Below are positions 1-64,000 of a stretch of DNA of 64,000 bases, in pieces. The notes under the pieces were generated by a model, which saw nothing but the letters and a program-made list of their open reading frames with translations, was not told where the DNA came from and made no database searches. How positions within the stretch are numbered: position 1 is the first letter of the stretch; every line of letters begins with the position of its first letter. This stretch comes from Candidatus Marinacidobacterales bacterium (GTDB lineage: Bacteria > Acidobacteriota > Vicinamibacteria > Marinacidobacterales > SMYC01). Both the position numbers and the translations under genes were made by a program. The stretch spans positions 628,162 through 692,161 of the forward strand of contig CBDCYI010000009.1 of the NCBI GenBank assembly GCA_965224085.1, given 5' to 3'.

Positions 1-178
1 AACAACGCCGCTCAGCGATGCGAGCGAGAGGGTTGGCGGCACAGAGAGTCGAGGCAAGGATCGGGTGCAAGATTCTCAACACCATGACGGCGCTCGGGAT
101 GCCTGATAGCGAGATGATCGGATGATGGGAGTCGGGGCCAAGCGAGCTCTCGGCCTCTATCGGAGTTGTGCACCGAGG
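1..178 (+). mobile_element. IS5-family element type A, partial right-end copy entering the window. It encodes the last ~41 aa of the DDE transposase (stop near 124) and the right IR (...GGAGTTGTGCACCgAGG).
   Basis: Bases 1-178 match the 3' end of the complete copies at 8398-9480 and 5187-6269. The protein tail ...[34 protein letters not shown] is identical. Confidence 0.85.
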
Positions 179-804
179 CAGCGTCGTCTTGCAGCGAAGG
201 CGAAGGTGTTGAGCAGGGATAGCCTGAATGAAATCGCGGATCCGGTGACGCCGGACACGTTGTTACGCTGGTACACACGGCTCATCGCGAAGAAATACGA
301 CGGGAGCCAGAACCGAGGTCCAGGAAGGCCTCGCGTGGCAGAAACGATACGCGAACTGGTGGTCCGGATGGCGATGGAGAATTCGATCTGGGGCTATACG
401 AGGATTTGCCGGGCTCTCCGCAATCTAGGCCATGACGTCAGCCGAAACACTGTGAAGCGCATCCTCGCGGAGCACGGAATTGAGCCCGCCCCAAAGCGCC
501 GAAAGCGAATCCCGTGGAGTACGTTTCTGAAAGCTCATTGGGGAGCGATCGTGGTGACGGATTTCTTCACGGTAGAAGTACTGACCGCCCGTGGGTTAAT
601 TCGCTACTTCGTGCTTTTCGTCATCGACCTCAAGACGCGCCGCGTGGAGATCGCTGGCATCAGCCCTACGGCGAATGGATGACGCAGCTGGCGCGAAACC
701 TGACCGATGTGCTTGATGGGTTTCTTCGAGACACCCGATTTCTCATCCACGATCGCGACCCGCTGTTTTCAGCGACATTCCGCGCGAGAAGGGCCACTAA
801 TTAA
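179..804 (+). pseudogene. Remnant of an rve/IS481-like DDE integrase-type transposase. Its N-terminus was removed by the IS5-A insertion, it is frameshifted near 660, and it stops early.
   Basis: Two overlapping frames (122-682 and 514-804) together give ...[48 protein letters not shown]...[12 protein letters not shown]...[21 protein letters not shown] / [36 protein letters not shown]. This is the typical HTH plus start of an rve DDE core. Confidence 0.55.
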
Positions 805-1097
805 TGATGTCGTTCGGTCGAGTTTTGGCACAATACGGGGTCGCCAGTTGGCATAGCGGGTCCCACCCTCCAAGGTTGCATCTGTCTGACCTCAGCTACT
901 GGCATCCTAGTCCATGCACCCGGTCTTCTGAAAGCGCTTTGTCCTGGCCGGGCAAAGGGCGTAGGATCTAGCGAGCGGACGACTTGTGAACCCGCTGGTT
1001 CCCCAAGGGTCCGCGACCCGAGAGCGCGGGGCAGGCGCTTGTCACTCGGAATCGACCCGAATCGACCGAGTGCGTTGTCGTAGGGAAGGGAGTTGCC

Positions 1098-2264
1098 ATG
1101 TCATCGTTACGAGCCGTGAAGTCCGTGTTGTTTGTCTGCACCGTGTTCCTGCTGGCCGGCTGCGCGTCGGAATCAGAGGCTCCGGAGGCTACGGCGGAGC
1201 CGCCGGCGATGCCCACCGGTAACCCAATCACTGGAGAAGGGCTGCCGAACCCGGCCCCGACCGTGACGACGAACTGGGGTACGCTGCCCGAGGGGCGAGA
1301 GTGGGGCTCGACCGCCGGTATCGACATCGCTCCGATCGACGGGCACATCTGGGCGTATGAGCGCTGCGGCGCGGGCACGTTCGGTGCCGGGACTCCCGTC
1401 AACTGCGACAACAACCCGGTGGACCCGATCTTCAAGTTCGACCGAAACACCGGCGAGGTGCTCGCCAACTTCGGCGGCGGCGTCATGGTCACCCCGCACG
1501 GCATCCACGTCGACGCCGAAGGCAACGTCTGGGTGACGGACTTCGCCGGGAACACCGAGGGGACGAAGGGGCATCAGGTGCACAAGTTCAGCCCCGACGG
1601 CGAGCTCCTGATGAGTCTCGGCACGCCGGGGCAGCCCGGCAGCGGCCCGAACCAATTCAACCAGCCCAACGACGTGATCACCGCGCCGAACGGGAACGTC
1701 TTCGTCGCCGACGGCCACAGCGGTCAGGGTATGACGACCTACCAGGCGATGCAGGAAGGCCTCGAGGCAGGGCAGACGGCCCGCATCCTCAAGTTCTCGC
1801 CAGACGGGACCTTCATCAAAGAGTGGGGCCAGATCGGCGTCCGGCACGGTGAGTTCCGGACGCCGCACGGGCTGGCCTTCGATTCGCAGGGTCGCCTCTG
1901 GGTCGCGGACCGCGCCAATCACCGCCTCGAGATCTTCGACCAGGAGGGCAACTACCTCGAGTCGCGTTACGCGTACGGGCGCATCAGCGGCATCTTCATC
2001 AAAGACGACAAGGTGTACGCGATCGACTCCGAGTCGAGCCCGACCAACCACCCGAACTGGCGGAACGGTGTCCGCATCGGACCGGTGGACGGGGATTACA
2101 TCACCGCCTTCATTCCGCCGTTCGAGCGTGAGAACAGGGTCTATCAGGGCACAGCGGGCGAGGGCGTCGCGGTCGACGTGGACGGCAACGTGTACGCCGC
2201 GGAAGGGCCGAACTCGCTGAGCTACGCCGGTGGCGCGTTTACCAAGTACTCGGTGGGCAGGTAG
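1098..2264 (+). CDS. NHL-repeat beta-propeller lipoprotein.
   Basis: Lipoprotein signal MSSLRAVKSVLFVCTVFLLAGC, followed by repeated NHL-like units (GNVWVTDFAGN..., NGNVFVADGHSG..., QGRLWVADRANHRLEIFD). Confidence 0.7.
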   Translation: MSSLRAVKSVLFVCTVFLLAGCASESEAPEATAEPPAMPTGNPITGEGLPNPAPTVTTNWGTLPEGREWGSTAGIDIAPIDGHIWAYERCGAGTFGAGTPVNCDNNPVDPIFKFDRNTGEVLANFGGGVMVTPHGIHVDAEGNVWVTDFAGNTEGTKGHQVHKFSPDGELLMSLGTPGQPGSGPNQFNQPNDVITAPNGNVFVADGHSGQGMTTYQAMQEGLEAGQTARILKFSPDGTFIKEWGQIGVRHGEFRTPHGLAFDSQGRLWVADRANHRLEIFDQEGNYLESRYAYGRISGIFIKDDKVYAIDSESSPTNHPNWRNGVRIGPVDGDYITAFIPPFERENRVYQGTAGEGVAVDVDGNVYAAEGPNSLSYAGGAFTKYSVGR

Positions 2265-2361
2265 TAGCCCGGGCCCGCGGGTGCTTCCGCTATTAAGTGT
2301 TGGGAGTATGGTGCTAAGGCTTTTGGTTACAACAAATTACAGCCCAATTAGCGCTCGTTAC

Positions 2362-2424
2362 CTTTGCTGCGCGCCAAATCGGGCGTAAGCGCATTTCTTG
2401 CAAGAGGATGCATGCCATCACCAA
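2362..2424 (+). repeat. Left copy of a ~50-60 bp imperfect direct repeat (gcgtaagcgcatttcttgcaagaggatgcatgccatcaccaacggta) flanking the IS6 element.
   Basis: Matches 3473-3522 at roughly 80% identity in direct orientation. Confidence 0.6.
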
Positions 2425-3237
2425 CGGTATTGTCAAGTTGACGTTGAGCGAGCGAACCTATTGCGTCGAGCTGACTTCCTTTGCTCTCATCGGACGGCAC
2501 AGGTTACCTCCTGCCAGACGATGAAAGCGCGGTCTCGTAGCTCCCGATGATGATGCGCTTGCAACAAATGCCGTCCGACGCGAAAGAGGTTTTGCACGAG
2601 TCCATGCACGGTCAAGAATCGTTGCGCCTGCCCAGGAGCTTTAAACTTCCGCATCTGTCGTTCCCGTTGTCGCGTCGGTTCGTGCGAGACTTCGGCTAGG
2701 TTGTTTCTGTACTGGTCAGTGTCGTGGACGACGGACGGCATGACCTCGCGGTGAGCGGCACTGTAGCTTCTCAGTTTGTCGGTGACCAGCTGCCAGGGCG
2801 GACGGCCTTGCCCTTTCAACAGCTTGCGGAAGAATCGTTTGGCGGCTTTCTGATCACGGCGAGGCTGGACGAGGATATCAATCACATCACCATCTTGGTC
2901 TACCGCGCGCCAGAGGTATTGGCGTTCGCCTTGTATCTTTATGAAGACCTCGTCCAGGAGCCACGTGTCACCAAGGCGACCCTGCCGACGCTTCAGTCGC
3001 CGAGCGTATTCCGGCCCGAACTTGATGCACCAAAGTCGGATCGCTTCGTAGGAAACCGTGATGCCTCGCTGAGCAAGCAGCTCTTCGACGTTTCGAAAGC
3101 TCACGCAGAATCGGTGGTAGAGCCAGACGGCGTGGCTGATGATTTCCGGTGGAAATCGATAGCCGTGGTAGCTTGGCGCATCGGTCTTCATTGGACCATT
3201 CTGTCAGTCACCAGCTCAATTTGACAGCAATGGCACC
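2425..3237 (-). mobile_element. IS6-family insertion sequence, about 810 bp, with imperfect terminal IRs of about 17-24 bp.
   Basis: A 234-aa IS6/IS26-like transposase lies inside. The left end ttgtcaagttgacgttgagc versus the reverse complement of the right end ctgtcaaattgagctgg match at about 12/17. The size fits the IS6 family (~0.8 kb). Confidence 0.65.
2487..3191 (-). CDS. IS6-family (IS26-like) DDE transposase.
   Basis: MKTDAPSYHGYRFPPEIISHAVWLYHRFCVSFRNVEELLAQRGITVSYEAIRLWCIKFGPEYARRLKRR...DEVFIKIQGERQYLWRAVD...VTDKLRSY... is collinear with IS26 Tnp26 motifs. Confidence 0.85.
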   Translation of the reverse strand: MKTDAPSYHGYRFPPEIISHAVWLYHRFCVSFRNVEELLAQRGITVSYEAIRLWCIKFGPEYARRLKRRQGRLGDTWLLDEVFIKIQGERQYLWRAVDQDGDVIDILVQPRRDQKAAKRFFRKLLKGQGRPPWQLVTDKLRSYSAAHREVMPSVVHDTDQYRNNLAEVSHEPTRQRERQMRKFKAPGQAQRFLTVHGLVQNLFRVGRHLLQAHHHRELRDRAFIVWQEVTCAVR

Positions 3238-3472
3238 GCCCGTGCGGGCGGAGGTCATCGGGGAGTGACCGAAATCGTTCGTTCACTCGAAAGTACCCTT
3301 CGCGGGAAGTGTGCAGGAGCGTGTAGTGCGGGAAAGCCGCACGCTGCGTGCGATGTGGCGGGGGCTGGAAACGGACTTACGGTGCGGCTAGTGAGGCACT
3401 CCCACAGGAAACGGGGAGAAACAGATAGGCCGCGCCTACGGAGCACCGCGCCAGCCCTCGACCCTACCGGGA

Positions 3473-3522
3473 GCGTAAGCGCCTCTTTTGCAAAGGGATG
3501 CGTACACATCACCAACAGTAAA
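3473..3522 (+). repeat. Right copy of the direct repeat seen at 2362-2424, lying about 235 bp beyond the IS6 right end.
   Basis: gcgtaagcgcctcttttgcaaagggatgcgtacacatcaccaacagta matches the left copy. Confidence 0.55.
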
Positions 3523-3827
3523 CAGCGCAAGCACCAGCACCGGCCATCGTGCCTCTCTCCTATCCTAGGAGGGCACCGTTCACGATTTTACTTGACCGAC
3601 CGACTTAGTCAGACGTAGGATCCTTAAAGTGGTAATGAAATTCAATTTCAACAGTGCCCAATTGCTGCAGAGACGCCGGGCACACGCTCTACAGAGACGT
3701 CGCCTGTTACGAACGAACGGTGGAGAGGCTGATGAAGTGTTCTAAACCCTGAGGCAAAAAACGCTCGCCGGATGTTGCCACACCCGGCGAGCTTGCACGA
3801 ACGCACGGTCCACAAACCTAATCACAC

Positions 3828-5186
3828 ATGAAGATGCGCGACAACGCTCGCTCACTGCATTTTAGCGGCGAGAGGGTGTGGCGCGCAACTAAGAGGAGTG
3901 CCATGACTCATATCGCTCGGCTTCTATTGTGCTCGACCCTCTTTCTCTCACCCGTCGGCTCGACGCTCGCTGCAGCGGCTGATGAGCAACTCGGCGTGTT
4001 GGTCGTGGCTCATGGCTCGACGGCGGCGTGGAATGCCAACGTCGAAGCCGTGGGGACGATTATTCAACAACACATGCCATCTAAAGCGGCGTACCTGATG
4101 GGTGCGAAGAACCGCACACCGCAGGAGGCGTACGACGAACTGGTCGCGGCTGGTGTCCAGCGGATTGTCGTCGTGCCGCTCCTGGTGTCTTCCTACAACT
4201 CGCACTACGAACAGGTCCGCTTCATTGGCCGCCTTCGCGACGATTACCCGGGCTCCGAACGGATGAAACTCACGCCGCTGCACGGGCCTGCTGACGTTGT
4301 CGACGTTACGCCGGCGCTTGATGCAGATCCGATCCTCGCTGACATCTTGTCCGACCGGGCGCGTGCGCTCAGTCGTGACCCATCCACGGAAAGCCTCGTC
4401 ATCGTGGCACACGGGCCGAACAGCGCCGCAGACGCAGACCGGTGGATGGACGTGATCCGAGAACTTGGTGTCCAAATCCTGTCCCTCGTGCCGTTTAAGG
4501 AGGTCGACGTCCGCCTCTTGCGGGACGATGCGCCCACACCGGTCAAAGACCAGGCGCTCGCGGAGCTCAGACACTCGGTGGCCAACCGTTCAGCGTCGGG
4601 GCGGGTCGTCGTCGTGCCGCTCTTGCTCGGGCCGGGACGCGTCGTCGACCAGATACCCAATGTACTCACTGGATTGGATTACCTCTGGGACGGTCGACCC
4701 GTGCTCCCGGACAGCCGGATCGCTGACTGGGTCATGTTCCAGGTCGAGCATGTATCGGCGCAGCAAGATGCAGCCAGCCGGCAGTCGACAGATGATTTGC
4801 TGACTTTCTTCGATTCCGTGACCGTGACCGCGACGCTCCGGCCGTCGCCGGTACGGGAGATCCCCGGCATGGTGACGGTCGTCGACAGCGAGGTCATTCA
4901 GGCGAGGCTATTCGAGAACCTGTCTGATCTCGTCAAGTACGAACCCGGGGTGTACATCGAAAACAATATGACCCGTCTTGGTCTCAACGGATTCAACATC
5001 CGCGGCATCGGAAGGGATCGCGTGATGACGCAGGTGGACGGCATTCAGACGTCGGAGCAGTTCGACTTCGGGCCTTTCAGCGTGCATCAGCTGGCGCTCG
5101 ATCTCGATGCGTTGAAATCCGTCGAGATCGTGCGGAGTTCCAACTCGGCGCTCTACGGCAGCGATGCCCTCGGCGGCGTGGTGTTG
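3828..5186 (+). pseudogene. 5' portion of a TonB-dependent receptor gene: signal peptide, a tandem CbiX/SirB-like chelatase-fold N-terminal extension, a TonB box (DSVTVTA) and the plug domain. The barrel is lost to the IS5-A insertion at 5187.
   Basis: LGVLVVAHGSTAAW...RIVVVPLLVSSYNSH... and SLVIVAHGPNSA...VVVVPLLLGPGRVVDQIP are CbiX-like repeats. The plug motifs VTVVDSEVIQARLFENLSDLVKYEPGVYIE...GFNIRGIGRDRVMTQVDGI...SVEIVRSSNSALYGSDALGGVV follow. The ORF reads straight into the IS IR. Confidence 0.7.
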
Positions 5187-6269
5187 CCTTGGTGCACAAC
5201 TCCGATAGAGGCCGAGAGCTCGCTTGGCCCCGACTCCCATCACCCGATCATCTCGCTATCAGGCATCCCGAGCGCCGTCATGGTGTTGAGAATCTTGCAC
5301 CCGATCCTTGCCTCGACTCTCTGTGCCGCCAACCCTCTCGCTCGCATCGCTGAGCCCACGATAGCCTTGTAGCGATGGAACGTTGTCTCGACTTTGCTCC
5401 GTTTGCTGTAGCCCGATTCTGTGTGCCACTTTCGTTTGCCGAGCCGAGCTTGTGCTGCAATGTTGCGATTGCGCTGTCGGCTGCTCGCCGGCCCCGATGC
5501 GAGCAGGGCGCCCTTGCGCGGCGGTATCAGCACCCTCGGCGAGCGATGAGCGCTGTGATTCTCGATTGCCTCATAGACGCCGCTGGCGTCGTATGCGGTG
5601 TCAGCTCTGGCCGATGAGATGGGACTGTCGCTCTGTCCGACAAGCGATGCAACCCGCGATGAATCGCGGGCTCTTTTGCTCGTCAGCTCGCCGGCGACGA
5701 CTTCGCCAGTCTGCTCGTCGACACACAGATGGAGCTTGCGATAGTCCCTGCTCTTTTGTGCTCTGCGCAGCTGGCCGGCGTGGACAGCGAGACCGCTGCT
5801 GTCGATCAAGATGTGCAACGGCGTCTTCTGCTTGTCTTGGTAGAAGGGGACCTTACCCAGCTTCGCCTTGCGCCTCGAAATCGTGGTGTGATCGGGCACA
5901 TCATTGTCTAGCTTCATCAGAGCGAACAACGACCGCAGCAATCCCTCGCTCTGCCTAGATGACAGATGAAACACCATGCCCAGGGTGACAGCCGTCTCGA
6001 TGGCGTGGTTCGAGTACTTGCGTTGACGGCCCGGTTTCCTCCTCCTCGGCCGGGGCGCGTCCCAGTTCACAAGCTTGCCGGCGGTGAGCGAGATCCAGAC
6101 GGTCAGGCTCCCACGGTTGCGTAGACCCGCCTCATATTCACGCCAATTCCTCACGCGATAGGCCTTCTTCACATACTTCCGCTGAGTGCGTTTGAAAATG
6201 CTCATGGGGAACCTCGAATCCGTGAGTAAAGGACAATTGTGGACCGAGATCGCGAGTTGTGCACCAAGG
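5187..6269 (-). mobile_element. IS5-family element type A, complete copy (1083 bp) with 16-bp IRs CCTTGGTGCACAACTC.
   Basis: About 99% identical to 8398-9480 in inverted orientation. Terminal IRs are present at both ends. Confidence 0.9.
5240..6205 (-). CDS. IS5-family DDE transposase (type A), 321 aa.
   Basis: MSIFKRTQRKYVKKAYRVRNWREYEAGLRNRGSLTVW...LHILIDSSGLAVHAG...YRKLHLCVDEQTGEVVAGELTS...ADTAYD... is near-identical to the ORF at 8462-9427. Confidence 0.9.
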   Translation of the reverse strand: MSIFKRTQRKYVKKAYRVRNWREYEAGLRNRGSLTVWISLTAGKLVNWDAPRPRRRKPGRQRKYSNHAIETAVTLGMVFHLSSRQSEGLLRSLFALMKLDNDVPDHTTISRRKAKLGKVPFYQDKQKTPLHILIDSSGLAVHAGQLRRAQKSRDYRKLHLCVDEQTGEVVAGELTSKRARDSSRVASLVGQSDSPISSARADTAYDASGVYEAIENHSAHRSPRVLIPPRKGALLASGPASSRQRNRNIAAQARLGKRKWHTESGYSKRSKVETTFHRYKAIVGSAMRARGLAAQRVEARIGCKILNTMTALGMPDSEMIG

Positions 6270-6439
6270 CAACACATTGATGATGCTGTGGATCTACGTT
6301 AACGAGGTCAACAAGATGCTCGCATGGAACAACTTTAACCTCCTGAATTACCTACCGCCATTGGCCTTCTTCATAAGCAGGGATGGTGTTGACAATTAGG
6401 TGGTGCGGACTCCAATTATTTCCGTTTCGTCCATTAACC

Positions 6440-6507
6440 CCAATGGTTGGTGTATGACCAACGCATAGTGTAGGGTAGAAGGTGTATATTTTATTCTACC
6501 TGGAGAG
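6440..6507 (+). promoter_or_regulatory. Putative vapBC promoter/operator: a TATATT -10 element (about 6485-6490) sits inside a perfect 7-bp inverted repeat GGTAGAA...TTCTACC (6474-6500), followed by a GGAGAG RBS.
   Basis: Palindrome read directly from the sequence. An upstream TTGACA is at 6389-6394. Type II antitoxins typically autoregulate through such operators. Confidence 0.45.
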
Positions 6508-6771
6508 ATGGTGATGGGCCTCAACATCAAGAATGACGAAACCTGTCAACTTGCTGGCGAACTGGCGCGGTTGACTGGCGAGACCATGACTGGCGCGATT
6601 ACCGTCGCGCTGCGCGAACGCCTCGAGCGCGAGAAACGCGAGCGCAGCATCGAGGCTCGAGTTCAAGAACTGCGTGCCATCGCAAAGCGCTGTGCCAAGC
6701 TGCTGGGCCCGGGACCCTCGGCCGTGGAGCATGGCGATGTGCTCTACGACGAGCGAGGATTGCCCAAGTGA
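6508..6771 (+). CDS. vapB: Type II antitoxin, VapB-like.
   Basis: Small (87 aa) protein immediately upstream of a PIN toxin, with a 4-bp overlap (GTGA). Confidence 0.75.
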   Translation: MVMGLNIKNDETCQLAGELARLTGETMTGAITVALRERLEREKRERSIEARVQELRAIAKRCAKLLGPGPSAVEHGDVLYDERGLPK

Positions 6772-7154
6772 TCGTCGATAGCTCGGCGGTGCTCGCCGTT
6801 CTGTACCGCGAGCCGGACGCGGAACGCTACGAGACGGCGATCGCCGCTGCCCTGAATTGCCGCATGTCGGTCGCCAATGTGCTGGAGGCATCCATCGTTG
6901 TGGAAGGCCGCGGCGGCGAAGCGGCGGGGCATGAACTCGATGTGTTCCTGGACAAGGCCGGGATCGCGTTGACGCCGGTCATGGTCGAACATATTGAAGC
7001 AGCCCGCTTGGCTTGGCGGCGCTTCGGCAAGGGCAATCACCAGGCGGCGCTGAATTTCGGTGACTGTTTCGCCTACGCGCTCGCGAAAACGACGGGTGAG
7101 CCGCTCCTGTTCAAGGGCAAGGACTTCGCCCAAACAGATATCGAGCCGGCATGA
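6768..7154 (+). CDS. vapC: PIN-domain toxin VapC.
   Basis: MIVDSSAVLAVL...E...D shows PIN acidic residues. It is 128 aa and translationally coupled to the antitoxin. Confidence 0.8.
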   Translation: MIVDSSAVLAVLYREPDAERYETAIAAALNCRMSVANVLEASIVVEGRGGEAAGHELDVFLDKAGIALTPVMVEHIEAARLAWRRFGKGNHQAALNFGDCFAYALAKTTGEPLLFKGKDFAQTDIEPA

Positions 7155-7579
7155 GCGAAAGCCCAGATTATAGCTTCCCTGCCTTGGCGGGCCGCGCGTG
7201 CTGGCAGCGCAGGATCTGAACGAGCTGGTCGCGGAACTCGCCTCGCGACCCGGAGAGACATCGTTTGCTGGCCGCTAAATTAGCGGCGGGCCGAGGTTAT
7301 CCGCGCCTTGCGCAAGCCGCTTCAAATCCTCGGCCAACGCTTCGGTCCGCCCCAGCGGCGACTTCCGGAGCCTGTCCCCTTGCTACACGACCAGCTTGTT
7401 TTTTGTACAGTGAGTTGTTTGAGTTCCTTGTCCGGTTTCGTTATTTGTCCCCTTAGAGTTGTTCGAGGTCTGACCGGCGAATCCGCCACCCGCCGGCCTT
7501 GATTGCCTTGATTGCCTTGATTTTCCCGCTCTTAATTTCCCGCACCAGCCACGCTTTAGGCATTCTGCGCCCGAAGGGT

Positions 7580-8397
7580 GGCGTTGTTGCACCGCTCTTG
7601 GCTGAGCGCGAAATCTACCCTATGGTGGTGGCCGAGGTAATGTTCGACCATGAAGTATCCCAAGCGCAGCCAGTACAAACACGCGAAACAGAAGAAGTAC
7701 CACGTTTCCAACTGGGCGGAATACAACGAAGGGCTGCGCCGCCGGGGCGATTTGACGGTTTGGTTTGACGAGGAGGCAATCGCGAACTGGAAGGCCGACA
7801 AGAGCGGTAAGCTTGGCGGTCAACGGGTCTATTCAGAGATGGCGATTGAAACGGGCCTGGTTGTCCGGATGGTGTACAAGCTTGCCTACCGCCAAACCGA
7901 AGGCTTCTTGCACTCGATCGCCTCGCTTCTCCGGCTGTGTATCGAGATCCCGGACTACTCGACGTTGTGTCGGCGGTCGAGGCTGCTCCGCAAGAAGCTG
8001 CGGATTCGGAAAGCCGCAAGCAATCAACCAATCCACCTGATGATCGATAGCACGGGCTTGAGGATTCATGTTGGAACCACCCGCAAACCGCCAAAGCAGC
8101 GCGCCTGGCGCAAGTTGCACATCGCCGTTGATCGCAAGACCGGCAACATTGTTGCGTCCGAACTGACGGTGTCACGAGCTCGCGACGCAACGCGAGTCCC
8201 CCCTTTGCTAACACAGATTCAAGCACCTATAGCGTCGGTGGCGGCGGACAGTGCATACGACAAGGAAGCGGTCTACGAAGCCATCGAAGCGCACAGCCCT
8301 GAACGAAGGACGCGCGTGGTGATTCCGCCGCAACGAAACGCCACGCTCAGTCAGAATTCGAACACCGCAATGCGGGAACGCGACCGCCATATTCGTG
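7580..8397 (+). mobile_element. IS5-family element type B, 3'-truncated copy (left IR GGCGTTGTTGCACCGC plus 5' 75% of the transposase). It was cut by insertion of IS5-A at 8398.
   Basis: Identical left end and ORF to the full copy at 15884-16969. Homology stops at ...cgccatattcgtgc, where the IS5-A IR begins. Confidence 0.85.
7650..8397 (+). pseudogene. IS5-B transposase, C-terminally truncated (about 249 of 320 aa).
   Basis: MKYPKRSQYKHAKQKKYHVSNWAEYNEGLRRRGDLTVWFDEEAI... matches the 320-aa ORF at 15952-16914 up to ...RERDRHIRA. Confidence 0.85.
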
Positions 8398-9480
8398 CCT
8401 TGGTGCACAACTCGCGATTTCGGTCCACAATTGTCCTTTACTCACGGATTCGAGGTTCCCCATGAGCATTTTCAAACGCACTCAGCGGAAGTATGTGAAG
8501 AAGGCCTATCGCGTGAGGAATTGGCGTGAATATGAGGCGGGTCTACGCAATCGCGGGAGCCTGACCGTCTGGATCTCGCTCACCGCCGGCAAGCTTGTGA
8601 ACTGGGACGCGCCCCGGCCGAGGAGGAGGAAACCGGGCCGTCAACGCAAGTACTCGAACCACGCCATCGAGACGGCTGTCACCCTGGGCATGGTGTTTCA
8701 TCTGTCATCTAGGCAGAGCGAGGGATTGCTGCGGTCGTTGTTCGCTCTGATGAAGCTAGACAATGATGTGCCCGATCACACCACGATCTCGAGGCGCAAG
8801 GCGAAGCTGGATAAGGTCCCCTTCTACCAAGACAAGCAGAAGACGCCGTTGCACATCTTGATCGACAGCAGCGGTCTCGCTGTCCACGCCGGCCAGCTGC
8901 GCAGAGCACCAAATAGCAGGGACTATCGCAAGCTCCATCTGTGTGTCGACGAGCAGACGGGCGAAGTCGTCGCCGGCGAGCTGACGAGCAAAAGAGCCCG
9001 CGATTCATCGCAGGTTGCATCGCTTGTCGGACAGAGCGACAGTCCCATCTCATCGGCCAGAGCTGACACCGCATACGACGCCAGCGGCGTCTATGAGGCA
9101 ATCGAGAATCACAGCGCTCATCGCTCGCCGAGGGTGCTGATACCGCCGCGCAAGGGCGCCCAGCTCGCATCGGGGCCGGCGAGCAGCCGACAGCGCAATC
9201 GCAACATTGCAGCACAAGCTCGGCTCGGCAAACGAAAGTGGCACACAGAATCGGGCTACAGCAAACGGAGCAAAGTCGAGACAACGTTCCATCGCTACAA
9301 GGCTATCGTGGGCTCAGCGATGCGAGCGAGAGGGTTGGCGGCACAAAGAGTCGAGGCAAGGATCGGGTGCAAGATTCTCAACACGATGACGGCGCTCGGG
9401 ATGCCTGATAGCGAGATGATCGGATGATGGGAGTCGGGGCCAAGCGAGCTCTCGGCCTCTATCGGAGTTGTGCACCAAGG
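8398..9480 (+). mobile_element. IS5-family element type A, complete copy (1083 bp).
   Basis: IRs CCTTGGTGCACAACTC at both ends. It is inserted into IS5-B on one side and into hsdS on the other. Confidence 0.9.
8462..9427 (+). CDS. IS5-family DDE transposase (type A), 321 aa.
   Basis: Same protein as 5240-6205 with about 5 aa differences. Confidence 0.9.
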   Translation: MSIFKRTQRKYVKKAYRVRNWREYEAGLRNRGSLTVWISLTAGKLVNWDAPRPRRRKPGRQRKYSNHAIETAVTLGMVFHLSSRQSEGLLRSLFALMKLDNDVPDHTTISRRKAKLDKVPFYQDKQKTPLHILIDSSGLAVHAGQLRRAPNSRDYRKLHLCVDEQTGEVVAGELTSKRARDSSQVASLVGQSDSPISSARADTAYDASGVYEAIENHSAHRSPRVLIPPRKGAQLASGPASSRQRNRNIAAQARLGKRKWHTESGYSKRSKVETTFHRYKAIVGSAMRARGLAAQRVEARIGCKILNTMTALGMPDSEMIG

Positions 9481-10693
9481 CAGAGTCGTTCCGGTTCTTG
9501 GGTCAAACGGACGCGTGGGTTTTCATAATGCAGCGAACACAAAGGCTCCTTGCATCGTGATCGGACGAAAGGGATCGTTCGGGAAGGTAAACTATTCTGA
9601 ACGCCCTGTGTTTGCAATCGATACAACTTTCTTTGTGGATAACCGTTTTTCATCAGCTCATATTCGGTGGCTTTTTTTCCTCTTTGGTTGGCTTCGTCTG
9701 GATGAGGTAACGAGAGACTCAGCGGTACCTGGTCTCGACCGGGAGGATGCTTACCAGAAGCTCATAGTAGTGCCTCCTTTTTCAGAGCAAGCCGCCATCG
9801 TCCGCTACCTCGACCATGCGGATCGTCGCATCCAGCGCTACATCCGCGCCAAGCAGAAGCTGATCACGCTGCTGGAGGAGCAGAAGCAGGCCATCATCCA
9901 GCGCGCCGTGACGCGCGGCCTCGACCCCAACGTCCGCCTCAAGCCCTCCGGCGTGGAGTGGCTGGGGAAAGTGCCGACGCATTGGGAAAGGCGAAGACTG
10001 AAGATTCTTCTCCGACCGGTTGACCGACGATCTGCCACTGGAGCGGAGACACTCCTGTCGTTGCGACGAGACCACGGAATCGTTATTTACGCTGAGCACT
10101 TCGCCAGACCTTCACAGAGCAGGTCCTTGGTGGGGTTTAAGCTCGTTGCCGTGGGTCAGCTAGTCGTCAACCGTCTCCAGGCTAACAATGGGTTGGTCTT
10201 TTGCTCGGGTATTAACGGGCTCGTGAGCCCTGACTACTCTGTGTTCGAGATGAGAAAACCACTCCAGATGCAGTACCTGAGCGATCTTCTTAGAACTTCT
10301 CGCTATCGTTCGCACTTCCGGCGAGAGTCCACAGGGCTCGGTACTGGGACCGCAGGTTTTCTACGACTTTATGACGACAAATTTCTTGAGACGGAAGTGT
10401 TCTTGCCGCCAGTACAGGAGCAGATTCTGATATCCAACTCACTCGCAAACGATATTGCCAAAGTCAAGCGTCTGATGGAACAACAGCAGCGGCAGCTACA
10501 GTTCTTTAATGAGTTCCGAACTCGGCTGATTACCGATGTCGTTACCGGCAAGCTCGATGTGCGGGAGGCGGCCTCCCGGCTGCCGGACGAGGTCGAGGAA
10601 CCGGAGCCGCTAGACGAGACCGACGCCCTCACCGACGGCGAGGAAGAGCCCACCGACGATCGCGACGCCGCCCCCGAAGAGGCCGCGGTGTGA
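9481..10693 (+). pseudogene. hsdS: Type I R-M specificity subunit HsdS with its N-terminal part removed. It keeps the end of target-recognition domain 1, the central conserved region, target-recognition domain 2 and the C-terminal coiled coil. Truncated by IS5-A.
   Basis: ...VPVLGSNGRVGFHNAANTKAPCIVIGRKGSFGKV...PPFSEQAAIVRYLDHADRRIQRYIRAKQKLITLLEEQKQAIIQRAVTRGLDPNVRLKPSGVEWLGKVPTHWE... shows classic HsdS conserved spacers. The reading frame starts inside the IS IR. Confidence 0.8.
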
Positions 10694-13692
10694 CGACCGA
10701 CACCAGTGAACGCGGCCTCGAACGGCTGATCTGCACCGCCCTGACCGGTAGTTCCTGCGATGCCGCGTTGGCGCAGGCAGGCTTGGAAGACGAAGCCGCC
10801 ACCCCCTCGGACGGGGTCGGCTGGATCTGCGGCGCCCCCAACGACTACGACCGCGAGTACACGGTCGATCTGGCGCAGCTCCTCGCGTTCCTGGTCGAAA
10901 CGCAACCGGATGCGTTCGAGGGGCTGCGTCTCGAAGACGATGGCCCAGCACGCCGGAAGTTCCTGGCCCGCCTCCAAGGTGAGGTCCGCAAGCGCGGCAT
11001 CATCGACGTACTCCGCAAAGGGGTCAAGGACGGGCCGCATCACGTCGAGCTCTTCTACGGCACGCCGTCTTCCGGCAACCCACTCGCCGCTGAACGCTAC
11101 GCCCAGAACCGCTTCTCGGTCAGGCGCCAGCTCCGCTACAGCCGCGACGAGACCCAGCGGGCGCTCGATCTCGGGCTGTTCATCAACGGCCTGCCGGTTG
11201 CCACGTTCGAGCTGAAGAACAGTCTCACCAAGCAGACGGTCGAGGACGCCGTGGAGCAGTACAAGCGTGACCGCGACCCGCGCGAGAAGCTCTTCGAGTT
11301 CGGCCGCTGCGTGGCGCACTTCGCGGTGGACGACCGCGCGGTGCAATTCTGCACGCACCTCAATGGAAAGGGCTCGTGGTTCCTGCCCTTCGACCAGGGC
11401 TGGAACGACGGCGCCGGCAACCCGCCGAATCCGAACGGTCTCAAGACCGACTACCTGTGGAAGCGGATTCTCACCCGCGACGGGCTGACCGACATCCTGG
11501 AGAACTACGCGCAGGTCGTCGAAACCAAGGATGAGAAGACGGGCAAGAAGAAGAGGAAGGTGCAGATCTGGCCGCGCTACCACCAACTCGATGTGGTGCG
11601 ACGGCTGCTGGCTGACACGCGCCGACACGGCGCAGGGAAGCGGTATCTCATCCAGCACTCGGCCGGCAGCGGGAAGTCGAACTCCATCGCCTGGCTCGCC
11701 CACCAGTTGATCGGGCTCAGGAAGGACGCCGCCGGGGTGTTCGACTCCATCATCGTGGTCACGGACAGACGCATTCTCGACCAGCAGATCTGCGCCACGA
11801 TCAAACAGTTCGCCCAGGTCGGGGCCACCGTCGGCCATGCCGAACGCTCGGCTAACCTCCGTGCGTTTATCGAGGGCGGCAAGAAGATCATCATCTCGAC
11901 GGTGCAGAAGTTCCCGTTCATCCTCGACGAGATCGGAAACGAGCAACGGGGCCGGCGCTTCGCCATCATCATTGACGAGGCGCATTCGAGCCAGACCGGC
12001 AAGACCTCGGCAGCGGTCAGCGTGGCGCTCTCCGAGGCGGGCGCTGCCGAGGATGATGAGACCACCGAGGACACGATCAACCGCATCATGGCTGCTCGGA
12101 GACTTCTCCCGAACGCGAGCTACTTCGCCTTCACCGCCACGCCCAAGAACAAGACGCTGGAGATCTTCGGCGAGGCGTACGACGCGGGCGGCCAGACCAG
12201 GCACCGCCCCTTCCACAGCTACACCATGAAGCAGGCGACCCAGGAGGGCTTCATCCTAGACGTGCTGCGGCACTACACGCCAGTCGAGAGCTACTACAAG
12301 CTCATCAAGAAGGTCGAGGAGGATCCCGAGTTCGACACCAAGCGCGCCCGGAAGAAGCTGCGCCGCTACGTGGAGGGCCACGATTATGCCATCCGGCTCA
12401 AGGCCGAGATCATGGTGGACCACTTCCACGAACAGGTGCTGGCGCTCAACAAGATCGGAGGCAAGGCTCGCGCGATGGTGGTGACGGGAGGCATCGAGCG
12501 CGCGATTCAGTATTACCACGCAATCCGGCAGTACCTTCTGGAGCACAAGAGCCGGTATCAGGCCATCGTCGCCTTCTCAGGCGAGCACGAGTATGGCGGG
12601 GTGCAGGTCAGTGAGTCGTCCCTCAATGGCTTCCCGTCCGGGCGGATCGCTGACAAGATCCAGCAGGACCCGTATCGGTTCCTCATTTGTGCCGACAAGT
12701 TTCAGACCGGGTACGACGAGCCACTGTTGCACACGATGTACGTGGACAAGATCTTGTCCGGGATCAAGGCGGTCCAGACGCTGTCGCGTCTCAATCGGGC
12801 GCACCCGCAGAAACACGACGCGTTCGTGCTCGATTTCATGAACGATGCCGACACCATCCAGGAGGCGTTCGCTGACTACTACCGGACGACGGTCCTGAGC
12901 GAGGAGACCGATCCCAACAAGCTGCACGACCTCAAGGCCGCGCTCGATGGCTACCAGGTGTATGCCGACGCAGAGATCGACCAGCTCGTGACGCTCTACC
13001 TGGGTGGGGCCGACCGCGACCAGCTCGACCCCATCCTCGACGCCTGCGTCGCGGTCTACAAGGAACGGCTCGACGAGGACGGGCAGGTGGACTTCAAGGG
13101 CAAGGCCAAGGCGTTCGAGCGCGCGTACGGCTTCCTCGCCTCAATCCTGCCGTACACGCACGCCGAGTGGGAGAAGCTCTCTATCTTCCTGAACTTCCTT
13201 GTGCCGAAGCTTTCCGCGCCTGTGGAAGAGGATCTGTCCAAAGGCATCCTTGAGTCCATCGACATGGACAGCTACCGGGTCGAGAAGAAGGCGGCGAGAC
13301 ACGTCCAACTGGCGGACGAGAACGCCGAGATCAAGCCGGTTCCGACTAACGGCGGCGGCCACAGGCCGGAACCCGAACTCGACCGCCTCTCGAACATCCT
13401 CAAGACCTTCAACGACCAGTTCGGGAACATTCCCTGGACCGACGGCGACCGCGTCCACCGGCTCATCACGGAGGACATCCCGAACCGAGTGGCGGCCGAC
13501 CGGGCCTACCAGAACGCCAAGCAGAACTCCGACAAGCAGAACGCGCGGATCGAGCACGACAAGGCGCTCCGGCGGGTGATGACGGCGCTGCTGCAGGACG
13601 ACACGGAGTTGTTCAAGCAGTTCAGCGACAACGAGTCGTTCCGGCGGTGGCTGACGGACACGATCTTCTCGATCACCTACGAGGCTGCGTAG
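10690..13692 (+). CDS. hsdR: Type I restriction endonuclease subunit HsdR, 1000 aa, apparently intact.
   Basis: HsdR N-domain (FATFELKNSLTKQTVEDAVEQYKRDRDP...), helicase motif I (QHSAGSGKSN), DEAH (IIIDEAHSSQTG), and a 4-bp overlap with hsdS (GTGTGA). Confidence 0.9.
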   Translation: MTTDTSERGLERLICTALTGSSCDAALAQAGLEDEAATPSDGVGWICGAPNDYDREYTVDLAQLLAFLVETQPDAFEGLRLEDDGPARRKFLARLQGEVRKRGIIDVLRKGVKDGPHHVELFYGTPSSGNPLAAERYAQNRFSVRRQLRYSRDETQRALDLGLFINGLPVATFELKNSLTKQTVEDAVEQYKRDRDPREKLFEFGRCVAHFAVDDRAVQFCTHLNGKGSWFLPFDQGWNDGAGNPPNPNGLKTDYLWKRILTRDGLTDILENYAQVVETKDEKTGKKKRKVQIWPRYHQLDVVRRLLADTRRHGAGKRYLIQHSAGSGKSNSIAWLAHQLIGLRKDAAGVFDSIIVVTDRRILDQQICATIKQFAQVGATVGHAERSANLRAFIEGGKKIIISTVQKFPFILDEIGNEQRGRRFAIIIDEAHSSQTGKTSAAVSVALSEAGAAEDDETTEDTINRIMAARRLLPNASYFAFTATPKNKTLEIFGEAYDAGGQTRHRPFHSYTMKQATQEGFILDVLRHYTPVESYYKLIKKVEEDPEFDTKRARKKLRRYVEGHDYAIRLKAEIMVDHFHEQVLALNKIGGKARAMVVTGGIERAIQYYHAIRQYLLEHKSRYQAIVAFSGEHEYGGVQVSESSLNGFPSGRIADKIQQDPYRFLICADKFQTGYDEPLLHTMYVDKILSGIKAVQTLSRLNRAHPQKHDAFVLDFMNDADTIQEAFADYYRTTVLSEETDPNKLHDLKAALDGYQVYADAEIDQLVTLYLGGADRDQLDPILDACVAVYKERLDEDGQVDFKGKAKAFERAYGFLASILPYTHAEWEKLSIFLNFLVPKLSAPVEEDLSKGILESIDMDSYRVEKKAARHVQLADENAEIKPVPTNGGGHRPEPELDRLSNILKTFNDQFGNIPWTDGDRVHRLITEDIPNRVAADRAYQNAKQNSDKQNARIEHDKALRRVMTALLQDDTELFKQFSDNESFRRWLTDTIFSITYEAA

Positions 13693-13792
13693 AGGGCTCG
13701 GGCTCCCGAGCTGGCTGACGAGGGAGGGCGCGAGTACCCGCTCAAGCATTGCCGGACCCTGATTGAGGCCGAATCCGAGGCAAGTAAGGACA

Positions 13793-14116
13793 CCAAGGAG
13801 GCCCAAGCCCACCTGGACCAGAACGTGCTAGCCGGCTACGCCACGGTAGCCCTGGCCTCGATGTTGGACCCCTCGGGTGACCTCTTTTCCGATGCCGTAC
13901 GGCCCGGTCAGCGCCTGTTCTCCTACTTTGCGCAAACGTGGCACTCGAAAATCGCGATTAGAGACGAAACCCGAAAATGACGCCAGTTCAGCCCTTCCAG
14001 TGCGTCTCTGGTGCCACCTACCCCTGCAAAACCCCGCCAACCGCGCGGAAAATCTCATCCGTCTCTGCAGTGCCACAATTTGCAAGACTGGGTGGCGGAT
14101 GGCGCAGTCTGGAGCT
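13793..14116 (+). repeat. Copy R1 of a ~320-bp sequence that natively flanks the 3' end of tRNA-Ser (compare 40878-41196). It ends in ...gggtggcgga, which is the last 7 nt of the tRNA (TCCGCCA) on the other strand.
   Basis: About 85% identity to 40878-41196. The boundary falls exactly at tRNA position -7 from the 3' end. Confidence 0.8.
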
Positions 14117-14277
14117 ATCCGGTCTCTGGGTTTATGGGCAGTTATGGGCAGTCTCTAAAAAGGGCAGAGTTTCAAGCCGGTCATCGACCCTCCACAGGCC
14201 GACGTCGAACTCGAAGTACTATTTGCACCATACGCTGATCCGACTCGAAGCAGATCTGGCTCTAGAGTTTCCGTGCT

Positions 14278-14505
14278 GTCTGGTCCGCCACCAAGTCCGG
14301 CCAATTGCGGCACTGCAGAGACGGGCGGGATTTTCCACGCGGTTGGCGGGGTTTTGCAGGATTAAGTGGCACCAGAGACGCGCTAGAAGGGCTGAAAAGG
14401 CCTCATTTTCGGTTTTGGTCTCTAATCGCTATTTTCGAGTGCCACGTTTGCGCCCAAATAGGAGAACGGGCGCTGACAGGGCCGTGCCGCGTCGGAAAAG
14501 AGGCC
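14278..14505 (-). repeat. Copy R3, inverted relative to R1. It starts with the tRNA 3'-end fragment (tccgccacc) and runs about 225 bp until it is cut by the IS110 end.
   Basis: The reverse complement of 14290-14470 matches 13925-14100 and 41020-41190. R1 and R3 form a large inverted repeat around a 161-bp spacer (14117-14277). Confidence 0.8.
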
Positions 14506-14512
14506 GCCCGAG

Positions 14513-15867
14513 GGTACTTTCGACTGACACTCCCGGCCGAAGGCATTTTTCATGATATGGATTGATCGGGAACGAGGCTGAAGCCGAGTCGGGTAGCTTT
14601 GCGTCGGAGATTACTCAGGAGGCGTTGCTGGTATTGCCTTTCATAGGCGTCCTGACCGAGCTCAATGAACTCCTCTCCAGTCGCAAGCATGCGGAAGTAG
14701 ATGGTCGCTATTTTACGGGCGGTAGCTGTGATGGCCTTTGGAGCACCTCGTCGCGATCGGATTCGTCGATAGAAAGCGCCGAGCGCGGTTTGGGTATTGC
14801 GGACAGCGCACGCGGCGAGGCGAAAGAGTTTTGCAGCACGACTGGAGCTCATTGGGGTGGCCCGGCGAAAGATTCGACCAGCGGACTCCTTATTATTCGG
14901 TGCGAGAGCTAGCCATGAGGTGAAGTGCTTGTCACTTTTCCACGGGCTCATGTCGCAACCGGTTTCTCCTACGAGCTGCAGAACGGCATAGCTACCTAAG
15001 CCGGGAACCCTGGTTAGGTCCACCCCCGTGAGTCCCAATAGAGACTCAGCGAGCGGAAAGCGCGGCCCGTTGCCGCTACGCGCTCGCCGTGTCCGTGGTT
15101 TCGGCTTAGGCCGAGCGTCCTGAGGCCGGGTCTCCAATTTGGACAGGCATCTCTCGATCCGCTTGTCACAGTCTTCCATTTTCTCTTGATAGAAATCGTA
15201 CAACTCCACCGACTGTTGAAGAGCGAAAACATGCTCGCTCCGATAGTTACCTTCTAAGGCTTTCGCGATCGTGGCCTCATCGTTGTGGCAACGTTCATGC
15301 CTCAGTTTTGCTAGGTCACGAGGATCTCGCTCTCCTCTCAAGATCGCTCGGATGATCGCAAGGCCGGTGACTCCGGTCACGTCGCGCAGGACGTGTTGTA
15401 GCTGGAGCCCCATTTGGTTGAGCGCTTTGTGCATATGCTGAATGTGGCGAGCCGCTGACTCCACCAGCGAGCTTCGTTGGCGGGTGTATGCCCTTAGCTC
15501 GCAAATCGCCGATTCCGGCCGAAAGGTTTTTGGGAGTAGCCCGAATGTATGCAGCTGTTGCAGCCACTCCGCATCCGACACGTCTGACTTGCGCCCAGAT
15601 ACGTTTTTCACTTTGCGAGCATCGACCAGATAGACTTCAAATCCCTCGTCTTCCAACAACTCGTACAGTGGAATCCAATAAACTCCGGTCGACTCCATCG
15701 CCACCGTGCACACGCCGCACGCCTTCAGCCAATTGGCCAGCTCTCGCAGCGAGCATACAAAGCTCTGAAACGTGCGGACATGTTCGCCCTCAGGAGTGCG
15801 CCCCTTCGGGACTGCCGCCACGATTGACTCCGCTCCAATATCAATCCCTGCAGCATCTAGATTTACC
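14513..15867 (-). mobile_element. IS110-family element type a, 1355 bp, with no obvious IRs and very short non-coding ends.
   Basis: Identical in length and about 99% in sequence to 20102-21456. Its ends were defined by where the two copies diverge from their flanks (...gtcgaaagtacc / ggtaaatctag...). Confidence 0.8.
14550..15866 (-). CDS. IS110-family (DEDD) transposase, about 438 aa. The true start codon is uncertain.
   Basis: ...NLDAAGIDIGAESIVAAVPKG... (N-terminal DEDD region) ...TGVYWIPLYELLEDEGFEVYLVDARKVKNVSGRKSDVSDAEWLQQL... C-terminal transposase_20-like region. Confidence 0.8.
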   Translation of the reverse strand, partial: VNLDAAGIDIGAESIVAAVPKGRTPEGEHVRTFQSFVCSLRELANWLKACGVCTVAMESTGVYWIPLYELLEDEGFEVYLVDARKVKNVSGRKSDVSDAEWLQQLHTFGLLPKTFRPESAICELRAYTRQRSSLVESAARHIQHMHKALNQMGLQLQHVLRDVTGVTGLAIIRAILRGERDPRDLAKLRHERCHNDEATIAKALEGNYRSEHVFALQQSVELYDFYQEKMEDCDKRIERCLSKLETRPQDARPKPKPRTRRARSGNGPRFPLAESLLGLTGVDLTRVPGLGSYAVLQLVGETGCDMSPWKSDKHFTSWLALAPNNKESAGRIFRRATPMSSSRAAKLFRLAACAVRNTQTALGAFYRRIRSRRGAPKAITATARKIATIYFRMLATGEEFIELGQDAYERQYQQRLLSNLRRKATRLGFSLVPDQSIS

Positions 15868-15883
15868 GTGTCGAGCTCGTGCG

Positions 15884-16969
15884 GCGTTGTTGCACCGCTC
15901 TTGGCTGAGCGCGAAATCTACCTATGGTGGTGGCCGAGGTAATGTTCGACCATGAAGTATCCCAAGCGCAGCCAGTACAAGCACGCGAAGCAGAAGAAGT
16001 ACCACGTTTCCAACTGGGCGGAATACAACGAAGGGCTGCGCCGCCGGGGCGATTTGACGGTCTGGTTTGACGAGGAGGCAATCGCGAACTGGAAGGCCGA
16101 CAAGAGCGGTAAGCCTGGCGGTCAACGGGTCTATTCAGAGATGGCGATTGAAACGGGCCTGGTTGTCCGGATGGTGTACAAGCTTGCCTACCGCCAAACC
16201 GAAGGCTTCTTGCACTCGATCGCCTCGCTTCTCCGGCTGTGTATCGAGATCCCGGACTACTCGACGTTGTGTCGGCGGTCGAGGCTGCTCCGCAAGAAGC
16301 TGCGGATTCGGAAAGCCGCAAGCAATCAACCAATCCACCTGATGATCGATAGCACGGGCTTGAGGATTCATGTTGGAACCACCCGCAAACCGCCAAAGCA
16401 GCGCGCCTGGCGCAAGTTGCACATCGCCGTTGATCGCAAGACCGGCAACATTGTTGCGTCCGAACTGACGGCGTCACGAGCTCGCGACGCAACGCGAGTC
16501 CCCCCTTTGCTAACACAGATTCAAGCACCTATAGCGTCGGTGGCGGCGGACAGTGCATACGACAAGGAAGCGGTCTACGAAGCCATCGAAGCGCACAGTC
16601 CTGGACGAAGGACGCGCGTGGTGATTCCGCCGCAACGAAACGCCACGCTCAGTCAGAATTCGAACACCGCCATGCGGGAACGCGACCGCCATATTCGTGC
16701 AATCGAAAGACACGGCCGACGTGAATGGTACAAGCTCTCAGGCTGCACCGAGCGAAGCATGGTGGAGAACGCGGTCTATCGTTACAAGGCGATCATGGGG
16801 CCCGAGATGCGGGCTCGAACGTTGGCGAGGCAACGAGTTGAACACCGAATTGGGTGCGAGATACTCAACAAGATGACCGCGCTCGGCATGCCCGATACTT
16901 ACTGCGCCGGGTGACTCTCCGACCGGCACAGGGAGGTCAGCGATTTGCTCCGGGCCGTGCAACAACGCC
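15884..16969 (+). mobile_element. IS5-family element type B, full-length reference copy (1086 bp) with IRs GGCGTTGTTGCAC(C/G)GC.
   Basis: Left and right IRs found. Three other copies in the window share the ends. Confidence 0.9.
15952..16914 (+). CDS. IS5-family DDE transposase (type B), 320 aa.
   Basis: Same architecture as the type A transposase (KRSQYKHAKQKKYHVSNWAEYNEGLRRRGDLTVW...). Intact ORF. Confidence 0.9.
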   Translation: MKYPKRSQYKHAKQKKYHVSNWAEYNEGLRRRGDLTVWFDEEAIANWKADKSGKPGGQRVYSEMAIETGLVVRMVYKLAYRQTEGFLHSIASLLRLCIEIPDYSTLCRRSRLLRKKLRIRKAASNQPIHLMIDSTGLRIHVGTTRKPPKQRAWRKLHIAVDRKTGNIVASELTASRARDATRVPPLLTQIQAPIASVAADSAYDKEAVYEAIEAHSPGRRTRVVIPPQRNATLSQNSNTAMRERDRHIRAIERHGRREWYKLSGCTERSMVENAVYRYKAIMGPEMRARTLARQRVEHRIGCEILNKMTALGMPDTYCAG

Positions 16970-17184
16970 ACGACGATGTGAAGTCCAGGCTACGCGTACG
17001 TGCGGCGGGTAACGGCCGTTCCATGGAAGAGGAGGCGCGCTTGATCCTCCGGGATGCGGTCGAACGCAGGCCGAGTTCCAATAACCTCGCAGACATCATC
17101 CGCGCGCACTTCGGGCCATCCAAGGGCGTGGATCTGGAGTTGCCACCGCGCGATGCGGGCCGAGAGCCACCGTCCTTCGATTGA
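16970..17184 (+). CDS. StbC/FitA-like ribbon-helix-helix antitoxin that has lost about its first 10 codons to the IS5-B insertion. The remaining frame starts inside the IS right IR.
   Basis: ...DDVKSRLRVRAAGNGRSMEEEARLILRDAVERRPSSNNLADIIRAHFG... matches plasmid-stability/VapB-type antitoxins, which begin M..LTIRNLDDEVK. Confidence 0.65.
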
Positions 17185-17194
17185 GGGAACGACC

Positions 17195-17617
17195 ATGTTT
17201 CTCCTGGATACCAACGTCGTATCCGAGTTGATGCGTACGTCGCCGGACTCCGCAGTCGAGGCATGGATTGCCGGCCACCCCGTCAAGGACCTGTTCTTCT
17301 CGGCGATTGGCGAATCCGAACTGCGCTATGGAGCCGCGATCATGCCGGTAGGCCAGCGCCGTGAAACGCTCGTCTCTGATATCGAGACGATGCTGCACGC
17401 TGCCTTCGAAAACCGCATATCGCCGTTCGACAGCGGGGCGGCGCGTGCTTATGCGAATATCGCCGCCAAGCGCCGGGGCGCAGGACGTGCCGTCGCTCCG
17501 GCGGACTGCCAGATCGCAGCGATTGCCCGGGCACGCGGCATGGCGGTGGCGACGCGCGACGTTCGAGACTTCGAGGATATGGGGGTCGAACTCTTCAATC
17601 AATGGGACGGCGCATGA
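17195..17617 (+). CDS. vapC: PIN-domain toxin VapC (second copy).
   Basis: MFLLDTNVVSELMRTSP...AIGESELRYGAAIMPVGQRRETL...CQIAAIARARGMAVATRDVRDFEDMGVELFNQWDG; PIN catalytic D/E residues. Confidence 0.85.
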   Translation: MFLLDTNVVSELMRTSPDSAVEAWIAGHPVKDLFFSAIGESELRYGAAIMPVGQRRETLVSDIETMLHAAFENRISPFDSGAARAYANIAAKRRGAGRAVAPADCQIAAIARARGMAVATRDVRDFEDMGVELFNQWDGA

Positions 17618-17820
17618 GCAGAACGACGGAAGCGTTTTCCCGCGTCAAAATCGACGCTCAAAAGCAGGAATTGCTGGCGAAACTTGAAGTGATGCAAAAA
17701 GAATTCAAAGCCGCCAAAAAATATGCGGTGAAGAAAAAGCTGGGGAACGAGATCGCCCTGACCATGGCGAGGCTGCGGGAGATCATCGAGAACCCACACG
17801 GGCCGCTCGGCATAGGTTGA
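17614..17820 (+). CDS. Small basic predicted coiled-coil ORF (68 aa) whose start overlaps the vapC stop (ATGA).
   Basis: MSRTTEAFSRVKIDAQKQELLAKLEVMQKEFKAAKKYAVKKKLGNEIALTMARLREIIENP. The 4-nt overlap suggests translational coupling. Lower GC than its neighbours. Confidence 0.3.
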   Translation: MSRTTEAFSRVKIDAQKQELLAKLEVMQKEFKAAKKYAVKKKLGNEIALTMARLREIIENPHGPLGIG

Positions 17821-17827
17821 ACTGTTG

Positions 17828-17860
17828 TTGGTCCAGCTCAATTTGACAGTACCGTTCGGA
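17828..17860. repeat. Solo copy of the IS6 terminal inverted repeat (ccagctcaatttgacagtaccgttcgg).
   Basis: 17/17 identity of ccagctcaatttgacag with the IS6 right end at 3211-3227. The following bases resemble the IS6 left end (aacggtaYtgtcaa). Confidence 0.55.
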
Positions 17861-18199
17861 GGCTCTTCAGCAAAAAGTCGATCCAGCGGTACGCGATCTT
17901 CTTTTTTGCGGATCACAACTAAGCTGCTGATTTATGATCTATTTCAAAAAGGCCGAGTTTTGGCACAGGACGGGGCCTGCTTACAAGTTTTTGGAATCGC
18001 GGGTCTTGAGTTCGTTTATGTTTTTGGACACCACGGGATTGGAAACATGCCGACCTTCTCCGGCTGAACCAAGGTAAGATTGTCAGTGCCGTAACCGACG
18101 AGGAGGTCGGAGTCTACAACTTGGTCCATACTCCCTATCGGCCGGCGTAGCCTTAGAGAGCTCCCCCTGAGAGTCTGAAATCAAGGAAGGTCCCACCCG

Positions 18200-19585
18200 G
18201 TGGCAAGGAAGAAGATCGATGCAGAGATCATGAAGCTCGGCCCAGACCACATCATGAAGTGGCTCGACCGTCTCTACGATCTCGTGGTGGAGGACAGTCC
18301 CATCCTAGAGTCGGCACAGGATATCGGGAACCACTACGCAGCGGGCACGGGCTCCCTGGAAGAGCGTGCCCGTCGATTGATTCGATGGCAGGTCACGAAG
18401 GCTGGCACGTCTGGATTTCTATCGGGACTCGGGGGCGTGATCACGATGCTGGTTGCGATTCCGGCCAACATTGCGAGTGTCATGTACGTTCAGATTCGCA
18501 TGATTGCGGCGGTCGCACATCTAGGGGGGCACGATATTCGGAACGACCAAGTTCGGACTCTGTGCTACGCCTGCATGTGTGGAAAGGCGGCGGGGGATGT
18601 CGTCAAAGGCGCCGGCATCAGTCTCGGCACCAAACTCACCGAGCAGGCCATCAAGAAAGTCGCCGGCAAGACGCTCAAGAACATCAACAAGAAGGTGGGC
18701 TTTCGTCTCGTTACCAAGTTTGGGGAGAAAGGCATCATCAACTTGGGCAAGATGGTCCCGATCGCTGGAGGTGTCGTAGGTGGATCTCTCGACGCTTCCA
18801 GCACCTACGTCATCGGGAAGATCGCCTGCACGACTTTTGTCGGAACCGGAGCGGATCCTAAACGATATGAACGATTTATTCTTACTCCAGAACAAGTAAG
18901 AGATCCTAATGTTGGACCTTCTCCAGCTGAAATAAATAGAAAAGCAATAGAAATTGCAGCTAGAGCTAGAGATATCCCGGAACCGCCGCATGGCGACTAT
19001 GTTAACGGCAAGGGCTACGGTGATGTTGGCGATGGCACCGCGAGCACGAGGCGAGTAGGCGGGGCCACTCCCACTAAAAACACGAAAGAGAGCATTCAAG
19101 CGGTCCTACACGAAGCAGCCGAGCGTCTCGGGGCGAAAGAATTCCTTGAGGAGGTGGCAAGCTTCATAGAGGCTCGAATGCCCAGCTACCGATGGCCCCA
19201 TGAGACTGGCTACTACTCCTTCACCCTGCACGAGCGGAGCGAGGGAAAGCCCACGGCGCGACGACGTTACGCAACCCTCTACCTCGACTTAAAACAGCCC
19301 GGCTCTCTGCTCCTCACTCTGACGCCGAGGGCAGTAGAAGTTGCATGCGATGATGCCGTAAACGAGTTCTGTACAGATGTGCCAGCGGCTTTCAGGAACC
19401 AGAAAAGTCAGAAAAGCTACAGCGCCATAGTTGTCGGTATGTCCAGAGACGAATGGACAACGATGTTGAAGCCTCTCGGGCAGCTGCTTTCAGCGATAGT
19501 CGATGGTTGGAAGCGAAGCGCGGCCGACGACAAGAAAAATGTACCCTCTGATGCTGACTCCCGCTCTCGCAACAATAATGACTAG
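18200..19585 (+). CDS. EcsC-family domain protein (N-terminal ~220 aa) fused to a ~240-aa C-terminal region of unknown function.
   Basis: GLGGVITMLVAIPANIASVMYVQIRMIAAVAHLGGHDIRNDQVRTLCYACMCGKAAGDV...NINKKVGFRLVTKFGEKGIINLGKMVPIAGGVVGGSLDASSTYVIGKIA follows the EcsC (PF12787) pattern. The C-terminal part (WPHETGYYSFTLHE...) is not recognised. Confidence 0.65.
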   Translation: MARKKIDAEIMKLGPDHIMKWLDRLYDLVVEDSPILESAQDIGNHYAAGTGSLEERARRLIRWQVTKAGTSGFLSGLGGVITMLVAIPANIASVMYVQIRMIAAVAHLGGHDIRNDQVRTLCYACMCGKAAGDVVKGAGISLGTKLTEQAIKKVAGKTLKNINKKVGFRLVTKFGEKGIINLGKMVPIAGGVVGGSLDASSTYVIGKIACTTFVGTGADPKRYERFILTPEQVRDPNVGPSPAEINRKAIEIAARARDIPEPPHGDYVNGKGYGDVGDGTASTRRVGGATPTKNTKESIQAVLHEAAERLGAKEFLEEVASFIEARMPSYRWPHETGYYSFTLHERSEGKPTARRRYATLYLDLKQPGSLLLTLTPRAVEVACDDAVNEFCTDVPAAFRNQKSQKSYSAIVVGMSRDEWTTMLKPLGQLLSAIVDGWKRSAADDKKNVPSDADSRSRNNND

Positions 19586-19604
19586 TCCCTAGCTGGCACT
19601 TCCA

Positions 19605-19900
19605 TTGAGCCCCTCATACGCCCTGCTAGATGATCGAATATGTGCTGAAGCGTTCAACGCGAAACTTGCGTCTGATAGCCCTTACCGAATCGAGATTGAG
19701 GCTGTGATCCCGGAGCCTTTCGTCGGTGCGGTCAAGACTGCTCCGGTGGTCGTTCTCCAGCTCAACCCTGGTTTCGGTCCTAAGGACGCCGCGTCGCATG
19801 CAGATCCGGAGTTTCGTACCCGTCTGGTCAAAATGCTCGGACGCCCAACGGGTCAGCAGGTTACACCTTTCCAGGATCGACGCCGACATCGAAGATCGGG
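19605..19900 (+). CDS. Hypothetical protein (about 98 aa recognisable). The frame reads into a 33-bp repeat and IS110-a, so the gene is probably disrupted.
   Basis: MSPSYALLDDRICAEAFNAKLASDSPYRIEIEAVIPEPFVGAVKTAPVVVLQLNPGFGPKDAASHADPEFRTRLVKMLGRPTGQQVTPFQDRR; no recognised family. Confidence 0.25.
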
Positions 19901-20101
19901 AAGCCGCATGAGTATTTTGACCTCACGAGTACGTCGTCTACCATCACCACGAGAGGAATCATCAAGGCAAGGAGAATCTGCTGCTGTTCCCAGCCAGCGA
20001 CCAGTTACCTCAGTCCGAGCGCAAGGTGCGCTCCCGTGAACGGCTTGGCGGGCTGCTACGTTTCTACCATCGGGAAGCCGCATGAGTATTTTGACCTCAC
20101 G
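19895..20101 (+). repeat. Two perfect 33-bp direct repeats (atcgggaagccgcatgagtattttgacctcacg) at 19895-19927 and 20069-20101, bracketing 141 bp. The second abuts the IS110-a left end and supplies the in-frame ATG of its transposase ORF.
   Basis: Exact repeat read directly from the sequence. Confidence 0.85.
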
Positions 20102-21419
20102 GGTAAATCTAGATGCTGCAGGGATTGATATTGGAGCGGAGTCAATCGTGGCGGCAGTCCCGAAGGGGCGCACTCCTGAGGGCGAACATGTCCGCACGTT
20201 TCAGAGCTTTGTATGCTCGCTGCGAGAGCTGGCCAATTGGCTGAAGGCGTGCGGCGTGTGCACGGTGGCGATGGAGTCGACCGGAGTTTATTGGATTCCA
20301 CTGTACGAGTTGTTGGAAGACGAGGGATTTGAAGTCTATCTGGTCGATGCTCGCAAAGTGAAAAACGTATCTGGGCGCAAGTCAGACGTGTCGGATGCGG
20401 AGTGGCTGCAACAGCTGCATACATTCGGGCTACTCCCAAAAACCTTTCGGCCGGAATCGGCGATTTGCGAGCTAAGGGCATACACCCGCCAACGAAGCTC
20501 GCTGGTGGAGTCAGCGGCTCGCCACATTCAGCATATGCACAAAGCGCTCAACCAAATGGGGCTCCAGCTACAACACGTCCTGCGCGACGTGACCGGAGTC
20601 ACCGGCCTTGCGATCATCCGAGCGATCTTGAGAGGAGAGCGAGATCCTCGTGACCTAGCAAAACTGAGGCATGAACGTTGCCACAACGATGAGGCCACGA
20701 TCGCGAAAGCCTTAGAAGGTAACTATCGGAGCGAGCATGTTTTCGCTCTTCAACAGTCGGTGGAGTTGTACGATTTCTATCAAGAGAAAATGGAAGACTG
20801 TGACAAGCGGATCGAGAGATGCCTGTCCAAATTGGAGACCCGGCCTCAGGACGCTCGGCCTAAGCCGAAACCACGGACACGGCGAGCGCGTAGCGGCAAC
20901 GGGCCGCGCTTTCCGCTCGCTGAGTCTCTATTGGGACTCACGGGGGTGGACCTAACCAGGGTTCCCGGCTTAGGTAGCTATGCCGTTCTGCAGCTCGTAG
21001 GAGAAACCGGTTGCGACATGAGCCCGTGGAAAAGTGACAAGCACTTCACCTCATGGCTAGCTCTCGCACCGAATAATAAGGAGTCCGCTGGTCGAATCTT
21101 TCGCCGGGCCACCCCAATGAGCTCCAGTCGTGCTGCAAAACTCTTTCGCCTCGCCGCGTGCGCTGTCCGCAATACCCAAACCGCGCTCGGCGCTTTCTAT
21201 CGACGAATCCGATCGCGACGAGGTGCTCCAAAGGCCATCACAGCTACCGCCCGTAAAATAGCGACCATCTACTTCCGCATGCTTGCGACTGGAGAGGAGT
21301 TCATTGAGCTCGGTCAGGACGCTTATGAAAGGCAATACCAGCAACGCCTCCTGAGTAATCTCCGACGCAAAGCTACCCGACTCGGCTTCAGCCTCGTTCC
21401 CGATCAATCCATATCATGA
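20082..21419 (+). CDS. IS110-family (DEDD) transposase, 445 aa as predicted. The ATG comes from the flanking 33-bp repeat.
   Basis: MSILTSRVNLDAAGIDIGAESIVAAVPKGR... is identical to the copy at 14550-15866. Confidence 0.8.
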   Translation: MSILTSRVNLDAAGIDIGAESIVAAVPKGRTPEGEHVRTFQSFVCSLRELANWLKACGVCTVAMESTGVYWIPLYELLEDEGFEVYLVDARKVKNVSGRKSDVSDAEWLQQLHTFGLLPKTFRPESAICELRAYTRQRSSLVESAARHIQHMHKALNQMGLQLQHVLRDVTGVTGLAIIRAILRGERDPRDLAKLRHERCHNDEATIAKALEGNYRSEHVFALQQSVELYDFYQEKMEDCDKRIERCLSKLETRPQDARPKPKPRTRRARSGNGPRFPLAESLLGLTGVDLTRVPGLGSYAVLQLVGETGCDMSPWKSDKHFTSWLALAPNNKESAGRIFRRATPMSSSRAAKLFRLAACAVRNTQTALGAFYRRIRSRRGAPKAITATARKIATIYFRMLATGEEFIELGQDAYERQYQQRLLSNLRRKATRLGFSLVPDQSIS

Positions 21420-21456
21420 AAAATGCCTTCGGCCGGGAGTGTCAGTCGAAAGTACC
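20102..21456 (+). mobile_element. IS110-family element type a, second copy (1355 bp), inserted into an IS256-like transposase gene.
   Basis: Same ends as the copy at 14513-15867. The right end abuts the truncated IS256-like ORF at 21460-21783. Confidence 0.8.
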
Positions 21457-21459
21457 TTC

Positions 21460-21783
21460 CTAGCCGTTCTTCGAACGCACGCGGGGTCGCTCAACTTGGA
21501 TGCGACGACCGCCGAAGCTCAGCTCGCCCGTCGTACGGCCCCACCGGTAGTGCGTTCGATCCTCTCGATGCTTGCCCCTCTTGCCGGCGAGCACTTCCGC
21601 TTCGCCAAGCAAGAGTGTGTTCAGTGCTTCGAGTCCTTGCTCATGGAGCCAACTCGTCAACTCCAACCTCGTCGACGCGATCCCGGCCATCATCGGCATG
21701 AGCATCTGGCGCAGATGCTCCACCACCCCCGGTTCCGAGCTTCCTCTCCCTTGATTCCTGACCTTCTTTGGTTTCTTATTCAT
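21460..21783 (-). pseudogene. IS256-family transposase N-terminal fragment (107 aa), truncated by IS110-a.
   Basis: ...RTHYRWGRTTGELSFGGRRIQVERPRVR fits the IS256 N-terminal motif (R.GYRNG...R.L.T..G.I.L.VPR.R). Confidence 0.55.
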
Positions 21784-21913
21784 CAGCGGCTCCTTGTCCC
21801 CCTGCGGAGACGGTTGTTTTTTTTGGGCAGACCTATTTTCAGGCCGGCCAAGGAGCCGCTGCTACTTCAAATTTTCAACATGGGCTGGGACATCCCCAAT
21901 GAGAGGGCCTGCA

Positions 21914-23485
21914 ATGATTAAAACGAATCGAAATCGTATCGGAAACCTTGCTTTGCTAACAGGTATTCTGCCTTGCCTAATTTGCTGGCAGAGCAGCTAT
22001 CTCTTCGCTCAGCACGTTGATTTGAATGTCAGTACAAAGACAGAGAGCTCTGACAAGCCTGTTGAATTGAGCGCGCCATCGGTAACGGAGCACACCATTA
22101 CAATGGATGGAGAATCCATAAACTACAGCGCTACTGTAGGTTATATGATTCAAACGGATGCAGATAACAAGCCCATTGGCTACTTTTTCTACACCGCATA
22201 CACAAAGCAGGATGAGGATTCCGTTTCTCGTCCGTTGACTTTCTGCTTCAACGGCGGACCAGGAAGCTCCTCGATCTACCTCCACATGCTGAACGTCGGG
22301 CCCCAAAAGGCCGTGCTTCTGAAAGACGGCAATACTCCGGCACCACCACCCCGTATGGTGGACAACGTAGATACATGGCTTGCCTTCACCGACCTCGTAT
22401 TCATCGATCCAATAGGCACAGGGTTCAGTTTTCCTCACCCAGGAGCGGACACGAAGCAATTCTGGGGTGCTGCAGCGGATGCCGAATCCGTTAGCGATTT
22501 CATTCGCATGTACATCACCGAGAACGCTCGCTGGCTGTCGCCGATTTTCGTGGCCGGTGAGAGTTATGGTGGCATCCGCGGTGCCCTGGTCGCGGAAGAG
22601 CTACAGAAAAATCGTCACATCAAATTAAATTTAAACGGTCTCATCTTTATCTCACCAGCTTATGATGGGCAGAGTCTGGCAACGAGCAAGCACAATCCTA
22701 CGTACCTCTCACAGTATTTTCCGACTTACGCCACGACTGCCTGGTACCACAAGAAACTGGATGACGACTTGCAGGGTGATTTCGACAAACTGGTCACGGA
22801 AGTGACGACATGGGCTAGCGAAGATTATATGGTGGCGCTCATCAAGGGCGACAAGCTCGATGATTCCAAAAAGGAAGAGATTGCCAGCCAGATGGCCCGC
22901 TACACCGGATTGTCCGAAGACTTCATTCTGGAGAAGAATCTTCGAATCACTTCCGCGGAATTCAGAGCAGGACTCTTGCGCGATGAGGGCATAAGTCTGC
23001 ACCGCGCCGATGCTCGATTCGAAGACGGAGCCTATGACTTGGCGAGGACTCTATCTCCACTATTTAACCACTACATCAGGAACGTCCTCGGGTTCGAAAC
23101 GAACAAAGCGTATGTCACGGGATGGTGGGCGTGTGTCGAGCGAAAGATAGAGTTCAATGAGCCGTGTTTCTCTAGCAGTGGTCTTCGTCCATGGCCATAC
23201 ACCGAAGGTACTGCTCCTTTCTCGGTCGTTCCCAACCTGAGTGAAGCAATGAAGAACAACAGGAATATGAAGGTCCTCGTCGCTGCGGGATACTACGATT
23301 ATGCCTGTCCCTTTGCGACCATAGACTATGCGATCGATCAACTACTCCTGAAACCTGAGTTGCAAAAAAACCTCGTTCGTCGCTACTACCAGGGAGGTCA
23401 CATGGTCTATATATCTCAGATCGAGATGACGAGATTCACCAAAGACGTGAAGGCATTCATCGTGAATTCCACAACTTCCGATTGA
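21914..23485 (+). CDS. Secreted S10-family serine carboxypeptidase-like protein, in a markedly low-GC (about 47-50%) gene.
   Basis: FCFNGGPGSSS and GESYGG motifs plus an N-terminal signal peptide. The GC of this gene is far below the flanking ~65%. Confidence 0.75.
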   Translation: MIKTNRNRIGNLALLTGILPCLICWQSSYLFAQHVDLNVSTKTESSDKPVELSAPSVTEHTITMDGESINYSATVGYMIQTDADNKPIGYFFYTAYTKQDEDSVSRPLTFCFNGGPGSSSIYLHMLNVGPQKAVLLKDGNTPAPPPRMVDNVDTWLAFTDLVFIDPIGTGFSFPHPGADTKQFWGAAADAESVSDFIRMYITENARWLSPIFVAGESYGGIRGALVAEELQKNRHIKLNLNGLIFISPAYDGQSLATSKHNPTYLSQYFPTYATTAWYHKKLDDDLQGDFDKLVTEVTTWASEDYMVALIKGDKLDDSKKEEIASQMARYTGLSEDFILEKNLRITSAEFRAGLLRDEGISLHRADARFEDGAYDLARTLSPLFNHYIRNVLGFETNKAYVTGWWACVERKIEFNEPCFSSSGLRPWPYTEGTAPFSVVPNLSEAMKNNRNMKVLVAAGYYDYACPFATIDYAIDQLLLKPELQKNLVRRYYQGGHMVYISQIEMTRFTKDVKAFIVNSTTSD

Positions 23486-23599
23486 TCAGTTAGCCTCTAA
23501 CCGGTCAGAAACCGGGGATTTTGTTCACACTTTTCTGCTGGCGCGAGGTAAGTGATTTCGTTTCAACAGCTTTCAGGTTTACCTGGCTAGAGTTAGAGT

Positions 23600-25092
23600 G
23601 CACGCTACTGAAAACGAGACCAAGGGCCTGGGAAGGCATATGGTCTATTTAAGGTGCTTCCGCCATCAAGTGATGGGATGGACTCCTCCGCTGACATAGA
23701 CGGCATCGATGTGCCAAAGTCAGTCGAAAGAACGCATCGAAAAAGGAGGAGTTCCGAATGAAAGATACGACGATCGCTGTGGATCTTGCAAAGAACGTCT
23801 TCGAGATTGCCATCTCGCGCGAAGCGGGGAAGGTGTCCAAGCAACTCCGTGTGAGTCGACCTAAGTTGGTGTCGTTTTTTGCGAAACAGAGCGCTGCCAC
23901 CGTGCTTCTCGAAGCCTGCGGCTCGGCTCACTTCTGGGCAAGGACGTTGCGACGGTTGGGACACGACGTCGTCCTGCTCCCACCTCACCTCGTAAGGCCG
24001 TATCGACGCGGGAGCAAGAACGACCGCGCGGACACCAAAGCTTTGCTCGAGGCTTACCGGAACGAGGAGATTCTTTCGGTGCCCATCAAGTCCGTGCGCC
24101 AGCACACCCTCGCCGCGCTCCATCGCCTACGCTCAGGATGGCTCTCCACACGGACCGCACGCATCAATGCCGTACGCGGGGTCCTGCGCGAGCTCGGACT
24201 CTTCATCCCCAAGGGCGCTCACTTCGTCGTGCCCGCCATCTCCGAGCTCGTCGAAGACGCTGATTCTGATTTGCCCGACGTGCTCCGTCCGCACCTGCGT
24301 GATGCGTGCTCCGAGATTCGAGAGCTCAAGGACAAGTGCGCTGGCATCGAGCACGAGCTCAAGGCGCTCACCAAGCAGCTTCCTGAGGTGCAACGACTTC
24401 TCACCATTCCCGGCATCGGACTTCTGACCGCGACCGCCATCGTCGGCTTCGTTGGGGATCTGCGCCGCTTCCCATCGGGACGCCGCTTCTCGAGTTACCT
24501 CGGCCTCGTTCCCAAAGAGAACTCCAGTGGTGACATTCGCCGCCTCGGGCGCATCACCAAGCGTGGCGACTCCTACCTCCGTACGCTCCTCACGCAGGGC
24601 GGACGCGCCGTGCTCCGAGCGGCCAACGTCAGCAAGAGCCCGCCCGACAAGCTCCGCGCCTGGGCGCGGAAGCTCCACCGCTCGCGGGGACACAACAAAG
24701 CCGCGATTGCTGTCGCCAACAAACTCGCCCGGATAGTCTGGGCCGTCTCCACCCGCGAGAGTGAATTCCAGTCGGTGCCCGCGGCCGCATAGAGGCTCCA
24801 CTTTCGTGTTTTCCTTCTTCCCTTCCAACAGAGGCTGCGACGATACCCATCCAACTGATGGCGTACCGGTCGGACCGGCGCGGGGTCAAGCCGATAGCAA
24901 CACTGGCCCTCAGAGGTCGCTCAAAGTGATTGGCTCCTCGCGCGCGGATTTTCCGTCATGGCCCGGAGCACCCAAGACGCTCCTCACTGAGGCCGTAGAT
25001 ATGTTTGCAGTCTGACCCACTCGTCACCGATTTGGACGAGCAGCTCTGAGGAAGACTTTTTTGAGAAAGGTGTTGATTGAGGAGTCCAGATA
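23600..25092 (+). mobile_element. IS110-family element type b. The left end is approximate. It has a ~300-bp non-coding right end after the transposase.
   Basis: Contains the 344-aa IS110-family transposase. The right end was defined by the tandem-duplication junction ...gaggagtccagata. Confidence 0.6.
23758..24792 (+). CDS. IS110-family (DEDD) transposase type b, 344 aa.
   Basis: MKDTTIAVDLAKNVFEIAIS... (DEDD N-terminus) ...LTIPGIGLLTATAIVGFVGDLRRFPSGRRFSSYLGLVPKENSSGDIRRLGRITKRGDSYLR... (C-terminal HhH/transposase_20). Confidence 0.9.
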   Translation: MKDTTIAVDLAKNVFEIAISREAGKVSKQLRVSRPKLVSFFAKQSAATVLLEACGSAHFWARTLRRLGHDVVLLPPHLVRPYRRGSKNDRADTKALLEAYRNEEILSVPIKSVRQHTLAALHRLRSGWLSTRTARINAVRGVLRELGLFIPKGAHFVVPAISELVEDADSDLPDVLRPHLRDACSEIRELKDKCAGIEHELKALTKQLPEVQRLLTIPGIGLLTATAIVGFVGDLRRFPSGRRFSSYLGLVPKENSSGDIRRLGRITKRGDSYLRTLLTQGGRAVLRAANVSKSPPDKLRAWARKLHRSRGHNKAAIAVANKLARIVWAVSTRESEFQSVPAAA

Positions 25093-25657
25093 TGGTGACA
25101 TTCGCCGCCTCGGGCGCATCACCAAGCGTGGCGACTCCTACCTCCGTACGCTCCTCACGCAGGGCGGACGCGCCGTGCTCCGAGCGGCCAACGTCAGCAA
25201 GAGCCCGCCCGACAAGCTCCGCGCCTGGGCGCGGAAGCTCCACCGCTCGCGGGGACACAACAAAGCCGCGATTGCTGTCGCCAACAAACTCGCCCGGATA
25301 GTCTGGGCCGTCTCCACCCGCGAGAGTGAATTCCAGTCGGTGCCCGCGGCCGCATAGAGGCTCCACTTTCGTGTTTTCCTTCTTCCCTTCCAACAGAGGC
25401 TGCGACGATACCCATCCAACTGATGGCGTACCGGTCGGACCGGCGCGGGGTCAAGCCGATAGCAACACTGGCCCTCAGAGGTCGCTCAAAGTGATTGGCT
25501 CCTCGCGCGCGGATTTTCCGTCATGGCCCGGAGCACCCAAGACGCTCCTCACTGAGGCCGTAGATATGTTTGCAGTCTGACCCACTCGTCACCGATTTGG
25601 ACGAGCAGCTCTGAGGAAGACTTTTTTGAGAAAGGTGTTGATTGAGGAGTCCAGATA
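25093..25657 (+). repeat. Head-to-tail tandem duplicate (565 bp) of the 3' end of IS110-b: the last 88 codons of the transposase plus the whole ~300-bp right-end non-coding region.
   Basis: 24528-25092 matches 25093-25657 nearly exactly. The duplicated partial ORF is at 25061-25357. Confidence 0.9.
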
Positions 25658-25879
25658 TGTGGCTACGCTGCGAGAGGCATCTGACTGCTTGTGTCTGTTG
25701 GCCCCCTACGAGCGCCACCGAACGTGATCACGATCGTTCCTTCTCGTCTTGACGACCTGACCATAGAGAGCTGCCGGGCCGAAGACACGACGAGCGACCT
25801 TCTCGTAGAAATCGAATCCGTCGGTGACAATCAACGGAAGACCCTGGAAATCCATCAAGAAGACGAGCCCACCATGAGC

Positions 25880-26080
25880 CCCGCACGAAAGCAGGCTTTG
25901 CGGCGGCGATGGGCAGATTTGATAAAACGCGTCTTCGAGCTCGACCCCCTTCGGTGTCCTTGCGGTGGGACGATGCGCGTGGTCGCTTTCATCACTCAGC
26001 CGCGGGTCATACGCAAGATACTCGGACATCTCAAAAACAAAGCAAACCGCGACCGAGCTCCTCCTGAGCCGTCCTCCTAA
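25880..26080 (+). pseudogene. C-terminal fragment of an IS91-family (HUH Y2) transposase.
   Basis: ...RKQALRRRWADLIKRVFELDPLRCPCGGTMRVVAFITQPRVIRKILGHL matches the conserved IS91 TnpA C-terminus. Confidence 0.5.
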
Positions 26081-27049
26081 TTCAACATCAACGTCGTCTC
26101 TCCGATACCGGTGTGCCTCGACACCCTTCGGGCCTCCCCACTCAACACCCGCCGATACGTTTCGGAGCTTCTTTGACGCATTTCTCGCTACCCTGCCTGC
26201 GGTCTTGCCACGCCCGTGCGCCTTTCTCCACAGGCCTCATGCCCGTTGCTCGCTCAAAGTTCCTGATATGTATTGAGCTGTCTAGCCCATGCCCAATCCT
26301 TACTTACGGCATCCAACCTCCCCGCTCATCTGGTCAGGGCACGAGCAGCTTCATGCGACGGTGGATCAACCTGATATCCGCGTGTTGGTTAACGCCTGAC
26401 ATGCCTTCGTGGCGTTGTTGCACGGCCCGGAGCAAATCGCTGACCTCCCTGTGCCGGTCGGAGAGTCACCCGGCGCAGTAAGTATCGGGCATGCCGAGCG
26501 CGGTCATCTTGTTGAGTATCTCGCACCCAATTCGGTGTTCAACTCGTTGCCTCGCCAACGTTCGAGTCCGCATCTCGGGCCCCATGATCGCCTTGTAACG
26601 ATAGACCGCGTTCTCCACCATGCTTCGCTCGGTGCAGCCTGAGAGCTTGTACCATTCACGTCGGCCGTGTCTTTCGATTGCACGAATATGGCGGTCGCGT
26701 TCCCGCATGGCGGTGTTCGAATTCTGACTGAGCGTGGCGTTTCGTTGCGGCGGAATCACCACGCGCGTCCTTCGTCCAGGGCTGTGCGCTTCGATGGCTT
26801 CGTAGACCGCTTCCTTGTCGTATGCACTGTCCGCCGCCACCGACGCTATAGGTGCTTGAATCTGTGTTAGCAAAGGGGGGACTCGCGTTGCGTCGCGAGC
26901 TCGTGACGCCGTCAGTTCGGACGCAACAATGTTGCCGGTCTTGCGATCAACGGCGATGTGCAACTTGCGCCAGGCGCGCTGCTTTGGCGGTTTGCGGGTG
27001 GTTCCAACATGAATTCTCAAGCCCGTGCTATCGATCATCAGGTGGATTA

Positions 27050-27592
27050 GTGTCTCTTCCGGGGATGGTCGAAACCCCTCGCCTTTAGGCGAAGAGAAGA
27101 TCGTGGTATTGTGGTCGCGTGCGTCACTACAGGCACGGAGCGCACACGAAAACGGACCTAAAAGCGCACATCGTTTGGATACCGAAATATCGTAAAAAGG
27201 TTTTGATCGGTCCAGTAGCGGTTCGTGTGCGCGATCTGATTCGTCAGATCGCGATGGAACATGAGCTGCACATAATCTCGGGTAAGGTTGCACGCGACCA
27301 CGTCCACGTGTTCGTATCCTACCGACCACACCAGGACCTGAGTAGGATCGTGCAGTGGCTAAAAGGAATAAGCTCCCGAGTACTCCTTCAGGAGTTTGCT
27401 CACCTGAGGAAGAAGTTTTGGGGCCGGCACTTCTGGGCCCGAGGATATCTGGCGGTGAGTTCAGGAAGCATAACGGACGAGATGGTAAAGGAGTACATAG
27501 ACTCCCAGGATGGCGAGCCTCTTCACGACGACAGTCAATTTCCAATTGACAGCCCTTGAAGCCACCGCCTTCTAGGCGGTGGTTGTTCACTT
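27050..27592 (+). mobile_element. IS200/IS605-family minimal element (~543 bp) nested inside IS5-B, with subterminal hairpins at both ends.
   Basis: Left-end hairpins ggggatggtcgaaacccc and ctcgcctttaggcgaag. Right-end hairpin ccaccgccttctaggcggtgg. The insert replaces 2 bp of IS5-B sequence with no TSD, which is typical of Y1 transposition. Confidence 0.75.
27119..27559 (+). CDS. tnpA: IS200-type Y1 HUH transposase TnpA, 146 aa.
   Basis: KAHIVWIPKYRKKVL...HELHIISGKVARDHVHVFVSYRPHQDLSRIVQWLKGISSRVLLQEF...FWARGYLAVSSGSITDEMVKEYIDSQ shows the HuH motif (HVHVF), catalytic Y and a conserved C-terminus. Confidence 0.9.
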   Translation: MRHYRHGAHTKTDLKAHIVWIPKYRKKVLIGPVAVRVRDLIRQIAMEHELHIISGKVARDHVHVFVSYRPHQDLSRIVQWLKGISSRVLLQEFAHLRKKFWGRHFWARGYLAVSSGSITDEMVKEYIDSQDGEPLHDDSQFPIDSP

Positions 27593-27762
27593 GATTGCTT
27601 GCGGCTTTCCGAATCCGCAGCTTCTTGCGGAGCAGCCTCGACCGCCGACACAACGTCGAGTAGTCCGGGATCTCGATACCGAGCCCGAGAAGCGAGGCGA
27701 TCGAGTGCAAGAAGCCTTCGGTTTGGCGGTAGGCAAGCTTGTACACCATCCGGACAACCAGG

Positions 27763-28781
27763 AGATGAAAGCTTGGGCGATCCCTCCTGATGGACCAAAG
27801 CGCACGCTCCTGCACATTAAGCAGTGGGACTTCAACTGGCAGGACGAGTACCGCTTCGCCGAGCGCGTCGCGCTTCCCGCGGGCACGACGCTCGCGATGG
27901 AATACACGTACGACAACTCGTCCGATAACCCGCGCAACCCGCATCGTCCGCCGCGGCGCGTGTTGTACGGCCCGGGATCCTCCGACGAAATGGGCGATCT
28001 CTGGATCCAGGTGGTGCCACGACGCGGCGAAGATCTTCAGACATTGGAGGTGGATTTCGCGCACAAGGAGACGGCGGCCCGCCTCGCCGGCTACACGTTC
28101 AAGCTCGACGTCGATCCGGACGATGAAGAGGCTCACTACAGCTTGGCAGGGATGTTGGCCGAGCTTTCGAGGACGGGCGAGGCCATCCGTCACTACCGGG
28201 AAGCTCTTCGCATTCGAGGGGACTTTGCCCTCGCGCTCAACGATCTCGGGAGGCTCTACCTGCTCGAGGGTGACGCGGAGAAAGCGAGCTCACTGTTTCG
28301 TGACGCCATCGCTTCGAGCCCCGACTTGCCACAAGCCTCGAGCAATCTGGGCACGATTCTTCTCGATCGTGGTCGAACGGCCGAAGCCGAGGAATATTTC
28401 CGCCGAGCGCTTCGGGCGTGGCCCGATTTCGCCGAAGCTCACTACGGTCTCGGCCGAGCTCTGGAAGCCCGTGACCAGATCGACGAAGCTCTCGGTCACT
28501 ATCGGCACGCCGTGTCGGTCAGGCCGGATTTCGCGCTCGCGCATTTCCGGCTGGGGAACGTCCTGGCGAGAACGGGCGACGACGATGCGTCTCTTCACCA
28601 TTTCGACGCCGCTCTCGACGCTCAACCGGACTTCGTCCCTGCTCTGTTCAACCGGGCCGCCGTGCTCGCCCGTCAGGGAAAGCTCGAGGAGGCGACGCGA
28701 AGTCTGGAGAAGCTTCTACGAATCGAGCCCGAGCACGAAGAAGCCCGCGAGCTGCTGCGCCGGATCGAAGCACTGCGCTAG
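27763..28781 (+). pseudogene. 3' remnant of a gene encoding a copper type-II ascorbate-dependent monooxygenase-like C-terminal domain fused to TPR repeats. The 5' part was removed by IS5-B.
   Basis: ...HIKQWDFNWQDEYRF...YTYDNSSDNPRNPHRPPRRVLYGPGSSDEMGDLWIQVV fits a Cu2_monooxygenase C-terminal signature (DEM motif), followed by about six TPR units (EAHYGLGRALEARDQIDEALGHYRHAV...). Confidence 0.5.
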
Positions 28782-28783
28782 CG

Positions 28784-31951
<3,168 letters not shown>

Positions 31952-31952
31952 G

Positions 31953-33359
31953 TCATTGTCCTCCGCGGATGACGAGTAACTCTGTTTGTCGCGGCGCGAA
32001 GTATTCCACCCCGTTGTCGGTGAGCCGGGCGTTCTCTTCGATGCGGATCGGCAGCACTTTGTCGTTCCACTCGGGTATGGGCGTGCTCACGTGAAGCTCG
32101 ACCGAGTACCACGCTTCGGCCGCCATCGGATAGCGGACGCGATCGCCGTACGCGAACGGCCAATCGATCGCCACCCGCGCGCCGATATCGTGCGTCGAGT
32201 TACCCACCGAATGGCAGTAGACGCCGACTTCCGGCTGCGTCGGGTCGGTTTTCACGACGCCTCCCGTCTTCGGCTGGCCGGCGTGGTAGCCCATGACGCT
32301 GACGTCTTCCATCGTCGCCTCCCAGACTTCGTGGGCGATGGCGCCGGGCTTCATGTTCGCGGTCAGCGTATCGGTAACCTTCATCGCATCGTCGAACGCT
32401 TTCTGGATGCTCTCCGGCGGTTCGACTTCACCCGGTTTCAACACATAGGCGGTGCGCTTGATGTCGGTGCGGTAGTCGATGAAGCCGACGCCCGCGTCGA
32501 CGGAGAGGACGTCGCCCCCCTCGACCGTGTGCTCCGGCGTATTGGTGGGGAGGGCCTCACCGTCACGCGTGATGCGGACACCCGGCAGAAACTCCACTTG
32601 GAGACCGAGCGTCATCGCACGCTCGCGCATCCACCAGTGGATGTCGTCCGCAGTCGTTTCTCCCACCGTCACGACCGTATCGGAGAACGCCTCTTCCTCC
32701 CAAGCGACGGTCCACTCGCAGAGGTCCCGAAAGACTTCGACTTCGTCCGCGATATGGATGGTTCGAAAATCCCGGACCAACAGCTCCGCGGAGACCATGC
32801 GGGAAGCGTATTTGGGACCGAGCGTGTCCTCGAGAAACGTTCTCAACGTCCACGACAAACCGTCCGCCATCGGTAGCGTGGGCGAGACATTGATCCCGAT
32901 CCGTTGTGGGTCCCGTTCTTCCACGACTTTCTTCAAGTGAGGGCTGACGCCGCCCTCGGAGTACCCGTAGTAGATGAGCTCGTCGTAGCTGTCCCGAATC
33001 GTCGTGTCACGCAGCTCATGAGAGCCGATGAAGATCTTTTCCGGTGTGTCAGAGCCGCGATCGAAGAAAAGATAGGCGTTCCGCACGCCTCCCCAGCCGC
33101 CGCCGATCTCCGACAGGATCGGATCGATGTGGTGCTCGCGGCTGAACACGAGCCACAGATCGATGTCGTGGGCCCGCATCGCGGGCAACAGCACGCTATC
33201 GAGGCGTTTTGCGATGAGCCGCTTTCGAATCTCGAAGCGCTCCTTGGCGTCGGGAATGTCGAGCGTATCGGTGGGACGCGGCGCGTCCGCGGGCGCCGAC
33301 GAACCGCAGCCGTTCAAAAAAAGAAACGCCGACAACACAAATGCTGAAGTTCGAATCAT
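31953..33359 (-). CDS. M24-family metallopeptidase (Xaa-Pro aminopeptidase/prolidase-like), lipoprotein.
   Basis: Lipobox MIRTSAFVLSAFLFLNGC. Pita-bread fold motifs (VLSVDAGVGFIDYRTDIKRT..., HSVGNSTHD). Confidence 0.7.
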   Translation of the reverse strand: MIRTSAFVLSAFLFLNGCGSSAPADAPRPTDTLDIPDAKERFEIRKRLIAKRLDSVLLPAMRAHDIDLWLVFSREHHIDPILSEIGGGWGGVRNAYLFFDRGSDTPEKIFIGSHELRDTTIRDSYDELIYYGYSEGGVSPHLKKVVEERDPQRIGINVSPTLPMADGLSWTLRTFLEDTLGPKYASRMVSAELLVRDFRTIHIADEVEVFRDLCEWTVAWEEEAFSDTVVTVGETTADDIHWWMRERAMTLGLQVEFLPGVRITRDGEALPTNTPEHTVEGGDVLSVDAGVGFIDYRTDIKRTAYVLKPGEVEPPESIQKAFDDAMKVTDTLTANMKPGAIAHEVWEATMEDVSVMGYHAGQPKTGGVVKTDPTQPEVGVYCHSVGNSTHDIGARVAIDWPFAYGDRVRYPMAAEAWYSVELHVSTPIPEWNDKVLPIRIEENARLTDNGVEYFAPRQTELLVIRGGQ

Positions 33360-33363
33360 GGCA

Positions 33364-34746
33364 CTACCTTTCCCAAATGCCTTTTTCCGCCATGAGCTTT
33401 TCGATCTCATCGGGCTCGATGGGGGCGTGTGCTGTGAGCCACTCGTGGCCGTCCTCCGTGACGACGATGACGTCCTCGAAACGAATCGCGAACTCGTCCG
33501 CCTGCACGGTCCATTCGATGACGAAGCACATGCCTGGCTCCCAGGGAATGTCGTAGTCGCCCACGTCGTGGATCTCCATGCCAACGAAATGGCTGATCCC
33601 GAAATGCACGGTGCGATCGCCGAGCCCCGCTTCCGTCATGAGCCGATCCTTGAGCGCCTGGCTCTCCCGGAAGGTGCCGCCGGGCTTCACGGCGGCGATC
33701 GCTTCTTTTTGGATCCGGGTGACGATCTCGGCGATACGGCGCTCCTCAGGGCCGTATTTGCCCCTCACTGGAATCGTACGTCCGAAGTCGGAAGTGTAAT
33801 GTTTGTATTCGGCGCCGATGTCGTAGCTGATCATGTCGCCGTCTTTGACCGGCCACGGCCCGAGACGCGGCGTCAGGCCGATAGGCCACTCGCGCTCGCC
33901 CCGCGGGCGCGGGGGTCCCGTGATCCTCACGTTGGTGCGGAACGACGGGGCCGCATGCTCGTAGGCGAACACGAAGTTCACGATCGCGCCGATCTGTTGC
34001 GTCGTCATCCCCGCGCGGACCGCTCTGGCGGACTCCATGTAAGCTTTGACGGTAATGTCCGAGGCTTTGCGCAAGAGCTCGATGTCCTTCTCGTCGTGGA
34101 TCATACGGAGTCGGTTCAGGATGTCGGTGGCATCCTTCATCTGGATCTCGGGCGAGAAGTAACGGAGTCGATTCGCGATGTCGAGCCGCTCCGGTGGAGT
34201 GGTGGCGAGGTTCATGAAGCGCTGATAGTTGAAGTAGAGAATCTTCGAAGTCCCCAGCGCCCGCGACAGGTCGGTAGCCAGCGGCTTGATGCCGCGCTGC
34301 CAGGTTCTCAAGTTCGAGTAGTCGCTCATCGCGTCCGACAGGTGCTCCAAAAAGAGCTCGTACGGATACACGTGCTCGACCCCCGTCCTGGCCCGGATGG
34401 TTTCCGGATCCCGTGACGTGTAGAGGATCTCGTTGTACGTTTCCGCGCCCGGGGCCATCACCAATGCAGATTCCCAGGTGTCGGCACCTTCAAGCCCGGT
34501 CAAGTAGATGAAGTCATGCAGATCGGAGTGCGGTACGAAGAACTCGTAGATGAAATCCTGGTCCTTCTTGGACGCCATGATGACGGCGATACCGCCTTCC
34601 ATCGCGCTCGCGAACTTGGCGCGACGCGCGCGGTGATGCTCGATGTCGATGGGCTCCGGCTCACGCTGGGCCCCTGAGACGGGTGGGTGCAAGAAAGCAA
34701 AACACAAACCCAGGGAAAGGATACGGATCGTTCGTGTCATGGTCAT
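33364..34746 (-). CDS. M24-family metallopeptidase (Xaa-Pro aminopeptidase-like), secreted.
   Basis: Signal MTMTRTIRILSLGLCFAFLHPPVSGA. MISYDIGAEYKHYTSDFGRT...HFGISHFVGMEIHDVGDY...CFVIEWTV. Confidence 0.7.
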   Translation of the reverse strand: MTMTRTIRILSLGLCFAFLHPPVSGAQREPEPIDIEHHRARRAKFASAMEGGIAVIMASKKDQDFIYEFFVPHSDLHDFIYLTGLEGADTWESALVMAPGAETYNEILYTSRDPETIRARTGVEHVYPYELFLEHLSDAMSDYSNLRTWQRGIKPLATDLSRALGTSKILYFNYQRFMNLATTPPERLDIANRLRYFSPEIQMKDATDILNRLRMIHDEKDIELLRKASDITVKAYMESARAVRAGMTTQQIGAIVNFVFAYEHAAPSFRTNVRITGPPRPRGEREWPIGLTPRLGPWPVKDGDMISYDIGAEYKHYTSDFGRTIPVRGKYGPEERRIAEIVTRIQKEAIAAVKPGGTFRESQALKDRLMTEAGLGDRTVHFGISHFVGMEIHDVGDYDIPWEPGMCFVIEWTVQADEFAIRFEDVIVVTEDGHEWLTAHAPIEPDEIEKLMAEKGIWER

Positions 34747-34766
34747 GGAAAGCTCCTTCGAGAGGA

Positions 34767-37700
34767 TCACGGCGTCGAGGGAATCACGCGGTTCGGGGTC
34801 CATCGAACGCCGGCGCCATCGAGTTTGTCACGGAGTGCCGGCAGCGTGGTGTCGAGAAGTTGATTGAGTCTCTGCACTTGCTCGCCAAGCTTTTGCTGCG
34901 ACTCCCTCGTCTGCCGCGCTTGGACGTCGGTGGGTGGCGCCGTGACGGCTTCGACGTTGGCATAGAGCTGAGGAACCAGCTCGGCGATGGGGAGCGCGCC
35001 CCGCTGCTCAGCGCGGCTCCGCGTCGGTTCACCCTTCATGACTTTCTCGATCGCCGAGCGCTCTTCTTCGACCTCGTCGATCGCTGTCTCGAGCGCCGCG
35101 CCGGCGGTCTCGCCGGCTGCCTCGCGCGCGTCATCCAGCTCGTTCTTTACACCCTCGAGCGTCGACGTCACCGCTCGGGCTGTGGCCCACATTTGGTTGA
35201 GCGTTTGGAGCGTGTCGTGCCAGAGCTTCCGCTCAGCGCCCGTGATCTCGATGATCGGATCGCCTCCCACTTGCACGACCTGCTCGTTCTCCTCCGTGCC
35301 GACTTTCAAGCGCACCCGGTAGTCTCCCGGAAGAACGAAGGGACCCTTGGGCACGCCGCGAAAGAAACGAACGTTCTCATCGGGGTCGAGCTCGAAAGCG
35401 AGCGGATGCCGAAGATCCCACACGAGCCTCTGGACCCCCGCGCCGTCCTTCCCTTGTTGTGGTTCAAGCCGGCGTACGAGATGGCCTTCGGAGTCGAGGA
35501 CGTCGACTTCGATACGCGGTTCGGGCTCCGGGTCGTCGCCGTTCGTCGACATGTCCGCTTCCGCCATGAGCCGCGGATTGACGTAATAGGTAATGATGGC
35601 GCCGTCGGGAGGGTTCGGCGCACGAAAGTAGCGCTGACCTTGACTTCTTCGGCCGCGGTCGAACCGGTGCATCTGGATTGCCGGCCGCGCGCGGGCTAGG
35701 TGCACGTTCGACGACAAAACGTCGGGAGTCAGCTCGTCCAGGATGCTCATGTCATCGAGAATCCAAAACCCCCGCCCATGGGTTCCCAGCACCAGATCGT
35801 TCTCCCGGGGATGGATCACCATGTCGTGAACGGGAACAGTCGGCAAGTTGTTTTTCAGCTCCACCCACTCGCCACCGCTCGTTATCGAGACGAACACACT
35901 GAACTCGGTCCCCACGATCAGGAGATCCGGATTCTTTGGGTGTTCGACGATCACGCGCGTCGAGCCATGCTCGGGCAGATTGCCGGTGATGTTCGTCCAC
36001 GCTCCTCCGAAGTCGTCGCTCTTGAGCACGTACGGCCGGAAGTCGTTGTCTTTGTGCGCGTCGAACACCGCGTAGAGGGTCGCAGGTGTTGCCTGCGACA
36101 GCGTCACCCGGCTGACCCTTGTCTGATTGGGAACGCCGGGAAACTCCTTCACCGTCGTCCAGGTTGCGCCGTCGTCCCGCGTCATCGAGATCTGACCGTC
36201 GTCCGTTCCCGCCACGAGCCGCCCGCGCTCCAGCACGGATTCCGTCACCGTCGTGATATTTCCGTAATCCGACGTCCCCTGGTGGAGCGCGATCGACTCC
36301 CGGGGCCAGTGCTTGCCTTGTAGTGGGAGCTCGTAGTGGTCGAGCTGGCGTGTTAGATCGGGGCTCATCACTTCCCAGCTGTCCCCGCGATCGGGGCTTT
36401 TGAACATTTTGTTGGCCGCGAAGTAGAGCGTGCGTTTGTCGTGACGTGAGATCAGGATCGGCGAGCTCCAGTTCCATCGATACTTCTCGCCCTCCGGCGG
36501 CTGCGGCTGGATGAGTCGACGCTCACCCGTTCGGGTGTCGAAGCGGACGAGCCTTCCGTACTGGGACTCGGTGTAGACGATGTGCGGCTCGTCCGGATCG
36601 ATCTGAATGTGAAAGCCGTCGCCGGGAACGGTCATGAACCAATCGTCGTTGACGATGCCGTCCGTGTTGCGCGTGCCGATGGGACCGCCGAACGTGTTGT
36701 TGTCCTGGGTGCCGCCGTACACGTAGTAGAACGGCTCCTGCAGATCAACCGCCAAGTTGTAGAACTGTGTCACGGGTAAGTTGGGCAAGAACTCCCAGCT
36801 CCGCGACCGATCGAAGGAGAAGTACAGGCCGCCGTCGGTGCCGAGAACGAGGTGGTCGGAGTTCGCGGGATCGATCCAAAGCGCATGGTGATCGCCATGG
36901 ACGCCGCCGGCGGTGACCAGCTCCTCCCAGCTCTTTCCTCCATCCGCCGAAACCATGGACCGGGTGAGGAGCACGTAGACGCGGTCGGCGTCGTTGGGAT
37001 CACAGCGGATCTGCCCGTAGGCCCACATGGTGGTCACTTCGCTCGTGACGCGCTCCCAACTGGCTCCGCGATCGTCCGAGCGAAAGATCCCGCCGCGATC
37101 CTGCGCGGCGATGGCGGCGTAGACCCGCTCCGGATCACTGCGGCACGTCGAAACACCGATGCGTCCGAGATCGCCCTCCGGCATCCCACGGTTCACCTTC
37201 TTCCATGTGTCTCCACCGTCCGTGGAGCGAAACAATCCGCCTTCGGGGCCGCCGCCGATGAGGCTCCAGTTACGCCGCTCTCGCTGGTGCGCGCCGGCAT
37301 AGATGAGCTCGGGACGATCGAGATCGAACGCGACATCGGCAATGCCGGTGTGCTCGCTGATATAGAGAACCTTGCTCCAAGTCTCGCCGCCGTCGGTGGT
37401 CTTGAACAGCCCGCGCTCCTCGCCCGCGCCCCACAGCGATCCCATCGCCGCCACGAGCACCGTGTCCGGATCGTCCGGATGGATGACGACGCGCCCGATG
37501 TGCCGGGACTCCGTGAGCCCCATGTGCTGCCAGCTCGTGCCTCCGTCCTCTGACTTGTAGACGCCGTCCCCCCACGAGTTGCTGCGGGCGTTGAAGTCTT
37601 CGCCGGTCCCGACCCACACGACGTTCGGGTTGGTTTGCGACACGGCGATCGCGCCGAGCGAGGCGGTACCTTCGCGTTCGAAAACCGGGGTCCACGTGGT

Positions 37701-37925
37701 TCCGCCGTTGACGGTCTTCCACGCGCCACCGGTGGCGGAGGCAACGTACATAACGAGCGGGTTCTCGTCGACGACGGCGACGTCGGTGATGCGGCCACTG
37801 GTCAGCGCGGGGCCGATGCTCCGCCATTCGAGGTTTTCCAGGAGCGGCGAAGAAAGCGGTTGGGGAGTGGCGTTCGACGCGCTGACGAGCGCGGCGACGA
37901 CGAGCGCGGTGCGGTAAGAGCTCAT
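34767..37925 (-). CDS. Sortilin/VPS10-like BNR-repeat beta-propeller protein, paralog of 28784-31951.
   Basis: Collinear with the other copy over about 1000 aa. Signal peptide MSSYRTALVVAALVSASNA. Confidence 0.75.
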   Translation of the reverse strand: MSSYRTALVVAALVSASNATPQPLSSPLLENLEWRSIGPALTSGRITDVAVVDENPLVMYVASATGGAWKTVNGGTTWTPVFEREGTASLGAIAVSQTNPNVVWVGTGEDFNARSNSWGDGVYKSEDGGTSWQHMGLTESRHIGRVVIHPDDPDTVLVAAMGSLWGAGEERGLFKTTDGGETWSKVLYISEHTGIADVAFDLDRPELIYAGAHQRERRNWSLIGGGPEGGLFRSTDGGDTWKKVNRGMPEGDLGRIGVSTCRSDPERVYAAIAAQDRGGIFRSDDRGASWERVTSEVTTMWAYGQIRCDPNDADRVYVLLTRSMVSADGGKSWEELVTAGGVHGDHHALWIDPANSDHLVLGTDGGLYFSFDRSRSWEFLPNLPVTQFYNLAVDLQEPFYYVYGGTQDNNTFGGPIGTRNTDGIVNDDWFMTVPGDGFHIQIDPDEPHIVYTESQYGRLVRFDTRTGERRLIQPQPPEGEKYRWNWSSPILISRHDKRTLYFAANKMFKSPDRGDSWEVMSPDLTRQLDHYELPLQGKHWPRESIALHQGTSDYGNITTVTESVLERGRLVAGTDDGQISMTRDDGATWTTVKEFPGVPNQTRVSRVTLSQATPATLYAVFDAHKDNDFRPYVLKSDDFGGAWTNITGNLPEHGSTRVIVEHPKNPDLLIVGTEFSVFVSITSGGEWVELKNNLPTVPVHDMVIHPRENDLVLGTHGRGFWILDDMSILDELTPDVLSSNVHLARARPAIQMHRFDRGRRSQGQRYFRAPNPPDGAIITYYVNPRLMAEADMSTNGDDPEPEPRIEVDVLDSEGHLVRRLEPQQGKDGAGVQRLVWDLRHPLAFELDPDENVRFFRGVPKGPFVLPGDYRVRLKVGTEENEQVVQVGGDPIIEITGAERKLWHDTLQTLNQMWATARAVTSTLEGVKNELDDAREAAGETAGAALETAIDEVEEERSAIEKVMKGEPTRSRAEQRGALPIAELVPQLYANVEAVTAPPTDVQARQTRESQQKLGEQVQRLNQLLDTTLPALRDKLDGAGVRWTPNRVIPSTP

Positions 37926-37938
37926 GGCCACGTCCTCC

Positions 37939-38838
37939 TCAAGACGACGAAGATGCGCGCGGTGTGAGACCACAGATGTCGGCGACGCGCTCCATGGCTT
38001 CGCGGAGGATTCGAAGATCCGGATCCTCTTCTTTGACGGGTGTGTCCATGACGAGGTGATCGATGCCGAGCTCGACGTGCCGCCCGTGCGTCTCGGCGTC
38101 GATCGCGTATGTGTTGCCGGGCCGCGCCATGATCGGAACGCTATCGAAGTCGCGGTTCTCCTCGTCGCAATACGCTTTCAGCTTTTCGATGCCCCCTTCG
38201 AGCTGCTCGAGCGTGATCTGCGTGGGATGCCAGCCGTCCCCGACTCGAGCGACTCGGCGAAGCGTCGCATCGCTGTGACCGCCCCAGTAAACGGGAATAG
38301 TGGACTTGACTGGTAGGGGATACATTTTGAAACCGGATACCTGCCAGTGCTCGCCCTCGAAGTCCACGGTCTCACCGCTCCAGCACTGGCGCATGAGACG
38401 GATCATCTCGACCGCGCGTTTGCCGCGCCCGGAGAACGGGACACCCATCAGATCGAACTCCTCCTCCATCCAGCCCGCGCCCACTCCGAGGATGAACCGT
38501 CCGCCGGTGAGAAAGTCCAAGGTGGAGATCTGCTTCGCGAGCAAGAGAGGGTTGCGGAGCGGAATCACCGCCACTGAGGTCCCGACCTTCAGGCTCGGAC
38601 AATTCGCAACCGCCCAACAGAGCGAAAGCAGAGGATCGAGCCACGGAGTCTCCGGTGGATAGTCCCAGCGCCCGTGCGAGCGGTACGGGTAGTAAGCGTC
38701 CACCTTGTGGGAGAGCGCCACGTGATCCGTGACCCACAGCGAGTGATAACCCAGCTCCTCCGCCCACTGTGCGACCCGCTGCATGTTCTCCGCACTCGTC
38801 TTGGGTCCGGCGTTGGGAACGATGACTCCCACTTCCAT
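37939..38838 (-). CDS. LLM-class (luciferase-like) F420/flavin-dependent oxidoreductase.
   Basis: ...LGYHSLWVTDH...IPLRNPLLLAKQISTLDFLTGGRFILGVGAGW... is the classic LLM pattern. Confidence 0.75.
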   Translation of the reverse strand: MEVGVIVPNAGPKTSAENMQRVAQWAEELGYHSLWVTDHVALSHKVDAYYPYRSHGRWDYPPETPWLDPLLSLCWAVANCPSLKVGTSVAVIPLRNPLLLAKQISTLDFLTGGRFILGVGAGWMEEEFDLMGVPFSGRGKRAVEMIRLMRQCWSGETVDFEGEHWQVSGFKMYPLPVKSTIPVYWGGHSDATLRRVARVGDGWHPTQITLEQLEGGIEKLKAYCDEENRDFDSVPIMARPGNTYAIDAETHGRHVELGIDHLVMDTPVKEEDPDLRILREAMERVADICGLTPRASSSS

Positions 38839-38922
38839 GGCGCCTCCTTACCGAAACGCGGCGAATCATAGCACGTGGGGAGCCCTTTGGAGTTCCGCAG
38901 GCTATCGCGGCACAATAGGGCC

Positions 38923-39487
38923 ATGAGACCACGGGTACGGCGACACGCGCGAATATTGGTGATTTGCCTGGCGTGGACCGCGATCGCGGCCGGCCAGGAA
39001 AAATCCCTCGATCGTTTGTCGGAGGAACATCGTTCTTGGCTTCGACGCGATGTCAAATACATCATCACCGATCGAGAGAAAGACGTTTTTCTATCTCTCG
39101 AAACGTTGGAGGAGCGGGGTCGCTTCATCGAGGCCTTCTGGCGAAGGCGTGATCCGTCGCCCGCGGCGGGCGCGAACGAGTTCAAGGAAGAGCACTACCA
39201 GCGCATCGAGTATGCCAACAAGTTTCTCGGGCGCGGGACGTTCCGGGAGGGATGGGAGACCGATCGCGGCCGCTATTACATCATGCTGGGAGAGCCGCGG
39301 AGCATCCAGCGGTTCGCGGGCCATCACACCATCTTCGACTCCGAGCTGTGGATGTACGAAGGCGATGTCCGATTGGGCCTGCCCCGCCGTTCCCGCTCGA
39401 CCTGGCCATCACTTCTACGAGGTGTTCTTCGATCTTGCGAGCCCTCTCCTCCCAGCTATAGAGGCGAGCGTCTTCGAAGGCGCGCGA
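38923..39487 (+). pseudogene. GWxTD-domain protein (signal peptide plus GWxTD domain), interrupted by IS5-B at 39488 and possibly frameshifted near 39385.
   Basis: ...FWRRRDPSPAAGANEFKEEHYQRIEYANKFLGRGTFREGWETDRGRYYIMLGEPRSIQ...ELWMY; the downstream sequence continues in another frame. Confidence 0.6.
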
Positions 39488-40575
39488 GGCGTTGTTGCAC
39501 CGCTCTTGGCTGAGCGCGAAATCTACCTATGGTGGTGGCCGAGGTAATGTTCGACCATGAAGTATCCCAAGCGCAGCCAGTACAAGCACGCGAAGCAGAA
39601 GAAGTACCACGTTTCCAACTGGGCGGAATACAACGAAGGGCTGCGGCGCCGGGGCGATTTGACGGTCTGGTTTGACGAGGAGGCAATCGCGAACTGGAAG
39701 GCCGACAAGAGCGGTAAGCCTGGCGGTCAACGGGTCTATTCAGAGATGGCGATTGAAACGGGCCTGGTTGTCCGGATGGTGTACAAGCTTGCCTACCGCC
39801 AAACCGAAGGCTTCTTGCACTCGATCGCCTCGCTTCTCCGGCTGTGTATCGAGATCCCGGACTACTCGACATTGTGTCGGCGGTCGAGGCTGCTCCGCAA
39901 GAAGCTGCGGATTGGGAAAGCCGCAAGCAATCAACCAATCCACCTGATGATCGATAGCACGGGCTTGAGGATTCATGTTGGAACCACCCGCAAACCGCCA
40001 AAGCAGCGCGCCTGGCGCAAGTTGCACATCGCCGTTGATCGCAAGACCGGCAACATTGTTGCGTCCGAACTGACGGCGTCACGAGCTCGCGACGCAACGC
40101 GAGTCCCCCCTTTGCTAACACAGATTCAAGCACCTATAGCGTCGGTGGCGGCGGACAGTGCATACGACAAGGAAGCGGTCTACGAAGCCATCGAAGCGCA
40201 CAGCCCTGGACGAAGGACGCGCGTGGTGATTCCGCCGCAACGAAACGCCACGCTCAGTCAGAATTCGAACACCGCCATGCGGGAACGCGACCGCCATATT
40301 TCGTGCAATCGAAAGACACGGCCGACGTGAATGGTACAAGCTCTCAGGCTACACCGAGCGAAGCATGGTGGAGAACGCGGTCTATCGTTACAAGGCGATC
40401 ATGGGGCCCGAGATGCGGACTCGAACGTTGGCGAGGCAACGAGTTGAACACAGAATTGGGTGCGAGATACTCAACAAGATGACCGCGCTCGGCATGCCCG
40501 ATACTTACTGCGCCGGGTGACTCTCCGACCGGCACAGGGAGGTCAGCGATTTGCTCCGGGCCGTGCAACAACGCC
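39488..40575 (+). mobile_element. IS5-family element type B, fourth copy (1088 bp), carrying a frameshifted transposase gene.
   Basis: Both IRs present. There is a 1-bp insertion (atatttcgtg versus atattcgtg) relative to the reference copy. Confidence 0.9.
39557..40520 (+). pseudogene. IS5-B transposase inactivated by a +1 frameshift at about 40305.
   Basis: The ORF breaks into 39557-40330 and a downstream frame. It is otherwise about 99% identical to 15952-16914. Confidence 0.85.
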
Positions 40576-40877
40576 CCTGCCACGATCGGTTTCTCCGTAC
40601 CGGTCGACCCGACGATGCCACCGGCGTCTTATGAATGTGGAGAGGCTCGCTCTTGCGACTGTTTTCAAATGTCCGGCCTATTGTTCTGGACGCCAGGGCT
40701 CGACCCTAGACGGTCGTTGGAGATCCTCGCCTATTCGAACAAGGTGACACCAATGCCCTGGGAGGGTGACGTTGCGGCCGGCGATTCTGGTCCCCCCGTA
40801 CGCGGAGGGCAACACGGTCCAGAAGCGGGTTGCCACGCTCCCTGGGCGAAGACCTGGGAGCCAGGTCCTGGGCAAAG

Positions 40878-41196
40878 ACGGACATAAGGGAGGCCCGGGC
40901 CGCACCTGGACCAGAACGTGCTAGCCGGCTACGCCGCCGTAGCCCCGGCCTCGATTCTGGACCTCTCGGGTGGCCTCTTTTCCGCTGCCGCAGGGCGCGG
41001 TCCGCGGCCCTCTTCCTTCTTTAGCGCAAACTTGTCCCTCGGAAATCGAGATTAGAGACGAAAACCGAAAATGAGGCCCCCTCAGCCCTTCTAGCGCGTC
41101 TCTGGTGCCACCTAATCCTGGAAAACCCCGCCAACCGCGCGGAAAATCCCACCCGTCTCTGCAGGGCCACAATTGGCCAGACTGGGTGGCGGAGAG
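40878..41196 (+). repeat. Copy R2 (presumably the native one) of the tRNA-Ser 3'-flanking sequence. It abuts the 3' end of tRNA-Ser.
   Basis: Matches 13793-14116. Confidence 0.8.
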
Positions 41197-41281
41197 GGAG
41201 GGATTCGAACCCTCGACACAGGCTCATCACCCGTGTAACTGCTTAGCAGGCAGCCCTGATCAGCCACTCCAGCACCTCTCC
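41187..41281 (-). tRNA. tRNA-Ser with anticodon GCU (long variable arm). CCA is encoded.
   Basis: Reverse complement GGAGAGGTGCTGGAGTGGCTGATCAGGGCTGCCTGCTAAGCAGTTACACGGGTGATGAGCCTGTGTCGAGGGTTCGAATCCCTCCCTCTCCGCCA. Acceptor stem GGAGAGG/CCTCTCC, T-loop TTCGAAT, anticodon loop CTGCTAA. Confidence 0.85.
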
Positions 41282-41283
41282 GC

Positions 41284-42588
41284 TTGGGACGACTGGGCTT
41301 TCTGAGGCGGGTTCATATTACAATGTCTCCCACCAGCCCGTCAAAAAGCATGCGTAATGCACATCCTCGCCTTCCAATATTACGGCGTGACATCGATGTC
41401 ATGCCTTCGCCGATCGCCGAGCAGCCAGGACTCTTGCTGCGCGATCCGTTTCGCTACACCGACGACGTGCTCGTAATCCCTCCGGCATGGGTCGCTCTTC
41501 TTAGGTGTCTCGACGGCGCGCATTCGATGCTCGATGCGCAGGCGGTGATGACGCGCCTCGCCGGAGGGAAGATTGTTCCGCGAAGCGAGCTGCAGGAGTT
41601 CGTGACAATCCTGAGCGACACGGGATTCCTCGACGACGAAGGGCTCGCGCGCCGAGTCGAGCGATCGCACGACGCGTTTCGCGCGTCGCCGGTGCGCGAG
41701 GAAATTCTCGCCGGCTCCGCCTACCCTTCCGAGCGACAGGCGATCGAGAGCTTGCTCGATGCGCGCATCGACGGCGCTCAGCGAAAATCAGATGAAGCGT
41801 GGCCGCTTGCGATCGCGGCACCTCACGTCTCACCGGAGGGCGGCTACGCGTCTTACGGTGCGGCCTATGCTTTGCCGGAGGTCTCGGGTGAGGACACAAA
41901 GACGTTCGTGATCCTCGGCACATCGCATTACGGCGCTCCAGAGCGATTCGGCGTGACGGCGAAGCCGTTCCGCACGCCGCTCGGTACGGTCGAGATCGAC
42001 CAAGACGCGCTGTCATTTTTTGTGGAACGAGGCGGGGACGCGGTGGCCGAAGAAGACTACTGCCACCGAACCGAGCACTCCATCGAGCTTCAAGTACTCT
42101 TTCTGCAATATCGACTCGCTCAACCCTTCCGCATTCTTCCCATCCTTTGCGGCCCGTTCGTCGATAGCCTAGTCCGTGGTGTCCCGCCGGAGACACTCGA
42201 CGGCAATGCGCGCGTGTTGGACGCCCTCACCGAGCTCGCCACGAAGCGTCCCGGCCTCGTTTGGGTTCTCGGCGTCGACATGGCGCATGTCGGTGTGCGC
42301 TACGGCGAAAACGAGCCCGCCCGCGCGTATGAAGGACGCATGCTAGAGGTACGCGAGCAAGACGAGCGGCGCTTGGAGCGCGTTGCGGCGGGCGATGCTG
42401 AAGGATTCTTCGAGCTCGTACACCCAGAAGGGGATGCGCTCAACTGGTGCGGTTATGCACCGATCTACACGTTCCTTCGAGCCATGCATACGAGGCGGGT
42501 CGAAGCCTCGGTGTGCTCCTACGAACAGTGGAACATCGACCCAGCCTCCGTCGTCACGTTCGCCGCGCTCCACTTCCAGGAAAAATGA
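41284..42588 (+). CDS. MEMO1-family protein (AmmeMemoRadiSam system protein B-like) with an N-terminal extension. The exact start is uncertain.
   Basis: ...KTFVILGTSHYGAPERFGVTAKPFRTPLGTVEIDQDAL...YCHRTEHSIELQVLFLQY...VWVLGVDMAHVG.... Confidence 0.65.
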   Translation: MGRLGFLRRVHITMSPTSPSKSMRNAHPRLPILRRDIDVMPSPIAEQPGLLLRDPFRYTDDVLVIPPAWVALLRCLDGAHSMLDAQAVMTRLAGGKIVPRSELQEFVTILSDTGFLDDEGLARRVERSHDAFRASPVREEILAGSAYPSERQAIESLLDARIDGAQRKSDEAWPLAIAAPHVSPEGGYASYGAAYALPEVSGEDTKTFVILGTSHYGAPERFGVTAKPFRTPLGTVEIDQDALSFFVERGGDAVAEEDYCHRTEHSIELQVLFLQYRLAQPFRILPILCGPFVDSLVRGVPPETLDGNARVLDALTELATKRPGLVWVLGVDMAHVGVRYGENEPARAYEGRMLEVREQDERRLERVAAGDAEGFFELVHPEGDALNWCGYAPIYTFLRAMHTRRVEASVCSYEQWNIDPASVVTFAALHFQEK

Positions 42589-42600
42589 GAAGTTTCATCG

Positions 42601-44067
42601 TCATGGACTCGCGGGTTTCCGGTAATCGAGCGGCGGCAGGCGATCACCGACGAGCGATTCGTAAACGAAATCAGGTCCCACGCGACGATCCCGCTCGCGA
42701 TGGGCTTGCTGGACGATCTCGGGATCCGAGAAGACATCGATAGCGGTGAGCGTCAACGTTTTGGCTGCGACGATCATCCCCTTGTTGCCGATAGACGTTC
42801 CGCCCGCGGCGATGGCTTGCCATGAGTGGGCCGGAGTCCCCGGCACCCATGTGGCCGTGCGCAGCCCGGCCGTGGGCACGACCCAGCTGACATCCCCGAC
42901 ATCTGTGGACCCGCCACTGCCTTCATCGGTGACAAAGAATTCTTGCACTTCCGCAGCGGACGATATCGGGAGCACGTCACCGGTGAACGATTCCTGTATC
43001 CCTTCGCCGAATCGACGCTCTTCGCCCGTATATTCCACGCCGCCGACCTGCTCGAGACTCTCGTACATCCTGCGCGCGAGCGCCTCGTTCGGCAGAAGCG
43101 CATAGATGCCGTGAATCACTTCGAACTCCATGCGCGTTTCCGTCCCGAGCGCCGCGCCCTCCGCGGCCTTCACGACGCGATCGAAAATCGCGACCACGTT
43201 CTTGGGGTCGGGATTACGGACATAGTAATAGACCTCGGCAAAGTCGGGGACAACATTCGGCGCCGCGCCACCCGAGGTGATCACGTAGTGGATGCGCGTT
43301 TCTTGAGAAACGTGCTCACGAAGCATGTTGACCATCGAATTCATCGCCTCCACGCCATCGAGCGCCGAGCGCCCTCTCTCCGGCGCGCCCGCGGCATGGG
43401 CGGACAATCCATGGAAGCGAAACTTCGCGGACTTGTTCGCGAGCGAGCTGCCCGCTGAAGCACTATTCCTGTCACCAGCGTGCCAATGAAGCACAGCGTC
43501 CACGTCGTCGAACAGACCCTCACGAACCATGTAGACTTTGCCGGCGCCGCCTTCTTCGGCCGGCGTGCCGTAGAGCCGAATCGTGCCCTGGGTTCCCGAG
43601 CGGTCGAGCCACTCTTTGACAGCAATGGCCGATGCCACCGAAGCCGTGCCGAACAAGTGATGCCCGCAAGCGTGCCCGGCGCCTTTGGTGTCGATCGTTT
43701 TTCTCTCCGGCACCCGATCCTGCGAGATTCCCGGCAGCGCGTCGAACTCCGCGAGAATGCCGATGATGGGCTCACCTAACCCAAAGGTACCCACGAACGC
43801 GGTGGGCATCCCAGCGACACCGGCTTCGACGGCGAACCCTGCATCTCGAAGCGTGCTTTGCAAGAGCTCCGAGCTTCGCGTCTCCAGATAACCGACTTCC
43901 GCGTAATCCCAAATCTGCTGCGCGATGCCAGCATATTCTTCAGCCAACGCTTCGATGCCACGGATCACGTCTCCATCAGGCTGCGCCGCCACGGGCTGGT
44001 CCAACGAGGCAGCAAGGACTAAAAGCGACCACACTTGAATATGTTTCACGAACCCCTCCTCTCGCAC
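42601..44067 (-). CDS. M20D-family amidohydrolase/peptidase, secreted.
   Basis: ...KGAGHACGHHLFGTASVASAIAVKEWL...; N-terminal signal peptide MFHEPLL...SLVLAASL. Confidence 0.7.
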   Translation of the reverse strand: MREEGFVKHIQVWSLLVLAASLDQPVAAQPDGDVIRGIEALAEEYAGIAQQIWDYAEVGYLETRSSELLQSTLRDAGFAVEAGVAGMPTAFVGTFGLGEPIIGILAEFDALPGISQDRVPERKTIDTKGAGHACGHHLFGTASVASAIAVKEWLDRSGTQGTIRLYGTPAEEGGAGKVYMVREGLFDDVDAVLHWHAGDRNSASAGSSLANKSAKFRFHGLSAHAAGAPERGRSALDGVEAMNSMVNMLREHVSQETRIHYVITSGGAAPNVVPDFAEVYYYVRNPDPKNVVAIFDRVVKAAEGAALGTETRMEFEVIHGIYALLPNEALARRMYESLEQVGGVEYTGEERRFGEGIQESFTGDVLPISSAAEVQEFFVTDEGSGGSTDVGDVSWVVPTAGLRTATWVPGTPAHSWQAIAAGGTSIGNKGMIVAAKTLTLTAIDVFSDPEIVQQAHRERDRRVGPDFVYESLVGDRLPPLDYRKPASP

Positions 44068-44119
44068 GACGCGATTCTAATCGACGAGCCTGTACATCAG
44101 GTAGTACCGTTGTGCCAGT

Positions 44120-44160
44120 CTTCATTCAGACCATGTGTGGAAGGGCTTGTATATAATGGT
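44120..44160 (+). promoter_or_regulatory. rnpB promoter with a TATAAT -10 element at 44152-44157.
   Basis: The TATAAT lies 8-9 nt upstream of the predicted first nucleotide of the P1 helix. Confidence 0.45.
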
Positions 44161-44165
44161 CCCTG

Positions 44166-44563
44166 CCTGTTCGAGCCGGCCGGACGGTCGCTGGCTTTCT
44201 TCGGAAAGCGAGAGGAAAGTCCGAACTCCATAGGGCAGTGTGCTGGCTAATGACCAGTCCGGGCGACCGGAAGGAAAGTGCCACAGAAAACGTACCGCCA
44301 CTTCCCGGCGCCTCGGCGCCTTGGAGCGGTAAGGGTGAAAAGGTGCGGTAAGAGCGCACCGCTTGGGTGGTGACATCCAAGGCAGGGTAAACCCCACACG
44401 GAGCAAGACCAAATAGGGGGGCGTTCGAGAGTGGCCCGCTCGAAGCTCCCGGGTAGGTCGCTCGACCGGACGAGCAATCGCTTCGGCTAGATAAATGATC
44501 GTCGCTTCTCGGAGGGTGACCGACGAGAGGAACAAAATTCGGCTTACGGCCGACTCGAGCAGG
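44166..44563 (+). ncRNA. rnpB: RNase P RNA (bacterial type A), about 398 nt.
   Basis: Universally conserved blocks GAGGAAAGTCCG...ACAGAAA...GGTAAGGGTGAAAAGGTGCGGTAAGAGCGCACC...AGGGTAAACCCCAC...GAGCAAG. The P1 helix pairs cctgttcgagccggcc with ggccgactcgagcagg. A T-run follows. Confidence 0.9.
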
Positions 44564-44667
44564 TTTTTTTCAGCATTCAGCGTTCAGGAATCTCTCAAGG
44601 ACTGCGGCCGTACAGCTTTGGCTTCAGCCTTCTGGAGTTCCTGAATACTGATCGCAGAATGCTGATC

Positions 44668-45843
44668 TCAACCCTTCTTGCGGCCGAAAATGTTTCTTAG
44701 GCCGCCGAGGCTTCCGCCGGAGTCGCTCTTTTTGCTGACGACCTTCGCTTGAATGTTTTGGTTCTCGGGGTCGTAGATCGCCGCTTGTTCGTACATCTTC
44801 TGAGCGCGGGTCGTCATGCCTTTGTCTTCGTATATCTGTCCGAGCCCGAACAGACATTCCGCGTCGAACTGATCCGTCTGGAGAACGTGTCGAAATTCCT
44901 CCTCCGCTTCTTTTGCCCAGAGCGGGTTCTTCATCAGCGCGTGGGCGAGGAGCTTGTGGTAGCTTGCCTTCGGGTAGAGACGGATGGCTTCCCGCAGCGA
45001 CTGAATGGCATCGAAGAAGTGCATCTCGTCATAGTGCCTTTTTCCCTCGCCGAAGAGCTGGTCAGATCGTCGTTCGAGGGCCGCTTCCGACGCATGCTCC
45101 GCTTTGCGAGAGGTATCCCCGTCGCTTCCGGCTGCCGCCTCTTCGCCATCGCCGTGCTTCAGCGACTGGTCGTAGCGATGCCGATCCGCCGTGGACGAAA
45201 GCGTCTGATAGGCATGGGTGACCTTGCTGAAGAGCTCTTCGAGCAAGCCGTGGACATCGCTCAAATGAAGCGAGTGATGGCGGTCGGGGTGATACTTCTT
45301 CGCCATCGCGTAATACGCCTTCTTGATCTCATTCTCATTGGCATTGAACCTCACCTCTAGCAGAGTGTAAAGAGTCGAGTCGGCCAGCGAGGCGTGCTTC
45401 ACTACGACATCCTCGCGCACGGCAATCTCTTCGGGCGTCGGTCCCGGAGCGTCCGGCGGCACGGCGGTGGCGGTCGGTGGCGCTTTTATCGGAGGTGTTT
45501 GAACCGGGGTCGCTTGAGGCGGCGATGTTGCGGGCGGCTTGGGTGCACTCGCAGCCGGTGGGTCGACCGGTGGCGGCGCGACAGATGGCACGGGTTGGGG
45601 CGGCGGCGGTTCGATGCGCGGAAGGTCCGACACTGGCGCGTCGTCCTCGAGGGCGGGCGCGCGCGAATCGCCCTGGAGCACGAGCACCCCGGCCGAGATG
45701 AGCCCGTAGATACATCTCAGCGTCTCGTCCTCTCCGACCGGTGAGACCGCGAAAATGTTGTCGATGGAGCTCATGCCGTCGACCCGAGACAGAATGAAAT
45801 ATTCCGACTGGCTCAAACTCGACATCTTCTGATACAGAAGCAA
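44668..45843 (-). CDS. DnaJ (J-domain) protein with a Pro-rich linker and C-terminal TPR repeats.
   Basis: ...YTLLEVRFNANENEIKKAYYAMAKKYHPDRHH... (J domain); TPR-like units at the C-terminus. Confidence 0.7.
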   Translation of the reverse strand: MLLYQKMSSLSQSEYFILSRVDGMSSIDNIFAVSPVGEDETLRCIYGLISAGVLVLQGDSRAPALEDDAPVSDLPRIEPPPPQPVPSVAPPPVDPPAASAPKPPATSPPQATPVQTPPIKAPPTATAVPPDAPGPTPEEIAVREDVVVKHASLADSTLYTLLEVRFNANENEIKKAYYAMAKKYHPDRHHSLHLSDVHGLLEELFSKVTHAYQTLSSTADRHRYDQSLKHGDGEEAAAGSDGDTSRKAEHASEAALERRSDQLFGEGKRHYDEMHFFDAIQSLREAIRLYPKASYHKLLAHALMKNPLWAKEAEEEFRHVLQTDQFDAECLFGLGQIYEDKGMTTRAQKMYEQAAIYDPENQNIQAKVVSKKSDSGGSLGGLRNIFGRKKG

Positions 45844-45866
45844 CGGGTTTTCGTTCTGCTCTCGAC

Positions 45867-46928
45867 GTGTGTAACGCTTGCGGATACGCGGCGCCTTCGT
45901 TTAACTCGTGCCGCAATCGGCACTGTCCCAAGTGTCAGAGCCTAGCCCAGGCGAAGTGGATGGAGCAGCGAGCTCAGAGGATTCTTCCGACTCACTATTT
46001 CCACGTCGTTTTCACCCTCCCGCAGCAACTCAAGCCTCTCGCCCGAGACAATCCCAAGTTCATGTTCAACCTCCTGTTTCGCGCCGCCTCGCGAACTCTA
46101 TTGGAGTTCGGCCAAAGCCGGCTCGAAGCTCAACTTGCCTTCACCGCCGTACTGCACACCTGGACCCGGAAGCTCCTGTTCCATCCACACCTGCATTGCA
46201 TCGTCTCCGGGGGCGGGCTCAACCACCCTCAGCAGCTGTGGAACGCCGCAAACCCTCGCTTTCTGTTTCCCGTCAAGGCCATGTCGCGGCTTTTTCGCAG
46301 CAAGTTTCTCGATGCCCTTAGGCTCGCTTACGACCAAGATGAGCTTGAGTTGAGCGCAAACGCTTCCCACCTCAGAAACCCACCTCGCTTCCGGGAGCTG
46401 AAAGACAAGCTCTACCGCATCGATTGGGTCGTTTACAGCAAACGACCCTTCGGTGGCCCAGAGCAGGTTTTCAACTACCTCGGCCGATATACCCACCGGG
46501 TCGGCATCTCCAACCGCCGACTCATTCGCATCGACCACTACGGCGTCTGCTTCGCCACCAAGAATGGTAATACCGTTACCGTCCCCCCAGAGGAATTTAT
46601 CCGCCGTTTCCTCCTGCACGTACTGCCGAAAGGTTTCGTCAAGATTCGCCATTTCGGCTTAATGGCCTCCTCCAATGCGACCACCAAGCTCGTAGTCGCG
46701 CGCCAGTTGCTCGATGAGAAAACAAAACCCACGACCGACGCCGACGACGTGCAAGTCAGCTCGCGTGCCACCGAGGACAAGGACTGGCGCGAGCGGCTCA
46801 AGGAGCTCACCGGCATCGACCTCACCATCTGTCCCCGCTGCAAGAAAGGTCGCATGCTCCGATGCCCTCTCTCCACGAAGCTTCGACGGATCAACCTCCA
46901 GATCCGCTCCCCTCCAGATGAGTCATGA
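45867..46928 (+). CDS. IS91-family HUH (Y2) transposase, lacking about the first 60-80 aa of the N-terminal zinc-binding domain.
   Basis: CNACGYAAPSFNSCRNRHCPKCQ (end of the Zn-binding domain), HUH motif HTWTRKLLFHPHLHCIVSGGGL, Y2 motif YLGRYTHRVGISNRRL. Confidence 0.75.
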   Translation: MCNACGYAAPSFNSCRNRHCPKCQSLAQAKWMEQRAQRILPTHYFHVVFTLPQQLKPLARDNPKFMFNLLFRAASRTLLEFGQSRLEAQLAFTAVLHTWTRKLLFHPHLHCIVSGGGLNHPQQLWNAANPRFLFPVKAMSRLFRSKFLDALRLAYDQDELELSANASHLRNPPRFRELKDKLYRIDWVVYSKRPFGGPEQVFNYLGRYTHRVGISNRRLIRIDHYGVCFATKNGNTVTVPPEEFIRRFLLHVLPKGFVKIRHFGLMASSNATTKLVVARQLLDEKTKPTTDADDVQVSSRATEDKDWRERLKELTGIDLTICPRCKKGRMLRCPLSTKLRRINLQIRSPPDES

Positions 46929-47361
46929 TCACGATGCTTTCGCTCCGCCTCTCACAACGCCGACCGGTCGTTGAAACGGACTCGTGTGTCTCGTCGCGAA
47001 CTCATAACGCTACCGTGGTGGTTACCGCACCGGGTAGGCCCTTCTTCTATCTTCCCCGCCATATCTCTGTCGATTCGCAACTCCCTGACGTCCAACTCCG
47101 ACTTCCTGTCCGACCGTCTTCTCACTCCAATTTATGCATAGTTGCCGCTAGCTGGGCGGCTTAGTTCAATTACGGTTTGCACGAATGCTCGCTCTACAAG
47201 CATCGTGCCTCGCGTAACGCCGTGCTTCGCTCGATTCCTGCAAACCGCTATTAATTATGTTAACATATTCTGGATCCTAACGGCGAGTCCAGATGCTGGT
47301 TAGGTTGACGATTGTCCTAGCCCCCCATAAACTAATCCGCATTGTTCCGGGGGGGTTCTAG

Positions 47362-48297
47362 GTGAGTTTGTATTTGGTAACCGGAGGCGCCGGGTTCGTC
47401 GGGTCCTATCTGGCGCGCTTTCTGTTGGATCGCGACGAAGAGGTCCGCGTTCTCGACAACTTTTCGACGGGCAAGCGCGAGAATTTGACGGAAGTCGAGC
47501 GCCGCATCGAGGTTGTCGAAGGCGACCTCAATGATCCGGCGGCCTTGTCGCGGGCGGTTTCGGGTGTCGACTACGTTTTCCACGAGGCGGCTATCCCATC
47601 CGTGCCACGTTCGGTCGACGAGCCGGTCGAATCGCACGAGGCGAATGCGACGGGAACGTTGAGCCTGCTATGTGCGTCCAAGGAGGCAGGGGTTCGGCGG
47701 CTCGTTTACGCGTCCTCGTCGTCGGTCTACGGCGCCAATCCTGAGCTTCCCAAAATCGAGACGATGCGTACCGAACCTCTTTCGCCCTACGCAGTGGCGA
47801 AGCTTGCCGCCGAGCACTATTGCACCGTGTTCCATCAGCTCTACGGTCTCGAGACCGTGTCTCTACGATATTTCAACGTGTTCGGCCCTCGCCAAGATCC
47901 GAACGCGCCCTATTCTGGGGTCGTCAGTCGTTTCATTGACGCCATCCTTTCCTCGATGCCGCCGACCATTCACGGCGAAGGCGATCAAACGAGGGACTTC
48001 ACGTATGTCGAAAACGTCGCGCAGGCCAACTTCGCCGCATGTCACGAGACTTCCGCCGCCGGCGGCGTGTACAACATCGGCTGCCAAACGCGCATTTCGG
48101 TGAACGAGCTTTGGGCCACCATGGCCGAGCTCACGAGCTCGAAGCTCGAGCCGTCCTACACTTCCGTCCGCTCGGGGGATGTGCCCCATTCGCTCGCGGA
48201 TATTTCAGCGGCGCGTTGCGATTTGCGCTTCGACCCCCAAATCGATGTGCGCGAAGGTCTAAAACGCACGCTCGAGTTCTACATTCCGGCGACATGA
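47362..48297 (+). CDS. NAD-dependent sugar epimerase/dehydratase (UDP-sugar 4-epimerase-like SDR).
   Basis: LVTGGAGFVGSYL...YASSSSVYG...YAVAKLAAEHY. Confidence 0.8.
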   Translation: MSLYLVTGGAGFVGSYLARFLLDRDEEVRVLDNFSTGKRENLTEVERRIEVVEGDLNDPAALSRAVSGVDYVFHEAAIPSVPRSVDEPVESHEANATGTLSLLCASKEAGVRRLVYASSSSVYGANPELPKIETMRTEPLSPYAVAKLAAEHYCTVFHQLYGLETVSLRYFNVFGPRQDPNAPYSGVVSRFIDAILSSMPPTIHGEGDQTRDFTYVENVAQANFAACHETSAAGGVYNIGCQTRISVNELWATMAELTSSKLEPSYTSVRSGDVPHSLADISAARCDLRFDPQIDVREGLKRTLEFYIPAT

Positions 48298-49577
48298 CCC
48301 GAGGCTCGCGACGGCAGGCATGGAGCAACCTTGCTCTGTGGTTTCTTCTATCCGTCGCGAGCTGGGCTGTCGTCGCTTGGTGGCTGGGTGTTCGTCGCAT
48401 CGGCGAGCTGCCCGCCGTGGCGCCGCCCCGCGCGGCCGATCGCGCCGCCTTACTGGTCCCGGCGGCGACGTCGATCCCGGATCGCCTGCGGCGCGACGAG
48501 ACGCTGTCGACCGTCCTCGCGCGCAACGGCTTTTCGAGCGCAGACGTCTACGAGATCGCACGAGCCCTTTCCGCCATCATGGATGTGCGTCACCTGCGAG
48601 CGGGTGACGAGTTCGAGTTCCACTACGATATATCAGGCGTGGCGAGCAGGATCCAGATCCATCGCACTCAGTTGCAACGGATCGCGCTGACGCGCTCCAG
48701 GCTCGGATGGCAATCGGAGTCCGAAGAAGTCGAGCTCACACGAAGTACGGTCTCGCTCACAAGTGTACTCGACGACAACCTTTTCGTGAGCATGAGCCGA
48801 CTCGGCGAAGGAGCGCCTCTCACGATCGCCTTCGCCAACGTGTTCGCCTGGGATTTCGACTTCCACACTGAGAGCCGCAATGGGGACCGATTTTCGGTCG
48901 TTGTCGAGAAGCTCTACCACGATGGTGTGTTCGTAGGATACGGCGATCTACGCGCGGCGAGCTACGTATCTTACTTGTCGAAAGAGCGTGTTTTCAGCGC
49001 CTTCTTATACGAGGATCCGGCAGGCAATCGCGACTATTACGACCCGGAAGGTAAGTCGATGCGAAAAGCGTTTTTGAGAGCGCCCCTCGACTTCGAGCGC
49101 ATCAGCTCCGGATTTTCCCGCTCTCGGCTCCACCCGATCCACAAAAGAAGGATGCCGCATCTCGGCGTGGACTACGCCGCGCGATCGGGCACTCCCGTCT
49201 ACTCGGTAGCTGCCGGGGTCGTCACGGACCGCAACTTCACCAAAGGAGGCGGCAACACGGTGACGGTCCGCCACGCGATGGGCTATACGACGAAGTATCT
49301 TCACTTGTCACGCTTCGCGCGCGGCCTGCGTGTGGGACGACGCGTCGAGCAGAAAGAAGTGATTGGCTATGTGGGCATGACAGGGTCCGCGACCGGACCG
49401 CATCTCGATTTCCGGCTCATCCACCACGGAAAAGCGGTCAACCCGGTGACACAAATCTTCCCCCCGGGCCCTCCGGTGGCGGGGGCGTATCGCGCCGATT
49501 TCGAGTCCCGAAAAGAGAAACTCGCGCGCCAGCTCGAAGCGCCTCGTCGGGCCGGCCGCGCCGTCGACGATTCGTAG
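48294..49577 (+). CDS. M23-family metallopeptidase with an N-terminal membrane anchor.
   Basis: HLGVDYAARSGTPVYSVAAGVV...GYVGMTGSATGPHLDFRLIHHGKAVNP. The ATG overlaps the epimerase stop. Confidence 0.75.
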   Translation: MTRGSRRQAWSNLALWFLLSVASWAVVAWWLGVRRIGELPAVAPPRAADRAALLVPAATSIPDRLRRDETLSTVLARNGFSSADVYEIARALSAIMDVRHLRAGDEFEFHYDISGVASRIQIHRTQLQRIALTRSRLGWQSESEEVELTRSTVSLTSVLDDNLFVSMSRLGEGAPLTIAFANVFAWDFDFHTESRNGDRFSVVVEKLYHDGVFVGYGDLRAASYVSYLSKERVFSAFLYEDPAGNRDYYDPEGKSMRKAFLRAPLDFERISSGFSRSRLHPIHKRRMPHLGVDYAARSGTPVYSVAAGVVTDRNFTKGGGNTVTVRHAMGYTTKYLHLSRFARGLRVGRRVEQKEVIGYVGMTGSATGPHLDFRLIHHGKAVNPVTQIFPPGPPVAGAYRADFESRKEKLARQLEAPRRAGRAVDDS

Positions 49578-49881
49578 CGCGGACTCGAGCGAGCGAGCTG
49601 TTTGAACGGACCTTGAAGCGGCGCGACCGGATCCGGCCCGATCCCCTGAATACGCGATTGAAGGCCGGTTCGATGTTCGCGCAGGCACGCTATACCGTCA
49701 CTTCGCCGATCGGGGTCTCACGTACCTGGGACCGGTGAACCCTACCTTTCTTGGATGCCTCTGGCCAACGCAGTGGGAGCGCTGGATGCGGGCAATCTGC
49801 AGAGGGGGTGCGGGACCCCCTTTGCCCCTTTACGCTGGTTCTTATAGCTAAGCTAATATTCCGAACTGCAACGGACTGGCG

Positions 49882-50640
49882 CTACTCGCTCGCCCCCTTG
49901 TCCGCGAGCAACGCGTCGACGGCGGCCTCCAAGTTTGCGAAGGGCTGATCGACGCTCGGCGCCGGCCGTAGATTCCCTTCGCGGTCGATGAGGAAGTTCG
50001 CCGGGTAACGCGCGGTGGCGCTGAAAATTTCTGGCACGTCTCCTTGGATCGTTAGCAGCGGATAGCTTACGGTGACTTCCTCGGTGAACGTCAACTGCGT
50101 TTCGACTTCTTCGGTCGAGAGTCCGAAGATCATAAACCCGTCGTCTTTGCGTGATTGGTAAAGCCGCTCCAGATCTGGCATTTCCTTGCGACACGGCCGA
50201 CACCAGGTTGCCCAGACGTTCACGAGCACGACTTTGCCATCGTGATCGGCCAGGCGGTGACGTTTCCCATAGATGTCGAAGGTGTCGAGGACCGGCGCCT
50301 TGACACCGCTCAAGGCGAGGTTCGTCGCCTGACTCTGGCGCTTCAGCACACCGCGAATGGGAAGCCAGGTGAGGGCGAGCGACAAGACCGCGAGCGTCAA
50401 GCCTACCTTCGCGGACGTGCTGAAGGCCGCGCGTCGTCGATCCCCGAGCGCAAGCAACAGCGTGATTACGAACGGGACGACCATCACGAACGTCGTCATC
50501 GAGAGTCGAAAGACGAAGTCGTCGTCACGGTTGGTGCTCGCGCTGGTGAGCGTGCCATAAACGAGAATGCCGAGCCCGGCCCCGAGCGCCGGAGACAGGA
50601 TGCCCGCGATTAGCGCGCGGTATGAAGAAAGTTTCGACAT
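49882..50640 (-). CDS. TlpA/ResA-like membrane-anchored thiol-disulfide oxidoreductase.
   Basis: WATWCRPCRKEMP thioredoxin motif; N-terminal transmembrane helices. Confidence 0.75.
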   Translation of the reverse strand: MSKLSSYRALIAGILSPALGAGLGILVYGTLTSASTNRDDDFVFRLSMTTFVMVVPFVITLLLALGDRRRAAFSTSAKVGLTLAVLSLALTWLPIRGVLKRQSQATNLALSGVKAPVLDTFDIYGKRHRLADHDGKVVLVNVWATWCRPCRKEMPDLERLYQSRKDDGFMIFGLSTEEVETQLTFTEEVTVSYPLLTIQGDVPEIFSATARYPANFLIDREGNLRPAPSVDQPFANLEAAVDALLADKGASE

Positions 50641-50679
50641 GGCGTCCCAGCATAGTCCAAATGAGAGACGAGCGGAAAT

Positions 50680-52014
50680 TCAGTGGGCGCTCGGGCGAAA
50701 GCGCTTCAGATCCGCTTCCCATGCCGTCTGGAATTCTTGGTAGTCGAGGCCAACGACCTCTTTCAGCGCCTCGTTCATGGTATGGGAGCCGCCAAGAATC
50801 CTTAGAATCTTCCGCAGCGATTCGCGTCCACGGCGCAGCTCGAGATATTCCGTGGCAGCGAGCGATTCGGCGTAAACGAGCCGCGCTTTCTCTTTCGAGT
50901 AGTTGACGAAGAGGCCTTCGAGACTCCAGAGGGGCAGGAGATTACCTTCTGCCTGCACGACGCGAAGCATCGGATAGGGATCCATCCGGTCGCTCCCTTC
51001 ACGCAGCTGCGCGAGGCCTTCATGAAACCACGAGGGGCAATTTCCTCGCGTCATGGCGTTGATGAAGCTGTGTGTGAGCTCGTGGCGAATGACTCGTCGC
51101 AGCTTTGGCGTGATTTCAGTGAGCCCCTCGACCGGTATCCTTATTTCGCCGTCGTTCAGGGCAGACGCCCAGGCAGGAGCATGAGTCACGTCGCGAAACT
51201 CGCGCTTGGTGTAGAGAGTGACTTCGATTGGGTCCGTCGGCTCGAATCGAAACTCTTGCCGAAGGGCGGCGTACTCACTGTCGAGGGTAGTCGCGACGAG
51301 GTGGCCGACGGTTTCATTGATGTGCCCGTCATAGCGGATCACATAGTGAGGACGCCGAACCTCTTCGAAGTCGATATCCTGATCGTTTTCTCGAAGTGCC
51401 TGCTTCAATTTGTAGAGCAGTTCGGGGGAGGGATCGATGTTGAGTGCTAGCTGCCACTCGCGGATGGCGAGCGCGCTCTGTCCGAGCCCGGCATAGACGT
51501 TTCCGAGAAGCTCGCGCATCGACGCGTTGTCGTGGTGGTGCCGCTTCGCTTGCTGAAGCACCGAGCGCGCGGCGCGCAGGTCGCCGCGCTCAAAATGGAC
51601 TTTGGCGAGCTCCATCTGCACTTCGAAATCATCGGGAGCTCTCGAGACCGCCTTCCGGAAGAGCTCGGCCGCGCTCTCGAGATCGCCTTCGGCGACGGAT
51701 TCACGTGCTTTTTCGACATCCTCGCTGACGAGTGCGTTTCGGAATCGCGATGTGGGCACCTCCGCCTCGTCGGCAGGGTCTGTTTTGACCGTCACGCCCC
51801 TGCGCTCGTGGACCCTTTCGAGAAGGTGTTGCGGGAACCCGAAGGTGCTTCCGTTTTTCTCGTAGAGGACCTGATTACCCTTTTCCCAATATCTTTCGAC
51901 GGTAATCGATCGGCCGTTCGTGAGAAACAGAACGACTTCTGCCTCCGCGAGCGAGCCCCACAAGGTAGCGAGGACTACGGCGATGGCTCGAATCGGACGA
52001 GCGCTCGTCATCAC
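50680..52014 (-). CDS. Putative secreted zinc metalloprotease (HExxH) with TPR repeats.
   Basis: HELTHSFINAMTRGNCPSWFHEGLAQ; TPR-like units (AEGDLESAAELFRKAVSRAPDD...). Confidence 0.5.
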   Translation of the reverse strand: MMTSARPIRAIAVVLATLWGSLAEAEVVLFLTNGRSITVERYWEKGNQVLYEKNGSTFGFPQHLLERVHERRGVTVKTDPADEAEVPTSRFRNALVSEDVEKARESVAEGDLESAAELFRKAVSRAPDDFEVQMELAKVHFERGDLRAARSVLQQAKRHHHDNASMRELLGNVYAGLGQSALAIREWQLALNIDPSPELLYKLKQALRENDQDIDFEEVRRPHYVIRYDGHINETVGHLVATTLDSEYAALRQEFRFEPTDPIEVTLYTKREFRDVTHAPAWASALNDGEIRIPVEGLTEITPKLRRVIRHELTHSFINAMTRGNCPSWFHEGLAQLREGSDRMDPYPMLRVVQAEGNLLPLWSLEGLFVNYSKEKARLVYAESLAATEYLELRRGRESLRKILRILGGSHTMNEALKEVVGLDYQEFQTAWEADLKRFRPSAH

Positions 52015-52031
52015 AAAGGCGACGGATTGGG

Positions 52032-52568
52032 TCAGCGAAGAAGGCGGGCGAGCGGTACGGCAGCTGCGTCTCCCGCGCTAATTTCGTAGGGAAGCGACCC
52101 CTTCCCGCTATTGGCGGCCTGCTGTGTATCGAATAGCCCCCACATGATCCGGTAACAGCTTCGACCTTGCACCGTCGTGGGCAGTATGAAGATCTGTTCG
52201 GATCCGCTAGCACTTGCGACGATGCGGCCGACATTGTCTTCGTTGCAATAAAGACCAACAGCGATCGTGAACTTGTTCGCGCTAGAGGCGCGCAGCTGGT
52301 CGAGAAACGACCGGGCGGATCCGTTGAGGTTCCCTGCTGCGAGTTGTTGACGCGCGTTCCCTAACGAAGGCGAACTCGTTCGCGATGGAGGCGGCTGCGT
52401 GCGCCGGGCGGTGGTGGTGCTCGGAGCGGGTGGCGGCGGTGCCGCCCGCGGTTGCGTCGGTGGGGGGCTCGGAGCGGGCGGCGGCGGTGACGTCGTCGCG
52501 GCGGGAGGCGGTGTCGTCGCGCGTGGATCCCGCGTGGGATCGGCGGTCCCGGCGCGCGGGTCGGCCAC
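52032..52568 (-). CDS. Pro-rich protein with a C-terminal SPOR-like domain. The N-terminus is probably incomplete or mis-started.
   Basis: ...FTIAVGLYCNEDNVGRIVASASGSEQIFILPTTVQGRSCYRIMWGLFDTQQAANSGKGSLPYEI. Confidence 0.4.
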   Translation of the reverse strand: MADPRAGTADPTRDPRATTPPPAATTSPPPPAPSPPPTQPRAAPPPPAPSTTTARRTQPPPSRTSSPSLGNARQQLAAGNLNGSARSFLDQLRASSANKFTIAVGLYCNEDNVGRIVASASGSEQIFILPTTVQGRSCYRIMWGLFDTQQAANSGKGSLPYEISAGDAAAVPLARLLR

Positions 52569-52950
52569 TTCACGACCCGTGAACGTCGAGGGCGAGACAC
52601 GCTACTTCAACCAGGTCGTCTTCGCGAATGGTTCGAAGCGTGAAGCATTTCTCGAGAAACTGCTCGAAGCCTACGCACGCTGGACGAAGGATGGCGCGGA
52701 ACTCGGAGATCCTCGTACCGGCAAGTCGGGGAAGTGAGCCTCTCGCCGTCGGCTCACCGAAAACCGAAAGCCGAATGCTGTCACATTCGCCAGCGGAGGA
52801 ACTCGTCGAGAGACGTCACTCCAGCCGTCTCGGCCATTAGCCTATGTGGGCCTCGCCCATCCTCTCCCATCTCTCTGGATTCAACACCGCACACTTGATG
52901 CGCTGCGTCCATACCTCGCCCTGTGACTCGGTGGCCGCGCGCTCAGCCCG

Positions 52951-54960
52951 CTAGCCCATGTTTCCCTTTTAGGTCTCTAAGTCATCATAAACAAAGGACT
53001 GAGATCCGCGGTTTGTCTCTACGCTGACAGCACCTCCTCGGAGAAGGCTGGCGGGTCGCGTTCAACGATTCCGAGTGCAGTCAGGATCGAGTTGGCGCGA
53101 GCGGTGCCGCGCGTGACGACGCGCTTGGTCCGCCCAGAACCCAGCTGTAAGTCGACGAGCCGGACCGAGCGTAGCGCTTGTAGTGCCTCGGTTGCGGACA
53201 GGTCGAGTTCGGCGACCTTGAGCTTTTTCTCAAGAGCCCGATGCACAAGGAAGGCCAGCGTAGCTACGAAAAGATGTGCCTCCACACGCTCATCGGTCTG
53301 GTGGTAAACGGGACGCATCTCAATGACATCCTTAAGGCATGAGAAGGCTCGCTCGACCTCGTTTAGGTCCTTGTAAAGGCGCACGGCGTCGACCGGAGAG
53401 AGGTTTTGCTCCTCGGTTTGAATAACGTACTTACCCTCGTAGGCTTGCTCGCGCTTGAGGTTGACCGGGTGCTCGAAGAAGCGGAAGCGAGCGTTTTTGT
53501 ACTCCCAGTCGTAGTAACGGTGACCGTGGTGGCGTGCCTGTATGCGCGCGGCGGCGGCACCGATTTTCTCGGGGGCTTTCAATCGTCCCTCGCGCACGCG
53601 GCGCTCAAGGGCCTCGAATGCCGCACGGGCACGTCCCATGGCCCGCAGCCTCTGCCCGCGCTCGTAGGCGAGCCTTTCGTCGCTGTGAACGACGAAGATG
53701 CGCACGCCAGACTGCTCGGAGCGGACTTCTTGCACACGAGTCTTAGGTGGCTCGGCTTTTTCGCTCACCGTGATGCCACCAGGGCAGTCGATCCACTCTC
53801 CGCTGGCGCGCTCGATGTAACGATAGACCTCCTCGCGCCGTCGTCTTTGCAGCCCGACGAGATAGCCCTGCTTGCGCGAGCGCACCACCGCCAGGCTGTC
53901 GCTCGTTACCATCCCTCGGTCGCCGACAAAAACCACGCGGTGCAAACCGAATCGTTCGTTGAGATCGTTGAGCACCTGCGGCACCGTTTTCGCGTCACGC
54001 CAGTTGCCGGCGAAAACATGGTGGGCGATCGGCCAACCGTCCACCATCACCAGACCGACAAGCACTTGCCGGTTACGCGGTCTGCGGTCGCGACTGTAGC
54101 CGTGGGCGCCGAGCCCCGGAGGGCCTTGACCTTCGAAGTACGTCGACGTCAGGTCGTAAAACACCATGTCAACCTCAAGCGAAAACAGATCCCGCAAGCG
54201 CAAAAACAGCTCTTTCTCGATCTGTTCTTTGCGGGCATGCAGCTGGTCGAGCGTTCGGTACCATTGCTTGAGTTGGCGAAACTCCACGCGAACCCGCGGG
54301 GAGCGACTCGCTCGCCGCTCCCCATCATCGCGCCACTGCGGCACCCACCGCCGCCCCTGCCGGTCGCAGACGAAGTCGGTCTCGAGCCAGCGCGCCAGAC
54401 CGTGCTCGCTTGACGGAGCACATAGCCGGTTGGCGACCAGCACCAAAGCTCGCTCGCTTAGCGCCACTCCGTCGCGCTTGCCGCGGCCTCCGAGCCGGTC
54501 GAGAATCTGCTCCAGTCCGAGCTCGCGCCACAGCGTCGCCGTCACCACCATCGGACCCCAATCCCACGCGTCTGCCCCCGCGATCTGCTCGGCTGCTCGC
54601 TCGGTGTCGGCCGGTTCACCGGCCCCAAGCAACCGATTGAGGGAGTCGAGATTGGCAACTAGGAGATCCTTGCGCCCCAAGTTGCACACTACGCGTTGCT
54701 TCGGCTTGCCGTGCTCCCGATACGACTCGACCAGGCGGACATACTCATGTTGAACCCCTTTGCCGCCTGCGGCCCGAACGATGCGGAAGAACATAACCTG
54801 TCCTCACGCATACTACATATCATTGTCCACGATTACAACGTATTAATGGCGCTCAAAGCACAATATCTGTCTCTACGTTTTGGGCAAATTCAACCCCCGT
54901 TCCTTTGAATTCAGTCACTTACGAGCGTTAGGGTGCCCATAAAGGGTAAACATGGGCTAG
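52951..54960 (-). mobile_element. IS1634-family element (~2.0 kb) with ~24-bp imperfect IRs CTAGCCCATGTTT(C/A)CCCTTT.
   Basis: IRs at 52951-52975 and 54936-54960. They enclose a 591-aa transposase. Confidence 0.75.
53019..54794 (-). CDS. IS1634-family (IS4 superfamily) DDE transposase, 591 aa.
   Basis: MFFRIVRAAGGKGVQHEYVRLVESYREHGKPKQRVVCNLGRKDLL... N-terminus is typical of IS1634 transposases. The size fits. Confidence 0.7.
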   Translation of the reverse strand: MFFRIVRAAGGKGVQHEYVRLVESYREHGKPKQRVVCNLGRKDLLVANLDSLNRLLGAGEPADTERAAEQIAGADAWDWGPMVVTATLWRELGLEQILDRLGGRGKRDGVALSERALVLVANRLCAPSSEHGLARWLETDFVCDRQGRRWVPQWRDDGERRASRSPRVRVEFRQLKQWYRTLDQLHARKEQIEKELFLRLRDLFSLEVDMVFYDLTSTYFEGQGPPGLGAHGYSRDRRPRNRQVLVGLVMVDGWPIAHHVFAGNWRDAKTVPQVLNDLNERFGLHRVVFVGDRGMVTSDSLAVVRSRKQGYLVGLQRRRREEVYRYIERASGEWIDCPGGITVSEKAEPPKTRVQEVRSEQSGVRIFVVHSDERLAYERGQRLRAMGRARAAFEALERRVREGRLKAPEKIGAAAARIQARHHGHRYYDWEYKNARFRFFEHPVNLKREQAYEGKYVIQTEEQNLSPVDAVRLYKDLNEVERAFSCLKDVIEMRPVYHQTDERVEAHLFVATLAFLVHRALEKKLKVAELDLSATEALQALRSVRLVDLQLGSGRTKRVVTRGTARANSILTALGIVERDPPAFSEEVLSA

Positions 54961-55106
54961 ACGAGTCATCCGGTTAATCTGATTCTGCTCAGTATAGTGG
55001 TCTCGGCGCGGCCGCATCAACTGCAATCATTGACACTAATGAGGTCCTCATGGTAATTTTCACCGGCGATTTTGCGGAACCTCACCGATTGATAGCCTTC
55101 CTAGGC

Positions 55107-56204
55107 ATGACTAGCCAGCCCAGACGAACGCCGCTCCACTCTCTTCACAAAGAGCAAGGTGGGCGCATGGTGGACTTTGCCGGCTGGGAGATGCCGGTGA
55201 GCTTCGCGGGCGTGGTGGAAGAACATTTGACCGTTCGCAAGCGGGCGGGTCTGTTCGACGTCAGCCACATGGGAGAGTTTCTCATCGAGGGGAAGGATGC
55301 GGAGGCGCTTTTGCAGCGGCTGACGCCCAACAACGTCTCGCGACTCGCCGACGGGCAGGCGCAGTATTCTGCGCTCACCACCGAGACGGGCTGTTTTGTC
55401 GATGATGTGCTCGTCTACCGCCGAGGCGAACAGCGTTATCTCATGGTCGTCAATGCGGCGAATATCCAGAAAGATTTCGAATGGATCGAATCGAGGGCCG
55501 AGGGGGACCTAGAGCTCACGAACGCAAGCGACGATTTCGCGCTCTTGGCGCTTCAGGGGCCGCGTTCGGCCGAGATTCTTCAGCCGCTCACCGATCTCGA
55601 TTTGACCGAAATAAAGTACTACCGGTTTGCCTATGGCGAGGTGCTCGGCGAGAAGGCCATGGTCGCCCGGGTGGGCTATACCGGAGAGGCCGGTTTCGAG
55701 GTGATGGTGGCTCCGGAGCTCGCGGACAAAACAGCGCGCGGGCTCTTCGAAAAAGGTGCAGTGCACGGTCTTTCTCCGATTGGGCTCGCGGCGCGGGACA
55801 CGCTCCGGCTCGAGGCGAAGATGGCGCTCTACGGGAACGACATCGATAACGAGCACACTGTGCTCGAGGCCGATCTCGGCTGGATCGTGAAGTTTCAGCA
55901 AGGTGATTTCGTTGGGCGGGACGCTCTCGAACAGCAGAAGGAGCAGGGGATCGAGCGCAAGCTCGTCGGCTTCGAGATGGTCGATCGGGGCATCGCCCGC
56001 CACGGGTATCCTGTCTTCGTGGATTCTGATTCGGTCGGGTCCGTTACCAGCGGGAGCCACGCACCCTATTTGAAGAAGAGCATCGGGCTCACTTATCTTC
56101 CCATCGGAGCCTGCTCGGATGGCACGGAGTTCGAGGTCGAGATTCGCGGGCGGCGCGCCACCGCGCGTGTCGTGCCCACGCCGTTTTACAAGCGAGAAAA
56201 ATAG
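55107..56204 (+). CDS. gcvT: Glycine cleavage system aminomethyltransferase T.
   Basis: ...RKRAGLFDVSHMGEF...ARVGYTGEAGFEV...; followed by gcvH and gcvP. Confidence 0.9.
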   Translation: MTSQPRRTPLHSLHKEQGGRMVDFAGWEMPVSFAGVVEEHLTVRKRAGLFDVSHMGEFLIEGKDAEALLQRLTPNNVSRLADGQAQYSALTTETGCFVDDVLVYRRGEQRYLMVVNAANIQKDFEWIESRAEGDLELTNASDDFALLALQGPRSAEILQPLTDLDLTEIKYYRFAYGEVLGEKAMVARVGYTGEAGFEVMVAPELADKTARGLFEKGAVHGLSPIGLAARDTLRLEAKMALYGNDIDNEHTVLEADLGWIVKFQQGDFVGRDALEQQKEQGIERKLVGFEMVDRGIARHGYPVFVDSDSVGSVTSGSHAPYLKKSIGLTYLPIGACSDGTEFEVEIRGRRATARVVPTPFYKREK

Positions 56205-56267
56205 CGCGGCGGCACCCGCATTCTACGAAAAAGGTGAAAAGCGGGCGCCGCGCCCTTGGAGACACAA

Positions 56268-56657
56268 ATGCTTCCTGAAGACCGCAAGTACTCGAAAGAA
56301 CATGAATGGATCCTGGTCGACGGTGAGAACGGAAGAGTTGGCATCACCGATCACGCGCAGGGCGCGCTCGGCGACGTCGTCTATGTCGAGCTTCCCGAAG
56401 TTGGTGCCGCAGTGGCCGCTATGGAAGTCTTCGGCGGCATCGAATCCGTGAAGGCTGTCTCGGAGCTTTTCTCCCCGGTCTCCGGCGAAGTGGTGGAAAT
56501 CAATTCGAAAGTTGTCGACAGCCCGGAGATGGTGAATGCCGATCCTCATGGCGATGCTTGGCTCATCGTCGTGAAGATGAGCGATCTGTCGGAGCTCGAT
56601 AGCTTGATGTCCGCAGCGCAGTATCAGGCCTATCTCGACGAGGAGGGCGAAGGTTGA
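56268..56657 (+). CDS. gcvH: Glycine cleavage system H protein (lipoyl carrier).
   Basis: ...[39 protein letters not shown]...[17 protein letters not shown] (lipoyl-Lys motif). Confidence 0.9.
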
Positions 56658-59518
56658 GTCGAGATTCGAAGCTCGACGCTCTCCGCCCGAGCGACGATTT
56701 CCCCCCGCGCCATATCGGCCCCCGTCCGAAAGACGTCGAGGCGATGCTCGAGTTGTTGGGGTATCGCGACATCGACACTCTCATACAGGACACGATCCCG
56801 GACGACATCCTGATGAAGCAGCCGCTCGACGTTCCCGAGGCGAAAGGCGAGTTTGCGCTCGTTCGAGAGCTTCGAGAGCTCGCGTCGAAGAACAAGGTCT
56901 ATCAATCGTTCGTCGGGCTCGGCTATCACGACTGCATCACACCGCCCGTCATCCAGCGAAACATCCTCGAAAATCCCGGCTGGTATACCCAGTACACGCC
57001 GTATCAAGCGGAGATCAGTCAGGGTCGCCTCGAAGCGCTCTTGAACTTCCAGACGATGGTCTCAGACCTCACCGGGCTACCGCTGTCGAACTCGTCGCTC
57101 CTCGATGAAGGCACAGCCGCTGCGGAAGCCATGGGCATGTCGCTCGCGATCACGCGTCACAAGAAAAACGGCTTCTTCGTCGCCGACGACTGCCATCCGC
57201 AAACCGTCGCGGTCATCGAAACGCGCGCGAAACCTCTCGAACTCGATCTTACCGTCGGTCCTGTCGACGCGATCGATCTCGAATCGGGCGACTTATTCGG
57301 TATCTTGCTCTCTTATCCGACGACGGATGGCCGCATCGAAGACTACGAAGACCTGTGCCGCCGCGCGAAGGAAGCTGGTGTGGTTGTTACGATGGCAACC
57401 GATCTTCTCGCGCTCACGCTTCTGCGTCCGCCCGGCGAGATCGGCGCAGACATCGCGATTGGAAACTCGCAGCGCTTCGGCGTACCCCTCGGGGCGGGCG
57501 GGCCCCACGCCGCGTTTCTCTCGACGGGTGAGGAGCATTCGCGCCGTATTCCCGGCCGCTTGGTTGGTGTCTCGAAAGATGTGCGAGGAAGCGCTGCTTT
57601 CCGGCTCGCGGTCCAGACCCGTGAGCAGCACATCCGGCGCGACAAAGCCACGAGCAACATCTGCACCGCGCAAGTCCTCCTCGCGATCATGGCGAGCATG
57701 TACGGCGTTTATCACGGCCCGGAGGGCCTTCGCCGGATCGCGCGCCGGGTTCACGGTCTCACGCATGTGCTCGCCGAGGGCCTGAGAAAACACGGGCTCG
57801 ATGTCGGCGACAAACCTTTCTTCGACACGATCCGCGTCGCTTCGCCCGGCGAGCGAGCGCTCACGGATGCGCTACGCGAGGAAATGAACCTCCGCGCTTA
57901 CGACAACGGCGCCGTCGGGGTCTCGCTCGATGAGACGACGACGATCGACGACGTGGCCAAGCTGTTGAAATTGTTCGGGGCCGAAGGCGACGTGTCCGCT
58001 TTGGCCGAAGCCAGCGATCTCGAGATGGGATCGCCACATCGGCGCGAGAGCGATTTCATGACGCACGGCGTCTTTCATCGCTACCATTCCGAGCACGAGC
58101 TTCTGCGCTACATCAACCGGCTTCAGGCGCGGGATCTTTCGATGACGACGTCGATGATCTCGCTCGGCTCTTGCACGATGAAGCTCAACGCGACGACCGA
58201 GATGCTTCCGGTGACGTGGCCCGAGATCGGCGGGATACATCCTTTTGCACCCGAAGATCAGATGGCGGGCTATAGCGAGCTCTATCGAGGGCTCGAGGAC
58301 TGGCTGAAGGCGATCACGGGATTTGCCGGGGTCAGTTTGCAGCCGAATGCGGGCTCGCAAGGGGAATATGCCGGTCTTCTCATCATCCGTGCCTATCACG
58401 AGAGCCGTGGCGAAGGCGGGCGCAACGTGTGCCTCATTCCTGTCTCGGCGCATGGAACGAATCCGGCGAGTTCTGTCATGGCGGGTTTCCGCGTAGTCGT
58501 CGTCGCCTGCGACGATCGCGGGAACGTTGACGTTCAGGATCTCGAGAAAAAAACCGAGCAGCACCGGGACGAGCTCGGTGCTCTCATGATCACCTATCCC
58601 TCGTCCCACGGGGTCTTCGAGGAGCGCATACGAGAGATTTGCCAAATCGTCCATGACGCGGGCGGACAGATCTACATGGATGGCGCCAACATGAACGCGC
58701 AGGTCGGCCTGACTTCGCCGGGATTGATCGGCGCCGATGTCTGCCATCTCAACTTGCACAAGACGTTTTGCATCCCGCATGGCGGCGGTGGTCCTGGCAT
58801 GGGCCCCATCGGCGTCGCGGAGCACCTCGTCCCGTTTCTTCCAGGTCATCCATTGTCGACAATGGCGGGGCGTTCGGGGGAGCAAGCGCTCGGCCCAGTC
58901 TCGGCGGCGCCTTACGGCAGCCCGAGCATCCTTCCGATCTCGTGGTCTTACATTCGGCTCATGGGCCCGGAAGGCTTGACGGACGCGACCCGCATTGCGA
59001 TCTTGAGCGCGAATTACATGGCGAAGCGTCTCGAAGAGCATTTCCCGGTTCTCTATACCGGAGAAAAGGGAAGAGTCGCCCACGAGTTCATTCTCGATTG
59101 CCGGCCGCTCGACAAAGTCAGCAACGAGGACATCGCGAAGCGCCTCATGGATTACGGCTTCCACGCACCTACGATGTCTTTTCCCGTTGCGGGGACGCTC
59201 ATGATCGAGCCCACCGAGAGCGAATCCAAGGAAGAGCTCGATCGGTTATGCGACGCGCTCATCTCGATCCGGAAGGAAGCGCGGGCGGTGGATGATGGTG
59301 AGGTCGATGCCGAAGACAACGTGTTGAAGAACGCGCCGCACACGGCGGCGATGATGACATCCAACGTGTGGGATCATCCTTATACACGCGAGCAAGCGGC
59401 CTATCCCGCGCCCTGGCTTCGCGAGCACAAATTCTGGCCCCCGGTGGCGCGCATCGACAACGCCTATGGGGATCGGAACCTCGTCTGCGTCTGTCCTCCC
59501 ATAGAAGACTACGCGTAA
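56654..59518 (+). CDS. gcvP: Glycine dehydrogenase (decarboxylating), single-chain P protein, 954 aa.
   Basis: Full-length GcvP with the PLP-lysine region (...[25 protein letters not shown]...). Confidence 0.9.
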
Positions 59519-59572
59519 ACGAGGATTACTCGGAGCCGATCGGGTTTTCCAGCCTGCCGATTCCGGGAATCT

Positions 59573-60165
59573 CTACCTCGATGACGTCCCGTCCTGGAGC
59601 CATTCCGGCGAGGTTGCCTCGACCGCCGAGCCTCCGGGACTGCCGGTCGCGATCAGATCGCCGGGCTCGAGACGCGTGAACTTCGAGATATGTGCGATGA
59701 GGAACGGGATATCGAAGATCATTTGCTCGGTGCCGCCGTCCTGCACGACGCGCCCCTTGCGGCGGGTGATGATACGCAGAGCCGTTGGGTCGAAAACTTC
59801 GTCGGCGGTAACCAACAACGGCCCAAGGCCACCCGAGCGGTAGAAGTTTTTCGCCGGCAAGTTCTGTGTCCCTTTGCCCATCCAGCCCCTTACGGTTCCT
59901 TCGTTCATGCACGTATATCCGGCGACGTGGTCGAAGGCGCTCTCTTTCAGTCGATTCTGCGTAAGGACGTCCGCAACGTCTCGGCGCCAACGATGCGAGC
60001 GGTTGCGTCTATTATGCCGATATCGACGCCGAGACCATCGGGCGACACGACACCGTAGCGTTCTTTGCCGCGCGCTCGATAGCTGACCAGTTTCACGCCT
60101 CGGAGACTAGAGCACATGTCTCGTCTTGTCGAGTGTTTGACACCGTTGGCGCATTGTTCGATCAT
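59573..60165 (-). pseudogene. Fumarylacetoacetate hydrolase (FAH)-family protein split over at least two frames.
   Basis: N-terminal frame ...YRARGKERYGVVSPDG... and a second frame ...IFDIPFLIAHISKFTRLEPGDLIATGSPGG. The frames change between 59908 and 59947. Confidence 0.45.
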
Positions 60166-61037
60166 GCGACCCGGCTATGCGGAGAAGGAGAGATTCGAGG
60201 TGAGCGGAGGTCTTATTGCGAGCTTCGTCGCCTCGCATCCGCCACGTATGGGTGTCGAGCAGCAAGCGCCTGAATTCATTCGAGGTCTCATCGATGGGCT
60301 GAGAGAGCTCGGTGGAGCCATGCGCGCTCTGGAACCGGACGCCATCGTTCTTCATTCGGCGGCACTGGGTGAGCACTTTCTTGTGGCTCTCGCCGGTCCA
60401 CGAGGTGCACGAGGGTGTCTGCGTTGCCGACGAGGCGCCGGATCTCATTCCGGGCTCGCCGTATGCGTGGCCGGGTGAGCCAGCCCTCGCCCAAGCGATC
60501 GCGGACAAGCTGAACGCCGAGAACATAGGCTGCCGAACGTTCGACACTCCACATTGGAACTGGGACTACGGTTGCTACGTTCCTCTCGAGTACATGGACC
60601 CGCGCTCGGAGATCCCAATCGTCCTGCTTCCGACCGTGATGTGCTCGGATGTGGACGAGAACCGTCGAGTCGGCCGCTATGTTCACGAGGTCGGGAAGGA
60701 TAGCGGGAAGCGCATCGTTTTCGTGTCGAGCTGCGCGCTGTCCCACGATGTGCTGCGTGGGCCCGAGCTTTGGCCCACCGCGGTGCGGCAGGAGCTCGAC
60801 CGGAAATTCATCGAGCTCGCGACGGAAGGTCGCGCCGCCGAGCTCTCGGCGTGGATGCCCGAGTTCATCCGCGAGGGCGTTGCCGAGATGGGAGGCCGCA
60901 CGATCTCGAGTATGGTCGGTGCTATCGAGGCATTGGCCAAGGACCACGTAGAGCTCACCGGCGAGCAGGTCGGCCCTTATGCGCAGAGCTCAGGGAGCGG
61001 CAACGCGCACGTCGCCGTGTTCCCGAAGACAGCCTAG
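60116..61037 (+). pseudogene. Class III extradiol ring-cleavage dioxygenase (LigB/DODA family) with a frameshift near 60390.
   Basis: Frame 1 ...ALEPDAIVLHSAALGEHF then frame 2 ...WNWDYGCYVPLEYMDPRSEIPIVLLPTVMCS...RIVFVSSCALSHD. Confidence 0.5.
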
Positions 61038-61049
61038 GCGGCGAACCCG

Positions 61050-61904
61050 TTGGATCGCCGCATCGTTTTCGCCGCGCTGAGCCTCGTCGGGCTTCTCGCC
61101 TTTGGTTACGCAGCGCGGCATATGGCGTCCCGCATCGGCGCGCCGCTCGATTTCGACGTGGGCCCGAGCACCGGGCCCTACCTCGATGGATTCACCGAGA
61201 GCGAGGAGCGGCTACCCGTGACCTTCCGTTGGACGCGCGAACGAGCTGCGATCGCTCTGCCGGTCGAAGGCGCCGGAAGCGAAGCGCGGTTGAAGCTGCG
61301 GCTTGCGCGCTTCTTGCCGGGTAGCACCGAGGTCCGTCTCTTCGTGGACGGCGTGCCCGCGGGGTCATTCTCCGCACGCTCGGGGCGCTTTCGCACGGTG
61401 GAGCGTTCGATCGCGCTACCCGCTGGATCGTCGACGCTATCTTTCTTCGTGCAAGACTCCAACCCCGAAGGCTTCGGGATCGCCATCGACTGGATACGCA
61501 TCGAGAACGTTCGCTGGCGCTTGCCGCGCGGCGCCCTAGCACCGCCGTTGCTCCTCTCCGGGGTCTTCCTGCTCGCGCTCGCCTTGGGCTTTACACTGCC
61601 CCGCGCGCTCGCGATCGGCGTCTGCCTCGCTTGCGCCCAGGCCATATGGTTCGCGCGAGACCCTTTCGCGATGGCCCACGTCCATCACGAAATCACGGCC
61701 GGCGCACTCGCGACGACAGCTCTTCTCGCCACCGCTTTCCGGAGCGCTCGCTGCGTGCCACTGCTCTATCTGCTGGGGCTTCTGCTGAAGTCTGCTCGAC
61801 CACGATCTCGCATCGCTCGAAAAGCACGCGCTCGAGGTTTTCTCGGGATTTCGACTCCTCGACCCGGAGCGAGGCGCCCGCCCGATGGTCGCCATGGTTC
61901 GTGA
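61050..61904 (+). CDS. Hypothetical membrane-associated protein. Its 3' part overlaps the PhyH-like region in another frame, so the 3' end is doubtful.
   Basis: N-terminal transmembrane segment. No recognised domain. Confidence 0.3.
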   Translation: MDRRIVFAALSLVGLLAFGYAARHMASRIGAPLDFDVGPSTGPYLDGFTESEERLPVTFRWTRERAAIALPVEGAGSEARLKLRLARFLPGSTEVRLFVDGVPAGSFSARSGRFRTVERSIALPAGSSTLSFFVQDSNPEGFGIAIDWIRIENVRWRLPRGALAPPLLLSGVFLLALALGFTLPRALAIGVCLACAQAIWFARDPFAMAHVHHEITAGALATTALLATAFRSARCVPLLYLLGLLLKSARPRSRIARKARARGFLGISTPRPGARRPPDGRHGS

Positions 61905-62446
61905 AAGAGCCCGGTGCGAAAACCTCGACGCCGTGGCATCAGGATGTTTCCTACTGGCCAGTCACTGGCCAACAGATAGCGTCGCTCTGGCTGCCCTTGA
62001 CCGAAGTCGATCGCGCTTCGAGCGGACTCGAGCTCGTGAAAGGCTCGCATCGTTGGGGGAAGTACTACATGCCTCGGCGATTCGTCGCTACCGACCAGAA
62101 GAGCAACTGGATTCACGACGCCGAGGGCGAGACTCTGCCGGATATCGAGGCTGAGCGTGATCGCCACGACATCTTTTCAGAGCCCATGCAGCCGGGCGAT
62201 GCGCTGATCTTTTCCGCTTGGATCATCCACGCTGCGCCGAGCAACACTTCCGACGACACACGCGCGGCCGTCTCGACCAGGTGGCTGGGCGACGACGTGC
62301 GCTGGCGCCCCCATCCTGCGGCGGACCCCACCGTTCGCAAAGAGGACGTTTCGATCGCGCCGGGTGAGCTCGCGCGGGACGACGAAATATTTCCGGTAGC
62401 TTGGACACGCCGCTCGGGAGCATTTGGCGCGCGGACCGGGTTCTGA
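61880..62446 (+). CDS. Phytanoyl-CoA dioxygenase (PhyH)-family Fe(II)/2OG oxygenase. The N-terminal ~100 aa are not recoverable in a single frame, so it is possibly degraded.
   Basis: ...WFVKEPGAKTSTPWHQDVSYWPV...GDALIFSAWIIHAAPSN (compare the EctD-like FFIKEPG..PWHQD). Confidence 0.5.
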   Translation, partial: ARWSPWFVKEPGAKTSTPWHQDVSYWPVTGQQIASLWLPLTEVDRASSGLELVKGSHRWGKYYMPRRFVATDQKSNWIHDAEGETLPDIEAERDRHDIFSEPMQPGDALIFSAWIIHAAPSNTSDDTRAAVSTRWLGDDVRWRPHPAADPTVRKEDVSIAPGELARDDEIFPVAWTRRSGAFGARTGF

Positions 62447-62475
62447 TCAACACTTGGGGAACCGGAGGACGCGAG

Positions 62476-63606
62476 ATGAATTTGGAAAGACCGATCGTCG
62501 CCGCCGCGGCGCAAATAAGCCCAGTCTTCATGAAGAAGAAGGAAAGCGTCGAGAAATACGCTGAGTGCATCCACGAGGCCGGCCGAAAAGGCATCGACTT
62601 GATCGTCACGCCGGAGACCGGCATCCCTACCTACCCTTACTGGCGAAACAACTTCGGCTATACGAGCCCCGAAAGCACCGCGCTTTGGAAGGACACGGTC
62701 GTGTCGTTCTACGAACAATCCATCCGCATCCCGAGCCCGGAGACCGATCTGCTCACCAAAGCGTGTGCAAGCGCGGGCGTCGTAGCGGTCATCGGTTTGA
62801 ACGAGCAAGACGATCGCGAAGGCTCCGCGACGCTCTACAACTCGATGCTCTTCATCGATCGCGACGGCACGATCATGGGACGTCACCGGAAACTCATGCC
62901 GACCCATCAAGAGCGTTTTTTCTGGGGCCGCGGGGACGCGTCGGACCTCCGCGTGTTTGACACGCATTTCGGAAAGGTCGGCGGTCTCATCTGCTTCGAG
63001 AACCACATGACGCTCATGAAAGCGGCCATGGCCGTCAAAGGAGAAGAAGTGCACGCGGCGTGCTGGCCCGGCTGGTGGAGCTATGGCGGCAAAGGAAACG
63101 CCATTCGCGACATGACTGGCGACGTGAGGCCTCTCTATCTTTCGGATCAAGACTCGGCGATCCGCGAATATGCTTTCGAGACCCAGAGCTTCGTAGTGAG
63201 CGCTTCGATGTACATGACCGAAGACGACGTTCCCGACGACTTTCCGTACAAGAAGAGCGCGCCGTGGAAGTGGGCGATGGGAGGTAGCGCCATCGCCAAT
63301 CCTTTCGGCGCTTATGTGAAAGAGCCCGTGTTCCACAAAGAAGAGCTCATTGTCGCAGAGCTCGATCCGAAGGATCGGATCGTCGCGAAGAACGTCTTCG
63401 ACTGCATGGGCCACTACAGCCGATGGGACGTAGTGTCCCTACGCGTACGGGACGAGGACTTCACGCCGACGGGTCCAGCTCTTCCGCCGCGCCGGATCAA
63501 GCTGGAGCACCTCGAGTCGGTGGCGGCCAAACATCACCTGGCGCCTGAAAAGGTCGAGAGCATTTTGCGCGAGCTGGAATCGCTCGCGGTCGAATTGGAA
63601 GGCTAG
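62476..63606 (+). CDS. Carbon-nitrogen hydrolase (nitrilase/cyanide hydratase family).
   Basis: MNLERPIVAAAAQISPVF...IVTPETGIPTYPYW...GGLICFENHMTLMK (catalytic Cys in CFEN). Confidence 0.8.
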   Translation: MNLERPIVAAAAQISPVFMKKKESVEKYAECIHEAGRKGIDLIVTPETGIPTYPYWRNNFGYTSPESTALWKDTVVSFYEQSIRIPSPETDLLTKACASAGVVAVIGLNEQDDREGSATLYNSMLFIDRDGTIMGRHRKLMPTHQERFFWGRGDASDLRVFDTHFGKVGGLICFENHMTLMKAAMAVKGEEVHAACWPGWWSYGGKGNAIRDMTGDVRPLYLSDQDSAIREYAFETQSFVVSASMYMTEDDVPDDFPYKKSAPWKWAMGGSAIANPFGAYVKEPVFHKEELIVAELDPKDRIVAKNVFDCMGHYSRWDVVSLRVRDEDFTPTGPALPPRRIKLEHLESVAAKHHLAPEKVESILRELESLAVELEG

Positions 63607-63612
63607 TTTCGA

Positions 63613-63987
63613 TTAGGTCGTTGGGCCGACGAGCTCACGCTGAAACGCGTTCACGACGGTGTTCTGCCGGAGAAGGTAATAGCCTTCGACCATGAGTGCG
63701 ACGAGGCTATAGACGAGAGCGATATAGCCCAAGCCGCCGTGGATCCAGCTCGGGATGGCACGTGTATGGGCGCCTCCACCCAGGATGAAGGCGGCCATCA
63801 AAAGAAACATGCCGCCGAACGCCCAGGGGAGCACTTTGGACTTGATGCGTCGGCTCTCGAGGAGGCGATCTTTGCCGCGTCTGTGCTCCTGCACGGCGCG
63901 TTTGAGGTTGCCGCTCATCCCGACGAAGTAGAAATAGGTCATGGTGTGGGTGAAGACGGCAAGGATCGCGGAGATGAGCGCGAGCAT
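63613..63987 (-). CDS. Small integral membrane protein, 124 aa, hypothetical.
   Basis: Three to four predicted transmembrane helices. No recognised family. Confidence 0.4.
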   Translation of the reverse strand: MLALISAILAVFTHTMTYFYFVGMSGNLKRAVQEHRRGKDRLLESRRIKSKVLPWAFGGMFLLMAAFILGGGAHTRAIPSWIHGGLGYIALVYSLVALMVEGYYLLRQNTVVNAFQRELVGPTT

Positions 63988-64000
63988 GAAATGCCGGCCG

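Follow-up and report, generated by a model that had tools for sequence, protein, structure and literature searches.

A toxin–antitoxin module that lies between two inverted copies of the same insertion sequence (IS) may be the cargo of a composite transposon or what remains after IS-mediated deletion and rearrangement. Which of the two applies is the question raised by a 4.3-kb segment in a 64,000-nt stretch of DNA from Candidatus Marinacidobacterales bacterium (GCA_965224085.1, CBDCYI010000009.1:628162-692161; hereafter the window), where vapBC stands between two copies of an element designated IS5-A. The initial annotation had left both readings standing.

The IS5-A pair and its family

The arms of the inverted repeat occupy positions 5185–6271 (minus strand) and 8396–9482 (plus strand); each is 1087 nt long and 2124 nt separate them. 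An alignment of 85 copies places the IS5-A ends at TGCCTT...AAGGCA, 2 bp further out on each side than first annotated, while the inverted pair itself was confirmed. The identity of about 99% originally reported agrees with our measurement (13 of 1087 positions differ, 98.8% identity). The 18-bp terminal inverted repeats (TGCCTTGGTGCACAACTC) are perfect at all four ends. At the sequence level, the two transposase ORFs (5240–6205 in the left copy, 8462–9427 in the right) are also intact, each encoding a 321-aa protein (316 of 321 residues identical between the copies). The left copy turns its R end toward a receptor gene and its L end toward vapBC; the right copy turns its L end toward a truncated second element, IS5-B, and its R end toward a truncated hsdS.

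IS5-A belongs to the IS903 group of the IS5 family. It has a single DDE transposase ORF of 321 aa, where the group has about 310–320 aa, and its length of 1087 bp with perfect 18-bp repeats agrees with the ∼1.05–1.1 kb and ∼18-bp inverted repeats of IS903-group elements. The right copy, on which the Pfam and NCBIfam scoring was done, matches Pfam DDE_Tnp_1_5 and DDE_Tnp_1 and NCBIfam NF033579 (239 bits, cut-off 140). The transposase aligns with that of IS903B over 98% of its length (33% identity, E = 1e–36). The ends of IS5-A, TGCCTTGGTGCAC, can be aligned with the IS5-B ends, GGCGTTGTTGCAC, and the IS903 end, GGCTTTGTTG, resembles both (compare PMC5294582). Membership in this group implies a target duplication of 9 bp and not the 4 bp initially expected, and six exact 9-bp matches between the flanks of different IS5-A copies (see below) bear out the longer size.

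The 13 differences between the window copies exceed the median of 10 for random copy pairs, and 81% of random pairs are at least as similar to each other. The two copies are thus not sisters. Moreover, each carries private substitutions and hence was not collapsed with the other during assembly. The closest relatives of the left copy are found in other genomes (7–9 differences).

These data bear on the simplest origin of the pair, a single intramolecular replicative transposition that would have produced the second, inverted IS5-A together with an inverted vapBC segment. A short segment enclosed by two copies in inverted orientation is indeed the geometry expected of such a product (PMC4471558). 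However, the event predicts that the 9-mer at the R end of the left copy equals that at the L end of the right copy, or that the L end of the left copy matches the R end of the right one. Neither holds (ACACCACGC versus CCATATTCG, and TCAATGTGT versus GAGTCGTTC), and neither the number of differences nor the relatives of the left copy fit a pair of sisters. Unless both junctions were overwritten later, the non-matching 9-mers rule this one-step route out, and we consider it extremely improbable.

The vapBC locus and the remaining interior

The vapB antitoxin gene (6508–6771, plus strand) encodes 87 aa, or 85 aa from the start at 6514 chosen by gene callers. Its product matches Pfam PSK_trans_fac (E = 2.6e–25) and VapB30 of Mycobacterium tuberculosis (PDB 4XGQ_B, E = 8e–12 over 84 residues). 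The vapC gene (6768–7154, plus strand, 128 aa) overlaps the vapB stop codon by 4 bp (GTGA) and encodes a putative PIN-domain toxin (Pfam PIN, E = 2e–16) that is homologous to the characterised VapC30 (4XGQ_A, E = 6e–39 over 126 residues), with D4, E40 and the GDCF motif aligned. With a PIN toxin and a cognate, Rv0623-like antitoxin gene directly upstream in the same operon, the locus is, as judged by homology, a VapBC30-like type II toxin–antitoxin system, in which growth arrest by VapC is putative. It shares the antitoxin-then-toxin order and the overlapping stop and start codons with VapBC30 (Rv0623/Rv0624) of M. tuberculosis, but the host here is an uncultured acidobacterium and activity is predicted.

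Identical VapC protein is encoded on eight contigs representing five contexts; the amino-acid sequence of VapB is the same in all five, and the three SNPs among them are all synonymous. In L001, L003, L004 and L005 the vapBC block lies free of the IS5-A pair at 98.7–99.9% identity, its vapBC core being 99.6–99.8% identical in these four. L004 and L005 hold a longer native context around the module, and three of the five other vapBC contexts retain longer, uninterrupted neighbours.

This comparison resolves the interior of the segment, for which vapB, vapC and the 5′ three-quarters of IS5-B had been correctly listed while two gene remnants had been overlooked. The first, at 6272–6399 (plus strand), consists of the last 41 codons and the stop of a DUF6602 gene that encodes 274 aa where intact; homology to L004 and L005 begins exactly at 6272, and the L005 translation ends in ...TLMMLWIYVNEVNKMLAWNNFNLLNYLPPLAFFISRDGVDN. 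Among called proteins from the source contigs, none carries the 5′ part of this gene. The second is the last eight codons of a 114-aa gene (7556–7579, minus strand), the remainder of which is replaced by IS5-B; the L005 homolog, orf114, ends in ...ATLRAQNA*, as does the window ORF at 7556–7801. Sequence comparison thus places vapBC originally between the DUF6602 gene and the 114-aa gene, and places the insertion of IS5-B in the 3′ end of the latter. IS5-B is another member of the IS903 group, its transposase sharing 49% identity with the IS5-A enzyme, and is truncated (7580–8395, plus strand, positions 1–816 of 1087). The next four nucleotides, TGCC, are common to the IS5-A end; the limit of IS5-B lies at its position 816 or 818 (8395 or 8398).

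Two non-coding stretches complete the interior. The AT-rich spacer upstream of vapB (6400–6507; GC 0.44 across 6300–6499) is the presumed promoter region, although neither a sigma-70-like consensus site nor a palindrome was detected upstream of vapB, which leaves the promoter/operator proposed earlier unconfirmed. Independent IS breakpoints fall in or near this spacer in other strains, at 6392 for IS5-A and at 6402 for an IS whose transposase is of the rve type. The stretch downstream of vapC (7155–7555) gave no match in Rfam or tRNA searches; it is kept up to 7378 in L003 and entirely in L001, L004 and L005.

The outer flanks

The two outer flanks are unrelated gene fragments, as the initial annotation held. 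On the left, a gene for a TonB-dependent receptor with Pfam CbiX and Plug domains (3903–5184, plus strand) is cut directly after ...SDALGGVV and has no beta-barrel part; NCBIfam TonB receptor models are matched over their first ∼125 positions only, and homologues run on past the break into the barrel (...SDALGGVV|SLFTKDPADY...). On the right, hsdS (9483–10693, plus strand) is devoid of about its first 50 codons, with the Pfam Methylase_S match beginning at profile position 47. It is followed by an intact hsdR (10690–13692, plus strand, 1000 aa; Pfam HSDR_N, SWI2_SNF2, ResIII and T1R_D3-like), which is left without hsdM.

The IS5-A target 9-mer in hsdS, GAGTCGTTC, lies at 9483–9491. Two relatives, L092 (8152) and L093 (4794), have the corresponding empty site in an uninterrupted hsdS, with hsdM, a DUF8426 gene and the 5′ part of hsdS upstream of it. 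In the window, the DNA beyond the far side of the unit is the receptor fragment and not this hsdM-DUF8426-hsdS 5′ part, in agreement with the initial annotation, which found neither missing half on the other side of the IS. No empty site was found for the receptor gene cut after ...GGVV. By comparison with the relatives, one IS5-A copy sits at an hsdS insertion site (target GAGTCGTTC) and the other cuts the receptor gene after ...GGVV. At each copy the DNA at the inner (L) end is unrelated to the gene at the outer end.

Missing duplications and the behaviour of IS5-A in the host lineage

Neither the outer nor the inner IS5-A junctions show a direct repeat of any length, in line with the earlier report that no duplication is visible. 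The outer 9-mers (GCGTGGTGT and GAGTCGTTC) and the inner ones (ACACATTGA and CCATATTCG) each match at 5 of 9 positions, a level also reached by 12% of random copy pairs. The missing duplication at this unit says little, since own flanking duplications are equally absent from all 82 full-length IS5-A copies examined (0/82). This survey covered Ca. Marinacidobacterales MAGs; all data used here, for the window locus as well, are metagenome assemblies, some at 3–7× coverage.

Instead, six exact 9-bp matches each pair the L flank of one IS5-A copy with the R flank of a different one (∼0.03 expected by chance), while three reverse-complement control comparisons gave none. Partner copies on the same contig are inverted in 4 of 4 pairs and lie 21–376 kb apart. 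When partner flanks were rejoined in silico, ORFs of 394, 396 and 507 aa were restored, and one FmdA_AmdA domain alignment runs across a rejoined junction. Partner copies differ by 0, 0, 2, 3, 3 and 5 nt, where the medians within the genomes are 6 and 8.5, and are closer than random copies (Fisher combination of the listed fractions, P-value about 3e–4), although this similarity could partly reflect homologous recombination preferring identical copies. Because IS5-A copies have no duplications of their own and the halves are split between inverted, near-identical copies, we consider them routine breakpoints of rearrangement.

A pattern of split duplications on inverted copies is what intramolecular replicative transposition of IS26 produces (PMC4471558). 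The IS903 subgroup transposes both replicatively and conservatively, and adjacent deletions by IS903 are documented (PMC11708052). The likeness to IS26-bracketed segments extends to genes that can be rejoined in silico and to a resemblance to composite transposons. On the other hand, IS26 belongs to the IS6 family and duplicates 8 bp, compared with the IS5 family, IS903 group and 9 bp here; its setting is resistance plasmids, while IS5-A resides on the chromosome of an acidobacterium that is uncultured; and the pair in the window was not produced in one step. IS903 copies devoid of duplications at rearrangement points (PMC11708052) are similar in that an IS end adjoins DNA unrelated to the gene that the IS occupies, whereas for IS5-A the same conclusion is drawn from sequence for all 82 copies examined.

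Two other processes could give a similar picture. Simple IS5-A insertions into the receptor gene, the DUF6602 gene, IS5-B and hsdS may have been followed by RecA-dependent recombination between dispersed copies 98–99% identical, with inversions and deletions swapping their flanks. Substrates are plentiful (at least 36 and 39 IS5-A copies per genome among the 80 loci kept), recombination between inverted copies would likewise part the halves of a duplication and leave the copies inverted, and duplications are known to go missing when IS copies recombine with one another (PMC11708052). Nevertheless, it would need to have reached saturation for not one of the 82 copies to retain its own duplication. 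Its first round predicts reciprocal 9-mer matches, but none of the six partner pairs is reciprocal, and it predicts partners that differ as much as random copies do, while those observed are markedly more alike. We regard this route as possible but rather doubtful.

Alternatively, contigs might have been mis-joined across collapsed IS copies, so that the flanks do not belong together. The many near-identical IS5-A copies would favour such errors, and unrelated flanks at every copy are also what random mis-joining would yield. Yet the 4.7-kb arrangement was assembled from two different samples with 99.9% identity, once on a contig of 1.48 Mb and once on one of 8.7 Mb. Mis-joins would also be random in orientation, contrary to the consistently inverted same-contig pairs, and would not explain why partner copies are sister-like in sequence; the private substitutions of the window copies speak against collapse. 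An assembly artefact is very unlikely.

Composite transposon or rearrangement scar

Does the unit behave as a composite transposon? It is built like a composite of the Tn903 type, with two copies of one IS around a cargo, intact transposase genes and intact outer inverted repeats, and as far as sequence can tell it could in principle be mobilised. As in Tn903 and in pirAB-Tn903 of Vibrio (PMC5294582), two inverted IS903-group copies of ∼1.05–1.09 kb, with 18-bp terminal inverted repeats and a single transposase ORF, enclose a short cargo, and the Vibrio element also stands without flanking direct repeats. The window unit differs in that its copies diverge from one another and encode a transposase distant from that of IS903B, its cargo comprises a defunct IS and two gene remnants besides the toxin–antitoxin pair, it shows no evidence of movement, and it lies in one context between two different truncated genes. 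Removing it does not restore a continuous target, with the receptor on the left and hsdS on the right, and no 9-bp duplication surrounds it, a test of little power. The IS5-A-vapBC-IS5-A arrangement occurs in only one of the five contexts provided by the eight contigs with identical VapC. A search for the unit elsewhere, proposed initially, also brought no second location: two scans of JGI metagenomes (with one inner junction and with the vapB start) and a search of plasmids returned no match. We see no sign that the vapBC unit ever moved as a unit.

A true composite, with vapBC as stabilising cargo, might still have formed at the native locus and jumped into either hsdS or the receptor gene. 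A subsequent rearrangement at one of its outer ends would then have erased the duplication and replaced the flank there. The copies are structurally competent, the inner DUF6602 and orf114 remnants indicate that the cargo was cut from its native context, and the absent duplication carries no weight against a jump, given the solitary copies and the Tn903-like precedent. This history, however, requires at least one event more than rearrangement alone; by the empty hsdS site, hsdM-DUF8426-hsdS 5′ should stand opposite but does not; and the single context and the divergence of the flanking copies also tell against it. We judge it improbable. Type II modules carried by Tn3-family transposons (PMC7157771) are likewise physically tied to transposition genes, but those lie inside unit transposons beside the resolvase and transposase and recur in many elements, whereas the association here is a single locus that most likely arose from rearrangements.

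Of the two initial readings, then, composite transposition shows no sign of having occurred, and IS-mediated deletion or rearrangement fits, as it matches the genome-wide behaviour of IS5-A. We give about an even chance to the view that the 4.3-kb segment is a scar left by rearrangements around a VapBC30-like locus of the chromosome and not a transposon after a jump. It was most probably produced by two IS-mediated deletions or inversions that met at the presumably addictive vapBC core. Each inner junction would stem from one-step intramolecular replicative transposition of a resident IS5-A, a route that we infer from other IS5-A copies and not from the window's two. The L end would have attacked a new target, ACACATTGA in the DUF6602 gene and CCATATTCG in IS5-B, and the intervening DNA would then have been deleted (adjacent deletion) or inverted away. 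In no relative are the hsd, vapBC and receptor loci arranged as a history of two deletions alone would require.

The two events may have halted at vapBC because products that lose vapB or its promoter would kill the cell, so that the toxin–antitoxin core would persist as an island between breakpoints. Across six contexts, breakpoints crowd to the left of the module, at 6272, 6392 and 6402, and to its right, at 7378 and 7580. In the sixth, L090, the DUF6602 gene and vapB are intact at the same locus and vapC is cut by IS5-A at its 32nd codon (window-equivalent 6863); vapB is disrupted in none of the six. Together with the known biology of toxin–antitoxin systems, these contexts suggest that vapBC, with its putatively toxic VapC, may act as a deletion barrier. 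The vapBC pair between its two insertion sequences looks like a remnant of IS-driven rearrangements, and is hence a fairly ordinary find.

A third IS5-A copy in the window, of which the last 171 bp are present (10–180, plus strand), is interrupted on its left side by the terminus of a copy of IS5-B (1–9) and adjoins on the right a transposase gene fragment with HTH_32/HTH_21 domains.

Structure of the IS5-A pair and its contents

Two inverted copies of IS5-A, an insertion sequence of the IS903 group, occupy positions 5185-6271 (minus strand) and 8396-9482 (plus strand), forming arms of 1087 nt each with a spacing of 2124 nt. An alignment of 85 copies places the element ends at TGCCTT...AAGGCA, 2 bp beyond the initial annotation on each side. 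Thirteen positions distinguish the copies (98.8% identity), and each has perfect 18-bp terminal inverted repeats and an intact transposase ORF (321 aa, 316/321 identical between the two); an exact-sequence look-up of the left-copy transposase gave no record. From left to right, the pair encloses a 41-codon 3' remnant of a DUF6602 gene (6272-6399), a spacer of 44% GC upstream of vapB, vapB (6508-6771) and vapC (6768-7154) overlapping by GTGA, a non-coding stretch of ~400 bp, an 8-codon 3' remnant of a 114-aa gene on the minus strand (7556-7579), and the first 816-818 bp of IS5-B (7580-8395, plus strand), which is 1087 bp long when complete. IS5-B is a second IS903-group element, and its transposase shares 49% identity with the IS5-A transposase. 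The TGCC at 8396-8399 is common to the IS5-B sequence and the IS5-A end, and the break position is ambiguous by 4 nt; this overlap could reflect chance (1 in 256) or microhomology.

Mapping of arms, ORFs and contents bears out the inverted pair around vapBC and partial IS5-B that the initial annotation described. It had listed vapB, vapC and part of IS5-B as the only genes and elements between the copies; these are present, but so are the DUF6602 and 114-aa gene remnants. The proposed promoter/operator upstream of vapB was not confirmed, as promoter and palindrome scans of the region found nothing; terminator, Rfam and tRNA scans were likewise empty.

Family and target preference of IS5-A

The IS5-A transposase contains Pfam domains DDE_Tnp_1_5 and DDE_Tnp_1, scores 239 bits on NCBIfam NF033579, and is 33% identical to the IS903B transposase over 98% of its length (E 1e-36). 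Element size, the single ORF and the 18-bp ends agree with an IS903-group assignment as well, so that a target duplication of 9 bp is expected and not the 4 bp initially assumed. Flanks of IS5-A copies in the comparison loci L008-L087 reveal a palindromic target preference, sCG sCGnnnCGs CGs, which reaches 3 bp past the 9-bp duplication on either side. In the window, the outer 9-mers agree at 5/9 positions and so do the inner 9-mers; because of this preference, 12% of random copy pairs reach the same agreement. No 9-bp repeat was found in any junction pairing, in keeping with the earlier remark that neither outer nor inner junctions show a target site duplication.

IS5-A across related genomes

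By exact-protein look-ups, the locus belongs to ctg836333_45x_l, a contig of 1.48 Mb in ENA assembly ERZ25067264; ctg246125_29x_l of ERZ25072076, 8.7 Mb long, has the same arrangement with 99.9% identity across 4.7 kb. Glycine cleavage genes and peptidases mark the window as chromosomal, and it also holds copies or fragments of IS5-A, IS5-B, IS110-, IS6-, IS91- and IS4-type elements. Among the species-representative genomes scanned, near-identical IS5-A copies occur almost only in Candidatus Marinacidobacterales MAGs (Acidobacteriota, Vicinamibacteria), with at least 36 on one 8.1-Mb chromosome and at least 39 in another MAG among the best 80 loci. All sequences compared are metagenome assemblies, some at low coverage.

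We extracted 82 full-length IS5-A copies with their flanks (L008-L087; MAGs OZ250169, CBDFNJ01 and others). Comparison of the two flanks of each copy gave no direct repeat, whatever the length, in any of the 82, the best matches being at the level of shuffled pairs, and a search for direct or inverted duplications of 1-12 bp at any offset up to 40 bp found none in either the window copies or the 82 others. We then compared flanks between copies, designating the two element ends L and R. Six exact 9-bp matches link the L flank of one copy to the R flank of another (~0.03 expected by chance; zero in three reverse-complement control comparisons), none of them reciprocal (0/6). IS5-A therefore does make 9-bp duplications, whose halves are split across copies. 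All four partner pairs that share a contig are inverted, 21-376 kb apart. Joining partner flanks in silico restores ORFs of 394, 396 and 507 aa, and in one of these an acetamidase/formamidase domain alignment crosses the junction. Partner copies differ by 0, 0, 2, 3, 3 and 5 nt, versus within-genome medians of 6 and 8.5. Mis-joining at IS copies during assembly is an unlikely source of the structures, since the same structure was assembled from two samples and partner pairs are consistently inverted, with copies that resemble sisters.

These split 9-bp halves on inverted, near-identical copies match the signature of intramolecular replicative transposition by IS26 (PMC4471558), and for IS903 both replicative and conservative transposition are known, as are adjacent deletions (PMC11708052). 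This suggests that IS5-A spreads mainly by intramolecular replicative transposition. Saturating homologous recombination between IS5-A copies is a weaker alternative; the rve-type IS and IS5-B, intended as a control for loss of duplications by recombination, provide too few full copies (3-4 each). Whichever the route, IS5-A copies in this lineage are routine rearrangement breakpoints, and a missing duplication is uninformative for any single copy. Closely spaced IS5-A pairs are also common: among about 80 copies, two direct pairs lie ~1.3 kb apart, and inverted pairs are spaced by 3.3 and 6.9 kb.

Outer flanks of the pair and their partners

The initial annotation placed unrelated truncated genes, a TonB-dependent receptor on the left and hsdS on the right, at the outer flanks, and both hold up. 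The left flank is a CbiX+Plug TonB-dependent receptor gene cut directly after ...SDALGGVV, a point past which its homologues run on into the barrel. A search for an intact close orthologue found none: the nearest relatives are 74-83% identical, themselves degraded, and located in IS-rich regions with no hsd genes nearby. A receptor homologue (83% identical; L089 8001-9668, P0001), from another sample, is broken at most 2 codons from the window's break, directly after ...SDALGA, beside a Transposase_mut fragment.

The right flank is an hsdS gene without its first ~50 codons, followed by intact hsdR. The empty site of the right IS5-A copy is present in two related contigs, L092 and L093, where the uninterrupted hsdS reads ...aaggacg GAGTCGTTC cggttcttggg...; this gene is 99% identical to the window from 9483 onward, and upstream of it are hsdM and a DUF8426 gene. 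Another candidate for the empty site, L091, was rejected: its hsdR has ~94% DNA identity but its hsdS is a different allele. We also discarded an 11-nt flank seemingly common to L092 and the receptor junction, which was a BLAST extension across mismatches. The order of the type I restriction locus in L092 (4970-9893) and L093 (1612-6535) is hsdM, DUF8426 (349 aa), hsdS; in L091 (5930-11003) a GmrSD_C gene precedes hsdS-hsdR, and hsdM is not near. With hsdR kept and hsdM missing, the window restriction locus is probably inactive.

Four junctions predicted for partner copies were absent from all fetched loci: ACACCACGC joined to TGCCTTGG, toward the barrel half of the receptor; CCAAGGCA joined to TCAATGTGT, the 5' part of DUF6602; CCAAGGCA joined to CCATATTCG, the last 269 bp of IS5-B; and GAGTCGTTC joined to TGCCTTGG, the hsdM-DUF8426-hsdS 5' side. 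The DUF6602 5' part was also absent when sought as a called protein from the source contigs.

vapBC in other genomic contexts

The enclosed module is, as judged from its sequence, a close relative of M. tuberculosis VapBC30, and its VapC family is very large (>7,600 proteins at E <= 1e-20). Eight contigs, representing five distinct contexts, encode an identical 128-aa VapC. Shared by all five contexts at 99.6-99.8% identity is a core of 977 bp (window 6402-7378), which runs from 106 bp before vapB through both genes to 224 bp past vapC. VapB and VapC amino-acid sequences are identical throughout, and the three SNPs in vapC are all synonymous. In L004 and L005 the vapBC block is unbroken: to its left the DUF6602 gene is intact or longer than in the window, and to its right the 114-aa gene follows. 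Homology to the window ends precisely at the boundary with the left IS5-A (6272) and at the IS5-B start (7580). L003 has an oppositely oriented IS5-A at 6392 as well as a break at 7378, and in L001 a different IS with an rve-type transposase abuts at 6402. In a sixth context, L090, IS5-A lies within vapC at codon 32 (window-equivalent 6863), with DUF6602 and vapB intact. vapB is undisrupted in all six contexts. On the L090 contig, from a low-coverage strain, a second, direct IS5-A copy lies 3.3 kb beyond the vapC insertion (5292-12075), and this pair brackets an intact 964-aa TonB-dependent receptor gene.

Composite transposon or rearrangement scar

The initial annotation offered two readings of the 4.3-kb unit, a composite transposon with toxin-antitoxin cargo or the product of IS-mediated deletions. 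As to the former, the anatomy agrees and resembles Tn903, and its outer ends could in principle mobilise the unit, but none of the signs that define past movement was found. No duplication bounds the unit at the window junctions: the 9-mer prediction of a composite insertion fails, the outer 5/9 being chance level. Removing the unit does not restore a target, as a receptor fragment stands where the hsdS 5' end and the 9-mer are expected. The check suggested at the time, a search for the same unit at other loci, returned a single context: contigs with identical VapC gave no second one, JGI metagenomes had 0 matches each to the IS5-A/DUF6602 junction and the vapB start, and PLSDB plasmids had no DNA match. 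The vapBC core does occur without an IS5-A pair in other contexts, on relatives' contigs. Origin of the pair by a one-step inversion fares no better. Its prediction fails on the four window 9-mers, 81% of IS5-A copy pairs are at least as similar as the window pair, and the nearest relatives of the left copy are in other genomes. Since the window copies are no closer than random ones and share no 9-mer, this origin is excluded.

IS-mediated deletion or rearrangement, by contrast, fits both the locus and the genome-wide behaviour of IS5-A. The most economical history has two resident IS5-A copies, each undergoing one intramolecular transposition. One copy would initially have been in the receptor gene and another in hsdS. 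The inward-facing L end of the left copy would have attacked a new target, ACACATTGA, in DUF6602, and that of the right copy CCATATTCG in IS5-B, with the DNA between old and new sites deleted or inverted away. The two events would converge on vapBC, as products without vapB would not survive. We infer the transposition part from the junctions shown here together with other IS5-A copies, and the survivorship part from the six contexts and general toxin-antitoxin biology. A broader possibility, which we put forward tentatively and consider rather doubtful, is that in this lineage IS5-A spreads and reshapes the chromosome almost only by intramolecular replicative transposition, with vapBC-like cores acting as deletion barriers and persisting as islands between breakpoints. 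If so, replicative-only spread would explain why no IS5-A copy keeps its own duplication, survivorship would account for the composite-transposon look, and an enrichment of toxin-antitoxin modules beside IS copies would be expected genome-wide.

As a product of IS activity in a genome saturated with IS copies the locus is ordinary, and its components (an IS903-group element, a VapBC30-like module and an IS-bracketed segment) all belong to known kinds. In itself it matters little, being one more IS-flanked toxin-antitoxin locus among many IS copies, and the label "transposon" would overstate the evidence. For an IS present at dozens to hundreds of copies, an inverted pair around a gene with no duplication is expected rearrangement debris, and cargo capture should not be claimed without a second context or a restored target. 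Of more interest are two by-products: none of the 82 IS5-A copies keeps its own duplication, and breakpoints crowd around an antitoxin gene that stays intact. Together with the split duplication halves, these patterns provide a sequence-only measure of IS903-type scrambling and trimming in an uncultured bacterium and let one ask whether toxin-antitoxin modules limit genome trimming.

Other features of the window

A third IS5-A copy, in a nest of elements at 1-800, is represented by its last 171 bp only (10-180). The end of an IS5-B copy (1-9) interrupts it on the left, and next to it on the right is a truncated HTH_32/HTH_21 transposase gene; in L002 the remainder was not found on the far side of the IS5-B copy. 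A second PIN toxin-antitoxin pair (16945-17617), a FitA-like RHH antitoxin with a VapC-like PIN protein, begins directly at an IS5-B copy end (16969), which apparently removed the first ~10 codons of the antitoxin, and is flanked by 100% identical inverted IS110-family copies (14510-15867 and 20102-21459). A direct repeat of at least 300 bp (24528-24827 and 25093-25392, 100% identical, spacing 565 bp) is close to the gene of an IS110-type transposase (23758-24792). Short repeats of 57-390 bp with 85-100% identity (3295-3543, 17918-17975, 13741-14126, 14284-14514 and 40890-41193) recur in the window and in many fetched loci, and may be MITE-like elements or IS ends. Finally, a diverged duplication (~79%; 29205-31659 versus 35170-37621) encodes Sortilin/BNR-repeat proteins of ~1055-1068 aa with neighbouring M24 peptidases.

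Follow-up and report, generated by a model that had tools for sequence, protein, structure and literature searches.

Tycheposons of Prochlorococcus integrate at tRNA sites and grow by tandem accretion, and 27 of 937 of them use large serine recombinases (LSRs) (10.1101/2020.12.28.424599). The elements to which we ascribe the repeat described here, called R, resemble tycheposons in being site-specific at tRNA genes, with newer insertions that would push older ones away from the tRNA while remnants and att fragments pile up, and in having rearrangements centred on att sites. They differ in the repeat itself: that of tycheposons is a partial tRNA, whereas R shares 6-7 nt of the tRNA and its unit is an arm of 140 to >600 nt. 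In addition, most R copies lie away from tRNA genes, the host is acidobacterial, and the recombinase is an LSR linked to a DUF2924 gene.

A second parallel is phiRv1 of Mycobacterium tuberculosis, described in the part of PMC9317374 that refers to Bibb and Hatfull 2002 as a serine-integrase element that inserts into the multicopy repeat REP13E12. Our case is similar in that a serine-recombinase element has its docking site in a dispersed multicopy repeat. Different copies of REP13E12 can be occupied in different strains. REP13E12 is ~1.4 kb long and is not known to be an att arm of its element family, whereas R looks like the arm next to the recombinase in related elements and in places adjoins tRNA genes.

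Canonical serine integrases, such as those of A118, Bxb1 and phiC31, use sites of ~40-50 bp without long arms and recombine attP with attB only (PMC3783163). They normally do not use attL and attR as substrates unless a directionality factor is present (PMC3783163), a property that we counted against the LSR model put forward below. The LSR associated with R has Resolvase and Recombinase domains like theirs, and the junctions likewise have a short common core, are precise and lack a target duplication. Unlike the sites of these integrases, R has an arm of at least 130 nt with phased GTCTC motifs, and its arm junction was apparently reused with many partners.

Other serine recombinases, such as TnpX of Tn4451, TndX of Tn5397 and Ccr of SCCmec, excise their elements as circles and insert them at several sites like their own joint. 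Elements of the Ccr type stack in tandem at the 3' end of one gene, together with recombinase-less pseudo-elements. The recombinases of Tn4451, Tn5397 and Ccr belong to other clades than that of the R family, act on other targets (rlmH, GA sites) and are found in other hosts. To our knowledge, neither tRNA targeting nor a long conserved arm has been described for Tn4451, Tn5397 or SCCmec/Ccr, and we know of much less documentation of tRNA targeting for serine than for tyrosine integrases.

Copies of R in the window

The window, the whole 64,000-nt stretch of DNA analysed here, contains three copies of R, which we call R1, R2 and R3 (Table 1). A preliminary description of this DNA had reported three copies with a common end 7 nt into the 3' end of tRNA-Ser(GCU). 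Both the copies and their common end are real. In a three-way alignment, R1, R2 and R3 all stop at GGTGGCGGA, and the last 7 nt of R3, TGGCGGA (41187-41193), are at the same time the 3' end of the tRNA gene. Some of the coordinates given for the copies had to be corrected; the ends are at 14099 for R1, 14284 and 14512 for R2, and 41193 for R3.

Table 1. Positions of R copies, adjoining sequences and insertion sequences in the window
Feature	Position	Strand	Remarks
R1	13741-14099	+	Directly downstream of hsdR; end GGTGGCGGA at 14091-14099; from alignment to R2 and R3
LE after R1	14100-14126	+	27 nt, TGGCGCAGTCTGGAGCTATCCGGTCTC; same left end as after R in other family copies
Rest of the 184-nt spacer	14127-14283	.	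Patchwork of repeat fragments and unique sequence
R2	14284-14512	-	Inverted R copy; core TCCGCCACC at 14284-14292
IS110-family element	14510-15867	-	1358 bp; truncates R2 (edge 14510/14512); Pfam DEDD_Tnp_IS110 and Transposase_20
Miniature element	17862-17976	+	~115 nt; left module (…GCAAAAAGTCGATCC…) and RE58 right end at 17919-17976
IS5-like (DDE_Tnp_1) copy	39480-40575	+	Pfam and repeat alignment; cuts the 5' side of R3 at 40575/40576
R3	40578-41193	+	Long form of R; end GGTGGCGGA at 41185-41193
tRNA-Ser(GCU)	41187-41281	-	attB-bearing gene; ARAGORN and Rfam tRNA; 3' end ...TCCGCCA overlaps R3

Identity was 85-88% between R1 and R3, 85% over 229 nt between R2 and R3, and 88% over 170 nt between R1 and R2. 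Homology of R1 to R3 begins at ~13788 and to other members of the family at 13741. The homology of R3 to three other loci (L021, L030 and L040) extends to -520 from the anchor.

The preliminary description had the copies diverge right after the boundary. This is true of the three copies among themselves, which differ from the base after GGCGGA, but the next 27 nt of R1 are a left end (LE) that follows R in 42 of the 50 copies of the family. The distance between the inverted arms R1 and R2 is 184 nt (14100-14283) and not 161 bp. Past LE, this spacer contains a tandem repeat of two TTATGGGCAG units (14132-14151), a weak resemblance to RE58 (see below) at ~14141-14172 (24 of 31 nt matched in a local alignment), 58 nt from the terminus of another dispersed repeat at ~14177-14234 (91-97% identical to sequences at L046, L020 and L009) and, adjoining R2, a unique stretch of 49 nt. 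Past its core, R2 has unique sequence as its partner. A cruciform had been suggested for this inverted pair. The pair would indeed fold as single-stranded DNA, but an 88% match over a patchwork spacer of this length makes it a poor candidate.

The 5' part of R2 is missing because the IS110-family element occupies its place. A second copy of this element, inverted and 100% identical, is at 20102-21459. In its overlapping parts, the window is 98.8-99.5% identical to OZ240210.1.

A multicopy family with one fixed boundary

An exact-motif scan of one genome per species detected 47 R loci beyond the three in the window, all of them in six MAGs of Ca. Marinacidobacterales (Acidobacteriota, Vicinamibacteria). 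The number of copies per MAG was 1-13, which is a lower bound. GGCGG(A) was the 3' end of R in 49 of the 50 copies, and the copy at L019 stops earlier. The 5' ends are ragged: they lie at -20 to -520 from the search motif, mostly at -200 to -220, and are joined to unique DNA. Conservation rises from ~50% far upstream to 90-99% over the last 200 nt.

Five copies adjoin tRNA 3' ends, all in the same register. They are R3 and L043 at tRNA-Ser(GCT), L002 and L037 at tRNA-Ser(TGA), and L044 at tRNA-Asp(GTC), where the overlap is TGGCGG. A complete tRNA is kept at all five junctions according to ARAGORN, with R overlapping its last 6-7 nt. Since 49 of 50 copies end alike and five meet three different tRNA genes in register, chance can be excluded as the origin of the shared end. 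The proposal that a boundary inside the tRNA 3' end marks site-specific recombination at a tRNA attB is borne out by its recurrence at tRNA-Ser(GCT), tRNA-Ser(TGA) and tRNA-Asp; at the tRNA-Ser of the window, synteny with related genomes breaks exactly at the tRNA 3' end.

LE has the form TGG(T/C)GCAG..GGAGCTATCCGGTCTC. Its variants go with the class of the downstream sequence and not with R. We also compared LE by eye with tRNA 3' halves; there was no match past the 7-nt core, and the idea that LE is a degenerate tRNA 3' half was rejected.

None of the R copies carries a conserved ORF. The tRNA strand has ORFs of ~85 aa, which differ by frameshifts from copy to copy and resemble GC-rich junk, and the long 5' part of R has stops in all frames. 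When R was searched with 22 LSR proteins (tblastn), nothing left over from an LSR C-terminus was detected.

The duplicated unit had been taken for the chromosomal flank of tRNA-Ser. R is instead a multicopy family with a fixed boundary and not duplicated chromosome: the orthologous flank of tRNA-Ser at L048-L051 lacks it, and at least 47 loci elsewhere, in six genomes, have it.

Uncoupled histories on the two sides of the core

Between pairs of loci, the identity of R was 0.80-0.955; set against the identity of the adjacent LSR elements, it gave a correlation coefficient of -0.02. For example, R was 95.5% identical between loci with LE regions of 57% identity, and 85% identical between loci with elements of 92% identity.

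Orthologous junctions gave the same result. The junction of hsdR with R1 has orthologues at L035, L036 and L039, with other partners past the core. Compared with L035, the window is 99.2% identical on the hsdR side, 98.4% in R and 85% in LE; past +125 from the core, the match is at random level. At the Memo/tRNA-Ser locus, the alignment of the window with L048-L050 (87.5% identity) and with the more distant L051 begins only at 41187/41186. The place of R3 holds another island in L048-L050, with AlpA and IS91-like genes, adjoining the same tRNA-Ser. In L051 it holds tRNA-Gln and hemE. The tRNA-Ser site is thus differently occupied in relatives, as expected of a tRNA attB.

As expected of an LSR, the junctions are precise at a short core common to R, the tRNA 3' ends and LE, and show no target-site duplication. 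The boundary at the core is a recombination point, and its two sides have uncoupled histories.

The LSR element and RE58

At 24 loci, LE is followed by a full or partial LSR coding sequence. The LSR gene is on the strand opposite to R and convergent on it, and in full-length copies its stop codon is at ~+790 to +960 from the anchor. The strand is the same at all 24 loci. A DUF2924 gene lies upstream of the LSR gene. The LSR of 553 aa matched the Pfam families Resolvase (PF00239, 6.9e-38) and Recombinase (PF07508, 7.2e-12), and no zinc-ribbon Pfam match was reported for it.

The LSR unit is ~3.15 kb long and terminates in a 58-nt sequence, RE58 (…TTTTGGCACAGGACGGGGT). The terminus of RE58 resembles that of R (…TTGGCCAGACTGGGT), the likeness covering the last ~20 nt of R. 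One locus, L022, has the succession RE58-GT-GGCGGA-LE, which is the form expected of a circle or a tandem joint of the LSR element. The left junctions, between R and LE, are uniform. At the right junctions, the sequence past RE58 is variable: the flanks diverge directly after GGGGT, and GGCGGA is there in L011 only. Several of these flanks are further repeats, which suggests accretion. The orientation of RE58 relative to R was co-oriented to opposite 40:15 downstream of R and 15:19 upstream, and the co-orientation downstream hints at arrays.

LSR relatives at tRNA genes in metagenomes

LSR homologues from metagenomes (43-71% identity) were taken together with their flanks, and 59 loci had >=350 nt downstream. 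At 21 of the 59, the LSR stop codon faces a convergent tRNA 3' end, the tRNAs being those for Gln, Ser, Glu, Met, Val, Arg, Thr and Leu. The gap between stop codon and tRNA is 170-540 nt at 20 of these loci and 1233 nt at L097.

The arms between the LSR gene and the tRNA share an arrangement of short motifs. GTCT[CG] occurs at -88 to -90 in 11 of the 21 arms, with a second copy at ~-21 to -31, and the reverse motif occurs at -132 in 10 of the 21. In the R consensus, the motif is at -132 (reverse complement), -89 and -32, the same register. At the tRNA-Ser(GCT) of L082, the end of the arm is CAGACTGGG/TGGCGGAG, as in R. When 84 metagenomic loci were searched with the R profile (nhmmer), no significant primary-sequence homology was detected, so the link between R and these arms is one of architecture (the motif register) and of the last 9-12 nt. 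The -132/-89/-32 register of GTCTC suggests an architecture with accessory proteins that would be unusual for serine integrases. Within 5 kb upstream of the canonical LSR genes, there was no second tRNA-end repeat apart from a partial tRNA copy in L097.

Proposed nature of R

We propose, with a probability of about 0.6, that R is the conserved att arm of lineage-specific integrative elements in Ca. Marinacidobacterales that are moved by the DUF2924-linked LSR. Most likely, R is the att arm on the side of the recombinase, and the copies in the window are recombinase-less. There is a physical linkage between R and the LSR element, and the motif register of R is that of the arms of tRNA-integrated LSR relatives. 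On these sequence relationships, the DUF2924-linked LSR would be the enzyme that cuts at the core.

Strand exchange would take place within TGGCGG or immediately 5' of it; judging from the tRNA-Asp junction, the crossover would be left of position 7. Several tRNA genes terminate in ...CCGCCA, which reads TGGCGG on the other strand, and this could explain why R copies all stop there and why the partner beyond is interchangeable. As partner, R may have the 3' end of a tRNA gene, which is the canonical attB, another element's LE, or DNA of some other kind. R3 would then be an arm-to-tRNA junction at tRNA-Ser(GCU) that lacks a recombinase. R1 would be an older arm, fixed behind the type I restriction gene hsdR and joined to a tiny LE-bearing remnant, and R2 a third arm, inverted and cut by the IS110-family element. 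Arms of this kind may persist as preferred docking sites for accreting elements, and the inverted R1/R2 pair may have arisen by recombination or insertion at such sites. The window contains neither an LSR nor any other integrase that we could find, so that activity there would be possible only in trans or would be historical.

Several observations count against the LSR model or lie outside it. The LSR gene is across the core from R and on the opposite strand, whereas the canonical order is LSR, arm, tRNA. A simple scheme of attP x attB does not account for all junctions, as the variable sequence past RE58 indicates. The model also leaves the ragged 5' ends of R and its spread to non-tRNA loci unaccounted for.

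If the model is true, an acidobacterial lineage has a DUF2924-linked LSR aimed at the CCA end of tRNAs, and a long att arm that is at the same time a multicopy docking site for island growth, partner swaps and inversions, for example at a type I restriction locus. For annotation, it would account for "repeats next to tRNAs" in these MAGs and would call for caution against taking them as island boundaries.

Alternative explanations

R could be the right end of a non-autonomous, MITE-like family moved by a transposase other than the LSR, and its adjacency to tRNAs could be a target preference. One left module (TGTGCTCCGCAAAAAGTCGATCC…) recurs upstream of seven or eight R copies, at a distance that varies as if by internal deletions. 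The left module and RE58 also delimit units of 110-2500 nt, with or without cargo genes, some of them single-gene units. RE58, with its R-like end, is much commoner than the LSR and has variable flanks. The sharing of the left module by R copies and RE58 units leaves room for a MITE-like life cycle, possibly with another enzyme. However, the left module is missing before most R copies, the units examined contain no transposase, and both the register of R and its GACTGGG/TGG terminus are those of the arms of tRNA-integrated LSR relatives. We regard a MITE-like origin as rather unlikely. In the miniature elements, the dinucleotides at the two ends do not match.

R and RE58 might also be attC-type sites for a serine recombinase, each forming the right end of a cassette whose cargo would range from nothing to several kb, with new cassettes inserted just after the arm. 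The 40:15 co-orientation of RE58, the single-gene units and the interchangeable partners at the core fit this idea without proving it, and we would give it a small chance. It would imply many dispersed arrays of co-oriented cassettes, seeded by recombinase-less arms, with tRNA 3' ends as the ancestral entry.

The preliminary description had considered R1 and R3 as a decayed attL/attR pair of a single ~27-kb element (14.1-40.9 kb) at tRNA-Ser, scrambled by IS. The LE after R1 and the junction of R3 with the tRNA do bracket this region in the orientation of one element, the region is rich in IS, and the 3' flank of tRNA-Ser differs between genomes. Against this, R1 and R3 are half-sites of identical type (arm plus core) in direct orientation, and R1 is part of an hsdR locus that is conserved in other genomes (L035, L036, L039) with other partners past the core. 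In the window, LE runs into repeat fragments within ~60 nt and then into the inverted R2. A search for an integrase at 14-41 kb found none; it found genes for a peptidase, sortilin/BNR and a monooxygenase, together with IS copies. At 17-38 kb, the products of the ten largest ORFs are peptidases S10 and M24, sortilin/BNR, EcsC, PIN and IS transposases, with no integrase, excisionase, replication or transfer genes among them, and luciferase-like and GWxTD genes are at 37.9-39.5 kb. The 14-41 kb region is not convincingly one island, and the single-element explanation is doubtful, with odds well on the low side.

It is very improbable that R is a structured non-coding RNA gene or a tRNA-linked transcript with its 5' or 3' end at the tRNA terminus. 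The high conservation of its 3' ~200 nt, one conserved inverted repeat (AGAGACG … CGTCTCT) and the lack of coding potential would be compatible with an RNA. However, no relevant family was found in Rfam, where the sole match, MIR839, is an artefact of the long inverted repeat. The consensus fold has 27-36 pairs in 314 nt, with 2-3 compensatory pairs compared with 2.2-3.0 in column-shuffled controls. A fixed point at which partners are interchangeable, together with the ragged ends, suits a recombination site, as in the att-arm model that we prefer.

It is scarcely credible that the flank of tRNA-Ser was simply duplicated or inverted as a segment through IS or homologous recombination within this genome: IS110 and IS5-like copies are numerous in the region and IS cuts two of the R copies, but the 47 further copies, spread over six genomes, have unrelated surroundings and one and the same 3' boundary, involve three tRNAs and have no counterpart at the orthologous flank.

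For R2, which directly follows the transposase gene of the IS110-family element, we also considered a bridge RNA of this element or a TnpB omega-RNA. This was rejected: the identical second copy of the IS ends exactly where R2 starts, which makes R2 the target of the insertion and not a part of the IS.

Variation next to the left end

The elements carrying the large serine recombinase (LSR) are otherwise near-identical and differ just 3′ of LE, the 27-nt left end that directly follows most copies of the repeat R, in a hypervariable segment with a constant length of about 44 nt (14132-14151 in the window; +126 to +213 after R in related loci). This segment consists of tandem T-rich words of 9-10 nt, TTATGGGCAG twice in the window and TTTATAGAG twice or AACAGGGAATT twice in other loci. 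The words might form A/T tracts in phase, or serve as variable repeats to which a protein binds.

Miniature and left-module elements

At 16990-17976 of the window, a VapBC-like pair is followed by a miniature element, in which the left module is joined to RE58, the 58-nt right end of the LSR element (Table). In the related locus L045, some 290-260 nt before the R anchor, a left-module element is immediately preceded by a stretch similar to a type I-E CRISPR repeat (GAGTTCCCCGCACGCGCGGGGATGAACCG).

Other occupants of tRNA-Ser ends

A 34-nt GC-rich motif, GGCTCGGGCTCCCGAGCTGGCTGACGAGGGAGGG, lies just past the hsdR stop codon in the window. In related genomes whose tRNA-Ser has no R beside it, the motif recurs with 100% identity at a distance of about 100 nt from that gene. 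In three related genomes (L048-L050), the 10 kb on the 3′ side of tRNA-Ser(GCT) show the same tRNA end taken up by a different, AT-rich-ended island. This island codes for an AlpA-like protein, an IS91-type Zn/Y2 transposase and, at 317-404 aa, a protein that matches nothing in Pfam. In the metagenomic locus L097, 3′ of the LSR homologue, a partial tRNA-Ser(CGA) copy with a mutated 3′ end precedes the intact tRNA by about 970 nt, as if this tRNA end had received another small insertion.

Insertion sequences and duplications

At least five IS5-like (DDE_Tnp_1) elements, full or partial, are present in the window. They disrupt its type I restriction locus, where hsdS and hsdR are found and no hsdM was seen.

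The conserved N-terminal GIDIG motif of the 1358-bp IS110-family element is separated from the element's left end by no more than about 27 nt. Copy 1 has no in-frame start codon, and copy 2 has one only outside the element. At about 40-46 nt, the non-coding ends leave too little room for a typical bridge RNA. The third IS110-family gene has at its 3′ side a perfect 565-bp tandem duplication (24528-25392; 24528-24827 and 25093-25392 are 100% identical), with counterparts of 97-99% identity in loci L035, L049 and L050.

The regions 28784-33584 and 34767-37973 contain sortilin/BNR paralogues, about 1060 aa long and each adjoined by an M24 peptidase gene. The paralogues share 79% identity over parts and are an old local duplication.

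Table. Positions of accessory features (window unless a locus is named)
Feature	Position	Strand	Remark
IS5-like (DDE_Tnp_1) copies	5185-9482, 15875-16973, 26407-27762, 39480-40575	both	
34-nt motif	13695-13728; L049 9708-9741; L050 9665-9698; L039		
IS110-family element, 1358 bp	14510-15867	-	inverted twin of 20102-21459, 100% identical
IS110-family element, 1358 bp	20102-21459	+	inverted twin of 14510-15867, 100% identical
Third IS110-family gene	23758-24792		differs from 1358-bp pair
PIN domain protein of VapBC-like pair	17054-17617		
Miniature element, ~115 nt	17862-17976		left module + RE58
tRNA-Ser(CGA), partial and intact	L097 4277-4340 and 5250-5339

Follow-up and report, generated by a model that had tools for sequence, protein, structure and literature searches.

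EcsC of Bacillus subtilis serves as accessory protein to the EcsAB ABC transporter. In bacterial defence, the EcsC-like family PDC-S29 has been catalogued as a phage-defence candidate via guilt-by-embedding, the basis of the PDC list being embedding in or beside BREX, DISARM or type I R-M systems (bioRxiv 10.1101/2024.01.29.577857). We found PDC-S29/EcsC-like proteins only listed in the literature, with no anti-phage experiment (PMC11514479; bioRxiv 10.1101/2024.01.29.577857). DUF4268, to which EcsC modules can be fused, has been proposed as the module that recognises the substrate in GmrSD/Mdg type IV restriction enzymes (PMC4619093; bioRxiv 10.1101/2025.02.28.640651), and Brig1 and Brig2 are proven defence glycosylases of the UDG fold (PMC11078745; bioRxiv 10.1101/2025.10.29.685425).

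Here we analysed a block, 16970-20101, within a 64,000-nt stretch of DNA (the window) from a Candidatus Marinacidobacterales bacterium. An earlier, sequence-only reading had seen in it a cargo module consisting of a VapB-VapC pair, a VapC-coupled micro-ORF, an EcsC fusion protein and an orphan ORF. All the features named there exist, at about the positions assigned to them, and a neighbourhood of defence genes and mobile elements is supported for the region; the cargo module did not survive, as vapB is truncated, the micro-ORF partial and the downstream gene dead, all merely juxtaposed. The four items are fragments set side by side, not one system, the host genome is laden with insertion sequences, and the region around the block is variable. 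On balance, we favour the view that the block is a mosaic resulting from recurrent IS activity within an island that is variable and rich in defence genes, and neither an operon nor a cargo module.

Insertion sequences and the vapBC remnant

The features of the block and its flanks are collected in Table 1. Only two sizeable non-IS genes are still intact in the block, namely vapC and the gene for the 461-aa EcsC fusion protein. The hsdS and hsdR genes lie ~4.5 kb upstream of the EcsC gene, with IS110-b, IS5-B and vapBC in between. The GC content of the block (0.564) is lower, as had been noticed, than that of the window (0.60) and of hsdR (0.633), although the S10 peptidase gene downstream is lower still (0.50).

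Table 1. Positions of features in and around the block (window coordinates)
Feature	Position	Strand	Evidence or remark
IS110-b	14510-15867	-	near-identical inverted copy of IS110-a; inverted repeat of 1358 nt, ~100%
IS5-B	15883-16969	+	DDE_Tnp_1 transposase 15952-16914; right end cuts vapB
vapB, FitA-like RHH antitoxin, 5'-truncated	16970-17184	+	Pfam FitA-like_RHH, 3e-13
vapC, PIN-domain toxin, intact	17192-17617	+	Pfam PIN, 5e-16
68-aa basic ORF	17614-17820	+	ATG overlaps vapC TGA as ATGA (read directly)
Solo left IR, IS6/IS240-type (GGTACTGTCAAATTGAGCTGG)	17833-17853	-	element body missing
Two dispersed short repeats	17919-17975 and 17998-18037	+	blastn and sequence print-outs
EcsC-like/PDC-S29 module, residues 1-217 of the 461-aa protein	18200-18850	+	PADLOC, Pfam
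Linker, residues ~218-289	18851-19066	+	GC 0.50, dN/dS about 3.5
C-terminal domain (CTD), residues ~290-445, with tail and stop	19067-19585	+	no Pfam family
Brig1-like UDG-fold glycosylase remnant	19577-19820	+	native ATG 19577; TGG>TAG nonsense at codon 5
IS-derived filler	19821-20101	+	translation and blast; parts recur in L003 14721-15113
IS110-a	20102-21459	+	DEDD transposase; insertion exactly behind second 33-bp unit

The two IS110 copies bracket 15868-20101, including IS5-B, as inverted repeats, an arrangement absent from the earlier description. Homology with the sister strain L002 begins exactly at window position 16970; this strain has neither IS5-B nor, at the corresponding position, IS110-b, and since it holds the same cargo with IS110-a only, the cargo was present before IS110-b arrived. 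IS5-B, whose terminal repeats are GGCGTTGTTGCAC/GTGCAACAACGCC, has further copies in the window and is 95.6% identical to an IS5 in the sister assembly L001. The solo IS6 inverted repeat suspected previously is genuine, matching at 21 of 21 positions the left IR beside the IS240 transposase in L001; the window contains 2 matches to this IR against 0.00 expected. The two dispersed short repeats are also present on either side of the L001 EcsC gene, and recur in L002 and at window 816-840. At the opposite end of the block, the filler carries the 3' end of an apparent rve-type transposase gene (19930-20082, ending in RERLGGLLRFYHREAA and the stop). This 51-aa fragment, for which a Pfam search returned no match, looks like an rve-type transposase end from a reading of the peptide. 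The 33-bp repeat after the EcsC gene was recovered at 19895-19927 and 20069-20101 (exact over 33 bp, 97% over 37 bp; chance expectation 0.02), and its unit comprises the last codons of the apparent rve-type gene plus the presumed IS terminus.

Of the proposed antitoxin-toxin pair, the toxin gene holds and the antitoxin gene does not, being truncated by IS5-B. Codons 1-9 of vapB and its promoter are missing, with the end of IS5-B in their place, and the FitA-like_RHH match covers profile positions 10-39 only. A hybrid vapB ORF (16945-17184) is possible from a TTG start at 16945 inside the IS5-B end, and an intact 80-aa allele (MASITIRNLDDDVK...) is present in L002. The translated vapC contains the acidic residues D5, E40/E42, D103 and D121 and matches NCBIfam VapC models at 2e-15, below their cutoff. 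A second VapBC module had been reported nearby; a phmmer search within the 64,000-nt window found none related to the pair at 16970-17617.

The 68-aa micro-ORF is indeed basic (14 K+R versus 8 D+E) and overlaps vapC as described, but its proposed role as a third VapC-coupled component is not borne out, and no genuine third component of this vapBC was found. The ORF corresponds to the last ~54 residues of proteins from a rare family ~114 aa in length (ending ...IGIG), with homology from residue 15 only and the first 14 residues unrelated to that family. It belongs to no Pfam or PADLOC family, a metagenome scan yielded no relatives, and only 5 were found among 1.84 billion representatives (lengths 67-203 aa). 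Judged by these alignments, it is a remnant without the N-terminal half of its family.

The 461-aa protein and its EcsC-like module

The 461-aa ORF (18200-19585) is intact and starts with GTG, while its relatives use ATG. Residues 10-215 match positions 9-214 of the 220-position PADLOC PDC-S29 profile (E 4.3e-81), and residues 51-211 match Pfam EcsC (PF12787) with 45.5 bits versus a gathering score of 30.4. The N-terminal EcsC-family domain had been recognised correctly and belongs to a family tied to defence loci; the idea of an undescribed system fails at this point, as the module is an already catalogued candidate. In the hydropathy profile, residues 68-109 form a Gly-rich hydrophobic hairpin and residues 179-197 another hydrophobic patch, which suggests that the module is membrane-associated.

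The module is 93% identical to 394-aa EcsC-DUF4268 fusion proteins of the same lineage. Its homologues were confirmed at 583 genome loci across phyla (48-72% identity), and 304 plasmids carry the module; in other proteins its fusion partners are REase-ARP, GTPase, GNAT, TerB, SHOCT and DUF4268. PDC-S29-type homologues in genomes are mostly single-domain proteins of ~210-260 aa (n=69: 172-310 aa), an architecture of one domain and one gene from which the window protein departs with its linker and CTD. From these comparisons it is a new architectural variant of an already catalogued candidate defence family, and probably a lineage-specific, domain-shuffled member of it.

The part following the module had been taken for an unrecognisable ~240-aa C-terminal domain. 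It consists of a linker and a CTD, which has no Pfam family and is 74% identical to 360-aa NucS_C-type nuclease proteins. The linker, for which no homologues were found outside the lineage, is a probable recombination scar. By its homology, the CTD is a rare alpha/beta domain taken from a NucS-type PD-(D/E)XK nuclease family, and NucS_C proteins bearing a related CTD sit in a DISARM-like/ApeA island. It holds the same position as DUF4268 in the closest EcsC fusions, a resemblance that is positional only: Pfam DUF4268 (PF14088) gave no match in the CTD even at E<=10, and hhalign against the DUF4268 region of protein P0003 returned a probability of 0.1, with no sequence homology detectable. Since the predicted structure of the CTD is of low confidence (pLDDT 61), its matches to double-wing/CyaY-like folds (MotA C-terminal domain, YjbR) are only suggestive. 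Relative to L001, the whole gene has a dN/dS of 0.82, against 0.65 in the N-domain and 0.40 in the CTD, and on these small counts selection on the gene looks weak.

The sharp identity break at residue ~217 (93% to EcsC-DUF4268) and its resumption at ~290 (74% to NucS-CTD proteins) could also mean that the protein is a non-functional chimera, an accidental in-frame recombinant of EcsC-DUF4268 and NucS-CTD genes that is decaying like its neighbours. The dN/dS of 3.5 in the AT-rich linker, the overall value, the GTG start and the many frameshifted fragments of both families in the lineage would be in line with such an origin. However, the three-part ORF is open at 87-100% identity in the window and L002 (one strain pair) and in L001, dN/dS is below 1 for both the CTD and the N-domain, and in the EcsC family modular fusion with diverse domains is usual. 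We thus regard an accidental chimera as rather unlikely, and retain the domain-shuffled family member as the preferred reading.

The examination of homologue contexts that had been proposed placed close EcsC relatives in the company of CRISPR, type I R-M, DISARM-like and Abi genes: the EcsC gene of L001 is accompanied by cas3, WYL, PLD and Bub-like genes, the relative in L007 by type I R-M, serine recombinases and an RT, and the pALVIN01 homologue adjoins csm6, csx16, cas2 and cas1. Among 37 sampled unrelated, standalone EcsC loci, type I R-M parts adjoin about 3-4, and most neighbours are ordinary or variable genes; the standalone homologue in L009 lies among the housekeeping genes for CinA, citrate synthase and Nudix. 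Such ordinary, often metabolic, neighbours, and a Pfam domain named after ecsC, would suit a membrane protein with a housekeeping role comparable to that of B. subtilis EcsC and no relation to defence. We consider this improbable: ABC-transporter families, and with them ecsAB, are absent both from the 25 commonest neighbour families of the 37 loci and from the block, while the module has restriction endonuclease, GTPase, GNAT, TerB and DUF4268 domains as fusion partners, lies embedded among CRISPR and R-M genes, is plasmid-borne, and keeps 50-60% identity across phyla, which points to horizontal spread.

Remnant of a putative glycosylase gene downstream of the EcsC gene

The ~98-aa ORF behind the EcsC gene, previously assigned to no recognisable family, turned out to be a truncated pseudogene of a Brig1-like UDG-fold protein. 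The mechanical ORF at this site (19605-20039, 144 aa, TTG start at 19605) contains genuine coding remnant only in 19605-19820. At the EcsC-glycosylase gene junction the window differs from L001, L003 and L004 by a 1-nt insertion and the TGG>TAG change, and homology with these three sister assemblies ends at 19820. With a stop at codon 5 and homology lost after 19820, the window holds no complete glycosylase reading frame; what is left are the first ~72 codons, about the first third, of a ~230-aa protein. The gene is dead in the window through the nonsense mutation and its replacement by IS-derived DNA from 19821.

The ~230-aa family has no Pfam family, and a UDG alpha/beta fold is confidently predicted for it. 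Weakly but consistently, 34 of its 38 members match the NCBIfam Brig1 model only (protein P0123 with 25.6 bits; best member E 8e-11). As these scores reach at most ~40 bits, far below the equivalog cutoff of 230 bits, the family is separate from Brig1; fold prediction and profile matches identify it as a distant Brig1 relative and a putative glycosylase. CTD and glycosylase form a single reading frame in all three sister assemblies, L001 encoding the glycosylase fused in frame to a complete EcsC-CTD protein (683 aa) and L003 and L004 keeping the in-frame junction on a 5'-truncated copy. Neither EcsC nor the CTD was found beside glycosylase-family genes at any of 80 loci, nor the glycosylase or CTD beside EcsC genes at any of another 80. 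The EcsC fusion and its downstream partner, which had been put forward as a unit, are therefore not a recurrent pair, and the partner is truncated here.

A reading of the block as one coherent but undescribed module of several genes for defence or addiction (tripartite VapBC with micro-ORF, plus EcsC fusion with downstream partner) would draw on the ATGA overlap, on the adjacency here and in-frame fusion in L001, with only the CTD-glycosylase junction kept on the 5'-truncated copy of L003 and L004, and on the defence-rich neighbourhood, but it is largely refuted and in our judgement most improbable, given the truncated vapB, a micro-ORF of five relatives and without its family's N-terminal half, a downstream ORF with a nonsense codon and about a third of its length left, and the adjacency count of zero in both sets of 80 loci.

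Proposed history and comparison with known systems

The comparisons above show that an IS6 element left one inverted repeat only, that the insertion of IS5-B took away the 5' end of vapB, and that an IS-derived fragment took the place of the 3' two-thirds of the gene that follows the EcsC gene. The ancestral EcsC-CTD-glycosylase protein may have been a membrane-tethered, DNA-recognising glycosylase or sensor directed at incoming, possibly base-modified, phage DNA. The window allele would have lost the glycosylase effector, leaving EcsC and a putative nucleic-acid-binding CTD, and the remaining 461-aa protein might either act as a sensor-coupled membrane effector of the abortive-infection type or be drifting towards loss. 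As a speculation to which we give little credence, the 683-aa protein of the sister genomes (EcsC, double-wing-like domain and Brig1-like glycosylase) could be a membrane-tethered anti-phage DNA glycosylase that acts on base-modified DNA at cell entry, the EcsC-like (PDC-S29) module could be a portable membrane sensor or anchor recruiting REase, GTPase, GNAT or glycosylase, and the window could hold a natural effector-deleted allele.

By itself, the block carries little weight, being mostly gene debris with its main gene in a known candidate family. The EcsC-like module is nevertheless a reasonable target for defence screens, because it is very widespread, strongly conserved from phylum to phylum and promiscuous in its fusions with conflict-type domains. 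The ~230-aa Brig1-relative family may represent a new specificity among defence glycosylases, and the natural EcsC-CTD-glycosylase fusion in a sister genome offers a Rosetta-stone hint, suggesting that the EcsC module works with DNA-directed effectors.

Compared with FitAB-like VapBC type II TA systems, the locus has the RHH antitoxin gene, a 7 bp gap and the PIN toxin gene with its acidic residues, but here the antitoxin's DNA-binding N-terminal strand and promoter are replaced by an IS5 end. With B. subtilis EcsABC it has the Pfam EcsC domain in common, whereas ecsA/ecsB neighbours are found neither in the block nor at the 37 sampled loci. Like Brig1 and Brig2, the ~230-aa family has a UDG-like fold with weak Brig1-model matches, and some members lie beside MmeI R-M, resolvase, AbiEii or conjugation genes; it differs in its sub-cutoff scores, and the window copy is a dead ~72-codon remnant. 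The 394-aa EcsC-DUF4268 fusions resemble the window protein in that the EcsC module is followed by an alpha/beta domain of ~150 aa, although the window CTD is of another family. As for PADLOC PDC-S29, residues 10-215 match the profile end to end, with hsdS and hsdR ~4.5 kb upstream of the gene, and the window protein, at 461 aa, is longer by its linker and its rare CTD.

Composition of the block

The block between IS5-B and IS110-a is well supported as a mosaic of truncated genes, whose intact survivors are vapC and the gene for a 461-aa protein joining an EcsC domain to a C-terminal domain (CTD, residues ~290-445). Mechanical ORF listing and direct reading recovered every item that the sequence-only reading had placed there, and its solo IS6 inverted repeat is real, as the sequence GGTACTGTCAAATTGAGCTGG matches the left IR beside an IS240-type transposase in a related genome. 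The lower GC content (0.564 vs 0.60 for the window) and the upstream hsdS and hsdR were likewise borne out; hsdS is abutted by IS copies, and none of the large ORFs scanned in the window looked like hsdM. What had been overlooked is that IS110-a has a near-identical inverted twin, IS110-b, so that the block and IS5-B are bracketed by inverted IS110 copies. PADLOC gave no matches for vapB, vapC, the 68-aa ORF (micro-ORF) or the downstream ORF, a phmmer search of the window for a second VapBC returned only self matches, and an Rfam scan of 13500-22000 (E<=0.1) found no RNA family.

Features of the block, its surroundings and related loci (window coordinates unless another locus is named)
Feature	Coordinates	Remarks
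RHH antitoxin-like ORF (vapB)	16945-17184	Pfam FitA-like_RHH, 3e-13
vapC PIN toxin	17192-17617	Pfam, 5e-16
68-aa basic ORF (micro-ORF)	17614-17820	ATG at 17614 overlaps vapC TGA
Solo IS6 inverted repeat	17833-17853	minus strand
461-aa ORF	18200-19585	Pfam EcsC, residues 51-211
Downstream ORF	19605 (mechanical start)	runs into 33-bp repeated unit
IS remnant terminus	20069-20102	other copy 19895-19927
IS110-a	20102-21459	
Inverted twin of IS110-a	14510-15867	
Core-GAGTT repeats, window	17919-17975, 17998-18037, 816-840	
Core-GAGTT repeats, L001	9796-9851, 12054-12093, 14968-15002, 17878-17914	
Core-GAGTT repeats, L002	608-663, 866-906	
~170-nt repeat, inverted pair	13930-14099 / 14284-14453	88% identity, 184 nt apart
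~170-nt repeat, third copy	41021-41193	27 kb off
~170-nt repeat, L002	1-185	
Type I R-M	5185-9482, 9470-13692	looks degraded
IS5 copies/fragments upstream of hsdS	5185-6271, 7573-8398, 8396-9482	
Insertions absent from L002	23673-25657, 27052-27590	
Second IS110-family element type	23758-24792	
300-nt direct repeat of that element	24528-24827 / 25093-25392	565 nt apart
Paralogous large genes	28784-31951, 34767-37973	~1055-1068 aa, ~75-79% DNA identity, 6 kb apart
Cys-rich protein gene, L002	1077-2027	316 aa
MmeI-type and Brig1-like genes, L006	4466-9511	

Around the R-M genes, hsdS begins at the boundary of an IS5 copy, and the inverted pair of ~170-nt repeats follows just downstream of hsdR; this repeat holds no convincing ORF, and the part scanned has no Rfam match. 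Further along the window, the products of the two paralogous large genes are BNR/sortilin-type by the annotation of L002.

Truncation and rearrangement relative to sister genomes

The informative relatives were reached via exact-protein look-ups: L002, a sister strain with 99.7% identity to the window over 16970-23672, and L001, a circular genome of 8.13 Mb carrying a homologue of the 461-aa protein at 87% identity. L002 has a complete vapB (MASITIRNLDDDVK...) with neither IS5-B nor IS110-b upstream, and its homology to the window starts exactly at 16970; in the window, the promoter and codons 1-9, which encode the RHH beta-strand, have given way to the IS5 end. On the far side of IS5-B the sequence does not continue as vapB, so a rearrangement took place and not a simple insertion. 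The reading of the two IS110 copies as a composite transposon was rejected for the cargo's origin, given that L002 has the cargo alongside a single copy. Upstream of its intact vapB, L002 has a gene for a Cys-rich protein, with no Pfam match on record, that is absent from the window. Conversely, the window strain carries insertions not found in L002, among them an IS110-family element of a second type, evidence of very recent IS activity.

A HMMER search across 1.84 billion representatives turned up just five relatives of the micro-ORF. In two, of 114 and 203 aa, the family is seen to begin ~47-60 residues earlier (MA.-YK..WE.ELERR...PHPDHIEI.L...); the micro-ORF aligns only from residue 15 onwards, towards the family C-terminus ...IGIG, and a metagenome scan gave no confirmed relative of the 114-aa family. 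The best reading makes it the 3' part of a gene of the ~114-aa family, joined behind vapC; chance alone could plausibly place an in-frame ATG across a TGA.

Beyond 19820, the filler DNA encodes the last ~50 residues of an apparent rve-type transposase (ending ...RERLGGLLRFYHREAA and a stop). The 33-bp repeat is a unit made of this gene's final codons and the presumed IS terminus, present in two copies, and IS110-a inserted exactly after the second. The DNA of 19821-20101 was traceable only to scattered matches in the assembly L003, and Pfam gave no match for the 51-aa transposase tail. The junction with IS110-a falls right on the end of this other IS remnant, after the stop codon and terminal sequence of the apparent transposase gene, and an in-frame ATG (20082) from this flank lengthens the IS110 transposase ORF to 445 aa; IS110-b has no such flank start, its longest ORF opening at a GTG that follows the N-terminal GIDIG motif. 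Two short dispersed repeats with the common core GAGTT..TTTTGG(A)CAC(A)GGACGGG also recur in window, L001 and L002; in L001 they lie inverted on either side of the 683-aa EcsC gene, and one of the copies adjoins the left IR of an IS6. They may be MITE ends, an IS target or a regulatory site.

Architecture of the EcsC protein and its downstream gene

The 461-aa protein is a chimera. Over residues 1-217 it shares 93% identity with 394-aa EcsC-DUF4268 proteins from its own lineage, and over residues ~290-461 it shares 74% with the C-terminal domain of a set of 360-aa proteins that carry a NucS_C-type PD-(D/E)XK nuclease domain at the N-terminus. The ~70-residue stretch between them has a GC content of 0.50 and a dN/dS of about 3.5; in the EcsC and CTD domains, dN/dS is 0.4-0.65, on small counts, and with such weak purifying selection the remaining gene may itself be on its way out. 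A hydropathy profile with a Gly-rich hydrophobic hairpin (residues 68-109) and another patch (179-197) suggests that the EcsC module is membrane-associated. Sequence searches of solved structures, using the 461-aa protein as well as profiles of the CTD, the glycosylase family and EcsC, returned no meaningful match.

The downstream ORF is a gene remnant (19577-19820). Homology to L001 and to the assemblies L003 and L004 begins at 18116 and ends at 19820, and in all three the CTD and downstream ORF form a single uninterrupted reading frame that keeps the native start of the downstream family (M-x-N-P-W) internally. L001 has the complete EcsC-CTD-ORF protein of 683 aa, and L003 and L004 have a 5'-truncated 299-aa copy with the CTD tail and downstream ORF only. 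In the window and L002, a 1-nt insertion leads to a stop after ...NNND, and codon 5 of the downstream gene is changed from TGG to TAG. Many proteins of the lineage look frameshifted, which could reflect pseudogenisation or long-read assembly errors. A further fusion in the lineage is P0025 (475 aa), in which AbiJ_NTD4 continues by read-through into EcsC-DUF4268.

Full-length members of the downstream family (52 proteins in a large database and 121 confirmed metagenome loci) are ~230 aa long, lack a Pfam domain and have an excellent AF2 model (pLDDT 94). Their sole family match is the NCBIfam model for Brig1, an anti-phage DNA glycosylase, matched by 34 of 38 members (best E 8e-11) with scores that fall far short of the equivalog cutoff in every case; the family is therefore distinct and only distantly Brig1-like. 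Its members are standalone in varied contexts, some adjoining MmeI, resolvase, AbiEii, TrwB or DUF5131 and others in ordinary surroundings. At locus L006, an MmeI-type IIL restriction-modification gene is followed after 44 bp by a full-length member, which in turn overlaps the beginning of a serine resolvase gene; the two would form a possible mobile R-M and glycosylase pair. In the lineage's fusions P0122 and P0124 (355 aa), the Brig1-like domain has an N-terminal PF05597 (phasin-like) region. The proposal that the downstream ORF is a partner of the EcsC protein was not supported: no EcsC or CTD gene occurs at 80 Brig1-like loci and no Brig1-like gene at 80 EcsC loci, which makes the linkage peculiar to the window's lineage, and the window copy carries the TAG and loses homology at 19820. 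Fusion in this lineage linked an EcsC-like module to a putative nucleic-acid-binding domain (the CTD) and, in one sister genome, also to a Brig1-like glycosylase, which gives a complete three-part protein; the glycosylase is lost from the window allele.

Distribution of the EcsC-like module and relation to known systems

The module is remarkably conserved: at 48-72% identity, it was found in 583 confirmed loci that span Proteobacteria, Firmicutes, Bacteroidota, Actinobacteria, Planctomycetota and others, and on 304 plasmids (268 from Klebsiella). The majority of homologues are single-domain proteins of ~210-260 aa; fusions make up a sizeable minority, in which the partner is DUF4268, GNAT, TerB, SHOCT or a zinc ribbon, or an N-terminal REase-ARP endonuclease or septin/dynamin-like GTPase. 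The 148 immediate neighbours of 37 standalone loci (123 Pfam families) include no recurrent partner, and no ABC transporter is among their commonest families. Type I R-M components occur at only ~3-4 of these 37 loci; they also lie beside the fused relative L007.

Close relatives lie in defence or mobile surroundings; counting against a defence role are the neighbours of the 37 standalone loci and one standalone homologue that sits among housekeeping genes. In L001, a type I CRISPR-Cas/WYL cluster flanks the homologue on one side and IS elements, PLD, ubiquitin-like/ThiF/BubE and HSDR_N on the other; L007, an EcsC-DUF4268 locus, has three serine recombinases, an RT, a kinase and type I R-M around it; and a NucS-CTD protein is in an island with helicase-MZB-PLD genes (DISARM-like in our reading) and ApeA-HEPN. 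On the functional side, we infer that the EcsC-like module behaves as a portable component of conflict systems, one probably associated with the membrane.

The EcsC fusion had been put forward as undescribed, but its N-terminal family is already catalogued: residues 10-215 are a full-length match to PDC-S29 in PADLOC-DB (E 4.3e-81), one of 145 phage-defence candidates picked out because their genes lie inside BREX, DISARM and type I R-M systems (bioRxiv 10.1101/2024.01.29.577857). The sole other mention found in the literature lists PDC-S29 in a Streptococcus thermophilus genome (PMC11514479). What is new, if incremental, is the EcsC-CTD(-glycosylase) architecture and the recognition of a Pfam-less Brig1-like family. 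Homology of the CTD to DUF4268 was dropped, as neither Pfam (E<=10) nor hhalign relates them, and the likeness is one of position only. On plasmid pALVIN01, the EcsC gene lies directly upstream of csm6, csx16, cas2 and cas1, an arrangement in keeping with published comments on EcsC-like genes at a type III-E locus and within jukA operons.

Follow-up and report, generated by a model that had tools for sequence, protein, structure and literature searches.

A tandem 565-bp duplication in an IS1111-family element of an uncultured acidobacterium and its probable origin in RNA-guided recombination at an internal look-alike site

The window, a 64,000-nucleotide stretch of DNA, contains an IS1111-family insertion sequence (within the IS110 superfamily), and the host of this element is a Marinacidobacterales-like, uncultured acidobacterium. 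The features of the locus are collected in Table 1. The transposase carries both domains expected of the family, a DEDD (RuvC-like) domain at the N terminus and a PF02371 domain at the C terminus (scores of 2.2e-11 for PF01548 and 1e-25 for PF02371), and is 47% identical to the ISPa25 transposase across 99% of its length. Its 344 residues fall inside the range of 330-350 aa reported for IS1111 transposases, and the segment GLVPKENSSG, which includes Ser257-Gly258, fits the GL-P----S(t)G motif that marks the C-terminal domain of these enzymes (PMC11187229). The element contains 300 bp of non-coding DNA 3′ of the transposase gene versus 87 bp 5′ of it (23671-23757), as is found in the IS1111 family.

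Table 1. Coordinates of the element, its flanks, and its assigned parts in the window
Feature	Position	Strand	Description or basis
Left half of target, GTGCTTCCGCCATCAAG	23654..23670	+	Flank DNA, outside the element
IS1111-family element as in the window	23671..25657	+	1987 bp; boundaries set by comparing filled and empty sites
Left sub-terminal inverted repeat, TGGACTCCTC	23679..23688	+	Reverse complement of GAGGAGTCCA at 25079-25088 and 25644-25653
Transposase/recombinase gene, 344 aa, intact	23758..24792	+	PF01548 DEDD_Tnp_IS110 and PF02371 Transposase_20
Look-alike site, TCCAG-TG-GTGACA	24523..24535	+	Duplication starts at its TG (24528); overlaps codons Ser257-Gly258
Duplicated unit, copy 1	24528..25092	+	3′ 265 bp of transposase gene, predicted bridge-RNA gene, right end; identity with 25093-25657
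Predicted bridge/seek RNA gene, copy 1	24832..25013	+	Conservation, structure counts, guide-flank co-variation
Predicted target loop strands	24893-24904 (GAUAGCAACACU); 24919-24928 (GCUCAAAGUG)	+	Guide-flank co-variation
Predicted donor loop strands	24953-24959 (CCGUCAU); 24997-25003 (AGAUAUG)	+	Matches to element ends
Internal right-end copy (sub-terminal repeat and GATA)	25079..25092	+	Followed by TG-GTGACATTC, not flank
Duplicated unit, copy 2	25093..25657	+	Identity with copy 1
Predicted bridge/seek RNA gene, copy 2	25397..25578	+	nhmmer match
Target core TG and right half of target, TGGCTACGCTG	25658..25670	+	Flank DNA

The termini of the element were defined by comparison with other copies. 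Five filled sites (window/L003, L001, L002, L006, and L009), together with many empty sites, fix both ends. The flanks common to all five filled sites are GTGCTTCCGCCATCAAR-TG on the left and TG-TKGSTAC on the right, and empty sites read ...AAGTG-TTG.... The ~17 nt to the left of each full copy are alike, yet more variable than the interior of the element, and at many empty sites they are also found uninterrupted, followed by TG-TTG.... The right flank, with the consensus TG-TTGCTACGC, is complementary to the loop strand at 24893-24904, varies between copies, and is likewise found at empty sites. When filled sites are set against uninterrupted copies of the target, the right end of the element reads ...GAGTCCAGATA, followed by the TG of the target. 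A first boundary estimate of 23654-25670, taken from BLAST extents against L001 and L002, was dropped because variation in its outer 17 nt and 13 nt exceeds that in the element and because these stretches are contiguous at empty sites. The same comparison of five filled sites with empty sites shows that insertion is site- and orientation-specific and occurs without target duplication. Within the window, the uninterrupted 30-nt target has no match at ≤3 mismatches. Half-site searches matched window position 2281.

In its single-copy form, the allele seen in L003/L004, the element is 1422 bp long and reads TGATGGGA...CCAGATA. Its sub-terminal inverted repeats (TGGACTCCTC/GAGGAGTCCA) are perfect over 10 bp and reach 13 bp in relatives; those of the IS1111 family are usually 11-13 bp, or 7-17 bp in another account. 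By the boundary convention used here, the terminal extensions are 8 nt on the left (TGATGGGA) and 4 nt on the right (GATA). The difference of 4 between them is as reported for the IS1111 family, in which the extensions are 7 on the left and 3 on the right; the absolute lengths are each off by one, perhaps a matter of convention. The right flanks of many close relatives end in a GTTAGGC-like sequence, which is also how attC sites end (consensus GTTRRRY). However, attC sites were rejected as the target of the window element, whose target does not fit GTTRRRY, though the flanks of its relatives look attC-like.

The last 565 bp of the element had been predicted to be duplicated in tandem, and direct string comparison in this assembly confirms that 24528-25092 and 25093-25657 are identical, with 0 mismatches. 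The identity extends 0 bp further to the left and 2 bp to the right (TG, 25658-25659), and a repeat search likewise gives a spacing of 565. An exact repeat of this length cannot be chance. The unit has the content that was claimed for it, namely the 3′ end of the transposase gene (265 bp) and the right-end non-coding region, the whole of which (24793-25092, 300 bp) lies within it. The second copy does start directly after the right terminus (...gagtccagata), as the original prediction held, because filled and empty sites place the end of the element at GAGTCCAGATA, followed by TG. All five filled sites end at this sequence rather than well inside 24793-25092. The duplication junction, CCAGATA-TG-GTGACATTC, thus meets the terminus to the base and has the form of a normal right junction; its sequence, which a 565-bp circle would share, is CCAGATATGGTGACATTC. 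Copy 2 holds a truncated ORF (25061-25357) that spans the junction and lacks the catalytic Ser. The rearranged element thus has two identical copies of the predicted guide-RNA gene, its transposase is intact, the 3′ gene fragment is catalytically dead, and a single left end faces two right ends.

A guide RNA had been proposed to reside in the right-end non-coding region, and comparative analysis supports the assignment of a conserved, structured RNA there, with a predicted length of ~180 nt within the 300 bp. Sequences homologous to it were detected with nhmmer 3′ of ~70 homologous transposases, among them that of the named element ISPa25 (E 1.9e-19), and the window contains exactly two matches (24828-25023 and 25393-25588). 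A search against existing RNA models had been suggested along with the original prediction; no Rfam family matched the 19-29 kb interval at E≤1, and the evidence for the RNA therefore comes from the comparison built here. A consensus scan found no promoter for the RNA. A consensus structure from 3 sequences was carried onto the large alignment (57 sequences), and its pairs were then counted; RNAalifold on the 57-sequence MAFFT alignment was set aside for its poor consensus. By this count, 76.6% of cells are paired, compared with 30-42% when the pairing is slid, and neither the observed paired fraction nor the covariation score is reached in any of 500 shuffles. Pairs changed on both sides do not stand out (40/500 shuffles), and compensatory pairs are seen in helices 5 and 9. 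These data indicate that the structure is conserved across homologous elements.

The predicted loops co-vary with the DNA that they would read. The mean longest match between guide 1 and the right flank is 6.4 nt, as compared to 4.1 nt upon permutation, and that between guide 2 and the left flank is 3.8 nt, as compared to 2.8 nt. Neither observed value is reached in any of 5000 permutations. The right flank of one relative (L019), CG-AAGTTA, was predicted from its guide before being located, and the prediction held. In the putative donor loop, one strand (CCAUCAU/CCGUCAU) is the complement of A-TG-ATGG, and the other (AGAUAYG) has the sequence of the right end plus the core. Here, co-variation appears in few cases, the ends being too conserved for statistics: AGACACG with the right end CCAGACA in L066, AUAUACG with CCATATA in ISPa25, and AUG with the TG junction in the window. 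Retention in ~70 loci, compensatory stems, and loop-flank co-variation are each consistent with the proposed guide RNA.

The duplication starts at the TG of an internal sequence that resembles the target. This look-alike matches the natural target, TCAAG-TG-TTGCTA, at 9 of 13 positions and is the sole TG-core site of that score in the 1422-bp element. Against the left junction, TCAAG-TG-ATGGGAT, it scores 10/14, tied for the top among ~1400 positions. The scoring window was chosen after the site was seen. Its right side, TG-GTGA, is the genuine left end of a relative (L049). The look-alike fits the guides only moderately, with guide 1 matching AGTG and 3 of the 6 next positions.

Among the sequences compared, the duplication is seen in the window alone; two other assemblies of the locus are without it. 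An independent assembly (L003/L004, 29x) has the intact single-copy element in flanks that are 99.98% identical. The other (L098, 45x) has a left flank 100% identical to that of the window and a 5′-deleted remnant that starts at 24571, the deletion showing a 3-bp TCC microhomology. Four versions of the ORF across the junction were looked up by exact product, and none is on record. In a scan of the representatives of a genome collection, a right-end 20-mer nowhere matched twice at a distance of 565 bp. Among the sequences compared, there was no RE-TG-LE junction of a circle or dimer (CCAGATATGATGGGATGG) and no reciprocal junction (CTCCAGTGATGGGATGG, CTCCAGTGTGGCTACG). In one relative (L021), right-end-CG is joined to sequences that come after internal CGs. 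Insertion of a new copy beside an old remnant was rejected as an account of the repeat because the copies are 100% identical and the L098 remnant starts at 24571 rather than 24528.

We infer that the duplication was probably made by the element's own RNA-guided recombinase, misfiring at the internal look-alike. In the target loop, GAUAGCAACACU would pair with the top strand AG-TG-TTGCTA, and GCUCAAAGUG would match ..CAAG-TG. The donor loop would read the ends of the element, CCGUCAU pairing with A-TG-ATGG and AGAUAUG being equal to the right end plus the core. The recombinase-RNA complex could then join the genuine right end to TCCAG-TG-GTGACA in the catalytic Ser-Gly codons, and the resulting joint, CCAGATA-TG-..., would match a normal right junction exactly in form. 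Most simply, the right junction of one sister chromosome would undergo an excision-type exchange with the internal pseudo left junction of its sister, leaving one product with a duplication and the other with a deletion. Equivalent routes would be the formation of a 565-bp mini-circle that then integrates homologously, the entry of a circle into a resident copy at its pseudo-target with subsequent homologous loss of the repeated left part, or a donor-by-pseudo-target deletion inside a tandem dimer. On this reading, the case is that of a known mechanism misfiring and not of a new kind of system.

The original prediction had offered an aberrant circle-junction event or slipped replication. A recombinase event, which fits both breakpoints, agrees with the former; slipped replication is disfavored because the microhomology is just 2 bp and both ends lie on functional sites. 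An ordinary, transposase-independent tandem duplication, whether through slippage during replication or through unequal exchange mediated by microhomology, with its match to the terminus arising by chance, is accordingly improbable, even though the junction has its 2-bp (TG) microhomology and the L098 deletion shows that microhomology-mediated rearrangement occurs at this locus. Two base pairs are minimal for slippage across 565 bp, the right breakpoint falls exactly at the terminus of the element, and the left one falls at the best mimic of ~1400 positions, each coincidence having a chance of roughly 1 in 500-1000. Recombinase misfire is favored over slippage because the junction has the normal right-junction form and the start is the best internal mimic.

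The single-copy state of L003/L004, the remnant in L098, the near or complete identity of their flanks to those of the window, and the absence of the junction from every other record searched would all agree with an assembly or consensus artifact, or with a minority molecule (for instance, a circular or concatemeric intermediate that a read passed through), in a population whose chromosome is single-copy. We regard this as unlikely. The RE-TG-GTGAC joint must exist in reads, because assemblers do not invent junction sequences, and the window is a distinct haplotype from L003, as a few other bases differ between them. A minority molecule would, even so, remain a recombinase product. It is very unlikely that the 565-bp unit (guide-RNA gene, right end, and pseudo left end) is mobile in its own right, as a non-autonomous module that was excised as a mini-circle and re-inserted beside its parent. 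The ssr9-'tnp module of ISPpu9 has the same make-up and forms abundant circles, and solo 3′ fragments of the element are scattered across related genomes; one of these fragments (L014) starts 5 bp from the same point. However, none of these fragments has the expected TL-TG-GTGAC left junction, L014 continues 165 bp beyond the right end, and the fragments were found with a right-end probe and are hence subject to ascertainment bias. The RE-TG-flank joint would also be a poor target for re-insertion.

With misfire of the element's own recombinase as the preferred origin, a broader and rather doubtful proposal is that the duplication is a fossil of RNA-guided self-targeting, in which use of the left-junction mimic in the Ser-Gly codons split off and doubled a module of 3′ transposase sequence, guide RNA, and right end. 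Because one left end faces two right ends, a solo guide-RNA module would stay behind at the site if the inner right end were used for excision, which, if true, would be a natural birth route of non-autonomous, guide-RNA-only IS1111 satellites. A real duplication would be nature's own record of an event at a mimic site, either off-target or of an aberrant excision type, and would bear on the limits of enzyme specificity and on the origin of RNA-only modules. Our studies also delimit a previously unnamed IS1111-family element from uncultured Acidobacteriota, with its ends, target, core, and both putative RNA loops assigned. The 57-sequence comparative set shows guide-flank co-variation directly and should be useful for cataloguing and reprogramming IS1111-type bridge recombinases. 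That the first core base differs family-wide (T/C) between the donor side and the target side poses a concrete question for mechanistic work.

Among known systems, ISPa25, ISKpn4, and ISPst6 belong to the attC-targeting group of the IS1111 family, which uses a seekRNA (Siddiquee et al. 2024, PMC11187229). ISPa25 has a homologue of the predicted guide RNA at the same position 3′ of the transposase gene and the same type of ends, TG-ATGGnATGGACTCCTCC ... GGAGGAGTCCAnATA-YG. As reported for IS1111 seekRNAs, the guide matching the top strand lies 5′ of that matching the bottom strand. The window element differs from this group in reading GTGCTTCCGCCATYAAG-TG-TTG(C/G)TA, in having T rather than C as the first core base, both in all guides and at the right junction, in its uncultured acidobacterial host, and in the 565-bp duplication of the window copy. 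IS4321/IS5075, also of the IS1111 family (Partridge and Hall 2003), share with our element the sub-terminal inverted repeats, the asymmetric terminal extensions, the absence of target duplication, and orientation-specific insertion at a single point of a conserved sequence that other repeated elements carry, but their target sequence is another one.

In the bridge RNA system of IS621, an IS110-group element (Durrant et al. 2024, PMC11208160; Hiraizumi et al. 2024 and 2026), two internal loops likewise each use two strands to read the left and right halves of target and donor, overlapping in a 2-nt core. The predicted RNA of the window element lies in the right end instead of the left, its guide order is reversed, and the element has long sub-terminal repeats. 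Most relatives compared here also have unequal first core bases on the donor and target sides (T versus C), a difference not predicted by the IS621 rule. Off-target insertions by the IS621 recombinase-RNA complex occur at sites that have the correct core and resemble the target or donor, with rare deletions and inversions (PMC11208160), and the same complex, bound across both loops, performs excision (PMC13626964). In ISPpu9, circles form from alternative ends, including ones that hold a 3′-transposase fragment and the RNA gene; duplicated A/A' and B/B' boxes delimit its modules, and transposition does not require Ssr9 (Pares-Guillen et al. 2025, PMC12288879). This IS110-family element resembles ours in having an RNA gene 3′ of the transposase gene, alternative end pairs that lead to circles, and a natural module of 3′ transposase sequence plus RNA, whereas the second "left end" in the window is a chance mimic in coding sequence and the product is a tandem repeat rather than a dispersed module.

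The 3′ part of the element is duplicated head to tail. Within the window, 24528-25092 matches 25093-25657 across all 565 bp with 0 mismatches, exactly the coordinates of the original prediction, and the repeat extends 2 bp (TG) rightward and 0 bp leftward. The unit comprises the last 265 bp of the 344-aa transposase ORF and 300 bp downstream. Because its start falls in the AGT GGT codons of Ser257-Gly258, the second gene-fragment copy lacks the nucleophile. Judged from its sequence, the rearranged element retains an intact transposase, with two predicted guide-RNA genes and one left end opposite two right ends.

Exact look-up of the transposase product returns three contigs (L001, L002 and L003; L numbers denote loci carrying the IS, its fragments, target sites or relatives), with L001 and L002 representing an insertion site other than the window's. 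A scan of species-representative genomes with a right-end 20-mer yields 12 further loci in ‘Candidatus Marinacidobacterales’ and Acidobacteriaceae MAGs, comprising complete, 5′-truncated and fragmentary copies, and one locus in a Streptomyces genome (L005, a single occurrence at 612-631). BLAST similarity among insertion sites spans 23654-25670. These positions were rejected as element boundaries, since the outer 17 nt (left) and 13 nt (right) are far more variable than the interior and are joined directly without the IS at many places, as GTGCTTCCGCCATYAAR-TG-TTG(G/C).... These observations place the termini at TGATGGGA...GAGGAGTCCAGATA, 23671-25092 in the single-copy form (1422 bp), with the target's TG adjoining on the right. 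The right terminus proposed originally is thus correct; it lies at 25092 in the single-copy form rather than well within the non-coding region. In a more distant Acidobacteriaceae element (L012, 4805-4835), the right-end 20-mer is also followed by TG-TTGC.

The target motif, GTGCTTCCGCCATYAAGTG-TTG, forms the conserved first ~22 nt in three or more distinct repeat families. L008 carries two divergent copies 34 bp apart, near small unrelated genes (DUF169, disulphide isomerase). The motif may be a terminus of some other mobile element or else a site resembling attC. Fragments of the right end of the IS, all detected by the right-end probe, measure ~223 bp (window-equivalent 24881 to the right end) in L007, L011, L013 and L017, 132 bp in L008 and 49 bp in L016. 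They are 99% identical to the IS and lie inside a composite repeat (left, TTTATGGTCTATTTCAAAAGGGCCGAG...; right, TTGCTACGCGGCTGCGGGCAG...) with several copies in several genomes. The window is dense in further mobile elements, among them a distinct transposase of the IS110 family (445 aa), which also occurs as an inverted second copy, a DDE_Tnp_1 element in several copies, an IS200-like Y1 transposase and an IS240/IS6-type DDE transposase.

Features of the window element, its target sites and neighbouring elements (window positions unless a locus is named)
Feature	Position	Sequence or size	Remark
Transposase ORF	23758-24792	344 aa	PF01548 (DEDD_Tnp_IS110) + PF02371 (Transposase_20)
Sub-terminal inverted repeats	23679-23688 and 25079-25088	10 bp	
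Target-loop 5′ strand	24893-24904	GAUAGCAACACU	complementary to AG-TG-TTGCTA
Target-loop 3′ strand	24919-24928	GCUCAAAGUG	corresponds to ..CAAG-TG
Second-loop strand	24953-24959	CCGUCAU (relatives: CCAUCAU)	complementary to A-TG-ATGG = left end
Second-loop strand	24997-25003	AGAUAUG	equals right end + core
IS-free joined target, examples	window 2281; L008 2170 (minus strand); L009 4059		
Target motif sites	window 2281-2302; L006 2068; L008 2152-2223; L009 4059; L010 6829	GTGCTTCCGCCATYAAGTG-TTG	
Target motif sites, L014	5405, 4912, 1288	GTGCTTCCGCCATYAAGTG-TTG	minus strand
Further mobile elements	20082-21419, 14510-15211, 16329-16973, 39934-40575, 8027-8398, 27119-27559, 2487-3191		

The right-end non-coding region has no match in Rfam. 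A protein-based scan of metagenome contigs identified 80 loci encoding relatives (51-80% identity). When the two closest, L018 and L019, are aligned with the window, long invariant non-coding blocks are separated by two short hypervariable stretches, which face each other across one internal loop in the consensus fold of the three sequences. A profile of this ~195-nt region finds a counterpart 3′ of the transposase gene, on the same strand, in ~70 loci (E-values of ~1e-63 for most, 3.5e-4 for the weakest) and exactly two copies in the window. Carried onto a 57-sequence alignment, the three-sequence fold gives standard pairs in 76.6% of cells, versus 30-42% with the partners slid. The observed paired fraction and covariation score are each reached by 0 of 500 shuffles. 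The count of pairs changed on both sides is unremarkable, since 40 of 500 shuffles reach it; compensatory changes are present in the loop-flanking stems of this alignment. A location in the right end agrees with the prediction made for bridge RNAs of IS1111 elements (PMC11208160). In L019, ~480 bp of additional sequence (2964-3440) separate the conserved RNA from the right sub-terminal repeat, and the spacing from RNA gene to right end is therefore variable within the family.

Co-variation of the loop strands with the flanking DNA is the decisive evidence for the putative guide RNA. Where a relative's ends could be identified, its right flank agrees with the reverse complement of the 5′ strand (GTTGTTA, GGGTGGTT, CTTGTTA, GAAGTCTG, TAGTTA, ACGAGTCAC and others), and its left flank with the 3′ strand (TCATC, GCAGA, TGCAAG, TTCGA, TCGGA and others). 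With flanks permuted among loci, the observed agreement is reached in 0 of 5000 permutations for each strand. For L019, the 5′ strand predicted a right flank of CG-AAGTTA, and this sequence was then located at the right end. Co-variation in the second loop is visible in few cases only (L066, ISPa25 and the window). Together, the conservation across ~70 loci, the structure counts and the agreement between loops and flanks bear out the proposal of a guide RNA in the right-end non-coding region.

The joint of the duplication reads ...GAGGAGTCCAGATA|TG|GTGACATTC, that is, right end, YG, then foreign sequence, as at all natural right junctions of the family. What follows the right end here starts at the TG of TCCAG-TG-GTGACA (24523-24535). 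This internal site matches the natural target TCAAG-TG-TTGCTA at 9/13 positions, a score that no other top-strand TG-core site in the 1422-bp element attains. It matches the natural left junction TCAAG-TG-ATGGGAT at 10/14, tied for the top score; the two sites tied at 10/14 as left-junction mimics both lie within the RNA gene itself. Moreover, the relative L049 has TG-GTGA as its genuine left end. Both breakpoints therefore fall on functional or mimic sites. A random duplication would leave these coincidences to chance, but for each the odds are only about one in several hundred to one in 1000. The rearrangement is best explained as a misfire of the element's own RNA-guided recombinase.

Other rearrangements were seen at further loci. 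At the end of contig L021 (1660-1751), a relative's right terminus occurs three times in tandem, with joints of right-end-CG followed by sequence itself preceded by an internal CG, the same logic as in the window at a 32-bp scale; this repeat may be an artefact of a short-read contig end. L014 (5851-6586) holds a solo 3′ IS fragment that starts at window-equivalent 24533, 5 bp from the duplication start, is fused to an apparent lipoprotein gene with no TG or target half at the left joint, and continues 165 bp beyond the right end, where it is identical to L006. A Marinacidobacterales genome also has an unrelated tandem duplication of 435 bp in perfect register, the copies being 99.5% identical (L011, 3779-4648).

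Among the sequences examined, the duplication is present in the window only. Exact look-ups of four junction-spanning ORF versions gave no match, and the right-end 20-mer scan of species-representative genomes gave no locus with two right ends 565 bp apart. L003 (ENA ERZ25072076, an 8.7-Mb contig at 29x; same place as L004) covers the window locus with flanks 99.98% identical, and L003/L004 carry a single intact IS with one copy of the 565-bp unit. L098 (5740-6260; ENA ERZ25067264, 45x) presents a third allele of window 23654-25670, a 5′-deleted remnant in which 23661 is fused to 24571 via a 3-bp TCC microhomology, with about eight small deletions, several in bridge-RNA stems. Despite the remnant, 5.7 kb of its left flank match the window with 100% identity. 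At window 22151, the window and L098 have C (CAA) and L003/L004 have T (TAA), which breaks a Peptidase_S10 gene (21914-23485) into ORFs of 79 aa and 399 aa. Because a few bases distinguish L003 from the window, this TAA/CAA in the neighbouring peptidase gene among them, the window, L003/L004 and L098 appear to be distinct haplotypes of a population structurally polymorphic at the IS. The assembler could not create the joint sequence itself; the joint may be chromosomal in a sub-population or confined to minority molecules.

The IS621 recombinase-RNA complex makes off-target insertions at core-keeping sites resembling target or donor and, rarely, deletions and inversions (PMC11208160). Excision is done by the same complex, each junction being bound across both loops (PMC13626964), and alternative ends of the IS110-family ISPpu9 can give circles with only a 3′ tnp fragment and the RNA gene (PMC12288879). 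The misfire is read most economically as an excision-type exchange, with the internal site substituting for the left junction. An exchange at this pseudo left junction between sister chromosomes would directly yield the duplication; inside a single molecule, it would release a 565-bp circle that could enter an intact copy by homologous recombination. Alternatively, a normal circle might insert at a resident copy's pseudo-target and the repeated left part then be lost by homologous recombination, or a donor-by-pseudo-target deletion might occur within a tandem dimer. Reciprocal junctions were not found in the sequences examined. The original interpretation stands in most respects (right terminus, guide RNA, aberrant joint), with the joint now read as a recombinase misfire in preference to slipped replication. 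Were the inner right end used for excision, a normal circle would be freed and a solo RNA module of 565 bp would stay behind. Both the comparative set of RNAs and the natural event at the pseudo-site are of use.

The best named relative is ISPa25, which is located between cassettes in a class 1 integron; its transposase is 47% identical over 99% of the length, its end sequences are the same, and its RNA is homologous (E 1.9e-19). ISPa25 is an attC-targeting IS1111 member, treated alongside ISKpn4 and ISPst6 (PMC11187229). GLVPKENSSG, the C-terminal motif, conforms to the GL-P----SG pattern of IS1111. By these sequence features, the element is a new, unnamed IS1111-family member with a predicted bridge/seek RNA. 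It differs from its relatives in its target and in the first core position, which is T rather than C in all guides and the right junction. Nearly all relatives (L018-L097) have a left junction of flank-TG-ATGG and a right junction of CCAGATA-CG-flank, with guide 2, the 3′ target-loop strand, terminating in CG and a donor-loop 3′ strand of AGAUACG. The first ‘core’ base therefore differs between their donor and target sides, which the IS621 core-identity rule does not account for. As in IS1111 seekRNAs (PMC11187229), the top-strand-pairing guide of the window RNA lies 5′ of the bottom-strand-pairing guide, and nothing in the element or its rearrangement goes beyond the current picture of IS1111 elements.
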